The notes: generated from the letters alone by a model not told the origin. Shown: positions 1 to 61,224, counted from the whole stretch's first letter. The stretch is DNA of 61,224 bases, filler included, from Dugesia japonica (GCA_001938525.1; 4 parts of 4 records of this genome joined end to end with filler, not necessarily neighbours in it); one strand, 5' to 3'. Translations and numbers: made by a program.

Positions 1-139
1 GCTATATAGAGAAGGTATTTATATAGCCCCATAGGGGCTATATAGAGAAGGTATTTATATAGCCCTCTTTAGAGGGCTATATAGAGAAGGTATTTATATA
101 GCCCCATAGGGGCTATATAGAGAAGGTATATATATAGCC
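1..139. repeat. Palindromic tandem repeat; alternating 36/39-bp units form a 75-bp higher-order repeat
   Basis: Core GCTATATAGAGAAGGTATTTATATAGC starts at 1, 37, 76 and 112. Junctions alternate CCCC-ATA-GGGG and CCCTCT-TT-AGAGGG. Truncated by the N gap. Confidence 0.9.
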
Positions 140-907
140 NNNNNNNNNNNNNNNNNNNNNNNNNNNNNNNNNNNNNNNNNNNNNNNNNNNNNNNNNNNNN
201 NNNNNNNNNNNNNNNNNNNNNNNNNNNNNNNNNNNNNNNNNNNNNNNNNNNNNNNNNNNNNNNNNNNNNNNNNNNNNNNNNNNAAAAANNNNNNNNNNNN
301 NNNNNNNNNNNNNNNNNNNNNNNNNNNNNNNNNNNNNNNNNNNNNNNNNNNNNNNNNNNNNNNNNNNNNNNNNNNNNNNNNNNNNNNNNNNNNNNNNNNN
401 NNNNNNNNNNNNNNNNNNNNNNNNNNNNNNNNNNNNNNNNNNNNNNNNNNNNNNNNNNNNNNNNNNNNNNNNNNNNNNNNNNNNNNNNNNNNNNNNNNNN
501 NNNNNNNNNNNNNNNNNNNNNNNNNNNNNNNNNNNNNNNNNNNNNNNNNNNNNNNNNNNNNNNNNNNNNNNNNNNNNNNNNNNNNNNNNNNNNNNNNNNN
601 NNNNNNNNNNNNNNNNNNNNNNNNNNNNNNNNNNNNNNNNNNNNNNNNNNNNNNNNNNNNNNNNNNNNNNNNNNNNNNNNNNNNNNNNNNNNNNNNNNNN
701 NNNNNNNNNNNNNNNNNNNNNNNNNNNNNNNNNNNNNNNNNNNNNNNNNNNNNNNNNNNNNNNNNNNNAATAACCAGCTATAAAGGCTTGGGAAAATGTA
801 ACAAGCCTACAATATGGGGAAAACAATAAAAATAAGAGAAATAGGAAAAAACGATANNNNNNNNNNNNNNNNNNNNNNNNNNNNNNNNNNNNNNNNNNNN
901 NNNNNNA

Positions 908-1442
908 AAAACTAAGATATCATCCAAATAAACCAAGGCTTTGAGACCATTTATCCGATTAATACTTTATTCACAAGTTCTTGAAACGTTCCTGGAGCAA
1001 CAGCTATACCAAATGGCATTCTTGTAAAACAAAATTGTATTAATTTTGTTGGAAATGCTGTCTTTTCTTGTGGTTTTTTATCCAATTCCACTTAATAATA
1101 CGCATTTCCGAGATTAATTGAACTTAAATAACGTGCATCATGTAAAATATCCAACAATTCTTCTTCATTTGGCATCTGGAAAGCTTGTCTAACAGTTATT
1201 TTGTTTAGTTGTCTAAAATATAAGCACAATCTTATATCTTTTTTATCTTTCTTCCATACGCACACCAATTATGTATTCCATGGTGAATTACATTTCCTGA
1301 TAATATTATTTTCATATAAANNNNNNNNNNNNNNNNNNNNNNNNNNNNNNNNNNNNNNNNNNNNNNNNNNNGGTTTCATTAAAATTGGACCTCCTTCCGT
1401 TATTATTGAATGTTTTATCAAATTTGTACATCCAATATCCCA
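908..1442 (-). pseudogene. Ty3/Gypsy reverse transcriptase fragment (decayed)
   Basis: Minus strand reads WDIGCTNLIKHSIITEGGPILMKP...CNSPWNT*LVCVWKKDKKDIRLCLYFRQLNKIT...KTAF...FTRMPFGIAVAPGTFQELVN. These are Gypsy RT motifs with internal stops. Confidence 0.85.
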
Positions 1443-1462
1443 CGCGTATAGTAGATAGAATA

Positions 1463-1519
1463 AAGAACTGGTAAAAATACATTATAGAGATTACAAAACC
1501 CATAACCAAAAGCAATTCT
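1463..1519 (-). tRNA. trnT: mt tRNA-Thr (TGT)
   Basis: Acceptor stem AGAATTG/CAGTTCT; loop tt-TGT-aa. Confidence 0.7.
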
Positions 1520-1580
1520 ATCAAAAGGGCAAAAGCCATAATTAAAGCTTAAATTTAACCCATTATTCTGGCACTTTAGA
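1520..1580 (-). tRNA. trnL2: mt tRNA-Leu (TAA)
   Basis: Anticodon arm TTAAA-tt-TAA-gc-TTTAA; follows rrnL. Confidence 0.75.
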
Positions 1581-2472
1581 ATAAAAACAAATAAAGTCCT
1601 TTCGTACAATTAGTTTAAGTTTAAGATAAAAACCAACCTGATTCACATCGGTCTAAACTCAAATCACGAATAGTATTAAAAGTCGAACAGACTAAAACAA
1701 ACAGAGCTTTTGCTCCCAAGCTTAACTATAATTCAACATCGAGGTAGAAAACAATTTCTTAGATAAGAACTCCTAGAAAGTATCTCCCTGTTATCCCTAA
1801 GGAAGCTTAATATAATAGACAATCTTTCAAAAAAAAGAGGATATCCCATCCAAAAGTAACAAACAAAAGAACTTAAAGCTCTGTAGGGTCTTTTTGTCTT
1901 TAAAGAAACAACTGCATCTTTACAGAAAATTTAAATTCTAGAAACCGCTAATAATACAAGAAACCATATCATTAACTCATTCAAACAATTCTAAAATGAC
2001 TAGACAAGTAATTATGCTACCTTCGTACAGTCATAATACTGCAGCTATTTAAAACTCATTGAGCAGAGTTTACCTATTAAAAAATAAGAAATGTTTTTAA
2101 GAAACAGTTGTAAAGCCCCCGAGTAATAAAAACGGTATTTTATAATAATATCTTAATAACAAAAATAATTAAAAAATAGAAAATAAAAACAATTAAAATA
2201 TCTTTTAAAAAAATAAAATGCTAATATCAAGCATAAGAAATTATAAAAGAAAAAACAACAATCTAATAAATTAGCTCAAACTAAAAAAATAGAATACTAG
2301 ATTTAAAGAATCGAAAGAATGTCACCACTAAATATAAGTCTTAAATACTATTAACTAGCACCTTATAAACAAAACAGCTTATACCTAAATCTTCAATAAT
2401 CGAGAAAAGAAACATAGAGTAAACTAAAACCCATGATACAAAAAGGAAGAGTTACAACCAAATAAAATCTAT
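1581..2472 (-). rRNA. rrnL: mt large subunit rRNA
   Basis: Conserved 16S motifs on the plus strand: CGGTCTAAACTCAAATCACG, AGTCGAACAGAC, TTCAACATCGAGGT, CTGTTATCCCTA. Confidence 0.92.
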
Positions 2473-2537
2473 AAGAAAGCTAAGCTACAAACCTAACAAT
2501 ACAAAGTTAGAAGCTTCGTAACCTTATGTAAAGTTTC
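2473..2537 (-). tRNA. trnS1: mt tRNA-Ser (AGN, anticodon TCT)
   Basis: GAAG-ct-TCT-aa-CTTT arm; sits before rrnL. Confidence 0.65.
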
Positions 2538-2542
2538 CAATC

Positions 2543-2600
2543 TTATGCCAAAGGATCTTTTATTTGGAAAATAAAAATATTAAATATAATACACAAAACT
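2543..2600 (-). tRNA. trnG: mt tRNA-Gly (TCC)
   Basis: TTAT-tt-TCC-aa-ATAA arm. Confidence 0.7.
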
Positions 2601-2660
2601 CTAAAAACGATAGTTACTAAAACATTTACAATGTCTCTTTCTTATTAAAATACTTAGAAA
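2599..2660 (-). tRNA. trnY: mt tRNA-Tyr (GTA)
   Basis: GACA-tt-GTA-aa-TGTT arm. Confidence 0.7.
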
Positions 2661-2721
2661 TAAAAAAGAAAACCTCTATAACTAAGTTCTAAACATAGCA
2701 CATTTATCTGCCATATTTACA
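2658..2721 (-). tRNA. trnL1: mt tRNA-Leu (TAG)
   Basis: TGGCAGA D-arm; TAG anticodon loop directly after rrnS. Confidence 0.7.
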
Positions 2722-3427
2722 AGTGCAACTTCAGATACACTTACCATGTTACGACTTATCTCCTAAAAGAGAGATTGACGGGCAGTGTGTACCCCAATCT
2801 GTTCATAAATTCAACCCTGCCAATTAACAAAAAGTTTACTGCCTAGTCCTAACTTGATTAGCTTTTTCAAACGAACAATAAAATAGTATTAAAAACAATA
2901 TCTAAAGTATTTGCAGCACAATGATTTGAATTAAAATAAGTTAATTATCTATAACATATCTAATGTTCAACCGTACACTAACATAGTATTTTAACAAATA
3001 CATACCTTAATTAGTTATTAAGTGTAAAATCTTTTTCAACGCTCATAATCCCCAAGAATCCAAATTGACTGCCAAGTTCTTTCATTTAACGTGGTAAAAA
3101 AATAACAATTCCAATAATCATATAAAATGAGTCTAAAAGAGAAAGTTAATAATAAACAAAAACAAGAATATTTACAAATAAACGCAATATAATCAATTTG
3201 TAATGTCAAAGTTTTAAACCAAAAAATAAATAAAAAGGTAATACAAAGAATAACCGCAGCTGCTGGCACTCTAGTTAGCTACCTCAATTGAGCAATCCAA
3301 AAAAAGAATCTAAAAATCTATTATACAGAAAGCATACCTAAAAGACTTTAAAGATAAATTAAAGATTAAAAAAACTAACCTTATAGTATTAAAGCTCAAA
3401 AATTTATTATGCCAGAACCAAACAGAA
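2722..3427 (-). rRNA. rrnS: mt small subunit rRNA
   Basis: Minus strand carries GTGCCAGCAGCTGCGGTTA, ACACACTGCCCGTCA and AAGTCGTAACATGGTAAG. Confidence 0.92.
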
Positions 3428-3491
3428 AATCCCAAGGAGAACCATCAAAGTCGCTTCAAAACATCACTTTAAATTAAGCTATCAGGAATAA
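3428..3491 (-). tRNA. trnF: mt tRNA-Phe (GAA)
   Basis: TAGCTTAA D-arm; tt-GAA-gc loop; sits before rrnS. Confidence 0.65.
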
Positions 3492-3499
3492 TATAACTT

Positions 3500-3561
3500 A
3501 TCAGAAGAAGGAACCCTACAACAATACCACAAATTGACATTTTATATAAACTACTCTAAAA
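3500..3561 (-). tRNA. trnH: mt tRNA-His (GTG)
   Basis: CAAT-tt-GTG-gt-ATTG arm. Confidence 0.75.
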
Positions 3562-3575
3562 AGAGAAATAAAACA

Positions 3576-3645
3576 ACAAGGGGAATAAAACACCTCCAGA
3601 ATATGAATCTAGTAGTCTAGATATTAAATTTAACCTACCCGTGTT
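3576..3645 (-). tRNA. trnM: mt tRNA-Met (CAT)
   Basis: CTAGA-tt-CAT-at-TCTGG arm. Confidence 0.75.
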
Positions 3646-3653
3646 GGGATAAA

Positions 3654-4376
3654 TTAACCGAACCATCGACGAATAAAGGCTCAGACCTTACGAATAATAG
3701 ATCAAACATAATAAAAAAAGGAAAGAAAAAGAGAAATTAAATATTGAAAAAAAAGAGACAAGTAGCTATAAAGAAGCTTGTAATCAAAAGAAGATAAATT
3801 ATTAGGAAAATTGGAAATAAAAACACAGATTCAATTATAAAACTTGAAAGAAACAATATAAAGAATATTAAAAATAAACTTTAAAAACCGATTAGCTCTC
3901 GAAAGAACAAAATAAAACACATAAGAAATAGCACCAAATATAACAGCGTAGAGACCTACTTCTAAAAAAATAATAAAAGCAATAAAACGAAATAACCAAC
4001 GAAATAAAAAATAACGAGACATTAAGTCAAAAATATTGCTCTTAATAAGAAAAAGATAGTAACGAAAAAAAGAAAAAAAAGAATTTAAAGAAGAACGAAC
4101 CTTACGAGAGATAGCAACCAAAGAATCATAATAATGAACAACAAGAAACAAAAAGAAAAAACAAGATAAAATAAACAGCCTAAAAAAATAGAAGTTAGGA
4201 TTTAAATGAGAGATTAGTAAGGCAGCCGAGAACGTATCTACATAAAAGACCCTATCTGTATATGAACGAGCATATGCATATAAACCTTGGGTACTAGAAC
4301 AAAAAAACCTAGAATCAAAAAAATGAAAGGAATTAAATAAATAAATAAACTCAAAAAAGTGTAATTTGGCAAAAAG
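3654..4376 (-). CDS. Unassigned hydrophobic mitochondrial ORF at the position of the putative triclad atp8; start uncertain
   Basis: In code 9 the frame of track ORF 3831-4151 is open from 4376 to the TAA at 3654-3656 (241 codons), ending ...VWSIIRKVWAFIRRWFG*. It lies between nad2 and trnM. Confidence 0.6.
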
Positions 4377-5207
4377 CTAAAAAAGCTACTTAAAACAACT
4401 AAGTAACCAAAAGTACTAAACAAATTTACTAATATAACCCTAACTAAAAAAGAATATTTAGATACACTAAAATAAACAAGTAACTTTAAGGCCCAACCAA
4501 GCATCGGAGGAAAACTACAAAAGAATAAGAAAGATAACCAAAACCAAAATCCTAAACCAAAATCCAAACCAAGCAATTCATAAAAATAAAGATATTCAAC
4601 ACCATAAGATAAAACAAAAACAGACAATGAACCAAAAAATAAATAAAGAGAAATATAAATAAGAGCTAAATAAGAACCATGGCACAATAATAACAAAAAC
4701 CAACCACAATGTATTTTAGAAGATCAGACCAAAAGGCTCTTTAAACAGCCCTTACTCAATATTAAATATATACTAGAAACAAATACAGATAATAAAATAA
4801 TAAAATAGTAAAAATAATTAAAACCTAGAAATATATAGTAAAAAAGAAGAACTACTACAACCTTATGAAAAAACACCAAAAAACAAATAATAGAATAGGG
4901 CAAATTTATAACAACATTTGGAATAAATCATAAAAATGGGAAAAAAGAAAGCTTAAGCATAAAACCAAAAAAAAGAACATGAATAGAACAAGAAACAAAG
5001 CCATAAATAATCATTATATCAGAAAGGAGGGTCACCAAAATATAACATAAAGAATTAACATTAAACATTAAACCGCCAAAATAATGAATAAGAGCAAAAA
5101 GGCTGACGGATTGCAAAACTAAAAAAAAATAAAAAGAAGAAGTGCTAAAAAGTAATAAACAAACCCTACCTAAAAGGTACCTAAAAAAAAATATATAATA
5201 AACCTAG
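4238..5207 (-). CDS. nad2: NADH dehydrogenase subunit 2 (mt/NUMT)
   Basis: KLSFFPFLWFIP and SFPPMLGWALKL motifs; TGA read as Trp joins the track ORFs. Start is approximate. Confidence 0.85.
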
Positions 5208-5271
5208 CTAACCTAAGCCAACATGCACCTTCTAAGAGCAAAATAGAAATTCTTCAAAACTATTAAGCTAA
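5208..5271 (-). tRNA. trnA: mt tRNA-Ala (TGC)
   Basis: TTCTA...TGC...TAGAA arm between nad3 and nad2. Confidence 0.65.
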
Positions 5272-5272
5272 A

Positions 5273-5621
5273 TTAAACCTTTCAAAGTAAAAGGCCACTG
5301 AATAACTCTAAAAGAACACCAATCAACAATAAAAGAAAAACCAATAAATAAAAAAAACGATTACCATAATAAGAAAAAAAACACTCATATGGTAATTGTA
5401 ACAAAAAACAAATCTCTACATCAAAAATTATAAAAACTAACAAAACCAAAAAAAAATATAAAGAAAAAGGTAAACGAGAAAGATCCTTAGAATCAAAACC
5501 ACACTCATAAACCGATATAACTTCACGGCTACTATAATAAATAGAATCAACATACCAAATTCAAAGAGAAAAGAAAGAGACCAAAATTAAAGAGAATACA
5601 ATAAAAGAAAAGGGGATCCAT
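5273..5621 (-). CDS. nad3: NADH dehydrogenase subunit 3 (mt/NUMT); +1 homopolymer frameshift near the start
   Basis: YECGF...RLPFS...IFDVEI motifs. The ATG at 5621 is one base out of frame across a CCCCTTTT run. Confidence 0.88.
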
Positions 5622-5684
5622 AAAACAGGAGAGATCCCTAACCCCCAAAGCTAGTATTTTGAGTTGCTTAAACTATTCTAAGGT
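5621..5684 (-). tRNA. trnP: mt tRNA-Pro (TGG)
   Basis: CTAGC-tt-TGG-gg-GTTAG arm. Confidence 0.7.
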
Positions 5685-6351
5685 AAATTACCTCAAGAAA
5701 ACGAGTAACAACATCATTATGATCTACTTCTGAGTAAGCATTAATAGCTAAAGGCATATAAGAATGGTTTAAACCACAAACCTCTGAACACTGACCATAA
5801 TAAACACCAGGATGCATAGGAAGTATATAACCTACATTATAACGACCATTAACACAATCTAACTTAAAAGAAAACTCAGGAAGACTATAACTATGAATAA
5901 CATCCTTAGAAGTACAAACAATACGACTGACCTTACCTACTTTAAGTAACAAAGGATCAACAACAGAAAGGTTACGAACAACCCCCTTTCTAACAGCGGC
6001 CATAACAGAAGTGTAATCCAAACGACAATCACAATATTCTCACAATCACTGCATGCCAGCAACATGAACAGATTCCTTACAGCCATAAGAACCTATCTTC
6101 TCTTGATAATATAAAGAAGTTAAACTAGGAATTGAAGCCATGAATAAAGCCAAACCTGGAGCAATAGTTCAATAAAGCTCCAACTTGGAAGAATCCAAAC
6201 AATCACCATAATAAAAAGAAGAATTTGGAAAAGCAGTAATTAAAAAAATAACCAAATAGCTAACAAAAACAACTAATAAAATAGAAAAAGAATAAAAAAC
6301 ATCAATATACTTACCATTTAAAGAATACATATTAACCAAACTATAACTCAA
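5668..6351 (-). CDS. cox2: Cytochrome c oxidase subunit II (mt/NUMT)
   Basis: DVIHS and CuA motif GQCSEVCGLNHSYMP; continuous in code 9. Confidence 0.95.
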
Positions 6352-6413
6352 CTTAGAAGAAAAAAATTACGCCCAGTTTTGAAAACTGACAGTCTCAATA
6401 ACCTACATCTAAT
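6351..6413 (-). tRNA. trnW: mt tRNA-Trp (TCA)
   Basis: CAGT-tt-TCA-aa-ACTG arm. Confidence 0.75.
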
Positions 6414-6424
6414 AAAGCAAAAGC

Positions 6425-7310
6425 TTAAAATAAAACAACAAGTAAACCTAACAAAACATAGATTAAACAATAAAACCAAGAGAAACGCATCAATAAATCA
6501 TAGCGAAAACGAGGAAAGGAAGAACGAAGAAGAATAAAAACCAAAGAAAAAAAAGAACCTACAAAAAGAATTAACCAATCAAAATAAAAAAAAGAATACA
6601 ACAACACCCATAAACAAGAAACAAAAATAACTTGACCATACTCTCCAAGAAATAAACAAGCAAACTCCAAAGAACCATATTCTGTATTAAATCCAGAAAC
6701 TAACTCCCTCTCACCTTCAGAGAAATCAAAAGGTGAACGATTAGTCTCAGCAACTAAACTTACAAATCAAATAAGAGAAAAAAAAGGAAACAAAAAGAAA
6801 TAAAAAAAACCATCATAAACAAAACTATAAAAAATAACAGAAGTCTGCAAACCAACAGAAAAAAGGGAACAAAAAACAAACAAAACCTCATAAGAAATAA
6901 TCTGAGCAGAACCACGAATAGAACCTAACAAAGAGTACTTAGATTTCCTACTTCAACCAGATCATAAAACACAATAAACATTTAAACCATTTATAGCCAT
7001 GAAAAACAAAAACCCGTAACATAAATAGCTAAAAGAAGAGGATAAAGGAAACAGACACCAAACAAAAAGCAAAATCAAAACGGCCATTAAAGGACTTAAC
7101 CAAAAGAAATAATAATTAGAACTTAAAATCTTACTCCTCCTCTTAAAAAAAAGCTTTAAAGTATCTGATACAGGATTTAGAATACCTAAAATACCCACCT
7201 TATTGGGGCCCTTACGTAACTGAATGTAGCCCATAATCTTACGTTCAAGCATCGTAAAAAACAAAACAGAAATTAGAACGCCCAATCAAACAAGACTATA
7301 ATATAAAAGC
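6425..7310 (-). CDS. nad1: NADH dehydrogenase subunit 1 (mt/NUMT)
   Basis: ERKIMGYIQLRKGPNKVG, AETNRSPFDFSEGE and PRFRYDLLM motifs. Confidence 0.95.
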
Positions 7311-7371
7311 AAAGTAAAGGAAAAACACCGAAAAGACGTAAACCAATCGTACTAAAATTATACTACTCTAC
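7308..7371 (-). tRNA. trnV: mt tRNA-Val (TAC)
   Basis: tt-TAC-gt loop between atp6 and nad1. Confidence 0.6.
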
Positions 7372-8006
7372 CTACATAAAATAAACAACAGTTAACATAG
7401 TAAACACTCCTGACTCAATAAAAGAAACAAAAACCTCAAAAAACAAATAAAAACATAAAGTAATAAAGTTTAGAAACATACAAGAAAAATAAACACTACC
7501 AGAAATAACATGTCTAAACACATGGCCAGCAGAAATATTAATAAGCAAACGAACAGCTAAAGTAATTACACGAACTCAAAAACTAACAAACTCAATAGCA
7601 ACTAATAAAGGACTTAACAATATAGGGCAACCTAAATGGACCATATGTCTAACAAAAGAAACCACATCAAAATATAAACTAATAAAAAAGACTAAAAAAA
7701 CAACAAAAGAACTAAAATAAAAACAAAACCAAAACTGAGAAGTTAAACCAACCAAATAAGGAAACAATGAAAACAAATTAGAAAATAATATAAACTTAAA
7801 AAGAAAAACAATAAAAACAATAAGACCCGAATAATTATAACCCCTAATCACCCAAAATAAAGAACCTTTCTGAGAAAAAAAACTCAAAAAAGAAAAATAA
7901 GAATAGTACCTTAACAAAAATAAAAAAATAAATAAAAAGGAACAAATAAAGAAAGGATCATAAAAAAAGGAAAAGCTATAATCAAAAGAATCAAAGAGAT
8001 TATCCA
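7372..8006 (-). CDS. atp6: ATP synthase F0 subunit 6 (mt/NUMT)
   Basis: IEFVSFWVRVITLAVRLLINISAGH motif; TAG at 7372-7374. Start is approximate. Confidence 0.92.
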
Positions 8007-8008
8007 GA

Positions 8009-8074
8009 AAGACGATGAGAGAAACCCTCTAGATTAAAGTAAGAATTTAACACTTAAAAAAAGATTTCAACGCA
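8009..8074 (-). tRNA. trnK: mt tRNA-Lys (CTT)
   Basis: TTAAA-tt-CTT-ac-TTTAA arm. A CTT anticodon fits AAA=Asn. Confidence 0.75.
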
Positions 8075-8135
8075 ATGAAGAAAAACTTCCCCTCAAGAAT
8101 CAAAATCTTATATGCATAATACACCCAAAAAAAAT
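8075..8135 (-). tRNA. trnQ: mt tRNA-Gln (TTG)
   Basis: TAAGA-tt-TTG-at-TCTTG arm. Confidence 0.65.
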
Positions 8136-8197
8136 AGTACCGAGAAAAAATCCACAATTTACTATATCAGAGTAACCTACTAAAGCAGCCCTAGTAC
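8136..8197 (-). tRNA. trnI: mt tRNA-Ile (GAT)
   Basis: TTACT-ct-GAT-at-AGTAA arm. Confidence 0.78.
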
Positions 8198-8198
8198 A

Positions 8199-9030
8199 CT
8201 AGGAACCGTATCAATAAACAAAAATATATAAAAACAACCAAACCACATCTACAAAATGTCAATACCAAGCAGCACACTCAAAACCGGAATGATCTAAAGT
8301 GGAATAATCTGCAGATCTGTAACGGAAACAACTAACAGAAAGCATCAATAAACCAACAAAAACATGAAAACCATGAAAACCAGTTAAAACAAAAAAGATA
8401 CTCCCATAAACTGTACTTTTAAAAGAAATATAACTAACAGTATACTCATAAAATTGAAAAAATAAAAAAAGAAAACCAAGAAACAAAGTCAAAAGATAAC
8501 CATAATATATATAATCAAAATACCAAACATAAAACCACCAACGAACCTCTACTTCCTCAAAATGTAAAATAGGAAAAGGTTTACTTAATATGCCATGATG
8601 AATTAAAGTAAGACTTAAACCAGAAGACAACAACAAAACAGTTTTTAATAAAGGGTAACCATAAACATCAACAAGAATAGAACCAAAGCCATAAGGAGGC
8701 CAAAGTTTAAGAAAATAACTAGGAGATCAACAATTAGAAAAATAACACCAAAAGAAACCAAAGAAAAACAAAACCTCAGAACAAATAAATAAGAGAAAAC
8801 CAAAACGAAATAAGAAGTGGCTAAAGGAAGTAAACAAACCAGAACTACCTTCAGAATTAAAAGCATCTAACCAACATCAAAGAGTTAAAACAAAAAATAA
8901 AAAGGACCAAAAAAAATAAGAAAAATAATGAAACTTTAAAGCATAAACTAAAGAAAAAGTAATAAAAAGAATTGAAAAAGAAGTACAAATAGGCCAAAGA
9001 CTGACATTTAGCAAACTAAAACAACTAAAA
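8199..9030 (-). CDS. cox3: Cytochrome c oxidase subunit III (mt/NUMT)
   Basis: LFICSEVLFF, LLNTVLLLSSG, TGFHGFHV and AAWYWHFVDVVW motifs; TAG at 8199. Start is approximate. Confidence 0.95.
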
Positions 9031-9035
9031 AAAGA

Positions 9036-9090
9036 ATAGAAAGTAGATGACTTCTTGTATGGGCCGAAACCATATCCTTGCAGGTCCCTA
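9036..9090 (-). tRNA. trnR: mt tRNA-Arg (TCG)
   Basis: ATGG-tt-TCG-gc-CCAT arm. Confidence 0.7.
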
Positions 9091-9152
9091 AACATAAATG
9101 ATAAAAACCACCAATTAACTGACAATTAACTATTCTAAATAAACTAAATTAT
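9091..9152 (-). tRNA. trnD: mt tRNA-Asp (GTC)
   Basis: GTTAA-tt-GTC-ag-TTAAT arm. Confidence 0.72.
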
Positions 9153-9154
9153 AA

Positions 9155-9209
9155 AAGATAGGAAAGTAAAAACATTCTAATACTGTTTTCAAAACAGAAA
9201 AACTATCTC
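9155..9209 (-). tRNA. trnS2: mt tRNA-Ser (TGA), lacking the D-arm
   Basis: AGATAG/CTATCT acceptor; CTGT-tt-TGA-aa-ACAG arm. Confidence 0.7.
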
Positions 9210-9227
9210 AAAACAAATAAAATAACT

Positions 9228-10844
9228 TATTAAAAATACCGACTTCGTAAAAAAAAAAAATAATATAACTAAGCCAAAAACAAGAGAAAAGCTCTAGCCA
9301 TAGAAAAGAAAACCAGATAAGTAATACCTAAAACAAAATAACCAGAACTCATATAATTAAAAGCAAAAGAAATTCAACCATTTAAATAAGAAAGAAAGCT
9401 AAATACAAAAATATTGGAATCCAAAAGATACGAAACAGAAAAAACACAAAGAAACAAATAAGAAAAAATTGAATATGCAACATGTATGAAATTATAAAAG
9501 AAATCATAACTACCAACAACCAAGTAACAGAACATAACAACAAAAACAAAGGAAATTATAACTAGAAAAGAGTCCCTCATGTTTAATCAAAAGAAGTAAT
9601 CAAAAGAAAAGCATAAACCATAAAATAAGATAAAAAAACTAAAAAGAACTGAAGAAGTTAAGGAATAACTATTATTCCAAAAATTATTAATATAAAAAGA
9701 GCTATTTAAAACAAAAATAAAAAGTAAACGAAAAGAATAGAAAACAGTAAGAAATAAGGAAAAAAAGAACAGGAACAACAAAAACAAGCCTAAATGTAAA
9801 CTAAATAATCTACCTAAAATTAACTCCTTAAAAAAGAAACAAGATAAAAAAGGAAAGCCTCTCAAAGAAAATCACTTAAAAAAAAATTAAAGAAAAAAAA
9901 GGATTAACAAACCATAATGAACTTAAGTAACGAAGATCTTGATTATGCCCACCAACAACCATGAAAGAACCAACAGAAACAAACAAGGAAGCCTTAAAAA
10001 CCGCATGTACTAATAAATAAGAATAAAAAAGATCATACAAGCCCAATCCCAAAATAAAAGCAAGCATACCTAACTGGCTTAAAGTAGAATAAGCAACTAG
10101 CTTCTTAGAATCAAAAGTAAAGATAGCACTAAACCTACCCAGATACAAAGTAAAAAGGCCCACACAAGAGAGTAGTAGGGATAAAAAAAAAGAAACAAGG
10201 TCTAAATAACGAAAAATTACGTATAAGCCAGCAACAACCAAAGTAGAAGAATGAACCCAAGCAGAAACAGGTGTAGGAGCTGACATAGCTTCCGGCAACC
10301 AATACCTGAAAGGAAATAAAGCGCTCTTAGAAAAAAGAGCAACAAGTAAAAGTAAAAATAAAGAAGAAACAAATAAAAAACCACCACAAGAAAAAAGCAT
10401 AACAAGACCCACTAAAAAAAGAGAATCACCCAAACGGTTTACCAAAAAAGTCTTTAGAGAAGCAGAAAAACTAGAGCCAGAACCAAACCAGCAAACTAAC
10501 AAAAAACTAACAAACCCTAAACCATCTCAACCAAGTAATAATGAAACCAACCCAGGAGAAACTACAAGCAAAACCATAGAAAGTATAAACATATTTAGCA
10601 AAGAAATGAAACGAGAAAGATTAAGCTCAAAATAAAAGTAATAGTCTATAAAAGAATATATACAAAGAACTATAGAAAATAAAACCATAAGAAACAAAAA
10701 TGTATAAAAATCCAAATAGAATAAATAAACTAAAAATTTAAAAGACACTAAACTAAAAATATCAAACAACAAGTACAAACTAAAGAAACTAAAATAATAA
10801 AAAAGGAATAAAGAAAAAAAGCTTAATAAGCCAAAAAGAATCAT
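9228..10844 (-). CDS. nad5: NADH dehydrogenase subunit 5 (mt/NUMT); frameshift near 9875
   Basis: LVNRLGD, WLPEAMSAPTPVSAxVHSSTLV and KKLVAYSTLSQLG motifs. The frame breaks beside the T-run at ~9875. Confidence 0.93.
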
Positions 10845-10853
10845 ATAAAAAAT

Positions 10854-11297
10854 CTAAGAAAATAAAGAACGAAGAGGACTACCAAATAAACCAGTAAAAA
10901 CATTAACATAAAAAAGAATCAATAAAAGAAAAGAAAAAAGGTAAAACAATCAGAAGAATTCATAACCTACAAACAAAAGATACGAAAAATCATCTGATAA
11001 AGAAAGAAAAAAAGACCTATCTAAAAAGCCTAAGACCAAAAAAGTAAAAAGAAAAAAAGATAACAAACAAAATAACAAAAATAGAGAAAAAGAATAATAA
11101 CTAGAAACGTTAGAATGTAAAGATAGTAAGTAAAAAAATAAAACCAACATGCCCCCAACATATACCAAAAAGAATAATAAAGAATACCATAAAGAGCCTA
11201 ACCAAACTAAAGTAAAAAATATAAACAAACAAAGTAACAAAAAAAGAACCCCCAAAAGAAACAAACTACCACAACCATACATAATAAAAAAAACCAC
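10854..11297 (-). CDS. nad6: NADH dehydrogenase subunit 6 (mt/NUMT)
   Basis: FLVYVGGMLVLFFY motif; GTG start; TAG at 10854-10856 in code 9. Confidence 0.92.
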
Positions 11298-11309
11298 AAA
11301 AAGGAGGAA

Positions 11310-11366
11310 CTTAGAATAAAGGACTTACCTGGAAACAGAAAATAACCAATTCTAATTAAACTAAAT

Positions 11367-11372
<6 letters not shown>
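11310..11372 (-). tRNA. trnE: mt tRNA-Glu (TTC)
   Basis: tt-TTC loop between cox1 and nad6. Confidence 0.6.
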
Positions 11373-12951
<1,579 letters not shown>

Positions 12952-13299
12952 AGAAGATAGCCCCCAAAGCCCGTTGGACCGGTGCCAGAACTTATAAAAA
13001 GAATTATAACGATACACAAAAGAGTAGTAAAAAAATTTTTTAATAATTTTTATTTATTTTTAAAAATATTTAAATTAGATCAAAATTTTTAAATAAAAGT
13101 GGAAAATTTTGTTTTCCACTATTCATGTTAAGACAATTGTACTATTTTTAGTGGATTTATAATGACATCAAACGAAAAACGGTCACTTTTGAGAAGTTTA
13201 CAGTAATTGTGAAAAATATTTTTTTCTATTTCAAAATAATACATTCAATATTTCTTATTATTCTTCCATTATTAATTAGTTTTAATTTAAAACTCTTAT

Positions 13300-14200
13300 C
13301 TTGCTTTTTTCTCTATTATTATTGTTGTTCCTTCATATTTATTTTCATTCTTATGTGGACTTTTTCTTTTAATTAAAACTTCGTCAACAATATCTAATTT
13401 TCTTAATTTTGGAAATTTTCATAGTTATTTAAATTGTTTATAATTCTTTAACGCTTTAAATTTCTTTCATTTAAATTTGTTTAATCATTTCTAACAATCC
13501 ATTCTTTGAGTAATTTTTTCCAAAAAAACTATTTCAGTAGTAGATCTATTGATTGTTCTCTGAATAGTTGTGTTTATCATAAATTCTATTTCNNNNNNNN
13601 NNNNNNNNNNNNNNNNCATTTTCTTATCCTTTAAACTAACATGAATTGTATTTCTTAAATTTCTGTATCATTCCTTTCATTAATTTTAATTCAAATATCT
13701 TGCTTCTATCTGTAATGATGGATTTGAGTTTGCCGAATTTATATATCAAAATCTCTTCGTTTATCACCTGCAAATCTTCGTCTTTTTTGCTATGGCTGAC
13801 ATGGAAACACATTTGCTGAATTGATGGATCATGACTAAAATAAATTTCTTCTTTAATTCATATTCATCAAAATAGGCTTTATCAATAAAAATCTGTTCTG
13901 ACGGTTCAAATTCAGTCCGAGATAGTAGTAACTCCTTTGTTTTATATGTATATGTTTTCAGTTGATTGTAAATTAAGCAATTTTTTAAAACTCCTTTTCA
14001 TTTGTTCTAAACATATTTGGCCAGAAATAAATTGCTTTTATATATTTAGTTAATATTTTAATTCCCAAGTGACAATTTTTAAAGAATTTAATTTATTAAG
14101 TAAGCCAATAATTTATCTGCTAAAACAATCTTCATATATTTATCAGCAAACAGCAANATATCTTCTTTCATAACGAATTTATCAATATCTCTAAAATATT
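13300..14200 (-). pseudogene. Ty3/Gypsy integrase fragment (decayed)
   Basis: CHLGIK...FWPNM...NC zinc-binding region, then IFIDKAY...ILVMIHQFSK catalytic core; many indels. Confidence 0.7.
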
Positions 14201-14379
14201 TACTTTTAATAATGACAAAAAAAATCTAGCTGGTGACCAAACGAAAGAAGAAAGGCAAAATATTTTTAAAAATCTTCCACAANNNNNTATGGGATTAAAT
14301 ATCATTTGAAATTATTATATCAATATCCTTTTATCAATTGATATTTAAGTATAATTTATTTTAAAAATTGTTTTCATAC

Positions 14380-15050
14380 ATCAAATATTCTTTGAACTTC
14401 AATCAGATCATTATAAATTTTAAACATATTTCTAAAGCTTAATTTTCAAGTATAAATCATCAAGATTTAAGCCAAATTTAAATTTTCAACTGTTTTTTNN
14501 NNNAAGACTGTTGTTTAGTAAATTATAATATATTTTTATCCAACTCATTTTTACTTTCAGACAGTAATGTTGTGCTATCATCTACATAGTTTTTAAATAT
14601 TGAATCTTGTTTGAAATTCACAGCCCTATGTATTTTTTTATNNNNNNNNNNNNNNNNNNNNNNNNNNNNNNNNNNNNNNNNNNNNNNNNNNTTTCTAAAG
14701 CTTAATTTTCAAGTATAAATCATCAAGATTTAAGCCAAATTTAAATTTTCAACTGTTTTTTTCAACAAGACTGTTGTTTAGTAAATTATAATATATTTTT
14801 ATCCAACTCATTTTTACTTTCAGACAGTAATGTTGTGCTATCATCTACATAGTTTTTAAATATTGAATCTTGTTTGAAATTCACAGCCCTATGTATTTTT
14901 TTATCACTTGCACACCTAATTGTATATACATTTATAGTAGCCCCCAGTGCACAATTTAGACCGCTTTAGGGTCATTTGTAAGTATTTATTTCTTCACCTA
15001 AATCTTTGGAGGATTTTACTTTTTTACAGCAGCAGGAAGATCACTTAGAT
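14380..15050 (-). pseudogene. Polinton/Maverick protein-primed DNA polymerase B fragment
   Basis: DLPAA...KIHRAVNFKQDSIFKNYVD...KKYYNLLNNSL..KTVEN (motif B region). The block is duplicated across the N gap. Confidence 0.7.
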
Positions 15051-15437
15051 NATTGTGGAGCTCATTATGAATTTCTATATGAACGTCTATTGTGTAACCA
15101 TATTGTAATACAATTTTTATCATTATTGGAGAAGCATTTTCTTTTGTGAGAGTTTCAACTTTCATTTGGAAAAATAAGGAATAGTGAATAAAAAAAATCA
15201 AACGTTTATATCTGTTTTAAAATATATGTGCTTTATAAATGTGCTTTTATATGTGCTTTATTAGAATGATTTATTCTAGAGCATTCTAATTAAAATTAAA
15301 TTATTAATGAAATGTACTAAAATTTTTTTTTTAAATTCATTGTTTATACTAAGTGTTTACTTTTGAAATTTGTTTCACATTAAAGAAGAAATAAATATTA
15401 AACATGATATAATGCGAGAATATTTGGAAAATGTTAT

Positions 15438-16030
15438 AGTAGTGGGATATGTGCGTACGGCCGCACATACCTTTCGTCAACCCCTCTCCCTACCTGGGAC
15501 TTCAATTTGATTGGTCGCACACATGTTACCTATTATTTGAGTGGTAGAAAATTTTAAGTTTGTGATTACATAATTGATGCCATTAATACTGAAATTTGAT
15601 TGGTCCAAATTATGTGTATGTTGATTACATAATGATAACACAATTTTTGTGAAATAATGATGAAACGACTACGTGATCATTACATAACAATTATTTTGTT
15701 TAAATTAAGTAAAATTAAAGATTTTTTGTTTAAATTAATTGAAATTATTGATTTTTTGTTAAAATTTACAAAATTGTGATTCGTTGTTTAAATTAGTCGA
15801 ATTTAATGATTATTTGTTTTAAGTTTAATGATATTAATAATTTTTGGATTTCTTCATGGAAATCTATTGAAAAGCTTGTTTTTTTAAATTAAACAATAAT
15901 GATATTAATGGTAATGTTAGCATTCTCTGCACAATATTAATGTTAATGTTAATATACCCTGGACAAAGTTTATGTTAACATTAACATCCACCGAGCAATA
16001 TTTGAATCATAATGTTCTCAAATGATGTTA
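15438..16030 (+). mobile_element. Probable Polinton terminal region with subterminal ~31-bp tandem repeats
   Basis: Begins AGTAGTGGG, followed by the hairpin TATGTGCG-6nt-CGCACATA. Its TTGTTTAAATT and AATATTAAT repeat blocks recur at 26810-27270 beside pPolB. Confidence 0.5.
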
Positions 16031-16129
16031 AATAGAATGAAAAAAAGTTAGTGACAGTGTAATAAAGCCAGTTAGGAATGAGAGAAAATCCATTGGGTGT
16101 GGGTGTGTGTGATAATTTCATTGAAGNGA

Positions 16130-16395
16130 AAGATTTCTAGTGTAAAGTGGAAGAATGTCAGTAGAGTAGATGAATACCAGTAAAGAGTGGAGAATACTAG
16201 TAGATAGTGAGAGAAAACAGTGGATAGTTGGAGAAAACCAATGAATAGTCAGAGAATACTATTGGTAGGGATAGAAGACCTATGAATAGTGAGTGAATTC
16301 TATTGAATAGTGAGGAATACTAATGTTAAGTGGAAGAATATCAGTAGAGAGTAGAAGAGTACTAGTCGATAGTGGAGGATTACGAGCAGACAGTC
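16130..16395. repeat. Degenerate ~20-bp minisatellite
   Basis: Recurrent (G/A)ATAGTGGAGAATAC-like units. Confidence 0.7.
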
Positions 16396-16401
16396 AGTAA
16401 G

Positions 16402-16600
16402 TGGGCTATCGTATTACCAGAAAATAACTTTTAGCGATTGTTTATTTCACAGAACATTTTAAACACTATTTGTATGGACAGAGATTTCGATTAAGAACTG
16501 ATCATAAAGCAATAACGTTTATGTTCAAGATTAAAAGACCAATAACACCACAATTTCAGACTTGGATCAACCATCTTAAAAGTTTGGATATTAAAATAAA
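16402..16600 (+). pseudogene. Ty3/Gypsy RNase H fragment
   Basis: GYRITRK*LLAIVYFTEHFKHYLYGQRFRLRTDHKAI. Confidence 0.85.
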
Positions 16601-16678
16601 AATTAAAATTGTAAAACATTACATAAAAATTATATGTTAACACTACAAAATTCAAAATCAATATATGAAAATCTAAAC

Positions 16679-16778
16679 NNNNNNNNNNNNNNNNNNNNNN
16701 NNNNNNNNNNNNNNNNNNNNNNTTAATTAATTAANNNNNNNNNNNNNNNNNNNNNNNNNNNNNNNNNNNNNNNNNNNN
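16679..16778. other. Artificial scaffold linker N44-TTAATTAATTAA-N44
   Basis: Same 100-bp linker occurs three times; the core has stops in all six frames. Confidence 0.95.
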
Positions 16779-19027
16779 AAGTTTGAGATTTGAAAAATTT
16801 TATCTTCACCAGTAAAATTTTGTAATAAAATTTCTAAAATTATTTTTCTTCCTGCTGTTTATATTGTCCATAGATTAAATTTGATAATTAAATTTCCCGT
16901 TTTTGAAAGATGTTTTCGTAAGTCTTAGTAATTAAGATTATCAAGTTTTTGGTTATGAAAAAGTTGTTTTTAGTAAGTTTTGATATTTCACTTTCTAGAC
17001 TCATCATTTCTGTATGAAGATTTTTTGATCAGATTTGTTACTAAAATATAAATAAAATATGTTGCAAGATAATATACGCAGCTTCTAATTGTTGAGATAC
17101 TTTGGGGATTGTACCCAAAATAACTGTGTTTAGTTATAAATTTATTAGTTTAACAACGCAATATATCGAACTATATAATTCGTCTTATAACCTTAAAATA
17201 TTTACTATAGATAAATCGATAATTATAAATATGATATATAGTAGCTCCCATGAAATAATAAATAAAACTATTACTTTTCAAATTTATATTGCGAATAAAA
17301 AATACAACATTAACTATAGTTGTTAAAAAATATAAGACGAGATTTTTATAGGGTTTAAAAATGTGTTTCACGACTGTATTTATACTCTTTTTGACATGCT
17401 ACTACGTAAATATTGAAATACTTTACAAAATAAATAAAAACTCTTTCAGAATAAATAAATATTTTTTTTGAAATACATAAAATTTACATATTTTCTTATT
17501 TTCCACATTTTCCGCATTTACAAATCAATCAATTNNNNNNNNNNNNNNNNAAAAAAAGTCTTTTATGATTGACTTATTTACCATATAATGATAATATTAA
17601 TTGTCAAAATATAATTCATATAAATATAGTCAATTATTCACGTAAAATATTCACAATATCAAATAATCATATAATTTGGATTGGATAGGATGAAATATAA
17701 TGTCCAATATTCACAATGTCAAATAATCATATAATTTGGATTTGATGGGATCATTTTTGGATTGATTGATTGTAATTTGGTTGACTCAGTTTGAATTCTA
17801 ATATGTTTGGATGTTTTATGTTTTGTTATGTATATTGTGGATGCGTGCATGCGTGTGTATTTAAAGTTGGTTTGTTTTTTCCCCAGCTAATTTTCCCCCT
17901 TCGGAAGAAGATGCACCCGCATCTTGAGTAAGAAATAAAGTAAAGAATGGACATCACATATGGTGTAATCCGGAAGGTATTTGGTTGAAACAGGGCTAAT
18001 TTAATTTACAAGGATTAAACGCTTCCTCAATATTTGTTAAAGTGGGGTATGAAGACGTAGACCGTGAAAATATGTCTAGTGGTTGTCGTTGTTTTGTAAG
18101 GTTTTAATTTTAGGTTCTCTCCCTTTAGACTTTCTACAGTGGTCAGTTATTTTTCTAGTTCTTTTTGTTCTTTCTTTTCCTTGGTTTGGACAATCCGAAC
18201 TTGCGCATACACCACAGTAACTGATGAGGTGTGTATAAACCAAAACTATTTTTACGTGGAGTTGATGTGCACGTTGATGGATTGGAATGTATAATGATTG
18301 GCAGTGGTTAGATTAGTACTGTTGTGCTAGAACGCCCTAAACCAGAATGAGAAACGATAGACAAATAAATAAAGTTAGAACGGACAAAACTAGAGAAATG
18401 TAAAAGTATCACAGACGAAAATATTTACGAAAAATCGTTGTTGTCAGAAGTTAATTGTTATGAAAGTAATAGTATCCTAGGGAGCTTGATTGTCATGGAG
18501 TTTTGGCGTTGTGGAATCAATACTAGTACATATATTTGAGTAGACTTATTAAGATTTTTACAAAATTAGTACATATCCTATTAAATTAATGCTAAAAATA
18601 TTAACACACTTAATAAAATCACTGTTTACCTAATAAATGTATGTGTATGATCTATTACTTTTGAAAATAAAAATACATAAGAGAACAGATAATAAATAAC
18701 AATGTGATTAATAAGAAACACAATTAATTAAAATGACTACATTTCACTTAAAATATTTATTTATGAAATTGATCTTCTCATTGTATCTATTTATCCTCTG
18801 TGTAACCACTACTTTTCTGCATCTTCATAATATGGTGGCTACTATTCTTTTCCACATCATACTTGATTGTACAACTTTGTTACTATGTCGTTCATTTTAG
18901 TGATATAATGATTCAACCAATCATGTTATACTTACATTACCCCATCCAATTTGTACATGTACATACACCCAAACTTATATTACTTATTAGGTTTTAGTCT
19001 TACTAATAATAATAACAATAATAATAA

Positions 19028-20813
19028 TGTTGGGGCTTCATCTGAGTTGGGGTTAGAAAATTTATGGCTGGGGAAAAATCAGCCATCAGCGGATCCCTTC
19101 AAGAATTTATCTAATGTCCCTTATTAGATTTTCCGTACAGAGCGGTTGACTACCACCGTTTACTTGTAGTACTCACTCGTGTACCTTTGGTTTGGGTTCA
19201 TTATTTTCCCTTCGTATTTGTTAAAGAAATTAAGAATTCGCTAATATTAACATTTATTTTTAACTATTTGCATGTAATCGAGAGCACCCGGGTCTAATCA
19301 CTGGGTAGGCTCTTCAAGTAAAAAATGATAAAAGCGGCATCATCGTCGATGTCATCCCACCGGATCCATGCTTTGTTTCCCAATTGGCTAGATAGATCTG
19401 ATATATAATGTTGTAGGAAGTCAATTTTATAAAGGAGCAACTGTTTTGTCTGTTCCGCCAACTCGCCCTATTTTTTCATGTCAAGTTTCTTAATTAAGCG
19501 GTTTGTTTGTGTGAGATGTCGCAGGAGTGCCCTCTCGTTTTGCCGCTTAATGTGGCGTTCTAAAAGTAACTTTTGAATCAGGCGATGACACCTACGTAAA
19601 CTGGTGGATAACTGAATACAAGGCACTAAAACAGATAATAATCATTAGATTAAAATATAGACTGATCAAATTCTATTAGTTACCAAAAATAGTTATGAAG
19701 TACCAATCAAAAACTAGCAAAATAAATCAGTACAAAATCAAGGAGATTTTTATTTACAAATGACAAGCAGATGTAGAGGTCATGGCCGTGATGTTTGTAT
19801 GCTCCTTATCGTTCATAAGCGGTTCAAGCGGCATGGCTTTCTTTAAAGTTAAAATATCAGCTACCAGTTTTTTTACGGTCATTGAGGGACCGGATGATCT
19901 CTACAAAAGACTCGATTTGGGCCTTCCAGAGTCTCTCCTGCGCGTAATTGGCTTCTGCTTTCCGAAACGCTATACATTTCGCCTTTTACCTCTTTACTTT
20001 ACTTTTCGCTGTAGACGTGTCGGCCTTCCAACGACGCTTGGCGAGACGATATAAGTCCCAGGTCATTTTCTGGTCTTCGCTCATTTCTCTTACTTTTTAG
20101 TAGGTGCAGATAATCGGTTCAGTGATGAGTGCACTATAAACATATCATTATTAATTACGGAAGATCAAAGATCAGAAAATNNNNNNNNNNNNNNNNNNNN
20201 NNNNNNNNNNNNNNNNNNNNNNNNNNNNNNNNNNNNNNNNNNNNNNNNNNNNNNNNNNNNNNNNNNNNNNNNNNNNNNNNNNNNNNNNNNNNNNNNNNNN
20301 NNNNNNNNNNNNNNGTTTCTGTTCTGGACTGTGATTGGCATATTTTTACAATCCTTCTCAAGACTCTCCTGGTGATGGTAGAACTTTCCTGTTACGAAAT
20401 TCTATTGTACAGTTACCTTCTCTTTCCAGTTTATCTTATTGAAAGCCCCTGTTGTTTTTTTGAACGGATATATCTTCGAAAAACAGATTTTTGTCTAATT
20501 TTAAATCTTTTTTGTCTAAAATTAATTAATATTTTCCTGCTAATTAACCATTATTTTCAATATTAATTTCTTTGTTTTTTTTATAATTAATTATTTTTCT
20601 TTAAATTAATATTCTTGATTAAAGATGATACATCCATCTATCCGATATTCTCTTTCTTCGTTTTGCCTTTTTCTTCCGATTTTATTAATTATAAACTTTA
20701 GCCACCTAGTGATTATTCTTAATTAACTNTTTTCCGGCCCCTTACTTTATTATTTTCTGATTTTGGGTCCCTGGCCTTGATTTTCTTCTAAAATCGGGTG
20801 TTTTACCCCAACA
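19028..20813 (-). mobile_element. TGTTGGGG...CCCCAACA LTR-like element, copy 1 (gapped or internally deleted)
   Basis: 8-bp terminal inverted repeats; flanks ATAA/ACAA within an (AAT)n tract. Retains ORF A (acceptor before 20133) and ORF B (acceptor before 19625). Confidence 0.85.
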
Positions 20814-20826
20814 ACAATAATAATAA

Positions 20827-20878
<52 letters not shown>

Positions 20879-20890
20879 TAATAATAATAA
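20814..20890. repeat. (AAT)n microsatellite
   Basis: Seen directly. Confidence 0.95.
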
Positions 20891-21850
20891 TGTTGGGACG
20901 AAACCCAACTAGTTCATTACAAAAAAAGAAAGCTACAAAACGCAAAATAAATGATAAAATTACAAAATGGAAAGAAAACCCAAATAATAAAAAGCTTTAT
21001 TAAACAACTAAAATTAAATGTCATCCAATTGTCGGAATGTCCTCGAATTATTTCATAAATCCACCAAGGAACGAAGTTAATGAAATATCCTATAAAAACA
21101 ACTTAAATTAATTAATAAACAATAAATTTTCATAGAAAAGTTACTAATGTCCAGAAAATCCAGAACAAATTTTGAGAAAATGATTTTGGATTTTGGTCGA
21201 GAGCAGTCAATGGAAAAGCAACCTAGTGAAAATACTAGTATAAAAAGGCTAAAAAATATACAAAACTTAACCTTAACAGTCTTGTGATTTGACACAACAT
21301 TTCATGTTTAGTTTGAAATCGAATTTGAATCCAGAACAGAAAATCGATCTAAAATTCAACAAGAAATTACTTATAATTTTAAAAATCCGAATTCAGCCAA
21401 TCAAATCAATAATTAACAGTTGGAGTTTCTAAACTTTTGCCATATTAAATTTTAAATAAAATGTTTACGCGGTTTTTGCTTACTTCCGAAATTGACAATT
21501 ATTTCTGATCAAAGTCATCAATTCACCGTCGACAAAATTATTTCAAAATTGCTAAAATTTCTCTTGCCACGATCTGTCAATCTCAGGAAACAATTTTCAA
21601 TTAAGCAGACAATTCTCGGAAAACTTACTTGATCAATCGGAAAACAATTGTCAATTTGGTAGACAATTGGTGTAATTATGGGCGACATTCATATATAAAT
21701 AGTCATTCTCCAGAGTAGCGAAAATTCTGTTTTTCCAAGCTTTCAAATCATTGCCGCAATTTTTATGAAGTCTACATTCTCAGTCGTGAAACACAATTCA
21801 AGCATAAAGAACTGCTATCGACTCAAATTTGGTATTATTTTAGTCAGAAG
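20891..21850 (+). mobile_element. 5' end of a related LTR-like element
   Basis: Starts TGTTGGGACGAAACCC (compare TGTTGGGGTGAAACACCC); TATATAAATA at ~21693; no 3' end found. Confidence 0.5.
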
Positions 21851-22779
21851 GAAAAGATGACTGACTGTACAAAGTTAAAATAACTTCTTCGAAAAAAAAT
21901 TAACTCAATTTTTATAATCAATCAGTCTATTTGATAGAGAATTTTACGGTTTGTAAGAAAACCATTACTTAATATCGTTATACCTTATAGATAAAAAGTT
22001 ATAGAAAAAAGATGTACTTTAATTTGGAAACTATGAATTTTTTAGAGAAATTCGAATTTTAACATCAAAGAATCTATTCTATAGAGAATTCTACGTTGAT
22101 TAAGGATAACACTGTTAAAAAGTTAAAAAACTTAATCTTAATAAAATAATTTGATAAGACACGTACCTAATATAGGTAACTCTTAGGTAAATATCAACAA
22201 TGATTTACATGAAATAATAAAAATAAATAAAGTATAAACAAACATATTTACAAACTAATATTTATTTAAATAAATCTGATTGCTTATCTGTATTGTTTTG
22301 TTGTTTATCCTTTACAATCATGTTTTTAAATACTTCATAACATGAATAGTAACAATCACATCTATTATCGATCACTTTATAAAACTTTAATTGATACTTC
22401 TATATCTAAATTGGTAAGATTACTCGCATTCTTCCAATATTCGTCTTTTGACTAACATTTTGATTTTTCTTTAAAATCTTGAATATCATCTAGTACTTCT
22501 TTTACAATATCTAAAAATAGTATTATTAATAATAATTTAAAAAAGAATTTACATAAAATATTCCAATGATGTTCTTTCAAAAATGCATCTAATAATTCAT
22601 TTTTAATAGTCAACTCTTCTTTTAAGGGTAACATTTGAAAAGTCAATATTGAGTACAGTTACGGAATTTAAACAACTTTAATAATAATAAGAAAAATAAA
22701 TATTAATTATAAACCAAATTAATTTAATTTTTAATAAATTAACTATTTAAATAATTTCAATAAGAATGTTCTAGAATCC

Positions 22780-23440
22780 ATTGTTTTACTGTATCAACAA
22801 CATGAAGTTGTTAAATGGAAGCTGCAGTCAAGATAATATTTAAAGACGGCAGACTGATTTAGGAAAAGAATTTTTAACTCAACAATTAAAAATATTATTG
22901 ATCATCTAAAAATTAACCATTATTCTGTATTTTCACAATTCAAAGAAGTATACATTGAAAGATTTAATTGAACATTGATATAAAAAAGGACTTTGTACAT
23001 ACTGACAATAAAACCTGGATACATGTATTGCCGAAAATAATCAACAGTTTTAATCATACAAGTCATAAGGGATTTAATTGAGGAANNNNNNNNNNNNNNN
23101 NNNNNNNNAATTCAATGAAATTATGGTTATTGAAATAAAAACTAAAAGCAATTACAAAACCTTAATACGAAGTTGGGGCGATTATGTAAGAATCTCAAAG
23201 ATATCAGCTTCTCCATTCATCAAAAATTTCAATAATAATTTGAGAGAGGAAGTGTTTCAAAATTCAAAAATCATTCTCAAGCAGAATCCAATCATGTATG
23301 TGATTAAAGATCACGAAGAAAAAATCATTGTTGGAATATTCTATGAAGAATTACAAATCATTCCTCAAACAACATTAATAATTTATGGTGCATTTGAAAA
23401 TAAAATTCAAATTACTTCCAAAAGAAAAATATTGCTTTAA
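22780..23440 (+). pseudogene. Polinton/Maverick retroviral-like integrase fragment
   Basis: HYSVFSQFKEVYIERFN*TL...WIHVLPKIINSFNHTSH...GDYVRISK...EEVF...YVIKD...IVGIFYEELQ. Confidence 0.8.
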
Positions 23441-23449
23441 ACAATCTCA

Positions 23450-23790
23450 ATGTTATTTAATTATTTCAATTCAGATCGACAAAATAGGTAAAGAATGGCT
23501 AGGATCAGATTGGTTAGGAGTATATTCATTAGACAAAATTCCATATATTCCAGTTTAAAAAGTAATAATCGTCAGTTCTCAGTCCTCAAACATCAGAGGT
23601 GCACATTGGTTAGCAGTTTATCATAAACCGGAACATATACTAGTATTTGATCTATTTGGATTTTATTATCCACCAATACTTGTCTTGGAACTATCAAGTT
23701 TATCCGAGCCTATTATCTATAATAGAACACAGTACCAGCAATGACTAACGAAAACATGTAGACAACATTGCCTAATATGGCTAAGAAAAC
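23450..23790 (+). pseudogene. Polinton adenovirus-like cysteine protease
   Basis: WLGVYSLDKIP...GAHWLAVY...VFDLFG...YNRTQYQ...TCRQHCL gives the His/Asp/Cys triad pattern; lies directly after the integrase. Confidence 0.8.
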
Positions 23791-23989
23791 AGTATGGTGG
23801 ATGAAATTTTGTATTGAAATAAATGTATTGTATACAAAACGGTGTTACTATTTTCTTTGTAATTTTACTGTACGTTTTATTAAGAATATTTTTATTATAC
23901 CATTGGCAATGAGAAAAGATCAAAAGATCATGAGAATGAGATCAACGCCTTAATAAAAAAAATTCATAAATGGAAAAAGTATTTATTAT

Positions 23990-24701
23990 TAACTTCAAAT
24001 ACAGTCCAGATTATTAGAAAATCTGCGTATTTGTTTTTTTGAATTTTAAGTCAAATGATTTGAATTTTATTATCCTAACTTGATCGATTTTGATCAAGGT
24101 GATTATACTCTACAATTTAAATTTGCAAATTGAAGTATAATCTTATTTAATTTTGTAATTTTATAATAATACAATTTACATATCGCAGTTGCGAAATTCC
24201 AAATTAAAATATCTTAATTGATTATCTAGTAAATTTTAACAACGACTTAAGCTAAATTTCAAGTGCGAATTCAATCAATAACTCTAATCTAATTAATTTC
24301 TGTTTTTTCTGTGCAGAAACAACTTTTTATTTATATAAATTTGTGACCAAAAAAATAATTACTTATTTTGGCTTGGCCAATAAAATAAATTATTATAATT
24401 AGACAATATCTATTTTTGGTAATTTTTATATTCCCCAATTTGTACATTTTTAAATATAAATTACTATTTTTGTTAATTATTTTTTAATTATTATTTTAAA
24501 TACTATTTTTAGTATTTAATTTTGATATTTATTTATTTTTAGTAATATAATACATTTTAATTCTATTTTTAGTAATTTCTTAATTTTTCTATTGAATGAC
24601 TGTATAATTAATTATTATTAATTATTATCAATTATTATCTATAATAATATTTGCTTGTACAAAACATAAAACTGAGGCAGGATTCACACAAAACCTCATA
24701 T
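23990..24701 (-). mobile_element. Partial inverted copy of the TGTGAGGTT solo-LTR family (see 42304-43523)
   Basis: GGATTCACACAAAACCTCATA and CAGTCCAGATT...AATCTGCGT are near reverse complements of sequence at 42304-42325 and ~43015-43040. Confidence 0.6.
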
Positions 24702-25869
24702 TATTGAATTACCAAAATAATTCTTGTATAGTGGACATGGTCCTAGAAAAAAGTAATCTTATATTTACCATAAATATTACTATACAACTTTAATTACTTT
24801 TCCATAAATGATGCCAGAATACCACGAGAGTTGCATTAATAAAATAAAAAGCAAAGAAAAAACATACAGTACTTAAAATATACCGAAATTGTAATTATTT
24901 TTCATAAGAAGCATGGCATACCAGGTATCACGTTTCTAAAATTTATACTAAATAAAGAAAATATTCATAGAAAATAGAGAAAAATAAGGATAAATATAGA
25001 GAAATAGGAAAAATTTAACAAAATATGGAAAAATAGAAAAAATGGGTAAATAGTAGTAAATAAGGACAAATATTGAAAATGATGAAAAATAGAGAAAATT
25101 GATGAAAAGTTACAAAAATTGATAAATTTAGCATATTCAATGACTATATGTACAGAATTAATTTAATTCTTGGCGAGAAGATTTACGTTTTATAATATTT
25201 TCTGTGCAAACTCATACTTTCCAATGATAAAACTCGTATTTTCTATGATAAGACCATTATTACAATGATAAAGTTAGTACTTTGAACGTGGAACCATTAT
25301 TGTCCATGTTGAAACTCATATTTTCAATAACGAAACCATATAATAATGTATAAGTTTTAGTCAAATGACTGATTTTACTGACTGATAATTAGGCATTTAA
25401 AAGAAAATAAACCCTTAAACCCATAGTACATGAAGGAACTAATGAGCAATCAGAGATGCAAACAGATGATTATGAATGAAATATATTTTATTGAAAAGGA
25501 TACATATAATTAAAACAGAGTCTAAGTGACACGTAATAAATGCACACGTATAGTCTATTACATAATCAACAACATGATATTTGATCTATTATATAATAAT
25601 TAATTTATAGTTGGTATGTTTAGTAAGAAATAATCCACTGGAAAAGAAAAAGAAGAGAAGGATAAAATAAGTATGTTTGAGATAAAACCAATAAAGAGTA
25701 GGAGAGAAGAATATTAAAATTACTAATTTATTTCTATAAAGATTAGCAGTACCTATCTTTTTTAATCTTCTCTCTCTCTTTTCTGGTGGATTATTTCTTA
25801 TTTAACATAGCAATATTAATTATTACATAATTACTTGATATATTCATCCTTATTAGAAATTAAAACTAC

Positions 25870-26330
25870 AGCTTGAAGTTATAGTTATTAGCGATTATGA
25901 AACAATGGGTTAGGTCGAGGTATCTGATAATCCAGTTGTTGATCCGATTGTTGGTTTGATTGTTCATTCAGTTAATGTTCCGACTGTTGATCTAGTTGGT
26001 TGTTCTACTGATCTTGATACGGAAATAGGTGATGAATACAAGGTTTTAAGTAAATTTTTAGAAGAGGAAGCTCAAGTTAGTGCTTCTCTTAATATTGATG
26101 ATCCTGTTGTTGAAACTCATTTGCATAAATATTATCGAATATTAAAATAAGATGTTTCTAATTATAATATGAGAAAAATTGATCTGACTGAAAAATTAAT
26201 AAAGAAATTATTTGGTTTAATTAATTAAATGAAACATGTTAAAATTCAATTCTGTATATAAGTTGAATTTATTATGGATGAGGAAATAAAGACTTGTAGG
26301 TTATCTAATAGAACTGTTTCTTTGACCGAT
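25870..26330 (+). pseudogene. Polinton pPolB N-terminal fragment (second copy)
   Basis: KFLEEEAQVSASLNIDDPVVETHLHKYYRILK*DVS matches KYLQEVQVCGSLDESVIETDLHKCHQILKLDVS at 30095-30388. Confidence 0.65.
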
Positions 26331-26373
26331 AATTTCTTTTATGTAGTTAGTAAATGTTGGGTATTTAAACTCA

Positions 26374-26803
26374 TCAATACAATTTTATGTATTTTTGTTG
26401 TAATGCGGGTGTTAGATAGGCAAATCTAATGCAGTTGTTCTGTGGCGTCTTAATTAATAACGTGGATGGTACGAATTGACCTATTTCTGGACTTTTCTGT
26501 TTCTGGAATTCGGTACGTACTAAATTTTGTCTGTGAATTTTGCATGATCTGGAAGAGGGGCATGGTAAAATGTCGGAGAAGGTAATATCGAAATATTGGG
26601 TAATACACGCAAAACAAAAATAATGGTTACATTGTGCTATTCTGGGTAAGAAGGGTTGGTCGTAACAAAAGTGACATGTAGGATCGTGTTCTTCAAGTAA
26701 TGAAATTAAAGCGATATCGCGCCAACTATATTCAAATGGATTTACTGTTCCTCTGTTTTTTGTTTACGATTATATTATTTTTATTTATTTTATTTTGAGT
26801 CAT
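26374..26803 (-). pseudogene. Intronless RING-HC finger gene, RNF10/Mag2-like
   Basis: Frame missing from the ORF track: ...WRDIALISLLEEHDPTCHFCYDQPFLPRIAQCNHYFCFACITQYF...PCPSS...IGQFV. The ATG at 26803 is separated by a one-base slip in an A-run. Confidence 0.7.
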
Positions 26804-26809
26804 GCATGA

Positions 26810-27270
26810 AATTTAATTTCTTGTTTAAATTGATAGATATTTATGATTTCTTGTTTAATTAAGGTTAAATTATTTATTTTTTGTTTGAATTAAGTGAAAT
26901 TAATTATTCTTTGTTTAAATTTAACATAATTAATGATTTTTTAAGTAAATTAGTTGAAATTAATTATTTTTTCAAATGAAGGGAAATTACCCATTGTTTA
27001 ATTTAAATTTCCCCCGAGAAATATTAAGATTAGTCTCGCCGGACAATATTAATATGAATATAAGATACTCAACCGGGCAATATTAATATTAACATTAGAT
27101 GCTCCCCAACATAATATTAAAACAAATATCCTCTGGGCCGACATTTTAATATCATTAATATCCCCGGGCAGACATAATATTAACATTAATATACCTCATG
27201 CAATATTAACATTAACAATAATATCCCCCGGGAAATATTAATATTAAGATGATATGCTTTTCGTCAATAT
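26810..27270. repeat. Two blocks of ~31-bp tandem repeats (Polinton subterminal type)
   Basis: TTGTTTAAATTAAGTGAAATTAAT-like units, then AATATTAATATTAACATTA..CCC.GG units. Confidence 0.7.
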
Positions 27271-27449
27271 TAGCAATACATAAAAATATAAATACATAAA
27301 AAACCCATAAATGAATCAGTTTGATAGGTTACTTAATCCGATTCATTTTGTTTTTTCGCCTGATTATTAAACAATCAAATGAATTTCTAATAAATTCAAA
27401 TAAATTCAATACCTGTATATTCTATTGTTGATCCAAAGTCTTATTTATT

Positions 27450-30400
27450 GCGGTCAAACTATAATGTCCGTATAGAACACTGGTGTTTTCATGTGTCTAT
27501 ACTCTCTTATCGTCATTTTTGGTCAATGCTATTTTTGGTCCCATAAAGCTATACAATTAGTGGTTTCTTGTACCTATTCTAAATTGATTTACTGAGACCG
27601 GTTAATTGTTGTAACAATCTAGATACGACTGGTGTGTTAAGTCGCTATCTTTTAATGTTACCCCCTAAGCCTTCATGCTAGTCTTTTCGCCAAGGAGACT
27701 GTAACATTTCGGTCTCAGAAAATCCCATTCCTTATATTTTACACCTTTGCTTTCGTCTTTGAATTTCCCTACTATTGAGTTCAACTTGTTATAAAGTGGA
27801 TGTTATACACTATAATTTGATGTGTCTAACAACTCGTCCTGAACCATCAATTCTAGTAATCCTTCCAACTTAATGTCTTTTACTTCCAGGAAAAAGCTGT
27901 CGGTATTGCCTGCCACTATATTTATCGGTCATTTTTCATCCATCTGATATTTTTCAAGCTCGTTGTATTGGAGGTTATACATTCTTAGCTTACTCAAGTC
28001 CAACACTGTCTGACCAATATAGCTTGGACGATTAAGACAAACTGTATCCTTTTTTTAGCAATACCGCAATGAAATCCTGGTCTATTTTAACAGTTTTTCT
28101 AAAGTTTGGCTTCGAAGCGTATGTAATAAGTTTCTTGGCTGAATTGCACAATCTGAGATTCACCTGTTTCTTTAGATTTCTACTGTTTTTCCGTAGAGGC
28201 TGTCTAAAAGCTTGTAGTAATTTTTGTCTAGATCTGATGCACTTATGAATGTTAGTTCAGTATTTTCATCTATATACTTCTTCAAAATATAATCTTGTGT
28301 GAATTTAACGGCTCTATGTATTTTAACAATCTTAAAACCAAGTTGTACGTACAGTTGTAGTAATCACCAATGTACAACATAATTAAATTTGGTATATTGT
28401 GTTAATAATAACTTATTTACCTGGTATTTCAATATCAACTTCTACTGTGTAACCATACGATAATGAGTCTAGATCCGATGTTCTACATTCCATTGAAAAT
28501 CCATATATGGTAATTTCTGACTTAATGCTCACCCGTATAAGTTATTTATATCGATGTACAAAAGCTCAATGTTTTCTTCAGCTTTTTGACGATTGTAAGT
28601 CCACCTCTGATTCCTCCATCGAAAAATATGAACATATCATTGTCTGTAAGTAATTCAATAGGATCCTTTAGGATCATCAATGCTGATGCCCTGCTAATCC
28701 CTGGAATTCCAAAGAATGATAATGGCTCCAGTCCGTTGAGTGCTAGCGACTTGGCTCAAAATTGTTGAAAAAAGTCAGCTAGGAGAAATACATCTAGTTT
28801 TAGATAAACCATCATGTAGTCCGGTAAATTCTTGCATCCAGTAATAGTCCACATTTCTAGAGCCTTCTGATACGATTCTTCATTAATATCTTTCCATATT
28901 GGCGGCATACATTCGGTTTCTTCCAACACGGTCAGGCTTGTAGCAATGTCATATGGAATAATTCCCTTTGATTTGATAATTCTGTAGTCAATAAACTCCT
29001 TGGATGTTAATGGAGTTGTTTTAATTGTTTTAACAGCCGTGTCCAAGAAGCTATTGATAAACTGATATGAATCAATAAACTTCATGGTTACCTTTTCCAT
29101 AAACATTGTTGGTAAACATGAAATATCGCAGTGAGAAAATTGATTGAGTTCATATTTTAATATATGGTGCAATTCATAACCTCTAAGATTATGCAAGACT
29201 AAATGTAATTCATATAGAACTTTTCTACTGAGATTACATGTTGAACATGCAGAACCTAAGTATTTACTGGTTTAATGATCATGGTCTCGAACCGGTTTAA
29301 TGATTATCTTCTTACATAAATGGCAAATAGTCGTTTCTTTGAATTTAATATCTTCTTCTGTTGTTATTTCAATCTTTTCCTTGCTATTTTCTTGATAGTA
29401 AGGGTATACAATGTTCTTGGTAATTTCTTCAATCATTTTCAAGAAATTGTAAACCCAGTCTAATCCGATTAATTGATGTTATTGAAATTCATTAGTAAAA
29501 GTATTTTCTAACAAAAGTCCTGCTGATATATTTAGATGTTTCTGGTAATTTTCAGGATCCTTCTCTAGCACTGATTCGAAATCAGCGTAAATTACATAAG
29601 GTGAAGTCATATTTTTTGAATAATCTGTAAATATTAATTCTTTTTCTGTAGGCATTTTATAAAGAGTGGTTCCCGTTTGTATCTTTTCACAAATTGGTTC
29701 ATGGATCTGAAAAGATTTAGTTTATCTAATTCCATTCAGACTATTGGGACACTAGATTGATTGAATTCCAACACCATTCTTATTAATATCTCTGTTCATC
29801 AATCTATTTAAATTTACCACAGCAATTTAATGGAATTGATTGCGTTATTTGAAATTTATTTGAAATTTTTTTCCAATATCCTACTAAGAATCCAGCTACT
29901 TACTAATTCGCTTCTTACAACGATCTTCTCATTTAATACTCTAATTCCCTCTTTGAAAAACCTTTCACTAAGTAGCACTATTAGATAAATGACAATTTTT
30001 GATTTCATCTCTTATGAACTCAACATGAATTCCAAACTTAACTTTTACAAACCTTCATTTCTCCAATTATTTTCTACCAAACTATCTGTTAAAATTATCT
30101 CTCGCATGTTAATCTTGAAACATCTAATTTCAAGATCTGATGACATTTGTGCAAGTCGGTTTCAATAACAGATTCGTCCAAAGAACCACAAACCTGTACT
30201 TCTTGCAAATATTTTTGTAATACTTCTTCGGCAACATGTTCCTCATTAAGATCCTCTTCATTTAGTTCTTCAATTATTTGAATATTATTCCAGTCCATTT
30301 CTTTATTAACAACTTCTGGTTCGATAAAAATTGGTTCATTCTTGATTATTTCTTTCTCAATAACAATCACTTCATGGTGGACCATCAAGAATTTCCATTA

Positions 30401-30600
30401 ACAATTGTTTTTTACTTGAACTAAATTGTGTCAAATGATGTGCATTCGACCCATAAAAATCTTGGTATGTACTAAAACCTAATGTGGTGCATGCTAGACA
30501 AACATAATATTTTTTCCCGCAATAAATAAGACGTTAATATTTTTCCATTTTCTCATGACAGTTTGAATTTCCGCAATAGTTGTTTATATCTCTGTTGAAA
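27450..30600 (-). pseudogene. Polinton/Maverick protein-primed DNA polymerase B, near full length, decayed
   Basis: YADFESVL, RDHDH..SKYLGSACSTCN, HNLRGY, FIDSYQF, YLKLDVFLLAD, YIDINNLYG, SLYGK, GNTDSFF, GKFKDE, LRPKCYS; multiple stops and frameshifts. Confidence 0.9.
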
Positions 30601-30745
30601 CATATATAATTTAAAATCAATATCAAAATATCATTAATAAATCGTTATGTCATAAATTTGTTGGGGTTTCACTTGAGTTGATGGTGAAAAGAAACGCTGG
30701 CCGGGGAAAAACGGTCCTCAGGGGATCCTCGTCAACAATTTGAAT

Positions 30746-31131
30746 CTAACGTCTCTTTGTTAGATATTCAGTGTAGAGCGGTTGACCTCCAACTCTTATT
30801 TGAGGTACACACTCGTACACCTTTAGTTCGGGTTCCTTATTTTCATCGTCGTTGTCATCCCAACGAAGCCATGCCGAGTTTCCTAATTGCCTCGACAAGT
30901 CAGCTATACAGCGCTGTAAGAATTCAATTTTGTTTTGCAGAATCCTCTGTGTTTGTTCTGCAAGGTCACATTGTTTTTTCACGATGAAGTCTAGCTTTTT
31001 TAGCTTATTTCGCTGCGTGAGATGCTTGAGTAAGGCATGTTCAGTCTGTCGTTTGAGATGACGCTCTAACAGAAGTCACCAGATTATTCTGTTGCAGCGC
31101 CTCAAACTGTTGGGGAATATAATTCGTGGCA
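30746..31131 (-). pseudogene. Element ORF B, coiled-coil-like orphan (copy 2)
   Basis: After acceptor tttag|TG: PRIIFPNSLRRCNRIIW*LLLERHLKRQ...LAEQTQRILQNKIEFLQRCIADLSRQLG; homologs in copies 1 and 3. Confidence 0.75.
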
Positions 31132-31249
31132 CTAAATAAATAATGTTAATAAAATATGACTTAATTTTGATTCAAGACTAAATTTATAAAAAGAAAATAA
31201 TCCTTAAAATGAAGACCAGAGGTTACAATCAAAACTTTTATTTACAAAT

Positions 31250-31615
31250 TCAGAGTAAGTAAAACGAAATTCGCGACCGCCATGTCTGAATGACTTTGTC
31301 GACCATCAGAGGTTCGAGCGGCATCGCCGTTTTTAGCTTTAGAATATCATTGACCCATTCATTTTCTTGGTCTTGGCAGGACCGGATGACTTCGGTGAAG
31401 GACTCTATCTGCGTCTTCAATATTCTTTCCTGGGATTTGAACGCCTCAGCCTCCTTCCTAAACGCGACGCATTTGGCTTTGTATCGTTTTACTTTGGCCT
31501 CCGTGGAAGCGGTATGAGCCTCCCAACGTCGCTTTGCAAGCTTATATAGGTCCCATGTTATCTCCTGGCCACTACTTCTTATCAGGCGCTGCTGTGCGAT
31601 TTAATGATGAATGCA
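31250..31615 (-). pseudogene. Element ORF A, coiled-coil-like orphan (copy 2)
   Basis: After acceptor ttacag|TG: HSSLNR...TWDLYKLAKRRWEA...KCVAFRKEAEA...LKTAMPLEPL; homologs in copies 1 and 3. Confidence 0.75.
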
Positions 31616-31781
31616 CTGTAAACAAAATGAAGTATTAAATAGTAATCCTAGATAAAACAAAAAAGTTAAATAATAGACATATTTCCTATTACGATTTATG
31701 TGAGTCGTTAGTAACAAATTGTTAAACAGCGAAAGTTCAATTAATGAACAACAAAACAATGAAAGAAAGTGAAACGAATCG

Positions 31782-32207
31782 CTACACAGGAGTTTCATTA
31801 GCGGGATCAGAGTTTTTGGCATTGTTTTTTTCGACCAACTCGTGAACACTCCAGAGATGGTTTTGAATGAAAGCGCCCAGTTCAGAATAGGGAGGGATCT
31901 GCTCCGTGGACATACTCACAAACGAAGAGCCTTCTTGCCATACTCGAACCGTCTGGGGTTCCCCATTGATATCTATTTGGGTAGTGGTAACGGCGTGCAG
32001 GACTGTGCGGGTGCGATCTGGTCCGTCGGAGTTATAGTAAGATGCACGTTCGTTCGCATCCCATTCCAGTTCGTCGTTAAGTTCCTCCAGCGATAAATTC
32101 TGTCGTTCTACTAAAACCCCGGCATCTCTATTATGCGGGTTTCAGTACCTTTTAAATACGGTACGCCCCGTGCAGTGATCCAATACGACTTCCAATTTGA
32201 ATTCCAT
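31782..32207 (-). pseudogene. Element ORF C orphan (copy 2)
   Basis: ttacag|ATG, then MEFKLEVVLDHCTGRTVFKRY*NPHNR...YYNSDGPDRTR...LWSV...ETPV*; homolog at 44814-45233. Confidence 0.72.
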
Positions 32208-32365
32208 CTGTAAATTATTTTCGACATTTATGAGTTACTAAATGTATTACTTTATTATAAAATGAATTATACGAAAGGTCTATTATTATATGGGTGGTGG
32301 TTTAACTTTTATTTTAAACAAGATAGCATAGTAAGAAAAAATTATATTTATTAGCAGAATTAAAC

Positions 32366-32545
32366 CTATTCGTCCATGTCCTTATTTAACTTTAAGGGAA
32401 ATAACTCGACGAAACATAGTAAATCGGTTTCGTCGGGGTGTTCTATCTGTTAAGGGAATAGTAGATGAGTGATTAATTGTTTCATCCGGGTGGCTTTTCT
32501 CTGCTTCTGGATCAATCTGAATGTGCGTAACAGTTTTGCCGACAT
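32366..32545 (-). pseudogene. Element ORF D orphan (copy 2)
   Basis: MSAKLLRTFRLIQKQRKATRMKQLITHLLFP*QIEHPDETDLLCFVELFP; homolog at 44492. Confidence 0.7.
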
Positions 32546-35324
32546 TCTCTAAATTAATAATCCATAAACACTTTTAAACTCATTAAAACCTGTCACTATA
32601 TCCAATGAGTGACGTATAAAAGAAACATTCATCGTCCTGCTACTACCGACAACCCCTGAGTAAATATAAACTTAATAAAGGGTTGTGGGGGTATCAGTGT
32701 TGCTAACCATAATAATCATCAATAGAAGATTAGTAGGAGGATAATATAATTAATAACAAAAGTAGATAATAATATTATTAATTTTAATTGTAACAGTTAT
32801 GGTAGCAAAATTAATGAATTTGCTGACGATAATAATGAGGATGTCCTGAGTAGTAGCAGTAATAATACCCGCGCAAAAATTGCTCATAACCACATTATGG
32901 CTGGTATATTAACTATAAACATGGAACTAGTGAAAAGAATGATAATTACGTTACATCTTTAACGACTAATTCGATATAGCATGAATATTCTATAGTGATC
33001 CGCGAATTAGTGAGTCTAAACTCGAAACCATTGATTGAAAACGTAAAAAATAAATAATCTAAAACAATTATCCAGAATTATTAGTCGAATTAGAGTAATT
33101 GCCTATAATCATGGTGAAATAAAAACAGCTCTTAATTTGTAACTATAAAGTTATTGATATTATAATAATTCAAATATAATAACTCCTTATTAATTTATCG
33201 ATAAATTTGCGTAAAAAATAAAAATCTAAACATATCCATAATTGATATTTGCGATATCATCATCGTCGCGAGTCATGTATGATACGAATGTTTCATCGAT
33301 GTGAAAATTAGCTTGAATTCGATAAAATTGCTGGACTCCGGAATTGCGTAAAGCATATACCTCAATCGTGTGATAGTTAGCATCCAACAACAAGGAACGT
33401 TGTCACCAGTATTAAAGATCACCAGAACTTTATATAACTCTTCAATGTGAGCAGTTATAGAGAGATTTAGAATCAGAAGTAATCTACTACAGTAAAGTGT
33501 AATGCTACTTATGCACACCATTAAAAAAAAACATATCAACTAATTTAAGTGATACTTCAATTCTTGTGTGTGATGACTCAATTCCTGGTGAAGTGATGAG
33601 TGGTTTACATACTGGTAGGCAATGAATAGTTGTGTCAATTTTTTCTCTTCACTAAAATAGCTTAATATATTTCCACTTAGCAGAAATAAAAAGACCATAG
33701 GTGTCATTCGTAATGTGACGTTCTTTCTCACGATGGAGTTGTTTCTTAATTTGTCAGCAATAAATTTCTGGAGTAATGCATATCAACTCAGAATTTCTTC
33801 TGTAAGACTATGAATTGTAACAAAAATAAACCATAGTGCGTCGATCATACAGGCCATAGAGAAAAACGACAATAGTATTAATATATTGGTCTGCGCATAC
33901 TCGTTAGCTATCATAAAACAAACATAATAATTAAGATCATAATAATTTAACTAATCAATAATTTTTATTAAATTTTCATCTAGTACAACTAATATAAACG
34001 AAATAGATAATTAACACATGCTTACATTTATATAGGTTCTCTTGCTGCAACGAGGATAACGACAGTGTTGAATTAAATTCTTGAAATATTTCTTCGGTTT
34101 AACTGACAAACAATGTTCTCTTCTAAAATGTAGTTGTTAAATGTTATGAGTGAATAATTAAACCACTGATGAATAGTTGGTTGCTTCTGCAATAGTTGTT
34201 ATTATAAAATTGATTGAAGATTTCGTGCGTAACTCTACGAGTCGAGATAAAAATTTTTTTAAGCATATAAATGACTAAAATTCAGGTTGTTTAAATACTA
34301 ATTCTCGATGCATCTCGACACCATTGTTATTGGTTGCTATTTTTAATTCAAAATTCCTGCTTTCCATTGGTTCTGGTGTTGATTTTTCATGGATCTTTTG
34401 AACTTTTATTGTCTTCTATTTTTAAATCACTATGTGATGCTCGGGTCTTTGTTTCATTTTCTTTTTCTTTACACCTTATTGGCCCAATCTTTGAACCCTT
34501 GCAGAACCCCTCCTGGTGGTGATACGATTTTCCGGTTGTGAAATCCTATTACCCAGGTACTTTTTCTTTCCAGTGTTTCTTATTAACAGCTTCTGCGATT
34601 TTGCTGAGCAAAGTAATTCGTTAAATACGGATTTTTGACTAATTTTAATTTATTTTATTTAAAAATTAATTAATATTTTCTGGTAATTAATTATCTTTCC
34701 ATAGTAATTTTCTTGACTTTTATTATTAATCCAATAATTTTTTTAAATTGTTATCATTGATGCGGGTTAGCTTTATTCACCCAAGTTCTTCATATCCATC
34801 TTCACTTTTATTTTACTCTTTTAATGGTTATTTTCATTATATCCTATTTTTGATTTTAATTGCTTTTCCTTTCGAATTCCTTTATTGATAATTATAATAG
34901 CCCTGCCGTCTTTCTTTAATGATATGAGCTTTTTGCCTCATTTTCTTCTCTAACTGGGTGTTTCACCCCAACAAATTTAATTAAAATAATGTAAAATCAA
35001 CATTATCAAATTATTATATATTATAAATCAAAATAATTTAAAATGAATCCTTATCAATTACTTATCATTAATTACTTTGGTTGTTAAAAATTATGAGAAT
35101 GTTATTTCATTTTATTTTATTTTACTCAAACTAATTTTACTAATTTACTAATAAACTAATTCAATTAACATTACAATTAATTAGAATTTCTTACAAAACC
35201 AAATTTTTACAAATAATTACATTTAAAATCATTACAATTAAAATGAATATTACAAATTAAAATGTTATTACAAATAATTCAATAAAATAAATTCATAAAT
35301 TCTAACCTGGTTTTAAATTTAAAT

Positions 35325-35525
35325 TATCATTTATTTGTTCCATTATAAAATACAATAGTATTTGGTCGATTGTAAAATCCATTAGCAATTATACTATAAT
35401 AAAATTTATTAGCATTTGTTCCATTGTAAAATCCCTTCGCATTTGTACCATAGTAAAATCCATTGAAATTTGATCCATTATTAAATAAATTTCATTTGTT
35501 TGATTGCCAAATCCGTAGACATTTA
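35325..35525. repeat. ~31-bp tandem repeat
   Basis: ATTAGCATTTGTTCCATTGTAAAATCC-like units. Confidence 0.7.
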
Positions 35526-35938
35526 AATTTTCATTCTAAAGAATAAATTTAATTAAAAAATTAAATATCATACTTCATTAAATTTGCTTTCCATTGAAGA
35601 AACATTCATTGAGTCCATCATTTTGTTGTCCATTTTTTGTAAATTTTCTAAAACATAAATTTGAAATATATTAAAAAATACATTGAAAACTTACCAAGTG
35701 TTTGTGAAATAATGACGAAATGATATAAGTATTTCGTTTATATACTAGTCATTGCGTAATCAATGCACACATGCATGTACCCTAGAGTTTATAGATACAC
35801 ACATATATTTCTTTTATAAATATATATCATTACACACTATATTGTTCTAGAAATTAAATGACGGACATTTAATTTTTTAATGCGATAAAACAAAGTTCAT
35901 TTAATAAATATATATATATATATATATTTTTCCAGCCA

Positions 35939-36125
35939 TATTATTATTATTAGNNNNNNNNNNNNNNNNNNNNNNNNNNNNNNNNNNNNNNNNNNNNNNN
36001 NNNNNNNNNNNNNNNNNNNNNNNNNNNNNNNNNNNNNNNNNNNNNNNNNNNNNNNNNNNNNNNNNNNNNNNNNNNNNNNNNNNNNNNNNNNNNNNNNNNN
36101 NNNNNNNNNNNNNNNNNNNNNNNNN

Positions 36126-36171
<46 letters not shown>

Positions 36172-36200
36172 ATTATTATTATTATTAATAATAATATTAA
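35939..36200. repeat. (TAT)n microsatellite spanning a gap
   Basis: Seen directly. Confidence 0.9.
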
Positions 36201-36533
36201 TATTCTTAATATTTTATTTCATCTGGATATTAATAAAATTTTCTTTAACAGTTACAATAAAAAAACAAAGTAAATAACTAACACATTTTGTCCTAATACA
36301 TTTATTTAATCTAATCACACATTACAATGTTGAAATTTCAACCATAATAAGCAATGCTGTCCACAAGTTGTCGTAAACTATTACTGATATTAGTAGGGGG
36401 ATAGTAGCGCACGGTCACTACTCACATAGCACTGGGCGAACCCCCCCACCATTTTAAATTTCTCCATTTTAAATTCTTCAGTGACCATGTTAATGGAACC
36501 TTTACATATGATTGACCATATTAATGGAACCTT

Positions 36534-36633
36534 NNNNNNNNNNNNNNNNNNNNNNNNNNNNNNNNNNNNNNNNNNNNTTAATTAATTAANNNNNNNNNNN
36601 NNNNNNNNNNNNNNNNNNNNNNNNNNNNNNNNN
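36534..36633. other. Artificial scaffold linker
   Basis: N44-TTAATTAATTAA-N44. Confidence 0.95.
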
Positions 36634-36890
36634 TTATTATAACGATGTATTATCAAATAAATATTTTTATTAGAATAATAAAGACTTTTAATCATCGCAA
36701 AATAACCGTAGGGAAATTATAGAACCCGAACAAAAGGTTTATAGGTGTGCACCTTCCATAAAGGGTAAGGTCAACCACCATAAACTGAAAACCTACCATA
36801 GGGACGGTAGGGTTAAATTCTTGAAAGGGTTTCCTTGAGGACTGTTTTTTCCCCAGTCACCTTTTTTCAAACTCAGGTGGAACCCCAACA
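36634..36890 (+). mobile_element. 3' terminus of a fourth copy of the TGTTGGGG...CCCCAACA element
   Basis: Ends AACTCAGGTGGAACCCCAACA; last ~170 bp align with 46375-46547. Confidence 0.85.
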
Positions 36891-38818
36891 TAATTATTTA
36901 AAGCTCTTGTCAATCCCTCTCCTTTATTAATTTGTCTTCCAAATTTTGCTTCAATATTGTAAATGTAATTTTCGACTTTTTCATCCGTTTTGCTTTCGAC
37001 CTTTCGCATAAGCTAGTATCCAAAAATCTTCTTCATATCTATTCAGCCAATCAGATCTAATTTCTTTTCTGCTCTGTTTCAATTGTTCCAATGCATTCTA
37101 CCTCCTATCATTCCCAAAATTTTCCCTTTTTAAGAACCTGTATACTTTTTCTGTAACTTTCCCGATATCATCCCACTTCTCGAACTCTTGAGGAAAATAA
37201 ACCACTTCATTTAACAATGAATAGCTCCAACCAACTCATCTACTGGTGGAGTTGTCTTTTGAGTACTGCCTTTCAGAATAATTTTTGTATTCTTTCTCAT
37301 ATCCATCGTTTGATTGACTTCTTGATTCACAATGGCACGTATTCGATTTTCTGGCCTTCCTGCAGTCACAAATTTCTCGGTTGTTCTTTACATTTTCAAA
37401 TTTGTAACACTTTTCTGCCCTATATCCACCAATTTCATACGACCTTCATTACAGCAATTACATAAAAACCTTAAAATACATTTATTATTCAATTTGAAAC
37501 AGCTTATGGAAAAAATTGTTTATTATAACAGTGCGTCACGGTTTAAATATCCACTGAAGAATTTATATGTTCACCGGGCAAATAAAATTTCAATATGGAA
37601 AATATGTTCCTTATTTTAGTTTATTTCTTTCACTTTGTTTATTTGCATTAATTTTCGGTGTTTTCTGAATTCTTAGCAGTTGTAGATTTATAAATAAATA
37701 AAATAGTAAATTCACTTTTGGCAATAAACGCGAGAAAATAATGATCAGCTTAAAATATCAAATAAATTTAATACGAAAGAGTAATTCTTAAATCACAAAT
37801 GAGTTCTATAAAACAAGTTTTATAAATGCTGTGTGNACTCGACACCAATTTTGAATACACACAACTATAAAAAAGCATGCAGCATATAGTTTTTGTAGCA
37901 ATGAGCATACCTACAATACGTTAAATTAAGCTCATCTATTTCTAGCACCAGGTGAAGCCAGTAACCACATGCACCTCAGCAGTAGATCATAGGTGTCTTT
38001 GAAAATACTAATCAAAGATCTCTCAGTTAAATTATGTGAATTGCTATGGAGTCAGAATCCAACCGTGCGAGAGTTACCACCATGATTTCCACTGATAGAT
38101 TCATATGTATTCAAACTAATCGAATTTCAAGACAGTTTTTTCTTAAATTTGACAATAAATGATAATTTATTACCGTTGTTTTGATTTACTATATATTATG
38201 AAATTTGTATTTATTACTCAACCAAATGATAATTCCTATTTTTTATGTTCAAAATTACATTTATTTGCGAATAAACCTTCCTTTAAAATAAATTGACCGT
38301 GACAATATGCAAACTCTGACAAACAATAATTAAATAAGAACCAATCTAGAAATTGAATTTAATAGATCCCGATTGTAATTTTCAATCCAAAATTACTAAT
38401 TATTAACAATCAATGAAGTTTCATTAACATTACAAAAATTAGTTTTTATTAAAATATTGATTCTTTCAATATTTGTGAAATCAACATCTTATTTTTTTAT
38501 CTTAAATGTATGAAAATGATCTTTATTACGCTAAATTTCATCTTCAATTATATTTTACAAACTAAACGGAAGTTTTGTAATTAATTAATCTATATATGTA
38601 CAACCTCTTTCAACGAGATGAAACATAATTTAATGTCTACATAAACTATTGAATTTAGCAAACCCTTAGAATATCACAAATTGATATTTGATTATAGCTA
38701 AAACAATCATTCTATTATTATATTTTATTAATTTATATAAAATTGAAATCATAGAAAAACACTTTTATTACTATAAAACTATTTCTAATTTAATTACACT
38801 AAATGCACAAACAATACA

Positions 38819-39257
38819 TTAATCAAATTTGCCCAAAAGATCTGCTTCCCGAAATAAATAATATTCCTATGAATAGAATATTAAATACGTCAATTCAAAT
38901 AATTTATACTTTTTCGTCAAGTAAAAGTTTTGTTCCACCATATTCTGGGAGAAAAACTTTGTCACCTATTTTGACAGTGAGCGGCAATATTTTTCCATCC
39001 TTCAATATCATCAATAATATAATAAGTTATATTTAAATAAATTTACATTGGTTCTCATTCCCTCACCAACAGCAAGAACTTCACCTTCCAAAACCTTGCC
39101 TTTAGAAGTTTCAGGTAACATTATTCCTCCTTTTGATGTAGATTGAGCTTCAAACCTTTGGATGAGAACTCTATCAAATAAAGGCAAAAATTTCTTAAAT
39201 GCTTTTGATGCCTAAATCAAAATGTTCATAAGCTACTTTGCACATAAATCTTACCAT
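38819..39257 (-). CDS. HSPE1: 10 kDa mitochondrial co-chaperonin Hsp10, 101 aa, 4 exons (39255-39257, 39047-39211, 38910-38999, 38819-38866)
   Basis: M|ASKAFKKFLPLFDRVLIQR...SKGGIMLPE...VLAVGEG|DGK...GDKVFLPEYGGTK|EYYLFREADLLGKFD*. Three GT-AG introns of 43, 47 and 43 bp, all phase 0. Confidence 0.96.
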
Positions 39258-39271
39258 ATCAAAAAACGTGG

Positions 39272-39281
39272 TTTCTAGAAG
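39272..39281. promoter_or_regulatory. Heat-shock element-like nTTCnnGAAn upstream of hsp10
   Basis: TTCTAGAA at 39273-39280, with further GAA/TTC units near 39320-39340. Confidence 0.4.
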
Positions 39282-42200
39282 TTTGTATTGACTTTAAATA
39301 AACAACTAAATTTGTGTTTTTTCAATAGAAAGTTATAGAAAAATTTTGTGAATTAAAGTTTTTACATAATATTGTATATTTTATAAATATAATGTGCTTT
39401 CAATATATTGAATTATTTTTTTATTTATAGTATTTTACATTGAAATTTTATGACAGTTTTATTAAATATTTTGTCATTGCAAAATAAATTTGTTACAAGT
39501 AAAATTTATCTTTTTTACTATTCGTTTATTAAATAAAAGCGTCAACAATCAAAAATATGTAATAAATTATATAAATATTTGTTAAGCGCTGATCTATTAT
39601 CAAATATAAATTTCAAAATGCGAGAATCCAATTCTACCTATTTTCATAGAAGACTGCTAAAATATTGAAAAATCAAGTAAATAAACTTTGATGTTATTAT
39701 TTTAAAAACTGTGTATTATATAGCAGTGGTGCCCAACCTTTTTAGAATACCATTTTTTTAAAAATTATAAGGATCGACAAATGAGGTTTATGTATCAGTA
39801 GTATTACTTATATCGTATTTGTTTGAATTTAAAAGATATCCATCATCACATTTAGTAACATGAAAGTTAAACAGAATTTTTAAAAATGACTTAATAAAAT
39901 GTAAATTAAGAATGATCTTTTATTGCATTAAACTTCATCTTCGATTGCAATTTTTCTCCAAAGAACTGATTTGTGGTTTTTAATGATAATATCGACAGTG
40001 ATACTGAAAATGTCAGTTGCAATCGACATGCAATTCCAATTGACAGGTTGGAAACTATCATACTTATTTCATAACTTTTATTATAATCCTTAAGATTTTA
40101 GGTTATTAGTATTTTGTTCATTATTTATATCATTATAACCGCAAACATTTATCGAAATCTTGGTGACTTGTATCCAATCCTTCAGGTTCAACAAGTAGGT
40201 ATTAACTCTTTAGATTTCGGACGCTTGATGGTTGATGTTGTCTATTGATGTCTAGTACGATAAAATAATGTGAGAAATCAACTTGCTATTATTCGTAGGT
40301 CTATATGTATTGTTTCAACAGAAATTTAGGGGTTCAGAATAATTAATTTTGTACATCCGAGTAGGACTTAATGGTGTTAGGACTGTTCCTTCCTTTTAAC
40401 TTAGTGATTTAGTTTTTCAATAACCCCAGTAGTTCTTTCTGTTTTCTCTTCTGTTGTATCAAAGTAGCAATTAGAATTGGATATCTTGCGAAGCGGATGC
40501 AGTTGTTGTCATTGTTTTGTAACTAATTAACATTAGGCTGGAGATTTAAGACTAATGTAAAATCATTAAAGTAAATATATTAGATTTATCGCAATTGCAG
40601 TCTTATTCACGCCTTTCTGGTATGTTCATTATCTCTTAATGTTATTAATTTTATTTACTTGAGTACCTTCATCCTAGAAAATTAAGTATTTGTGATTCAA
40701 AAAATCATCACTATCTCACCACTGTTTATGAATGATTTTGGAAAAATTAACAGCTTATATTTACTTGTATTGGGGTGCAACACCCGTTTGGTAAAGAGCA
40801 TAAAGCCCAGGAGGCCTAAATCAGAAAGTAGTGAAGGAGGGGGGTAAAAAGAAAGTTAATTAGAACTAATTATCATTTGGTTAAACATTATAATAATTAT
40901 ACTAGAAAAAAGATCAGAAAGAACGATAAACGGCAGAAAGAAAACATCAGATGAATAAATACAATCCTGATCAACTTCAATAATTAAAGAAAATTAAAAT
41001 TTATTAAGAAAAAACAAGAAAATTATTATTGAAAACATACTTAATTAGGAGGAAAAAATTAATTAATTTTAGCCAAAAAAGAAGTTAAATTAGATGAAAA
41101 TCAGTTTTTGAAGGATATCTTGGCTCAAAAAAATCACAAAGGATCATAGTAAGAAAAACTGAAAAGAGAAAGTTTTAGGGCAATAGAATTTTGCAACAAG
41201 AAAACTTTACCATCGTCAGAAGATTCATGAAAAGGGTTTGAAAATTCGGCCAATCACAGTCCAGAAAAGAAACAGAAAATAAAGGCATAAAAATCAAAGG
41301 TGCTCCAAAAATAGGGAGCAATAATGTAGTAGAAAGTTGTCAAAATTTTTAGCATTTTAGACAAAACCCCAATCAGGAATTTGGAACAGAAAACAAAAAT
41401 AGATACCCAATACGAAGAGAATTGGGTTGTAAAGAAAAGGGTATATAAACCCTCCGGAAATTTAGAAGAAAAATCTCTCATTTTACTGAGTTTTGCTAGT
41501 ATTATGGCATCGGAATATTATTACTTTAGAGAAAACAAAAATTCTTCACCGAAAAATATTTAATTTATTGTTGAATTTTACACGGTAAGATCATCATTTC
41601 TAAAAAACTAATTCATTGGCGTAACATTTGAATTTCCAGAGAAGAAATATTCTATCAATTAACGAAATAAATTTAACAGCCAAAACCGACCACTAATTCC
41701 AAGTGAAACACTTTTATATTTTAAAGATTAAACCATTGCAGAAACCCTTTTTTTAACAGTAAGTGTGGTTTGTCGTATTATATTATTGTAATAACAATCT
41801 ATTGGTAAATAATAAATATGTTTAATGCTGGATTTATGTATTTTTTATATTAAATTTGTAGGAAATAATCATTTTAATCTATAAATCATAAAGTAATTAA
41901 AATACATTAATAAAAACCTTTATTTTTAACCACTTAAAGTGACATGAAGAATTTAATCTAGGGAGTGAGAACGAAAAAGACAACTAGAGTGGGTATGTAT
42001 CATGATCGATGCCTATTTAGATATTTTTCAGTGAGAAATTTAGTTCACTACCAGTCGATGATGTAGCACTATGAGAATTGTACCAAATTATTATGCTTCT
42101 ATTAAAATCAATAACATAAAATCACTCATAATTAGGCATGCATAAAAAACTTTTCAACACAGCACGGATGAGTCATCCTAGTACGGGTATCGAATCAGTA

Positions 42201-42303
42201 GCACAGGTTATCATTTATTCAATGCCATGTTGGGCAAAACTATGTTACTCGTCAGAAAGAATCATAATTTTTACTACAAATGTTTAAACTAACTCAAACT
42301 GTA

Positions 42304-43523
42304 TGTGAGGTTTCTTGTGAATCCTATCCCTAACATTATTTTCTTTAATATTTTTTTATAATAATATGATAACAATAATAACCAGTTAAATAATTAATAA
42401 GAAAATATATGATAGTAATAATTGTAAATAAAGAATTTGGTTAATAATAAATAATAGATAATAGGATAAAGTATAATTGCAAATAATATNNNNNNNNNNN
42501 NNNNNNNNNNNNNNNNNNNNNNNNNNNNNNNNNNNNNNNNATAATATTAAGTATAATAATAAATATAACAAAATAAAAATAATAATAAATTTTTTTAATT
42601 GGGCTTTGTTTCAAGCCGGTTAACTGTTTTAAGTTAGGTGACTAATAACTGTTACATGAGAGATTGTTATTGCAGGATTGAGAGTGTCCAAATTTGGTGA
42701 TGTGTGTTCATTTCAAAATCACCTAATTTGGACATATGCTATCTGTTACATACAATTTGATTGGTTGGACAATTATATATAATTGCAACCAAATAATCAA
42801 ATCGGCAGATAAAGCAGAACACAAATTAATTGTTTACAAAAAATTTGCTACATTTATTGAGAAAAGGTAAATTTAATTTTTCCTAAAATCCAAATTTAAT
42901 TTAAAAATTTCAGTTATATTTCTAGCGTTGAGAGGCTAGTGAAATATAATCCTTCGATCTACAGTATCGAGTTAAGTTTAAACTAAATTAAATACCTAAA
43001 ATCGATAAAGCAAACGCAGATTGTTACAATCTGGACTAGTTGCTTTTAAATAACTAAAAAGATTTTCCATACATTCATTTTTTTTATTAAGGCGTTGTGC
43101 TAAAAAACGGTGAGTCAACGTTTGTTTATTTTTGAGCAATTGCTCTTGTATACTCTTTACTTCATAGGATCACGCTGATTAAAGACTAGTAATTTTTGAT
43201 ATAAAATTTGTAGTTTTATTTATTTTGATATTTGTTATTTGTGATAGATAATACATTTTTGAAAGTTATTTTATTCATTTTTACATTTTTGTATTATTTC
43301 ATAATAATAATTAAAATATTGCAGTTCTGGTCAGAACTTACAAAGTACAGATCGAAATAAATATTAATTCCTTCCAAACTCATTTAATTTCCGCAACCGG
43401 AAATTAAATGATTTTAGACTCAGGTACTAGCACCCAGTGTGAGGAACCCTAAAATCATAGTTACATTTTTTCAATACTTTTTAATTACAAAAAACGCAAC
43501 CAAACACATTTTTGAACCTCACG
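42304..43523. mobile_element. Nested solo LTR of a second family
   Basis: Termini TGTGAGGTT...AACCTCACG; perfect TGTA duplication at 42300-42303 and 43524-43527. Confidence 0.8.
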
Positions 43524-44491
43524 TGTATTATAATGTTGGATTTCTCTAAATATAAAGTGTACAATCGTCCCATTATGTTAAATGGAGATATGAATGCTAC
43601 ATAATGTCGCAAATTCGCTTTGGGTCATTTTCTTTCTTCTTTTCTTTGAAATTTATGAATGAATAAATCAAGTAGTGATGCCATGTACCTATAATCGTCA
43701 AGGTAATTCACATCAATGAATAGTGGAGCTCATGAGTGATAACACGGTCATGTTGGGAGTGGAATAATTTTCTATTCTCGCCATGAAGATTGGAAGAATA
43801 GTTTTACTGATAGGATGGAAACTGTTAACAAAAAGACAATCCCAGTAATCTTTGACAATCGATTAACATCCTCACAATTCATGTTAGCGGCAGAAACAAC
43901 ATGGTGTGTGCCATTTATTAATTTAGTTATCTTTTGGTCGATTATCAATAATAAAACCAACCATTTTGTTGTTATTATCATTATATTTGCGGTGAATATA
44001 ATTACTATTATGTTATTACTAATAAAATTATTATTAACGGTGAGATTGTTACTCTTATTACTATGAGAAAGGTTATTTTATTATAATTTATATTTACAAA
44101 TATTTCGGGCGTGCTCATGATTTACCAGTAATTAAATTCACTTTATCAACGTATCTACTACTACTGATGCCGTGAATCATCATTATTAGCATTAATCCCA
44201 TGAGCTACGGCATGGTTATTAAAATTCTAGTAACATTAAAACAATTATCGGTGAAACAATTACGGGTATTATCATCTCTTTGATTACCATATTTAGTACC
44301 GCTATAATTTTGTGTTAATAGTGTAAGTACTAGATTAGCGGAAACACTATAGTTACCTTCTTTTTTTTCCAGGATTACATTTAGAGTTCGGGTAATGTAA
44401 AATGAATGTTTTCCGTTACACCCATACACGAATCACCTGAATCTTTTAGAATCTGCTTTGCTAATATATTAATAAAGGAACAGATTTCCCC

Positions 44492-44779
44492 ATGCTGGAC
44501 ATTCTAATCAGAACCCTCCTGTTGATCCTACAAGAGCGAGAGAAATCCCGTAAGAAACAGTTAATCGGCGATCTACTCTTCCCTGATCTAGTTCTATCTC
44601 CGGATGAACTGGATCTGCAATGTTTTCAAGAGTTATACCCCTCCCCTGGGAAGTTGATTTGGATACCGAATTATGACCACCCATTGATGTTTCATTGTAA
44701 AATAAATCATCTCATCGTTAAATCTCCTTTCTCTTTTATTAAATTTTTGCCATTATATTTGATATCATTTATCGACTAA
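44492..44779 (+). CDS. Element ORF D orphan (copy 3)
   Basis: MLDILIRTLLLILQEREKSRKKQLIGDLLFPDLVLSPDELDLQCFQELYP is homologous to 32366-32545. Confidence 0.6.
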   Translation: MLDILIRTLLLILQEREKSRKKQLIGDLLFPDLVLSPDELDLQCFQELYPSPGKLIWIPNYDHPLMFHCKINHLIVKSPFSFIKFLPLYLISFID

Positions 44780-44813
44780 TTCATGTCGACATATCAATTT
44801 TCTTTCAGTTATT

Positions 44814-45233
44814 ATGGAGTATAAATGGGAAGTTATTCAAGATAAGACCACCAGCCGAATGATATTCAAAAAATACCTAAATCCCTATAACCGGGTTTTG
44901 ACAGAGAGGTTCAATTTTCCTGCCAGGGTTGCGTATGAAGATAAAATGATGGACGCCACTGATCGTCAGGCGTATTACCACTAGACCGGTCCCGATCGCA
45001 GCCGTGTTACCTTCTCTGTAGGAATGATATCCACAGACTACATAAATGGCGTGCCGATTTATGAGCGGATTTGGAGAGAACACATACCTCCTCCTTTAGC
45101 ACCTATCATGACTCCTGTATGATTAGATGGCTTAGTTAATGACACGCTATGGAGTGTTCGTAATGCTTCAAGTGGCGGCAGCGAAGAAAATGTCGATCTA
45201 TCCCCGAGTGACGAAACCCCAGTAAAAACCTGA
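44814..45233 (+). pseudogene. Element ORF C orphan (copy 3)
   Basis: tttcag|ttattATG, then MEYKWEVIQDKTTSRMIFKKYLNPYNR...YYH*TGPDRSR...LWSV...ETPVKT*. Confidence 0.72.
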
Positions 45234-45426
45234 TTCATTGATGATCCTTGTTATGTGCAAATAATATATTATCTTTATATTATTTAATATCTTCCTTATT
45301 TAATAAACAACGACATTATATTGGTTAGATAAACTTTACTAACGCATTTTTACAAAATTTAATCATCAATAAACAACCTGACCTGAATTGCTACTCGTCA
45401 TTTAAATGTATGATTTACTTTTCTAG

Positions 45427-45785
45427 TGCATTCTTCCTTAAACCGATCAGTCACCCCAACAAAAAAGATAAGAGAAAGTAGTGACAACAACGAAATGACG
45501 TGGGACTTATATCGTCTCCCCAAGCGTCTTTAGGAGACTGACTCCACGGCAGCAGAAAGCAAAGTGAAGCAGTACAAAAATAAGTGTGTTGCGTTTAGAA
45601 AAGAAGCCGAAGCCTATCACACTCAGGAAATGCTTTGGAAAAGTCAAGTTGAGTCGTTCGCCGAAATTATCCTGTCCCTCCATGACCGTGNGAATAAACT
45701 GGNTGAGGACATTCTTGTATTAAAAAAAGCCATGCCGCTTGCACCATTAATAATCGGCAAAGGCACACAGACGGCGCGGCCATAA
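45427..45785 (+). pseudogene. Element ORF A (copy 3)
   Basis: ttctag|TG, then HSSLNRSVTPTKKIRESSDNNEMTWDLYRLPKRL*...KCVAFRKEAEA...LKKAMPLAPL; AATAAA follows the stop. Confidence 0.75.
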
Positions 45786-45941
45786 TGTCATTGAGTATTC
45801 ATTTGGTGCATAAATAAAACATCTTTTGTGTAGTCGGTTTGATTCGTTTGCTGGGTAAATAATCCAATTCATGGACTTTTATTATCTAAATAAATTTTAA
45901 GATTATTACCTAATCATTAATTGAACTCATTTCTTTTATAG

Positions 45942-46302
45942 GGACCAGAATTCAACTTTCAACAAGCTTAAGTCGCTGATATCGTCTAATACAAAAACTG
46001 CTACTCGAACGACATATTAAACGGCAAGCCAAAAGGACCTGTTACGTCAACTCACACAGAGGAATCGTCTAGTTAAGAAATTAGATTCCATAATAAAGAA
46101 ACAAAGAAAGTTGGCGGAACAAGCCAAGCAAATCTTGGAAAATAAGATAAATTTCTTAAATGTATATATCGCAGATTTATCCAACCAGTTAGAATTGGGA
46201 ACGGGAGCACGCTGGAATCCGAGTGACGATGAGGCCGCATTCAACTTGATGGATGGCAAGCCCTCCCAGTGGTTAGACCCGGGTGCTCTTAATTATATAT
46301 AA
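45942..46302 (+). pseudogene. Element ORF B (copy 3)
   Basis: ttatag|GG, then TRIQLSTSLSR*YRLIQKLLLERHIKRQ...LAEQAKQILENKINFLNVYIADLSNQL. Confidence 0.75.
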
Positions 46303-47289
46303 TTTAACACAAGATGAATGTTAATCTAAATTTATTATTGTTTTTTTTAATATTGGTAAGAAAAGCGAAAAATAATGAACCCAAAACAAAGGTACACGAG
46401 TGAGCACTCCAAGTAAGTGTTGGGAGTCAACCGCTCTATAATGAAAATCTAATTAGGGACATTAGATAAATTCTTGAACGGGTACCCTGAGGGCTGTTTT
46501 TTCCCCAGCCAACTTTTTCTACCACAAACTCAGGTGGGACCCCAACACCTGTCTTTGTTGTTTGTTGAGTTCTGGCCGTTTTGACTCTGGCCATGCGAGT
46601 TTTTTAAATTATACTATAACCAGGATAATATACACACAAATTAAATTTGTGAAACTCTATTTAAAGATTGAAATGTTGATCGATATAGACGAGATGCATC
46701 CCTAGTTATTCGTATCTGAATTAACAAAACATTTCGTCGCCGTATATTTGATTACGATTTACATATATAATAATTTATTTTTAATTCTTTATTTAGGATT
46801 TGGTTTTGATTTTCCCCTTTTGAGTTCATTTTTGTTATTTGCAAAGTCAAAAGAACTAAATTTAAAAAGCTTTATTAAATTACAATTCATTACTGTTAAA
46901 ATGTATCTTCGTCGTTCGTCCGTTTATTATTTCGCCTTAGAACTCCTTTATTTACATCCTTTTCATAACCTTATTTTATTTTTGTCATTATGAAAAAATA
47001 TATAGAACTTATTTAAAAGTTTTTTAAAAAATTTAATTAAATGTTTATTTTGTTTTATCATGAAATTATTATACTGTTAGACCCTGAGACTTTTATCGTT
47101 GTTATTTATACTTTCTGTATTTTAGGACTATTTATCTTTTCTTGCCAATTGTCTTGTCTGGGGGATAATACCTCAAAACCGTAAGAACCTCATGAACACC
47201 AATTTTACCATTTCCGGATTCAACAAGATTACGTGGTATCCCATGATATGAATCTCAGTTGATTCTCCGACTTAGTAACTCTTCCACGT

Positions 47290-47560
47290 ATTATTTATAC
47301 TTATTACAGATTCATTATACAGATTCATTATTTATAGAATTTCTTATTGGAAAACAAACTTGGGAAGAATTTTATCCAAAGATTCAATATTTACTAGGAA
47401 ACGAATTATTTCAAATGAAAGACAAATTACCAGATTGCATAAGAACTAAATCATAAGCTAAACCATGTGCTTATGAATATCTTGAATAAGATCATTTTAA
47501 ATTTAATAAAAAACATAAAGGTGTAAGAAATTTTAATGGATCATTTTATTAATGTTTTAA
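47290..47560 (+). pseudogene. Probable pPolB C-terminal fragment
   Basis: HYTDSLFIEF...LFQMKDKLP...AKPCAY...KHKGV resembles the DTDS / KDE / KxY / KxKG series. Confidence 0.5.
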
Positions 47561-50500
47561 AAACTATTATAATTACAATTATTGTGAGAATAATTTTTGG
47601 ACTTAACCATTGATCGCATTTGAGATTTCATTAAAATAAAGAAAAAGCTTCGATCAAAAAAAAATGTTTTTGTAAAAAAGTTATTTGTAAAAAAGTTCAA
47701 ATTTTCGACAATAGTATTTTTCAGGANNNNNNNNNNNNNNNGATATATTCAATGCAATAGATCTTTGTTACTTAATTCTTTAGATTTTATCGACATTTTA
47801 TTGGTTTATTTAATTATGAATTTTAACTTTTATTATTAAATTTACTTTTTAAAACTTTTTATTCGATATTAATTTTTATGTTAAGAATTTTTAAAATTTT
47901 TTTTAATAACAATTATTATATATTATTTAGTACATATATTATATTTAAAATTTTTAAAATTTGTGTTGTTTTTGGATATAAATTTTAAATTTTAAAAATT
48001 TATTTTGTTTTTTTGTGTTTGTTTTTGAAAATTATTTACTATATAAATAATAAGTATTTTATTTATGTTATACTCAAACGGCAATATTTTTAACCAAATT
48101 TTTTAGAATCAATTAAAAATAGAATTATTTTTATATTAAAATGAATTTTTTAAGAATCAAAAAAATTAAGACTTAAAATGAAGACTTAAAAACTAATTTT
48201 TTTCTTAAAAGTTTCTTTCAAATTCATATTAAATTTTTTTATTTAATTCATATTATTTAGTNNNNNNNNNNNNNNNNNNNATTTTAAACATATTATTTAT
48301 TGATATTAATATAACCTTTTATATTTTCAAATATTTTTTAAATAATGTAATTGTTGAACACCACATTTATCTGGGGTTTATCCTCTTTAATTAATATTTG
48401 TTCATGTTTTTTTCTGTGAAGTTTATGGTGATATGGTGTATTGTAATATGGTGAATTTTTGGTGATTTTCTGGTAAAACATTATGTTTGTTTTGAAATTG
48501 TTTGAACAAACAAAATAAAGAAATTATTAATTAATATAAAAACAAGGAAAAAATCAGAAAGAAAATGAGAATCGATATACCTTTGGCTAAGACGCTTGGA
48601 AAATGATTGGGTAAGAAAAATTAAATTGGTCTAAAAGAAATAAATCCCATTTTGTTAATTTTAAAAGTTAAAAAGCCACGAAAAAGTAAAGAAATGGTTA
48701 ATACAGATCAACCAATGAATGGTCAGAAAAAAGAATAAAAACAAAGACAATAAATTCAGATGGCTTCCAAAAATAATCACCAAAAAAAGATGCAGAAAAC
48801 GTTAAAAATAGAAGCTAATCAAATCACAGAAAAATGATCATAAAGACTAAAAGCATAAAGAATATAGCGGTGGTGTCAAAGAAATGGTATAAAAGCCCCC
48901 GAAGTTTTAGGAGAAACCGACATTAAAGATTTTTTTAGCAGTTTTTAAAGGAATTTAAGATTTGAAAACATATTGAATTAATAGACTTACTGTTATTTTG
49001 AATCAATCTCTGTTGCCTATCATATTAACAAATAATTATGTTTTACTGTATATTGTAACATTTAATAAACTGTTTAAAATTTAACCGCTACACTGATTAT
49101 TTTTGTAAGTTTTTTTTTGTTTAATAATTCTTTATTTTTTAATTTTTTTATGTAAATTAATTCTTATTGATTTTTAATAATTATTAAGTTAAAATTTTTG
49201 TAATAAACTATATTTATATGAAAATTTTTAGATATTAAATCAGAGAAAAAATATTAATATTACTAATATTAAAGGCACCTTTTATTCGATTTGTTTAAAT
49301 TTTTTTAATATATTTTTAATTTAAGATTATCATTGTTCTAATAAATCATAATTAATAATGCTCAAAAAATACGTGGTGGTGGATGGATTTAGCAGTTCTA
49401 TTTTAATAAATGTTAAATTCTTAAACAATTCTAATATTAAGCGCGATGTAATTCAAAATATTTCGTCTCCAAAAATTGGAATCTCCTTGATTATTAGAAT
49501 TCTGTGGATTTCAAAAACAATGTTTTCTTTCAGCTAGAAATTCGTTCGCTAAAAATGTGAAAGCTTCAATTTCTTACATGTACTCACTTCAGATATTTTG
49601 CAATAGATTTTTTTTATTCCAATACACTATAGCTAAGATTGTCGGTATTAACTGAGCTGTTATTTGAGTATTCCTATTATCAAAATCATTAATGATATCG
49701 CCCTGGTTGTCATCATTATTTATTAACACGAATTATTGCTAATAGTAGTCACTATATTTGTTGGGAGTCATTTTCTAGCTTAATATAATTATATATAATC
49801 CCCAGATATAATTATGGCCTTTCAGACTCTCATTATTATGCAATTATTCTGAGTACTCTCGTTTCAATATGATGGTCACCGTCTTGGTAGAGTTTTCCCC
49901 GCGACCATTGACCTTTGATATTCTAGCTGTAGGCTCAAGCCACTGCAGATAATCGTATAATACGTCAAGTCATATTGCTATAATATTTATGGTTAATTAA
50001 AATATCAGCCACGAATTGCCCATTCATCCTATTTTAAATAACCATAAATCATCTAATCGTATGTAATTCCAGGTATACCTAGCATTCCTCATATTGTATT
50101 TAAAAAGATAAGGCACGATCAAGACCTTACGCAATGGCACCAGTTATTGGTCACCTGATGAACCCAGAGTATATACTGACGAAACAAACGTCGACTGTTA
50201 CACTTAGATGTTCCCACTATTACCAACCTCCGACTATTGAATACATTGTTACTACATATTATTAAAACAAACTGTTTATATTAGAATTTGTTTATTTATT
50301 TCATCAAGTAAAATGACACAACATATATAGATGCTGTTTCCCCTAATGAATAGCCGAAATGTTTTTTAGCGGGCGGGAAATCCATTTCGCTGATACATAG
50401 GCATCTTATTAGATAACTAGAATATACTCCCTCCAGATCAGATAAGCCAGTGGAGTGAGGATAGCTTAAAAAGGTGGCTCCACCATAAAATTTGCTGATT

Positions 50501-50849
50501 TACCGGGCTCTCCCACACCCTTGTACACGGAAGATAATGAAAATCACACGTTGCATGAGCGACTGACGTTCTGATTCCACTTGACTCTGGTTTATGTCGT
50601 AATGTATGTTCAAAATACAGTATAGTTCATGCGTTTTTCAATCTGTTATTTCAATGTCTACCTTAATCTTTAAGCAAATAAACCACGAACCAAATCATCG
50701 ACAGTTAAAAAAGGACACCCATACAATGTACGCAGACACTATGATGCAATGTACAAAGAACAGTATGAAACATTAACTGGAAAAATCCGCGATGACAAAG
50801 TTCAACATCCAAAAGCATCAATTGAAATTCAACGAATAATTTGTAAGAG

Positions 50850-51640
50850 CAAGTTTTGTTATCAGTGAGATGATAGTAAAATTTCAATAGCACGATTGAT
50901 CATTAATAGACGTTTCCATATTTTTACTGATACTTTTAATGAGATATTAAACAAACCATTTGAGAAAAAACAACTAAAGAACAGATTGTTTTCTTTCAAT
51001 TAGTCCAGATGAAAGTTGTTTAACAGGGTGAGTTTGTATGCAAAAATTGTTGCCAGTAGAATTAGCGAATGATCCAACAGTGTTCATCAGCCACCGGTTC
51101 ATATTGCAAAAAATTTTGAAGCATGGTCTGTTGCTCTTGATGAAAGTACATGCATAACCCATACCTCTCACTGTGTAGTATTTGTTCGAGGAGTTGACAA
51201 AGCTCTGAATGTAACAGAATAATTACTGGGTGTACTAACTCTTAATGAACACAACAACAGGGCGTGACATATTTCGTGAACTGAAAATATGCTTTGATAA
51301 TTCGGGTTAAACTTGTGTCTGTATTAGCCCATCTTGCTCTAACAATGTGCTCTAAAAAATTAGCGTTGCTAGATTAATGAAAGAAACACCGGAACATCTT
51401 TGTGTGACATGCTTTTAACAGCAGTACATTGCAGGAAGTACTCTGTTGAAAAAGTCTGCACATGGATGAAGTTATGGACATTGTTGTGCATACGAACAAC
51501 TTTAAACGTGCAAGAGATCTCAGTCACAAAATGTTCAATTACTTTCTCTCTGAGGGGACTCCTTATTGATTGGTCCCCAATTGGGAACCGCTGTCAACTG
51601 AGTAGCCAGAGGGAGAGAATCAATAAAATTTTATAAATGT
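50850..51640 (+). mobile_element. hAT (Buster/Charlie, GTF2IRD2-like) transposase remnants
   Basis: SVALDESTCITHTSHCVVFVRGVDKALNVTE*LLGVLTL..TTGRDIF, with a second DES-containing piece upstream. Confidence 0.75.
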
Positions 51641-51914
51641 TTTACCGGTTATTTTGAAATGANTTCTCTGTTGATTGTCCAATGAAAATGAATTCACAAA
51701 CGAGTTGATCAATATTTCTGTGTTACAAACGAACCCCAATCACACCCCCGCCCCAGCATCATCAATCTCACTCACTCAGTCAGACACACCCAACCAAACC
51801 AATCCCAGCACAGCACAGCCCAATCAATACAAACGAGATCGTCGATGATGCAAAACAAGTATTTCCTCCGGGGAAATCTCGAAGCAACACAGATCGTATT
51901 GGAATCATCAAAAA

Positions 51915-52014
51915 NNNNNNNNNNNNNNNNNNNNNNNNNNNNNNNNNNNNNNNNNNNNTTAATTAATTAANNNNNNNNNNNNNNNNNNNNNNNNNNNNNN
52001 NNNNNNNNNNNNNN
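51915..52014. other. Artificial scaffold linker
   Basis: N44-TTAATTAATTAA-N44. Confidence 0.95.
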
Positions 52015-52055
52015 ATTTTAAATAAATTAATGTTTGGAAAGTAATAATTAACTAA

Positions 52056-52696
52056 TAAATGATTAAATATTTCAAAATAATCAGTGGGAATCTCTCATCT
52101 ACTATTATTATTTTGTTCAAATCTTCTAGTAATTGATTGAAAAATTCAGATCTATTAAACATTTTTACTGTTTCGAAACCATAATTATTTAAAACATTAA
52201 TTAATTCTTGATTATTTGATAAATTAATTAATTCTTGATTATTAGATAAATAACAATATCTTTGATAATTTTCGTTTTCTCTTATACGTCTTAAGTGATC
52301 TCTACCGTATATATGTCCATCATATTCATATTGATATCGAAAATTTTTATTACATATTTGGCATGATAATTGAGGAATATTATTATTTTGAATTATTGTT
52401 TGTAAATTACTATTTTGAGTAACTTGTTGTAAGTTATTATTATTTTGATCTAAAATTTTTAAAACATTGTTTCAATGTTCTGCAGATGAAGTTTCATGTC
52501 CTGTAAGACCTTGAATAGTTTGAAATGATCTATTACATATATTACAAGAAAATTGAGGAATATTTCTCGGAACATTGTTCTGATTCATATTATTTCTATG
52601 TTCTGAAGATGAAGTTTCATGGCCTCTAAGACCTTGTCTATTTCTAAAAGATCTGTTACATAAATTACAATGAAATTGGTTAGTTTGTTGCAGCAT
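52056..52696 (-). pseudogene. Intronless gene with three C2H2-type zinc fingers (one internal TGA)
   Basis: FHCNLCNRSFRNRQGLRGHETSSSEH, FSCNICNRSFQTIQGLTGHETSSAEH* and LSCQICNKNFRYQYEYDGHIYGRDH, all in one frame. Confidence 0.75.
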
Positions 52697-52732
52697 TTTC
52701 GTGCTTTTTTATAAAAACAAAATAAATATTTT

Positions 52733-53295
52733 TTATTGTTTCGATGATTTAATATTTTCTTTTATTATTTCATTTACTTTTAATTTAATTTCTTCTTCAA
52801 TTATTTTATTTACTTCTTTTCCTTGCGTTTTAAATAAAAAATCCCATAAATAATCGCCGGTTATTGTCCAAATATCAATTTTTTCTTTAAATTGTTTAGG
52901 ATTCCTATCTTTTAAACAACCATAAACTACTTGATAAACGGGGTATAAAATTTTAAATTTATGCAACTTTCTATAAACAGTTTTAGATGAATCTCAACTA
53001 CTCGTGAAAATAGAATATTTTAATTCTAATCCTAATTTTCTGCTTTCACATTTAAAATCAATTCCTATTGGTTGTCTTTCGAAACCTAAATATTCAAATG
53101 TTTCTTTATAAATTAAACCTATTCTTGTTTCAATATATGCTAATAATGAGTAAATATGTTGATAATCTTCTGAAACACAATCAGTAAAGAAATCATCTTG
53201 TTTTTTCGTTAAATAAAAAGATTTTGAATAATTAATTATATTTTTTTCGCGATTTCTCTAATTTTCATTCGTAAATTGTTATCGATTTGTATCAT
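52733..53295 (-). pseudogene. PD-(D/E)XK restriction-endonuclease-like gene (one frameshift, one stop)
   Basis: IETRIGLIYKETFEYLGFERQPIGIDFKCESRKLGLELKYSIFTSS*DSSKTVYRKLHKFKILYPVYQVVYGCL...TGDYLWDFLF; GxD...ELK motif. Confidence 0.6.
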
Positions 53296-53614
53296 TATTT
53301 TTATTAATTTATGTTATAAAATTTTTATTAATAAATTTTCTATGAAATAGGAGTAATTCTAGGATTTTCTCTCATTTATTTTCTCATATTAAATTGTTAT
53401 TTAATATGAAATTTACTTTAATTTCATAAATTTGTTNNNNNNNNNAATTTGTTGAAAAAGTCGATTTTTTGATGGTTTTGAGTTTTGAAAAATTTAAAAA
53501 ATTCAGTAAGCCTCGAAAAAATTTAGCAAATTGGTGATGTTAAAAGTACTGTTTTTGTCTCTTTTTGGTTGAAAAGTCCTCTTTTGCCAGTTTTGACATG
53601 TTAATTTTTTGATT

Positions 53615-53845
53615 GAAATCAAGGAATGATTCCTCGTATTACAATTACTGATTCCCTAATATAAAGAAGGCATTTATTTTAGATACTGACGCCACCTTCG
53701 ACGCAATAAGAACGGTCGTATCACAAAATGATAATGATGGAAGAGAGAAAGTTATGGCTTACGGCTCACATGCAATGAAATCACACGATAATTGTTACTG
53801 TATCACACGGAAGGAATTACTAGCAATCTAATAATTCTACTAAAT
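53615..53845 (+). pseudogene. Ty3/Gypsy RNase H fragment
   Basis: AFILDTDATFDAIRTVVSQ...EKVMAYGSHAM...YCITRKELLAI. Confidence 0.85.
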
Positions 53846-54169
53846 TTATATTTTAAACGAGTTTACAAAAATTTGAAATAAGGTTATAAAAATTCGAAAT
53901 CTGGATAATTCAAACTTCCTTTTATTAATTTTACTTGCTACCTGCTATATTCTTTTAGTAATTTAATTAAATGTGATTCGATGACTTTATATGATTTAAT
54001 TCGATTATATTTATTTACAATTTATTTCTAAAATTTTTAATGATTTCTAATTTTATATTTTTGGGTTTATAATTTATTAGTGCGCTATTATACATTACAG
54101 AATTAAATTAGTATTGATTCACCTTTTTTCGAATCATAATTTTACTTTGAATTTAATCGAATCTTTGTT

Positions 54170-54525
54170 CGGGTAAATACGCCACATTTGTTAGATGAGT
54201 TTTGAGTACTCATCGGATGATCAACATCAAAGTTCAACTCCATAAAATTATTTCAAATAAAAACTACATTTCATGTATTTTATACATGTTACCCAACGCT
54301 GCTGATCTTTCTTAACAATGATATTCTTTCCCTCGAAGTATATTTCACACCTTTTAATAAACTTCTCTAGATCATCGACTCTGTAAAATATTTTTGTCAA
54401 CAATCTCTCTATGATCGCATCGGTGTTTACCGCTGCCACCTTGTCAGATGAGTTTTGAGTACTCACTGGATTATCAACATCGGAATTCAACTCAATAAAA
54501 TTTATTTCAAATAAAAACTATAACA
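54170..54525 (-). mobile_element. Two tandem LTR 3' ends, each followed by a PBS-like site, around a gag-like fragment
   Basis: ~80-bp direct repeat at 54189 and 54442 ends ...CTCATCT(A/G)ACA on the minus strand. It is followed by AGGTGGCAGCGGT (tRNA-Leu-like) and AATGTGGCG. DLEKFIKRCEIYF lies between. Confidence 0.6.
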
Positions 54526-57380
54526 TCACTATTTGTTTATTCAAAAAAATTAAAACCCCAATTAGAAATTATTTTCCAATAAATTTAAAATTTATTTCAT
54601 TAATTTTAAAATACACAACCATTCGATATCAAAATATTTATTTTTAATTTCCTAAAATTTTAAATATAAACAATCATTTCTATTAAAATATTTAAATCAA
54701 TCTTAACTACACATAATTTTTTTTATAAAAAACTTTTATTCAATTTTTAAATAAAAGATTTTAAAATAATAATTTTCAATCAAAGCTCAAAAATTTCAAT
54801 CCGCTTCCAAACACACTCAAAATGTATATGGGAGGAAGTTCTCTGCAAGCATACCATAAAACAATAGAATTTTTGATGACGACAAAAATCCAGTAACATT
54901 ATAGTTACATACAAGAGAGAAATAGCAAACCAGTTAAAACAAATTCAGTTATATTTATCAATTTATATATAACCAAATGAAAATTAATTTGAAATCACGT
55001 CAAAACTATACATATGTTTTGGATTATTTATTTTTTCTACTGAAAAACTAAAATTAATAATTAAGAGAAAAATTATTTAAATTCATTTTAGGTGTTTCTG
55101 GAAAAGTCTTAGGATACTCATTAAAATATAATCACACTGGATTGTTACCATAACATTTGATAACTTCAAAATGTTACTTTGGATAAAGTGTGACCAAAAA
55201 ACAAATCAGCAGTAATAAATTTTTTAACTCGTAATCCTTTCACGCTGAAAATTTTTGCGCTATCCCAAGTTTTCTAGTATTACAATTAATTGTCTATTAT
55301 TTTTACGGAGATTTACGCGCTGTCTTAATTAATTATGCACCCCACAATTTAAGGTTCGTTGGTCTACATCAGAGGTGCGTAATCTGCGGCCATAGACAAT
55401 TTTGTTGATATACTTAAATATTTTAATGATTATTTAAATATCTTTGTGTTCAACTTTTGTTAAATATCAATATTTTGAACATTAAATTTAGAAAGTTAAC
55501 ATTCTCATTGTGGCCATTGTTGATTTTTTTAAATATGCAAACGTCAATGACCAAAGATTGCGAACAACTGATTTATGGCAATCTCTAACTTAAAATAACT
55601 TCAGTTTTGAACAAATTAGAATTCTAACTTTCCTAACTTTCAACGAAAATAGGCACTATCACAATGGAAATTAAAAGATAAAGATACTTTAAAAATTATT
55701 CAAGTGTTCTTTAATATCAAAGGTTAACTCATTACACTAATAATCATATCGAATAACTTTTTAGCCTATTATAGAAACGATGTAAAGCATACATTTCATT
55801 TTACAATCAAATACAGTTTTCATTTTCGCAATTATCAAAAAATAATAACTGAGAATTTTAGATTACCATATTCAAATCGATACAAAAAATAAGAAAATCA
55901 CAATCATCAAATCTACACGAATGTCATTTTTTCTTATCACATGAGCTTAGCAACAAATAGATTAATACATTTCATTCAACACACAAACACTCGCATACAC
56001 TCATGAATTTAATGGGATGTAATAATAATAATAATGAGTGTCGCCAAATTTCATTACAACTCTGATTCAAATAAATAACGACAAAAACCAACATTGAAAC
56101 AACATCTATTTAAAAAATATTAATAAATTTGAAATAATTCAAAGCAACAATAGTTTAATTACTAATTAAAGAAACAAATAATTAACAAATAATCGAGAAA
56201 CTAATTTTTAAATAATTAAACTAGATTTCTCTAATCGTTTTCATTTTCAACATCTTCAACTTTGTCCTTGATTTTGTCTGTATAAAATAAAATTCAAATT
56301 AAATAAGTAAAAAAAATATTTCTATTGATATTAAATCAATGTTCGTTTGTTTTTATCATATGGAAATGATTTTTGTTCTGCAGCAAACCATATGTACGAC
56401 TCAGTCGACACACGAACACAGAAAATCAATAAATCATGTCGNNNNNNNNNNNNNNNAAATTATTACTATAGCAACTGAAATACAAAAATTTAACAAACAA
56501 AACTAAACGAGTAGAATCCAAATGAAAACATAAATTTATAGATTTACTTAAGCCTTGACAGGAGTAGCATGTTTGTTTTGCGTAGGAGGCTCTGATAAAA
56601 TTAATTAATTAATTAAATAAGTCATGTAATTAGAAATGGTAACAGAAAATATATTATTGGCCTATGTGAAGAAATGAAAATATTTGTTAAATGTGTATGT
56701 GTGTATTGTCAGAGCAAGCTGCATTATTGAAGACGATGATCAGCAATTAATGAGCACATTAATGTAGATTGCATTTTAGAATTACTATCATCATCTTACA
56801 CTCCAAATTAACCTATCAAAGGATTTCATTTAATTAATAGCTTCGACCAAAATGTTGTATTTTTTAGAATTTCTTTTTGGTAGTTATCCGAATTTTCGAT
56901 TATTGTCTTCAGGAATTTAACTTTTTAATTGATTTAATCTATATTGGAAAAATTTACAAAATATTTATCATTTTATTGGATAAATCATTTTAATTTAATT
57001 ATTATAAACTACATTGAATTTAGGTTGATCCTTTTTGATCAATATTTCTTCTTAGAAAGTGTAGAAATATGGCCTGTTGCTAGTGTTATATGATGCTGTT
57101 GTTCTTGTGAAATTTTATGTTTGTATTGAAACTGTTTGAAGATTTCACTTTCTTTCTGTCTTTATATAAAAGGATATTTAAATTTATCACAGAAAAAACT
57201 CAAATAATGGTTTTATTATCGAATCAGGTCCGTTTATTCTAAACGATGAGTTTTATTCAATATTTGAAAATATAGAAACACGTTCATTGTCGATGGAGGT
57301 GCGGTAGAGAGACTTTATTTATAATATCAATATTACAACAGAATTGATTAACAATCTATTATTTACATAATTTCATAAAT

Positions 57381-57880
57381 ATTAGGTTGGTGGATAATTA
57401 ATGAGAATTTTTTTTACATTTATAACAAATTCATAAAAGAAATCTATTTTAGAATTCATTTAAAATAAAAAGCTTTTATATTAAATGAATTCTATAAAAC
57501 GATCAATAGTTATGTCCAACAATTATTCTCGCAATAATTGTAATTGTAAAAATAAAAACTTTTTTTTAGTTGATATAATACATGAAAAAACAATAATTTT
57601 GGCCACAATATGTTCTACCACTTCGAGAAGTGATATAAAGCGGTACAGTATTGTAGTGATTTGAGCAACCTTTTCGGTAAAGAAACCATCAACTGAAAAC
57701 AGGTTGAAAGGTGGTTTAAAAAGTTCAGATCAGACGTTACAAGCCTCATAGATGATGAAGAACAAGGATGGCCATCAGATTTCGATGACTAGGCACTTTT
57801 GGCTACCGTAGAGAAGGGCGAGAGATTGACAACCAGAATGCTGGCAGACAGACTCTATGTACGACGATTTGTATAATTTG
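57381..57880 (+). mobile_element. Mariner transposon 5' part (decayed)
   Basis: Starts ATTAGGTTGG; VERWFKKFRSDVTSLIDDEEQGWPSDFDD*ALLATVE...TTRMLA matches the mariner HTH region. Confidence 0.8.
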
Positions 57881-59577
57881 GTGGCNAATGTCAAAATATG
57901 GATAACCTACAGAAACAGTGACTTTTTCTCACGTGAAACTGACAGTCAGCAAACAATTGGGAAGCAACTATTGAAGCAGATATTGGATACGCTCCAGATT
58001 GATCTAATAAAAATGTTTTGAACAAATTTTAATATTTTTTTGTTAAATAAACACATGCCAAAAAATTCATCGTTAATTATGCAGAAACCAGAATCCTAGC
58101 AATTTTGTATGACAAATCCAACAATAAATGATCTTGAAATGAAATCATAAATGCTTATGCTCATTGAAACGATATCACTTTCTATCATAATTCTCTGAAA
58201 TATAAAAGACAATTGACAGATATATTATTTCAAAGCTTTATTCACTAATTAACATCTTGGTTTCACCAGTGTAGTTATCATGTAAAAATTATAGAATTTA
58301 AGTTAAATTAATGTTAGATATCATGCAACATGAAATGATAACTTATTCAAATGGACTTGATAATGATAATTGAAAACAGGGAATTTGAAATGACCTAATG
58401 AAAATTAAATATAATTAGCACCTCTACAATAAACTCAATATGAATTTCACGTCAAATCTTGCAAATAATAACTATTTTGAGAAAGATTTGAATGTCACAT
58501 CTTGAGATAAGAATAAATGATAAATTATTAGTTCGGATAGCATTTACAAGTAGACTGACAAACAGAAGATATATTTTCTGGAAATTCCATACTGGAATTG
58601 ATTTATTCTTTGAGTAAGTTAATTAAATGCAGCAAATTTTAAAAAACCAGAAAAAGTATTTTATTAAACATTTTTAAAAGTTGATGTCAAACAGAGTATA
58701 GATTATAGTAGAACTGTGCAGCATGAATTATTTAGAGTTCTTCATAGTTTTTAATTTAACACTATCAATCATTATTATCAATACAAGCTTATTGGTAAAT
58801 AAAAAGATGATACGTATAACAATCATAAAATACTGCGTAATGAGCGGGAAATTTGTTCAAAAATATCAGTGTAACTGAATAAAATAATTGTATTTAACAA
58901 TATTTTTAACATTTTGGTCGTTTAAACAATTATATTTAATAATATTATTAGCTAATAGTGCATCATATTAAAAATTAAAAAGCTATAAGAATACAATTAG
59001 TCATTTATAATATTAACCAATGATATCTAATAATAATATTAACCAATGATATCTAATAATTATATTGACCAATAATACACACTATATTATTAAACAATAA
59101 TTAAATATGTAGTAATACTATAAGTCAATTTGAATTTGAAAATGAATAGAATTCAACATTATTAAATACCCCAATTAGTCATAATAACAATTTTTTTAAA
59201 AATTTTAAATAATTTTTTTTTAATCGAAGCTTTAATTGAATTTATTCTTTATATATATTTTAAACTAAAATTACGTGGGTCGTGCTTGTAGAGATACCTA
59301 TTTTTTGGTTTATTGTTGATTAATGTACTACATGCACTTAAAATCATATTTACTATTGACTATTAGTCGATTGATTGCATTTCAAAACCGAATACCTCAG
59401 TAAAACAAACTCAATAGCATAATATGTAAATAGTAAATTGAAATCAACATTTTGTAAATTTTAATAATCATTATTAAATGAATTATTAATTGCCGAATCG
59501 TTTTTTTTAATCTACAGGATATCAGCTATAAATTCTAATCGTTAAATTTCTCAATTAATTTCGGGTTTACGAACTAA

Positions 59578-59665
59578 TAATAATCCTTCCATAGGTTCAT
59601 CGACGGGAACCTTGTTACGACTTTTACTTCCTCTAAATGATCAAGTTGGATTGTCTTTTCACAAC
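59578..59665 (-). pseudogene. 18S rRNA 3' end fragment (duplicate beside the gap)
   Basis: AACCTTGTTACGACTTTTACTTCCTCTAAATGATCAAG. Confidence 0.8.
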
Positions 59666-59874
59666 NNNNNNNNNNNNNNNNNNNNNNNNNNNNNNNNNNN
59701 NNNNNNNNNNNNNNNATAATATGTAAATAGTAAATTGAAATCAACATTTTGTAAATTTTAATAATCATTATTAAATGAATTATTAATTGCCGAATCGTTT
59801 TTTTTAATCTACAGGATATCAGCTATAAATTCTAATCGTTAAATTTCTCAATTAATTTCGGGTTTACGAACTAA

Positions 59875-60222
59875 TAATAATCCTTCCNTAGGTTCATCGA
59901 CGGGAACCTTGTTACGACTTTTACTTCCTCTAAATGATCAAGTTGGATTGTCTTTTCACAACAATAGAAATATTGCCATTTCTTAAATCGGAATCCAACG
60001 ATCTCACTAAACTATTCAATCGGAAGTAGCGACGGGCGGTGTGTACAAATGGTTGAGACGTAATCAGAGCAAGTTGGTGAATTGCACTTACTAGGAATTC
60101 AGTTTCAGCTTTGCAACCATACTTTCCCTGGAACCCACAGACTTGGGTTTCCCGCTGACTACTCACAAGAAGATTTAAATTACCTTCGCGAACTGACAGC
60201 TGGCATAGTTTATGATCAGAAA
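59875..60222 (-). pseudogene. 18S rRNA pseudogene fragment with an internal deletion
   Basis: GACGGGCGGTGTGTACAAA and 3'-end motifs are present with substitutions at conserved sites. At ~60100 it jumps to TTTCAGCTTTGCAACCATACT, from much further upstream in 18S. Confidence 0.85.
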
Positions 60223-61224
60223 AGTCAATTCATGACGAAGACAATTCGAAAATTAGAATTTTTATCAAAAAAAACAAAAATATTTCGATCAAAGTTTTTA
60301 TTTTAATGAATTCTGTAAAACGATAAATGGTTACGTCCAACAATTATTCTCGCAATAATTCTTGTAATTGTAAATTACCTTAATAAAACTTTAATATATT
60401 TAATTAAAGAAAAATTGTCTTAAAAAACATAAATCAATTGTGGTAGCCATTAGAATTATGTCTTTGTAAGCTCCAGTTGTTTGACATGCATCTAATACAT
60501 AAGAGGAACGGCATTTTTAAAGCCTAAAACAGACACGCTTGGACACATAAAATCGTATTCAAATTTTCCGTTCTTTTCTTTATAATCTATTTCGTTTAGC
60601 AATGAATTCAATTTCTATTGAAATAAATATGGCTTAATTAGATCATATGTTTTTACTTCTTCAGTTACTTTATTCCTTTTAATTCTGTTTATCGAATTAT
60701 AGGCTATTTGATACGATGTTTCATAGTGTTTGAGTTTTTTTTCATAGAGTGTTTCTTTCAAGGACTCTGAACATCTCAAGGTTTTAAAACTTCAATGTCG
60801 CTCTGTAATTAAACTGTTTTGGATTCAACCCAGAATCCCTTCGAATCAGCTTTAGATGGAATGCAGATATAAAGAGCTAACGTTTTTTGATGGACTTGAT
60901 TGTCGCTTCTTTTTAAATATATGAATTTAAAAGTATATTCCCATACAGCACAGCAGGCATCTAGAATTTTGGTGCTACTTTTCCTTATTTTATAGGTAAT
61001 AGATGTTTTATTGTTGTTAAAAGAATTGTAAGTGTAAGTAGTTTCCTCAGAATCTTCTATTTTGTTATTGGGTTCCATCAAAAAATTAACACTTGAGTTA
61101 TAAAGATTTATTAAATTAACAAAAGGTGATTAAACAAANAAATTTGACAGGGAATTTATTTCTGGCAATTTCAATTTTTTTATTAAAATATTTATTCTAA
61201 TTTTACTTTTATTAATTTTATACT

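Follow-up and report, generated by a model that had tools for sequence, protein, structure and literature searches.

Accessory genes that overlap an LTR or are expressed by splicing are familiar from retroviruses, e.g., sag of MMTV, nef of HIV, bel/bet of foamy viruses and tax/rex of HTLV, with one gene located in or overlapping U3. Like the spliced ORF3s of rotifer LTR elements (PMC5408684), they code for small proteins, some of them coiled-coil and some encoded in the LTR. As a rule, LTR retrotransposons express their extra ORFs through spliced mRNAs (PMC5408684). The giant Gypsy elements of planarians comprise 25 kb inside and more than 30 kb in total and carry accessory ORFs (PMC6431247), which implies LTRs of several kb. 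Decayed fragments of these Burro/GYPSM1 elements of dugesiid planarians have been reported in Dugesia japonica (PMC6431247). LTRs of animal Metaviridae follow the att consensus TGTTRNR...YNYAACA and have a short inverted repeat, a TATA motif and a conserved 3' part; modelled Gypsy LTR sets average 174-695 bp (PMC3601003). Ginger2/TDD DNA transposons have TGT...ACA ends and a 4-bp AT-rich duplication as well (PMC2836005).

We analysed a window of 61,224 nucleotides from D. japonica (GCA_001938525.1), in which parts of four records of the genome are joined with filler. Three copies of a repeat were found in it, together with the 3' end of a fourth and a more distantly related 5' remnant of a fifth. 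These repeats are probably decayed solo LTRs of a very large Ty3/Gypsy-type retroelement with several subfamilies that diverged long ago, and the LTR itself would encode a spliced accessory cassette. Compared by description only, they share with Burro/GYPSM1 the flatworm host, the implied multi-kb LTRs and the accessory ORFs. There, however, BIR, BCL2, MATH, ankyrin and env domains are located in the polyprotein or in an upstream accessory ORF, and the account of accessory functions mentions no LTR-internal genes (PMC6431247); none of these domains was matched in our Pfam scans. The repeats share the ends, the short inverted repeat, the TATA motif and the conserved 3' part with LTRs of animal Metaviridae, but are 4.3-5.8 kb long and contain four selected coding segments. 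Unlike in complex retroviruses, four genes follow one another with operon-like spacing and seem to be located downstream of the LTR promoter.

Repeat copies, ends and insertion sites

The first-pass annotation had listed copies at 19028-20813 (-; copy 1), 30659-34973 (-; copy 2) and 40768-46547 (+; copy 3) and a 3' end at 36890, and all of them were located, on two scaffolds that are linked in the window by N44-TTAATTAATTAA-N44 at 36534-36633. The fourth copy (36634-36890, +) is truncated to its 3' end by the scaffold start. Absent from that list was the fifth remnant at 48495-48916 (+), matching element positions 253-704 of copy 3 with a score of 114 (maximum 85 among 300 local shuffles); p values were 0.04 against copy 1 and 0.12 against copy 2. 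The four main copies occupy 27 % of the 44.4 kb nuclear sequence in the window. An 18S fragment was the sole Rfam match, and ARAGORN detected no tRNAs. Where alignable, copies 1 and 2 share about 70 % identity. The repeat family is real, but a common size of about 4.5 kb did not hold: copy 1 has 1.8 kb (gapped), copy 2, the sole gap-free copy, 4315 bp and copy 3 5780 bp (gapped), and the middle is without similarity between copies 2 and 3. The halves of copy 3 on either side of its N gap (42490-42540) are linked by scaffolding only. Copy 1 consists of the 5' region, an N gap (20181-20314), exons A and B and the 3' block. It had been described as retaining only A and B; these are present, but the gap is exactly where the middle, D and C are expected, thus the missing D and C may be an assembly artefact.

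Six of the seven ends read TGTTGGGG or CCCCAACA and the 5' end of copy 3 is off by one base, in agreement with the TG..CA-type ends seen before. The att consensus of animal Metaviridae (PMC3601003) was matched exactly at six of the seven ends and with one mismatch at the remaining one. The perfect terminal inverted repeat has a length of just 8-9 bp (9 bp in copy 2), as at the att sites of LTRs. Beyond it, self-similarity at 60 bp was not significant in copies 2 and 3 (p 0.61 and 0.50), while copy 1 showed a degenerate inverted similarity to about 55 bp (0 of 1000 shuffles). Self-BLAST found no direct terminal repeats within one copy, a difference to the non-autonomous TRIM and LARD elements; the best direct local scores of 5' versus 3' parts (22-30) were short internal AT-rich matches.

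The flanking 4-mers announced as target-site duplications were all present: AATT/AATT in copy 2 (30655-30658 and 34974-34977), CTTG/CCTG in copy 3 and ATAA/ACAA in copy 1. A duplication of 4-6 bp on both sides is expected of Ty3/Gypsy LTRs. Only the duplication of the gap-free copy 2 is perfect, the other two match in three of four positions; by chance, a 4/4 match would occur with a probability of 0.008 and one of 3/4 or better with 0.08. The pair of copy 1 has to be seen as uninformative, because its flanks sit in a (TAA)n microsatellite and also match 6/7 at length 7. Flanking 6-mers matched in only 1-2 of 6 positions. All three insertion sites read A-NNNN-T and none RTATAY, in a small sample. 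That two of three duplications are imperfect and a mobility gene is absent would suit a host gene family that became dispersed, or ORFs that arose by chance, with over-read terminal motifs. This reading is barely credible: copy-to-copy homology extends up to the TG and CA ends and then ceases, the codon signal is far beyond chance, and nine of the ten gene copies are broken.

In agreement with the first-pass annotation, neither gag, pol nor a transposase was found in any copy, the longest stop-free frame covering 100-119 aa, and no integrase-core Pfam match in the element was above the cutoff. Neither PBS nor PPT was present at any of the seven flanks. Copies 1 and 2 as well as copies 4 and 3 were rejected as paired LTRs: polB-type remnants separate the two (-) copies, and a Cpn10 host gene the two (+) copies. 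The proposed solo LTRs of a giant retroelement with LTR-borne accessory genes are favored by the att-like ends and the CCAAT/TATA block, but no copy pairs around PBS-gag-pol-PPT in the window; the solo state is thus one that we infer, and the missing pair is expected for solo LTRs.

Polinton/Maverick elements contain polB and an integrase inside long terminal inverted repeats and create a 6-bp duplication. Copies 1 and 2 flank a decayed polB (Pfam DNA_pol_B_2, E 1.3e-6), a RING frame and, by eye, integrase-like and protease-like frames, which would fit a satellite or terminal module of an adjacent Polinton-like element. We consider such a module very improbable. None of the copies contains the polB within its limits, no Pfam match at E 0.01 was obtained for the integrase-like and protease-like frames, Polinton ends and 6-bp duplications are absent, copies 1 and 2 have only the above 70 % identity and different flanks, and the three pieces on the other scaffold have no neighbours of these kinds in the frame listing.

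A further alternative, also raised in the first-pass annotation as an integrase-mobilised cassette, is a non-autonomous DNA unit with a left promoter, cargo exons and a right poly(A) signal, cut and pasted in trans by a Ginger2-like or other Gypsy-type integrase, with the cargo selected for a benefit to the host cell lineage. The TGTNR ends and 4-bp AT-rich duplications of Ginger2 (PMC2836005) have their counterpart in the TGTNR ends and the 4-bp duplication found here, the inverted similarity in copy 1 and the variable middle between conserved subterminal blocks would agree, and the unit appears self-contained, in a window without a partner LTR or interior. Ginger2/TDD elements have, however, tabulated inverted repeats of 45-297 bp, a transposase and the RTATAY target (PMC2836005), against the 8-9 bp, the lack of any transposase-length frame and the target sites of the repeats. 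Long purifying selection on a non-autonomous cargo would also be harder to explain. Such a cassette appears fairly unlikely, and solo LTRs are preferred.

Conserved non-coding blocks and the variable middle

The end blocks aligned between copies 2 and 3 with z scores of 18.9 and 17.0, and the non-coding end blocks are 68-85 % identical between copies. The conserved purine-rich 5' region of copy 2 (34270-34973, -) is U3-like and, judged from its sequence, may act as a promoter. A common CCAAT/TATA block at element position ~480-700 is oriented toward the cassette. In copy 2, CCAAT is found at 34482, 34370 and 34333, followed by a TATA-like block at 34298, and in copy 3 at 41250, 41369 and 41407, followed by the TATA block at 41441. 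The three boxes are at corresponding positions in both copies; copy 1 also has the first of them, and the fifth remnant has a single one, with CCAAT at 48712 and a TATA block at 48887 preceding the end of the alignment at element position 704. The TATA pattern was derived from the three sequences it recovers, so its chance count of zero is circular.

The variable middle of copy 2 (32546-34270, -) was unalignable with copy 3, with a z score of 0.6 for a 700-bp slice and no local match above the shuffled background over the whole middle. The non-coding 3' block (30659-30843 in copy 2, -), a U5/att-like region, is common to all four 3' ends, with 72-85 % identity to copy 3. A donor-like GTG.G is located 146-154 nt from the 3' end at all four ends, with an in-phase ATG 25 nt upstream at two of them. 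Of an LTR an internal Pol II promoter and a poly(A) signal close to the 3' end are expected, and AATAAA is close to the 3' end in two of four. For the 3' block, folding gave no support for a stable RNA structure (z 0.26 and -1.05).

The coding cassette: selection, homology and structure

The first-pass annotation had described four small ORFs in the fixed order D-C-A-B. This order is kept in copies 2 and 3, and the peptide motifs quoted for them (TWDLY.L.KR.W, KCVAFRKEAEA, LLLERH.KRQ, DE.DL.CF.EL.P) are present, but A and B are without a start of their own and nine of the ten gene copies are visibly broken. Gene D starts at its own Met in copy 2 (32366-32545, -; 59 aa) with an in-frame stop at 32452, while D of copy 3 (44492-44779, +; 95 aa) is the sole gene copy without a visible break. 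Gene C of copy 2 (31782-32207, -) has its own Met right after an acceptor-like AG and an in-frame stop at 32144; in copy 3 (44814-45233, +) stops are located at 44982 and 45120. Exon A codes for a basic region and a heptad helix. It follows an acceptor G at 31616 in copy 2 (31250-31615, -; broken in the 5' block), at 45426 in copy 3 (45427-45785, +; stop at 45531, AATAAA downstream) and at 20134 in copy 1 (-, inside 19028-20813). Exon B, with a heptad helix, follows an acceptor G at 31132 in copy 2 (30844-31131, -; stop at 31078), at 45941 in copy 3 (45942-46302, +; broken by a stop and a frameshift) and at 19626 in copy 1 (-, likewise inside 19028-20813). About 140 bp after 30844 are missing from B of copy 2 relative to copies 1 and 3. 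D contains an acidic DLxCFxE motif, which resembles the Rb-binding motif LxCxE and carries an extra residue in both copies; we regard it as a lead only.

Judged from the substitution pattern, all four coding segments were shown to have been under purifying selection formerly. Their pN/pS ratios were 0.22-0.45, while the shuffles had medians of 0.84-0.98; the observed ratios are far below the value near 1 that had been named as speaking against the proposal. In all eight pairwise comparisons, which were drawn from three copies and are not independent, none of 2000 shuffles reached the observed ratio. The compared blocks were chosen from tblastn matches, which creates a bias toward low pN, and synonymous sites are saturated (pS 0.63-0.97). 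The 13 codons following the acceptor of A are themselves selected (p 0.0005-0.0055). Conserved proteins between far more diverged spacers, as described before, were also evident in the alignment of copies 2 and 3: z scores were 9.5 for D, 9.9 for C, 22.9 for A and 13.5 for B versus 0.1, -1.1 and 0.8 for the unalignable spacers.

Searches of the large protein set covered A, B and C. Among 1.84 billion representatives C had two matches, P0005 and P0006; with the C profile only P0005 was retained among 225 candidates and is an outside homolog of C. P0006, a 929-aa tandem repeat protein with 26 residues matched, was rejected as a chance match. A alone found no match among two candidates (63-203 aa only) and the B profile none among 1776 candidates (36-167 aa only). 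A scan of prokaryotic genomes with A resulted in 111 pattern matches, none confirmed. Pfam matches stayed below the cutoff for A and B, and C and D had one weak match at most; PHROGs gave 0/5, and PDB sequence searches best E values of 1, 0.089 and 0.32. In Atlas, A scored 0.87 and D 0.85 at best. An Atlas lead to bZIP proteins scored 0.86 with 22 % bZIP_2 members, and Pfam scans of A or B matched no bZIP family. A and B show heptad periodicity, and a basic stretch is also present; as paralogs they were rejected (probability 0.1 %).

The model of A, based on the copy 3 sequence, consists of a short helix and a 50-residue helix, for which Foldseek found no match. Co-folding of A and B reached a score of 0.51 versus 0.00 for the best of three controls, which were unrelated proteins unmatched for coiled-coil character. 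The runs agreed in at least 87 % of contacts, with a partner pLDDT of at least 78. Of 78 solved pairs 51 came up to this mark, as did 2 of 108 mismatched pairs; among those that passed, only 5 solved pairs (of 78) but all four mismatches (of 180) scored 0.60 or lower. Modelling thus lends weak support to a pairing of A and B. The model of C had a pLDDT of 45, too low for meaningful fold searches; the best Z was 3.8, and viral structures gave nothing at E 0.001. A dsRNA-binding-like domain (alpha-beta-beta-beta-alpha) for C was dropped on these values.

Proposed expression of the cassette and its significance

All six A and B starts present YAG, then two nucleotides, then the conserved frame, and the T fraction upstream of these acceptors was 0.47-0.59 versus 0.30 over 544 AGs. 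An in-frame Met upstream of B was absent in all three copies. A and B resemble exons headed by a splice acceptor rather than free-standing ORFs. In copy 1 exon A could be unspliced, since an in-frame Met precedes its conserved block by three codons. The phase of the C acceptors differs between copies. Between TATA and D, the search for a conserved phase-1 donor preceded by an ATG had no result; one phase-1 donor candidate is located in copy 3 (43703), and none scored at least 7 in copy 2. Two layouts were compared, a promoter-first arrangement and exons in U3 that would use a donor within the last 150 bp, such as the GTG.G near the 3' end; the former is moderately favored.

An operon would provide a different route, in which spliced-leader trans-splicing at the acceptors would resolve one transcript into separate mRNAs for D, C, A and B, and would be compatible with either mobility model. 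The spacers of 136-191 bp are below the 300-bp operon threshold for parasitic flatworms (PMC12582326). AATAAA or ATTAAA is located 105-128 nt ahead of the acceptors of B (3/3) and C (2/2), near the ~100-nt intercistronic spacing reported for S. mansoni and Macrostomum. In copy 2 the 200 nt ahead of A contain neither signal; copy 1 is gapped there. A leader ending in AUG, as known from flatworms, would open a phase-0 frame that ends after 4 codons in A (3/3) and after 9-15 in B. The selected frame begins two nucleotides later, and B lacks a conserved Met. Trans-splicing is considered quite unlikely.

For the preferred solo LTRs with a spliced cassette, an integrase would insert the full element, and LTR-LTR recombination would then delete the interior. 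Transcription would start near element position 700. D and C would start at their own Met, while A and B would be alternative 3' exons requiring an upstream phase-1 coding exon; this first exon is predicted in the variable middle of copy 2, where it was not found. The intergenic AATAAA sites would terminate shorter mRNAs. Internal poly(A) signals in a transcribed LTR are awkward for this reading and require read-through for the genomic RNA. The D, C, A and B proteins would be accessory regulators rather than replication enzymes. We tentatively propose, as a possible though doubtful function, that A pairs with B in a basic coiled-coil heterodimer, which together with C and D raises element expression or the survival and division of carrier stem cells; long-term selection would then follow from the boost to the element or to the stem cells.

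A new kind of eukaryotic mobile unit is an unlikely outcome: an integrase-mobilised high-copy cassette without its own replication or transposase gene and without a parent LTR element, which would express four orphan regulators from one promoter by alternative splicing or operon-type processing and favor carrier stem cells. Searches of open-access main texts listed no description of this gene-carrying LTR-like repeat, and the LTR may already have an unannotated entry in Repbase or a planarian repeat library. LTRs are usually regarded as non-coding, and solo LTRs are seen as promoters scattered over the genome. If the spliced LTR cassette is real, every solo LTR of the family would once have been a complete unit for the expression of up to four orphan proteins under selection, in high copy throughout a flatworm genome. 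The tampering of planarian retroelements with host cells (PMC6431247) would then extend from the polyprotein to the LTR, and kilobase-long LTRs would have one explanation and RNAi four targets.

Copies of the repeat family and selection on the coding segments

Self-comparison of the window recovered the three copies and the single 3' end described in the first-pass annotation, i.e., copy 1 at 19028-20813 (-), copy 2 at 30659-34973 (-), copy 3 at 40768-46547 (+) and copy 4 at 36634-36890 (+), which is cut by a scaffold start. A fifth remnant at 48495-48916 (+) is similar to the 5' region of copy 3. N44-TTAATTAATTAA-N44 linkers separate the four scaffolds; within the copies, N gaps are absent from copy 2 only, copies 1 and 3 being gapped. 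Copy 1 had been read as retaining only A and B of the four co-oriented segments D, C, A and B; these two stand, and the apparent loss of D and C coincides with an N gap at their expected position. The 4-bp target duplications assigned to all copies held in part: that of copy 2 is the sole perfect one (chance 0.008), that of copy 1 lies within a microsatellite. The target sites flanking copies 1-4 read A-NNNN-T, with A before the duplication in 3/3 and T after it in 4/4 at base frequencies of about 0.36 each, a pattern that may reflect an integrase preference.

Aligned to each other, copies 2 and 3 scored z 18.9 over their initial 520 bp and 17.0 over the terminal 180 bp. Values for the segments D, C, A and B were 9.5-22.9; positions 520-900 gave 3.8, a slice of the middle 0.6 and the stretch immediately preceding D 3.2. 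The spacers (z -1.1 to 0.8) are more diverged than the genes, as had been noted by eye. Instead of a dN/dS near 1, pN/pS was 0.22-0.45 across the cassette: 0.38 for D (37-codon core only), 0.45 for C, 0.22-0.32 for A and 0.23-0.29 for B. Column shuffling gave medians of 0.84-0.98, and the observed value was reached by none of 2000 shuffles in all eight comparisons, which used blocks from tblastn matches and, coming from three copies, are not independent. The compared blocks contained 1-2 stop codons where 4-14 were expected. The coding signal of all four segments is strong. Synonymous sites are saturated, thus the copies represent long-separated subfamilies; nine of the ten gene copies in the window carry stops, frameshifts or deletions, so selection preceded the decay of these insertions. 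The repeat family with its cassette is a real feature.

Surrounding DNA

The first scaffold is a mitochondrial genome (1372-16678, (-)) that reads with the flatworm code; in the assembly, cox1 and nad5 are each spread across two frames. The genes, named by eye, are ordered cox1, nad6, nad5, cox3, atp6, nad1, cox2, nad3, nad2. Judged by the triclad order, the host would be a planarian. The block nad6-nad5-cox3 is a trait of trepaxonematan flatworms, according to PMC5446695.

Another A-rich element, starting TGTTGGG, begins 77 bp from copy 1 (20891 onward, (+)). It has a TATA-like site near 21692 and weak similarity to the family 5' end (p 0.013-0.07); a search for its second end gave no convincing candidate. 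A decayed Polinton-like gene set occupies 22780-30500, between copies 1 and 2. It comprises polB (~27.4-30.5 kb, (-); Pfam DNA_pol_B_2) and a RING finger (26377-26763, (-)), together with two frames that were recognized by eye only and have no Pfam match, one integrase-like (22.8-23.4 kb, (+)) and one adenain-like (23.5-23.8 kb, (+)). Copy 2 lies upstream of the polB region, within a few hundred bases, and a coding stretch upstream in that region (30098-30397, (-)) has an inverted partial duplicate at 25914-26160 (+) (78 % over 55 bp; tblastx E 2e-5). A Cpn10/HSP10 host gene with short introns is located at 38900-39211 (-) (Pfam E 1e-13). Copies 1 and 2 were rejected as an LTR pair for the polB-type remnants between them, copies 4 and 3 for the Cpn10 gene. 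Frames with several C2H2 fingers (52055-53257, (-)), preceded by a nuclease-like motif seen by eye, are probably another decayed mobile element. The last scaffold also contains a reverse-transcriptase RNase H fragment (53652-53828, (+)) and an 18S rRNA fragment (59883-60128, (-)), neither linked to the repeat family.

Gene structure and predicted proteins

Copies 2 and 3 have three CCAAT boxes and a TATA-like block in common at element positions ~480-700. The first CCAAT is also present in copy 1, ahead of its gap, and one CCAAT plus the TATA block in the fifth remnant, whose alignment stops at position 704. The block is oriented toward the cassette and is a putative promoter. In 6/6 cases a T-rich tract and YAG mark the start of conservation of A and B, and the selected frame opens 2 nt after the YAG. 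B lacks an in-frame upstream Met in every copy. In copy 3 the frame of A extends ~24 codons beyond the TWDLY motif in the 5' direction, and the 13 codons of A directly after the acceptor are under selection. From acceptor and frame pattern, the missing Met of B and the selected 5' codons of A, both look like phase-1 exons requiring an upstream coding exon; an in-frame Met in copy 1, three codons ahead of the conserved block, argues against a spliced A. Splicing is common for the additional ORFs of LTR elements (PMC5408684). One donor candidate was found in the middle region, confined to copy 3, and a donor-like site in the terminal block at 4/4 ends, two of them with an in-phase ATG; the phase-1 donor required was identified in neither region. 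For D and C, a Met is present in each of the two copies carrying them. Low-complexity Ile/Asn-rich frames just upstream of D (32750-32960 in copy 2, 43775-44330 in copy 3; z 3.2) may be a further, fifth exon of hydrophobic character or decayed simple repeats. Downstream of A, AATAAA occurs in 3/3 copies; the B and C acceptors are preceded by a poly(A)-like signal at a distance of 105-128 nt. Operon-type processing of the cassette, which would bear on expression and not on mobility, agrees with the gene spacing seen here (PMC12582326, PMC8629364), but the reading frames disagree and we consider it improbable.

A and B are basic helices bearing heptads; paralogy between them was not detectable and a bZIP assignment was not supported by Pfam. 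Their co-fold scored 0.51 against 0.00 for the best control (contact agreement at least 87 %, pLDDT at least 78). The co-fold mark was reached by 51/78 solved and 2/108 mismatched pairs, and the range up to 0.60 held 5/78 solved pairs together with all 4 passing mismatches of 180. The model thus lends weak support to an association of A and B. Structure prediction gave no usable model for C. The sole outside relative of C, P0005, is an unnamed protein of 94 aa from a single ENA record (512 bp), with the identical starting Met and 45 % identity across residues 1-66 (E 4e-10). The similarity ends at residue 66 as if by frameshift or truncation; the short record would, at a guess, suit a transcript.

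Mobility and possible role

The retroviral-type ends previously recognized agree with the att consensus of animal Metaviridae (PMC3601003). The copies look like solo LTRs, being isolated, bounded by att-type ends and provided with a duplication of their own and a promoter region, and we regard this as the probable nature of the family. Planarians are known to carry giant Gypsy elements that have accessory ORFs and LTRs of several kb (PMC6431247). Pairing around an internal domain, on which this reading had been made to depend, was not seen within the window; PBS or PPT were absent at 7/7 element flanks, and neither a direct terminal repeat nor a long open frame was found within the copies. The ends are also compatible with those of Ginger2; however, the perfect inverted repeat measures 8-9 bp, compared with 45-297 bp in Ginger2/TDD (PMC2836005). 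We consider a non-autonomous DNA cassette unlikely.

Accessory genes in LTR elements are known. Our literature search found no invertebrate LTR that holds a selected, apparently spliced cassette of four segments; the LTR could already be described in Repbase, in the original paper on the giant planarian Ty3/Gypsy element Burro or in supplements. The available portions of PMC8532177, PMC11410931, PMC13238120, PMC13524379 and PMC12870015 hold nothing on LTR-borne genes. By analogy with the apoptosis-related domains of Burro, the cassette proteins might tentatively be seen as an accessory regulatory set that would boost element expression or the survival of carrier stem cells.

Follow-up and report, generated by a model that had tools for sequence, protein, structure and literature searches.

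The region around the predicted expression cassettes was found to be a repeat element, and its structure suggested that it resembles a solo LTR from a gypsy-type element, with accessory genes that would serve as alternative terminal exons, a reading to which we give about an even chance. The relic itself, 4 to 6 kb long, is best explained as a terminal repeat that belonged to a large retrotransposon. The original prediction held that each of four ORFs (cassettes A to D) has its own splice acceptor, usually with a downstream AATAAA, and that one promoter and a shared leader are spliced to these ORFs as alternative 3' cistrons. It turned out to be largely right for A and B and weaker for C, D and the leader.

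When the window (the whole 61,224-nucleotide stretch of DNA analysed) was compared with itself, the cassette region was present three times, each copy bounded by TGTTGGGG...CCCCAACA. The copies and related pieces were as follows:

40766-46547, plus strand: copy 1, starting with TGTATTGGGG and ending with CCCCAACA, with an N gap at 42490-42540 and a nested repeat
34973-30659, minus strand: copy 2, 4315 bp and gap-free, with both ends (TGTTGGGG...CCCCAACA) and AATT on each side
20813-19028, minus strand: copy 3, consisting of 5' block, N gap, A, B and 3' block, with ends TGTTGGGG...CCCCAACA
36700-36890, plus strand: copy 4, the 3' end block only
46367-46547, plus strand: 3' end block, conserved in four copies, U5-like
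48520-48916: promoter relic with one CCAAT and the TATA box retained

The element copies in the window are decayed, with stops and frameshifts. A perfect 4-bp target-site duplication (AATT) was found in one of the three copies. Copy 3 was flanked by ttgt and ttat, with one mismatch, within a (TAA)n tract, and copy 1, which may be a scaffold chimera, had no target duplication. The nested repeat in copy 1 (42300-43100) matched 23943-24701 on the opposite strand. A second unit starting with TGTTGGG ran from 20891 on the plus strand, head to head with copy 3 over the (TAA)n tract (20813-20891), and several ends within the window lay in AAT-rich targets. The original prediction made no mention of the termini or of the target duplication.

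The element ended in TG...CA with a short inverted repeat, perfect over 8 to 9 bp and with a weak likeness out to about 22 bp. Short inverted ends of 8 to 9 bp are typical of gypsy LTRs. Because the termini point there, the element was taken as an LTR-type transposon unit rather than an adenovirus-like unit. Motifs of an internal polymerase II promoter and a poly(A) signal were also present. Linked gag/pol, a primer-binding site and a second LTR were not found in the window, and a purine-rich 5' flank in three reads of run X9 gave only a hint of a polypurine tract. At least 3.6 kb lay downstream of the promoter, which is unusually long for R plus U5. The contig depth summed over two runs, which is not a copy number, was 124 to 361 on the 5' block, 55 to 168 on B plus the 3' block, and 0 to 40 over most of the middle of the element; this pattern suggests that many relatives have their ends in common. 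The 3' end block was considered as a fifth coding exon and showed no codon-position bias between copies; contigs of relatives carried a T-rich, AG-like flank ahead of it. Between B and the end block, copies 1 and 3 had a segment of 110 to 124 nt that copy 2 lacked (at 30844). The ends of this segment (46230-46368 in copy 1) were not GT-AG, and 25 nt inside it were almost unchanged between copies 1 and 3, which suggests a cis element.

The promoter and the candidate leader donors were located as follows:

41250-41448, plus strand: promoter of copy 1, with CCAAT at 41250, 41369 and 41407 and TATATAA at 41442
34482, 34370 and 34333, minus strand: CCAAT boxes of the copy 2 promoter, followed by TATTTAAA at 34297, in the same layout as in copy 1
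41759-41764, plus strand: GTAAGT, a candidate donor for the leader, 317 nt downstream of the TATA box
34025, minus strand: possible counterpart donor in copy 2, GTAAGC, 272 nt after the TATA box

The TATA box predicted near 41443 is real: it lies at 41442, with TATTTAAA at 34297 as its counterpart in copy 2, and three CCAAT boxes accompany it. Measured from the 5' end in copy 1 and copy 2, respectively, the CCAAT boxes were at 485 and 492, 604 and 604, and 642 and 641, and the TATA box had the same offset in both. Since the offsets were kept although the 5' blocks of the two copies were only 62% alike, the box at 41442 is credible. Another motif of copy 2, TATATAAA at 34034, was rejected as its counterpart in favor of 34297. 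The donor-like sites proposed at 41585, 41759 and 34025 do exist, but they carry little weight against a chance rate of one GTRAG per 907 nt. Those at 41759 and 34025 may correspond. No in-frame ATG was found upstream of either, nor was a phase-1 coding leader; the exon before the donor ended in A in copy 1 (41759) and in T in copy 2. Hence, from the idea of one promoter with a shared leader, the conserved promoter was retained, but a phase-1 start from the leader was absent at both donors.

Cassettes A and B gave the clearest exon-like boundaries:

45427-45818, plus strand: cassette A, with a phase-1 acceptor at 45426, 118 codons, a long helix, a stop at 45783-45785 and AATAAA at 45813
45942-46302, plus strand: cassette B, with a phase-1 acceptor at 45941, no conserved Met, helical
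31131-30746, minus strand: cassette B of copy 2, without a spacer before the end block, into which it reads on

The acceptors and the phase-1 entry predicted for these two cassettes were borne out. The acceptor AGs were aligned in all three copies, both for A (45426, 31616 and 20134) and for B (45941, 31132 and 19626); conservation started at these AGs, and all six were entered in phase 1. The downstream sequence opened with TG at five of the six. YAG sites at least as T-rich as these acceptors occurred once per 820 to 3500 nt, a rate based on five of the six acceptors, with that of A in copy 3 left out. The reading frame of A and B was closed 4 to 13 codons upstream, and the first 13 codons of A, ahead of its Met, already carried a selection signal (p=0.017 and 0.035). 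B has no conserved Met, conservation in A already covers the codons ahead of its Met, and both frames close upstream; both cassettes therefore need an upstream exon. In copy 1, A had one internal stop and B was broken by one stop and one frameshift; A had frameshifts in copies 2 and 3. Copies 1 and 3 ended A at the same aligned position by different stop codons, and the stop of copy 2 came seven codons further on. As predicted, the stop was followed by AATAAA in all three copies (45813, 31242 and 19754).

The features of C, D and a possible fifth cassette were the following:

44809-45235, plus strand: cassette C, with an acceptor at 44808, an aligned ATG at 44814, about 140 codons and two internal stops
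32207-31782, minus strand: cassette C of copy 2, with one internal stop
44373-44706, plus strand: cassette D, with an acceptor at 44372 (or 44478), ATG at 44492 and a conserved core to about 44643
33545-33799, minus strand: possible fifth cassette, in copy 2 only, with a ttacag acceptor, phase 1, about 85 codons and one stop

For C, the predicted AGs were present, but such acceptors are ordinary (one per 126 to 320 nt) and their phase differed between the copies. The ataaag proposed for D had no pyrimidine tract; a T-richer pair of aligned AGs was found about 105 nt upstream, at 44372 and 32656, of a kind occurring once per 2695 and 1194 nt. The acceptors of C and D matter less because both cassettes have aligned ATGs of their own, that of D being at 44492 in copy 1 and 32545 in copy 2. 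In copy 1 only, the frame of D was open to a phase-1 GT at 44697, a candidate donor overlapped by the AATAAA at 44701. In both copies, the stop of C came directly behind the last conserved codons, and no conserved phase-1 donor was found at the end of the cassette, where the only GT was in phase 0. The C terminus read ETPV in copy 2 (31782-31796, minus strand) and ETPVKT in copy 1; we take ETPV to resemble a class I PDZ-binding motif, as found in some viral proteins.

Comparison between copies showed that differences were concentrated at third codon positions, with 62 of 119 and 51 of 95 in A (p=2e-5 and 4e-5), 63 of 121 and 60 of 106 in B (p=2e-5 and 7e-7), and 89 of 209 in C (p=0.003). The core of D was borderline (25 of 57; p=0.063); against one related contig, 8 of the 13 differences counted in D, with one left out, were at third positions (p=0.035). 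The pN/pS ratios were 0.29 to 0.31 for A and 0.22 to 0.30 for B, against 0.57 to 1.06 for the 5' block, and no third-position bias was found in the 5' or 3' block. The spacers, 118 to 191 nt long with a GC content of 19 to 28%, were at shuffle level in three of four comparisons, and the A-B spacer between copies 1 and 3 was slightly above it (z 2.7). The third-position excess, together with spacers mostly at shuffle level, indicates that the cassettes were selected as protein while the lineages diverged, the decay of the copies in the window having come since. By this measure, A, B and C are under purifying selection across strongly diverged copies, and D weakly so.

A downstream AATAAA was found in 7 of 10 cases, namely, behind A in three of three copies, D in two of two, C in one of two and B in one of three; the chance of one in any 60-nt window is 15%. 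The claim of such a signal for each cassette thus held in every copy for A and D, but only in copy 1 for C and only in copy 3 for B. We also compared sequencing reads with copy 2 only, at 88% likeness, using four runs. A listing of the runs that contain copy 2 named none of RNA, which says nothing about expression. The RNA status of two of them (X1 and X2) was guessed, and the other two (X9 and X12) are recorded as RNA, a quarter of each being used. In these four runs, with few RNA reads, none of the eight joints on copy 2 was a GT-AG junction. Contigs of X1 and X2 crossed the D-C and A-B spacers unspliced, and X9 and X12 gave 31 and 3 reads, all less than 95% alike and mostly at the ends of the element. 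A joint in X2 (32446-34396) was rejected as a splice junction, having AG at one end and no GT at the other; since GT was missing and the far end lay upstream of the TATA box, it was read as a deleted relative. Splicing of the cassettes is suggested by motifs, and the RNA data neither show nor exclude it.

The mechanism that we favor would begin with insertion by an integrase, as inferred from the TG...CA ends, the 9-bp inverted end and the 4-bp duplication. The CCAAT/TATA promoter, whose motifs are seen about 680 bp inside the 5' end, would then start one transcript. A 5' exon ending in phase 1 would be cis-spliced to one of several acceptors, and C, A or B would become the last coding exon, each with its own stop. 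A would use the conserved poly(A) signal behind it; B lies farther downstream, and its use would require splicing that skips this signal. One candidate for the upstream exon is the leader with its end at 41759; its final A and the TG at the acceptor would together make a start codon. The other candidate is cassette D with its own ATG, in copy 1 through the open frame to 44697. As a guess, the products could be accessory factors aiding the element or blunting host control. A broader version is proposed only tentatively. It makes the LTR a self-contained multigene unit with its own promoter and leader, whose orphan accessory genes, four to six in number, would serve as alternative terminal exons and would have been kept by purifying selection across old subfamilies with varying cassette content.

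The prediction that A and B are alternative terminal exons gained from their need for an upstream exon and from the stops of A, and no spliced joint was seen for it on copy 2. If the cassettes were instead consecutive exons of one protein, the spacers would be introns, for which 118 to 191 nt at 19 to 28% GC would be suitable, and the motif behind A (behind D in copy 1) would be a phase-1 donor. There is indeed a phase-1 GT behind A in copies 2 and 3, where the AATAAA overlaps a donor-like GTAAAT, the same motif as the donor of the host hsp10 intron in the window, and behind D in copy 1. Yet a stop precedes that GT in each of the three copies of A, twice at the aligned codon, and a phase-1 GT is equally expected from a second stop embedded in the poly(A) signal. 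C, moreover, stops past its last conserved codons, has a phase-0 GT only and an aligned ATG of its own. Because of the stops, we weighed terminal exons above consecutive ones, which appear unlikely. Cutting at each AATAAA with a spliced leader added by trans-splicing at the next AG would make the element a small operon. The distance from AATAAA to the next acceptor, 107 to 144 nt in all six pairs measured, is near the 100-nt spacing of flatworm operons, whose median is 99 bp in Schistosoma mansoni (PMC12582326) and whose distribution in Macrostomum lignano (PMC8629364) has its peak near 100 bp, and planarians do trans-splice (PMC12582326), in the portions of these sources available. The leaders described there end in ATG, though (PMC12582326), and after phase-1 entry into A or B this ATG would be out of frame; a conserved Met is missing from B, and in A selection already acts on the codons ahead of the Met. 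An own start or an in-frame leader ATG was thus lacking for A and B, and C would fit. An operon therefore seems improbable.

The remaining alternatives concern the kind of element and the acceptors themselves. If the unit were a DNA transposon like Ginger, non-autonomous and with passenger genes, its expression layout could be the same. According to the part of PMC2836005 available, Ginger1 and Ginger2 share TGT termini and a 4-bp duplication with our element. Neither paired LTRs nor an internal region was seen in the window. Their inverted repeats measure 40 to 270 bp (PMC2836005), against 8 to 9 perfect bp here; no gypsy-integrase-like transposase was found among ORFs of at least 100 aa inside the copies, and the internal CCAAT/TATA block is U3-like, making such an origin distinctly unlikely. 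Finally, the acceptors could be chance AGs at the boundary between AT-rich and GC-rich sequence, with frames read unspliced from their own ATGs. The aligned ATGs of C and D, the weak acceptors of C and the lack of a spliced joint on copy 2 would agree with this. The AGs of A and B are nevertheless aligned and in the same phase in all three copies next to spacers mostly diverged to background, and B has no conserved ATG, which leaves chance a low probability. We therefore retained the solo-LTR-like unit with alternative terminal exons.

The cassette products are small orphan proteins with no homologue in the collections covered. A had none among proteins near its length, and its alignment matched nothing among proteins of 208 to 2000 aa (the 4,873-aa Burro polyprotein is above that range); the alignment of C gave no homologue either. 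Against 1.84 billion representatives, B had one match (E 7.8e-4), in eleven stretches of a 1307-aa protein, which was read as coiled-coil noise rather than as a homologue. Pfam gave only subthreshold matches for A and B and none for C and D. No homologue of the cassette proteins was found in PHROGs, PDB sequences or phage records, nor in metagenome and viral contigs by protein or by DNA pattern. In the ESM Atlas, A fell only into unnamed clusters at 0.90 to 0.91, with low recognition, and C gave nothing. These blanks say little about flatworms, since the collections are mostly microbial. The model of A was mostly helix (pLDDT 76.6) and had no match at E 0.001 among viral structures; that of C was unusable (pLDDT 40). 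Heptad periodicity was marginal, the value of A being reached by 22 of 300 shuffles and that of B by 13 of 300. A and B are helical and probably coiled-coil proteins. An Rfam search gave no match inside the element.

The window as a whole is AT-rich, animal-type DNA, presumably planarian. About its first 13 kb (1000-13100, minus strand) are of mitochondrial type, with a cox1-like frame open under the flatworm/echinoderm code (table 9) and further mitochondrial-like frames; this stretch is either a nuclear insertion or a scaffold join. A decayed Polinton/Maverick-like stretch (23078-30400) adjoins copy 2 and contains a DNA_pol_B_2 piece (28756-29271; E 1.3e-6), a RING finger (26374-26763) and a frame at 23078-23440 that is presumably integrase-like. 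Pieces of the host hsp10 (Cpn10) gene lie at 38910-39211 on the minus strand, with a 47-nt intron (39046-39000, GTAAAT...AG). An 18S rRNA fragment (59883-60128) is part of a 247-nt duplication spanning an N gap (59419-60128), probably an assembly artefact.

We found no description of genes inside planarian LTRs in the literature searched, although Repbase entries or the Burro paper may already note such ORFs; the available portions of PMC11410931, PMC13238120 and PMC3022928, and PMC6312358 as searched by term, hold nothing on LTR genes. Planarian genomes are characterized by giant gypsy elements, which are main targets of PIWI silencing and whose LTRs are regarded as non-coding. If several selected orphan genes do lie behind an LTR promoter, they would give a retroelement a novel route to accessory functions and would provide candidate effectors for tissue-specific defects upon element derepression. 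Should the LTR be a multigene unit, each solo LTR remaining in the genome would bring along an expression cassette for regulators encoded by the element, and the proteins in question would be translated from GLT2-type transcripts that appear once PIWI is lost. If the operon reading were true, a transposon would be exploiting host trans-splicing.

Among known systems, splicing in complex retroviruses to acceptors in the LTR or close to it yields accessory proteins, and MMTV sag and HIV nef are retroviral ORFs in or over the LTR. Those ORFs belong to U3, ahead of the promoter, and an LTR usually has just one, whereas here at least four cassettes lie downstream of the promoter. The adenovirus major late unit combines one promoter and a tripartite leader with alternative acceptors and poly(A) sites, to which the layout proposed here would be analogous; it differs in that its genes are viral and its leader is non-coding, while A and B need coding input from upstream. 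Closer to the host, Burro/GYPSM1 elements are described, in the part of PMC6431247 available, as giant planarian gypsy LTR elements with thousands of copies, an internal region of up to 25 kb, a total of more than 30 kb and accessory ORFs, and they are proposed to be integrated proviruses; from these sizes, their LTRs would be several kilobases long. Compared by description, Burro has extra domains in its polyprotein and an upstream accessory ORF (PMC6431247), whereas here the genes are inside the LTR. GLT2, like GLT a Repbase transposon of Schmidtea mediterranea, is derepressed in neurons after smedwi-2 RNAi, according to the available part of PMC8532177, and its qPCR primer had no match in the window at up to 3 mismatches. 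On the reverse strand, the GLT2 probe in Table S1 of PMC8532177 runs, within its first 400 bases, from an AT-rich spacer through a T-rich AG and TG into an open phase-1 frame, a layout that, judged by eye, is that of A and B.
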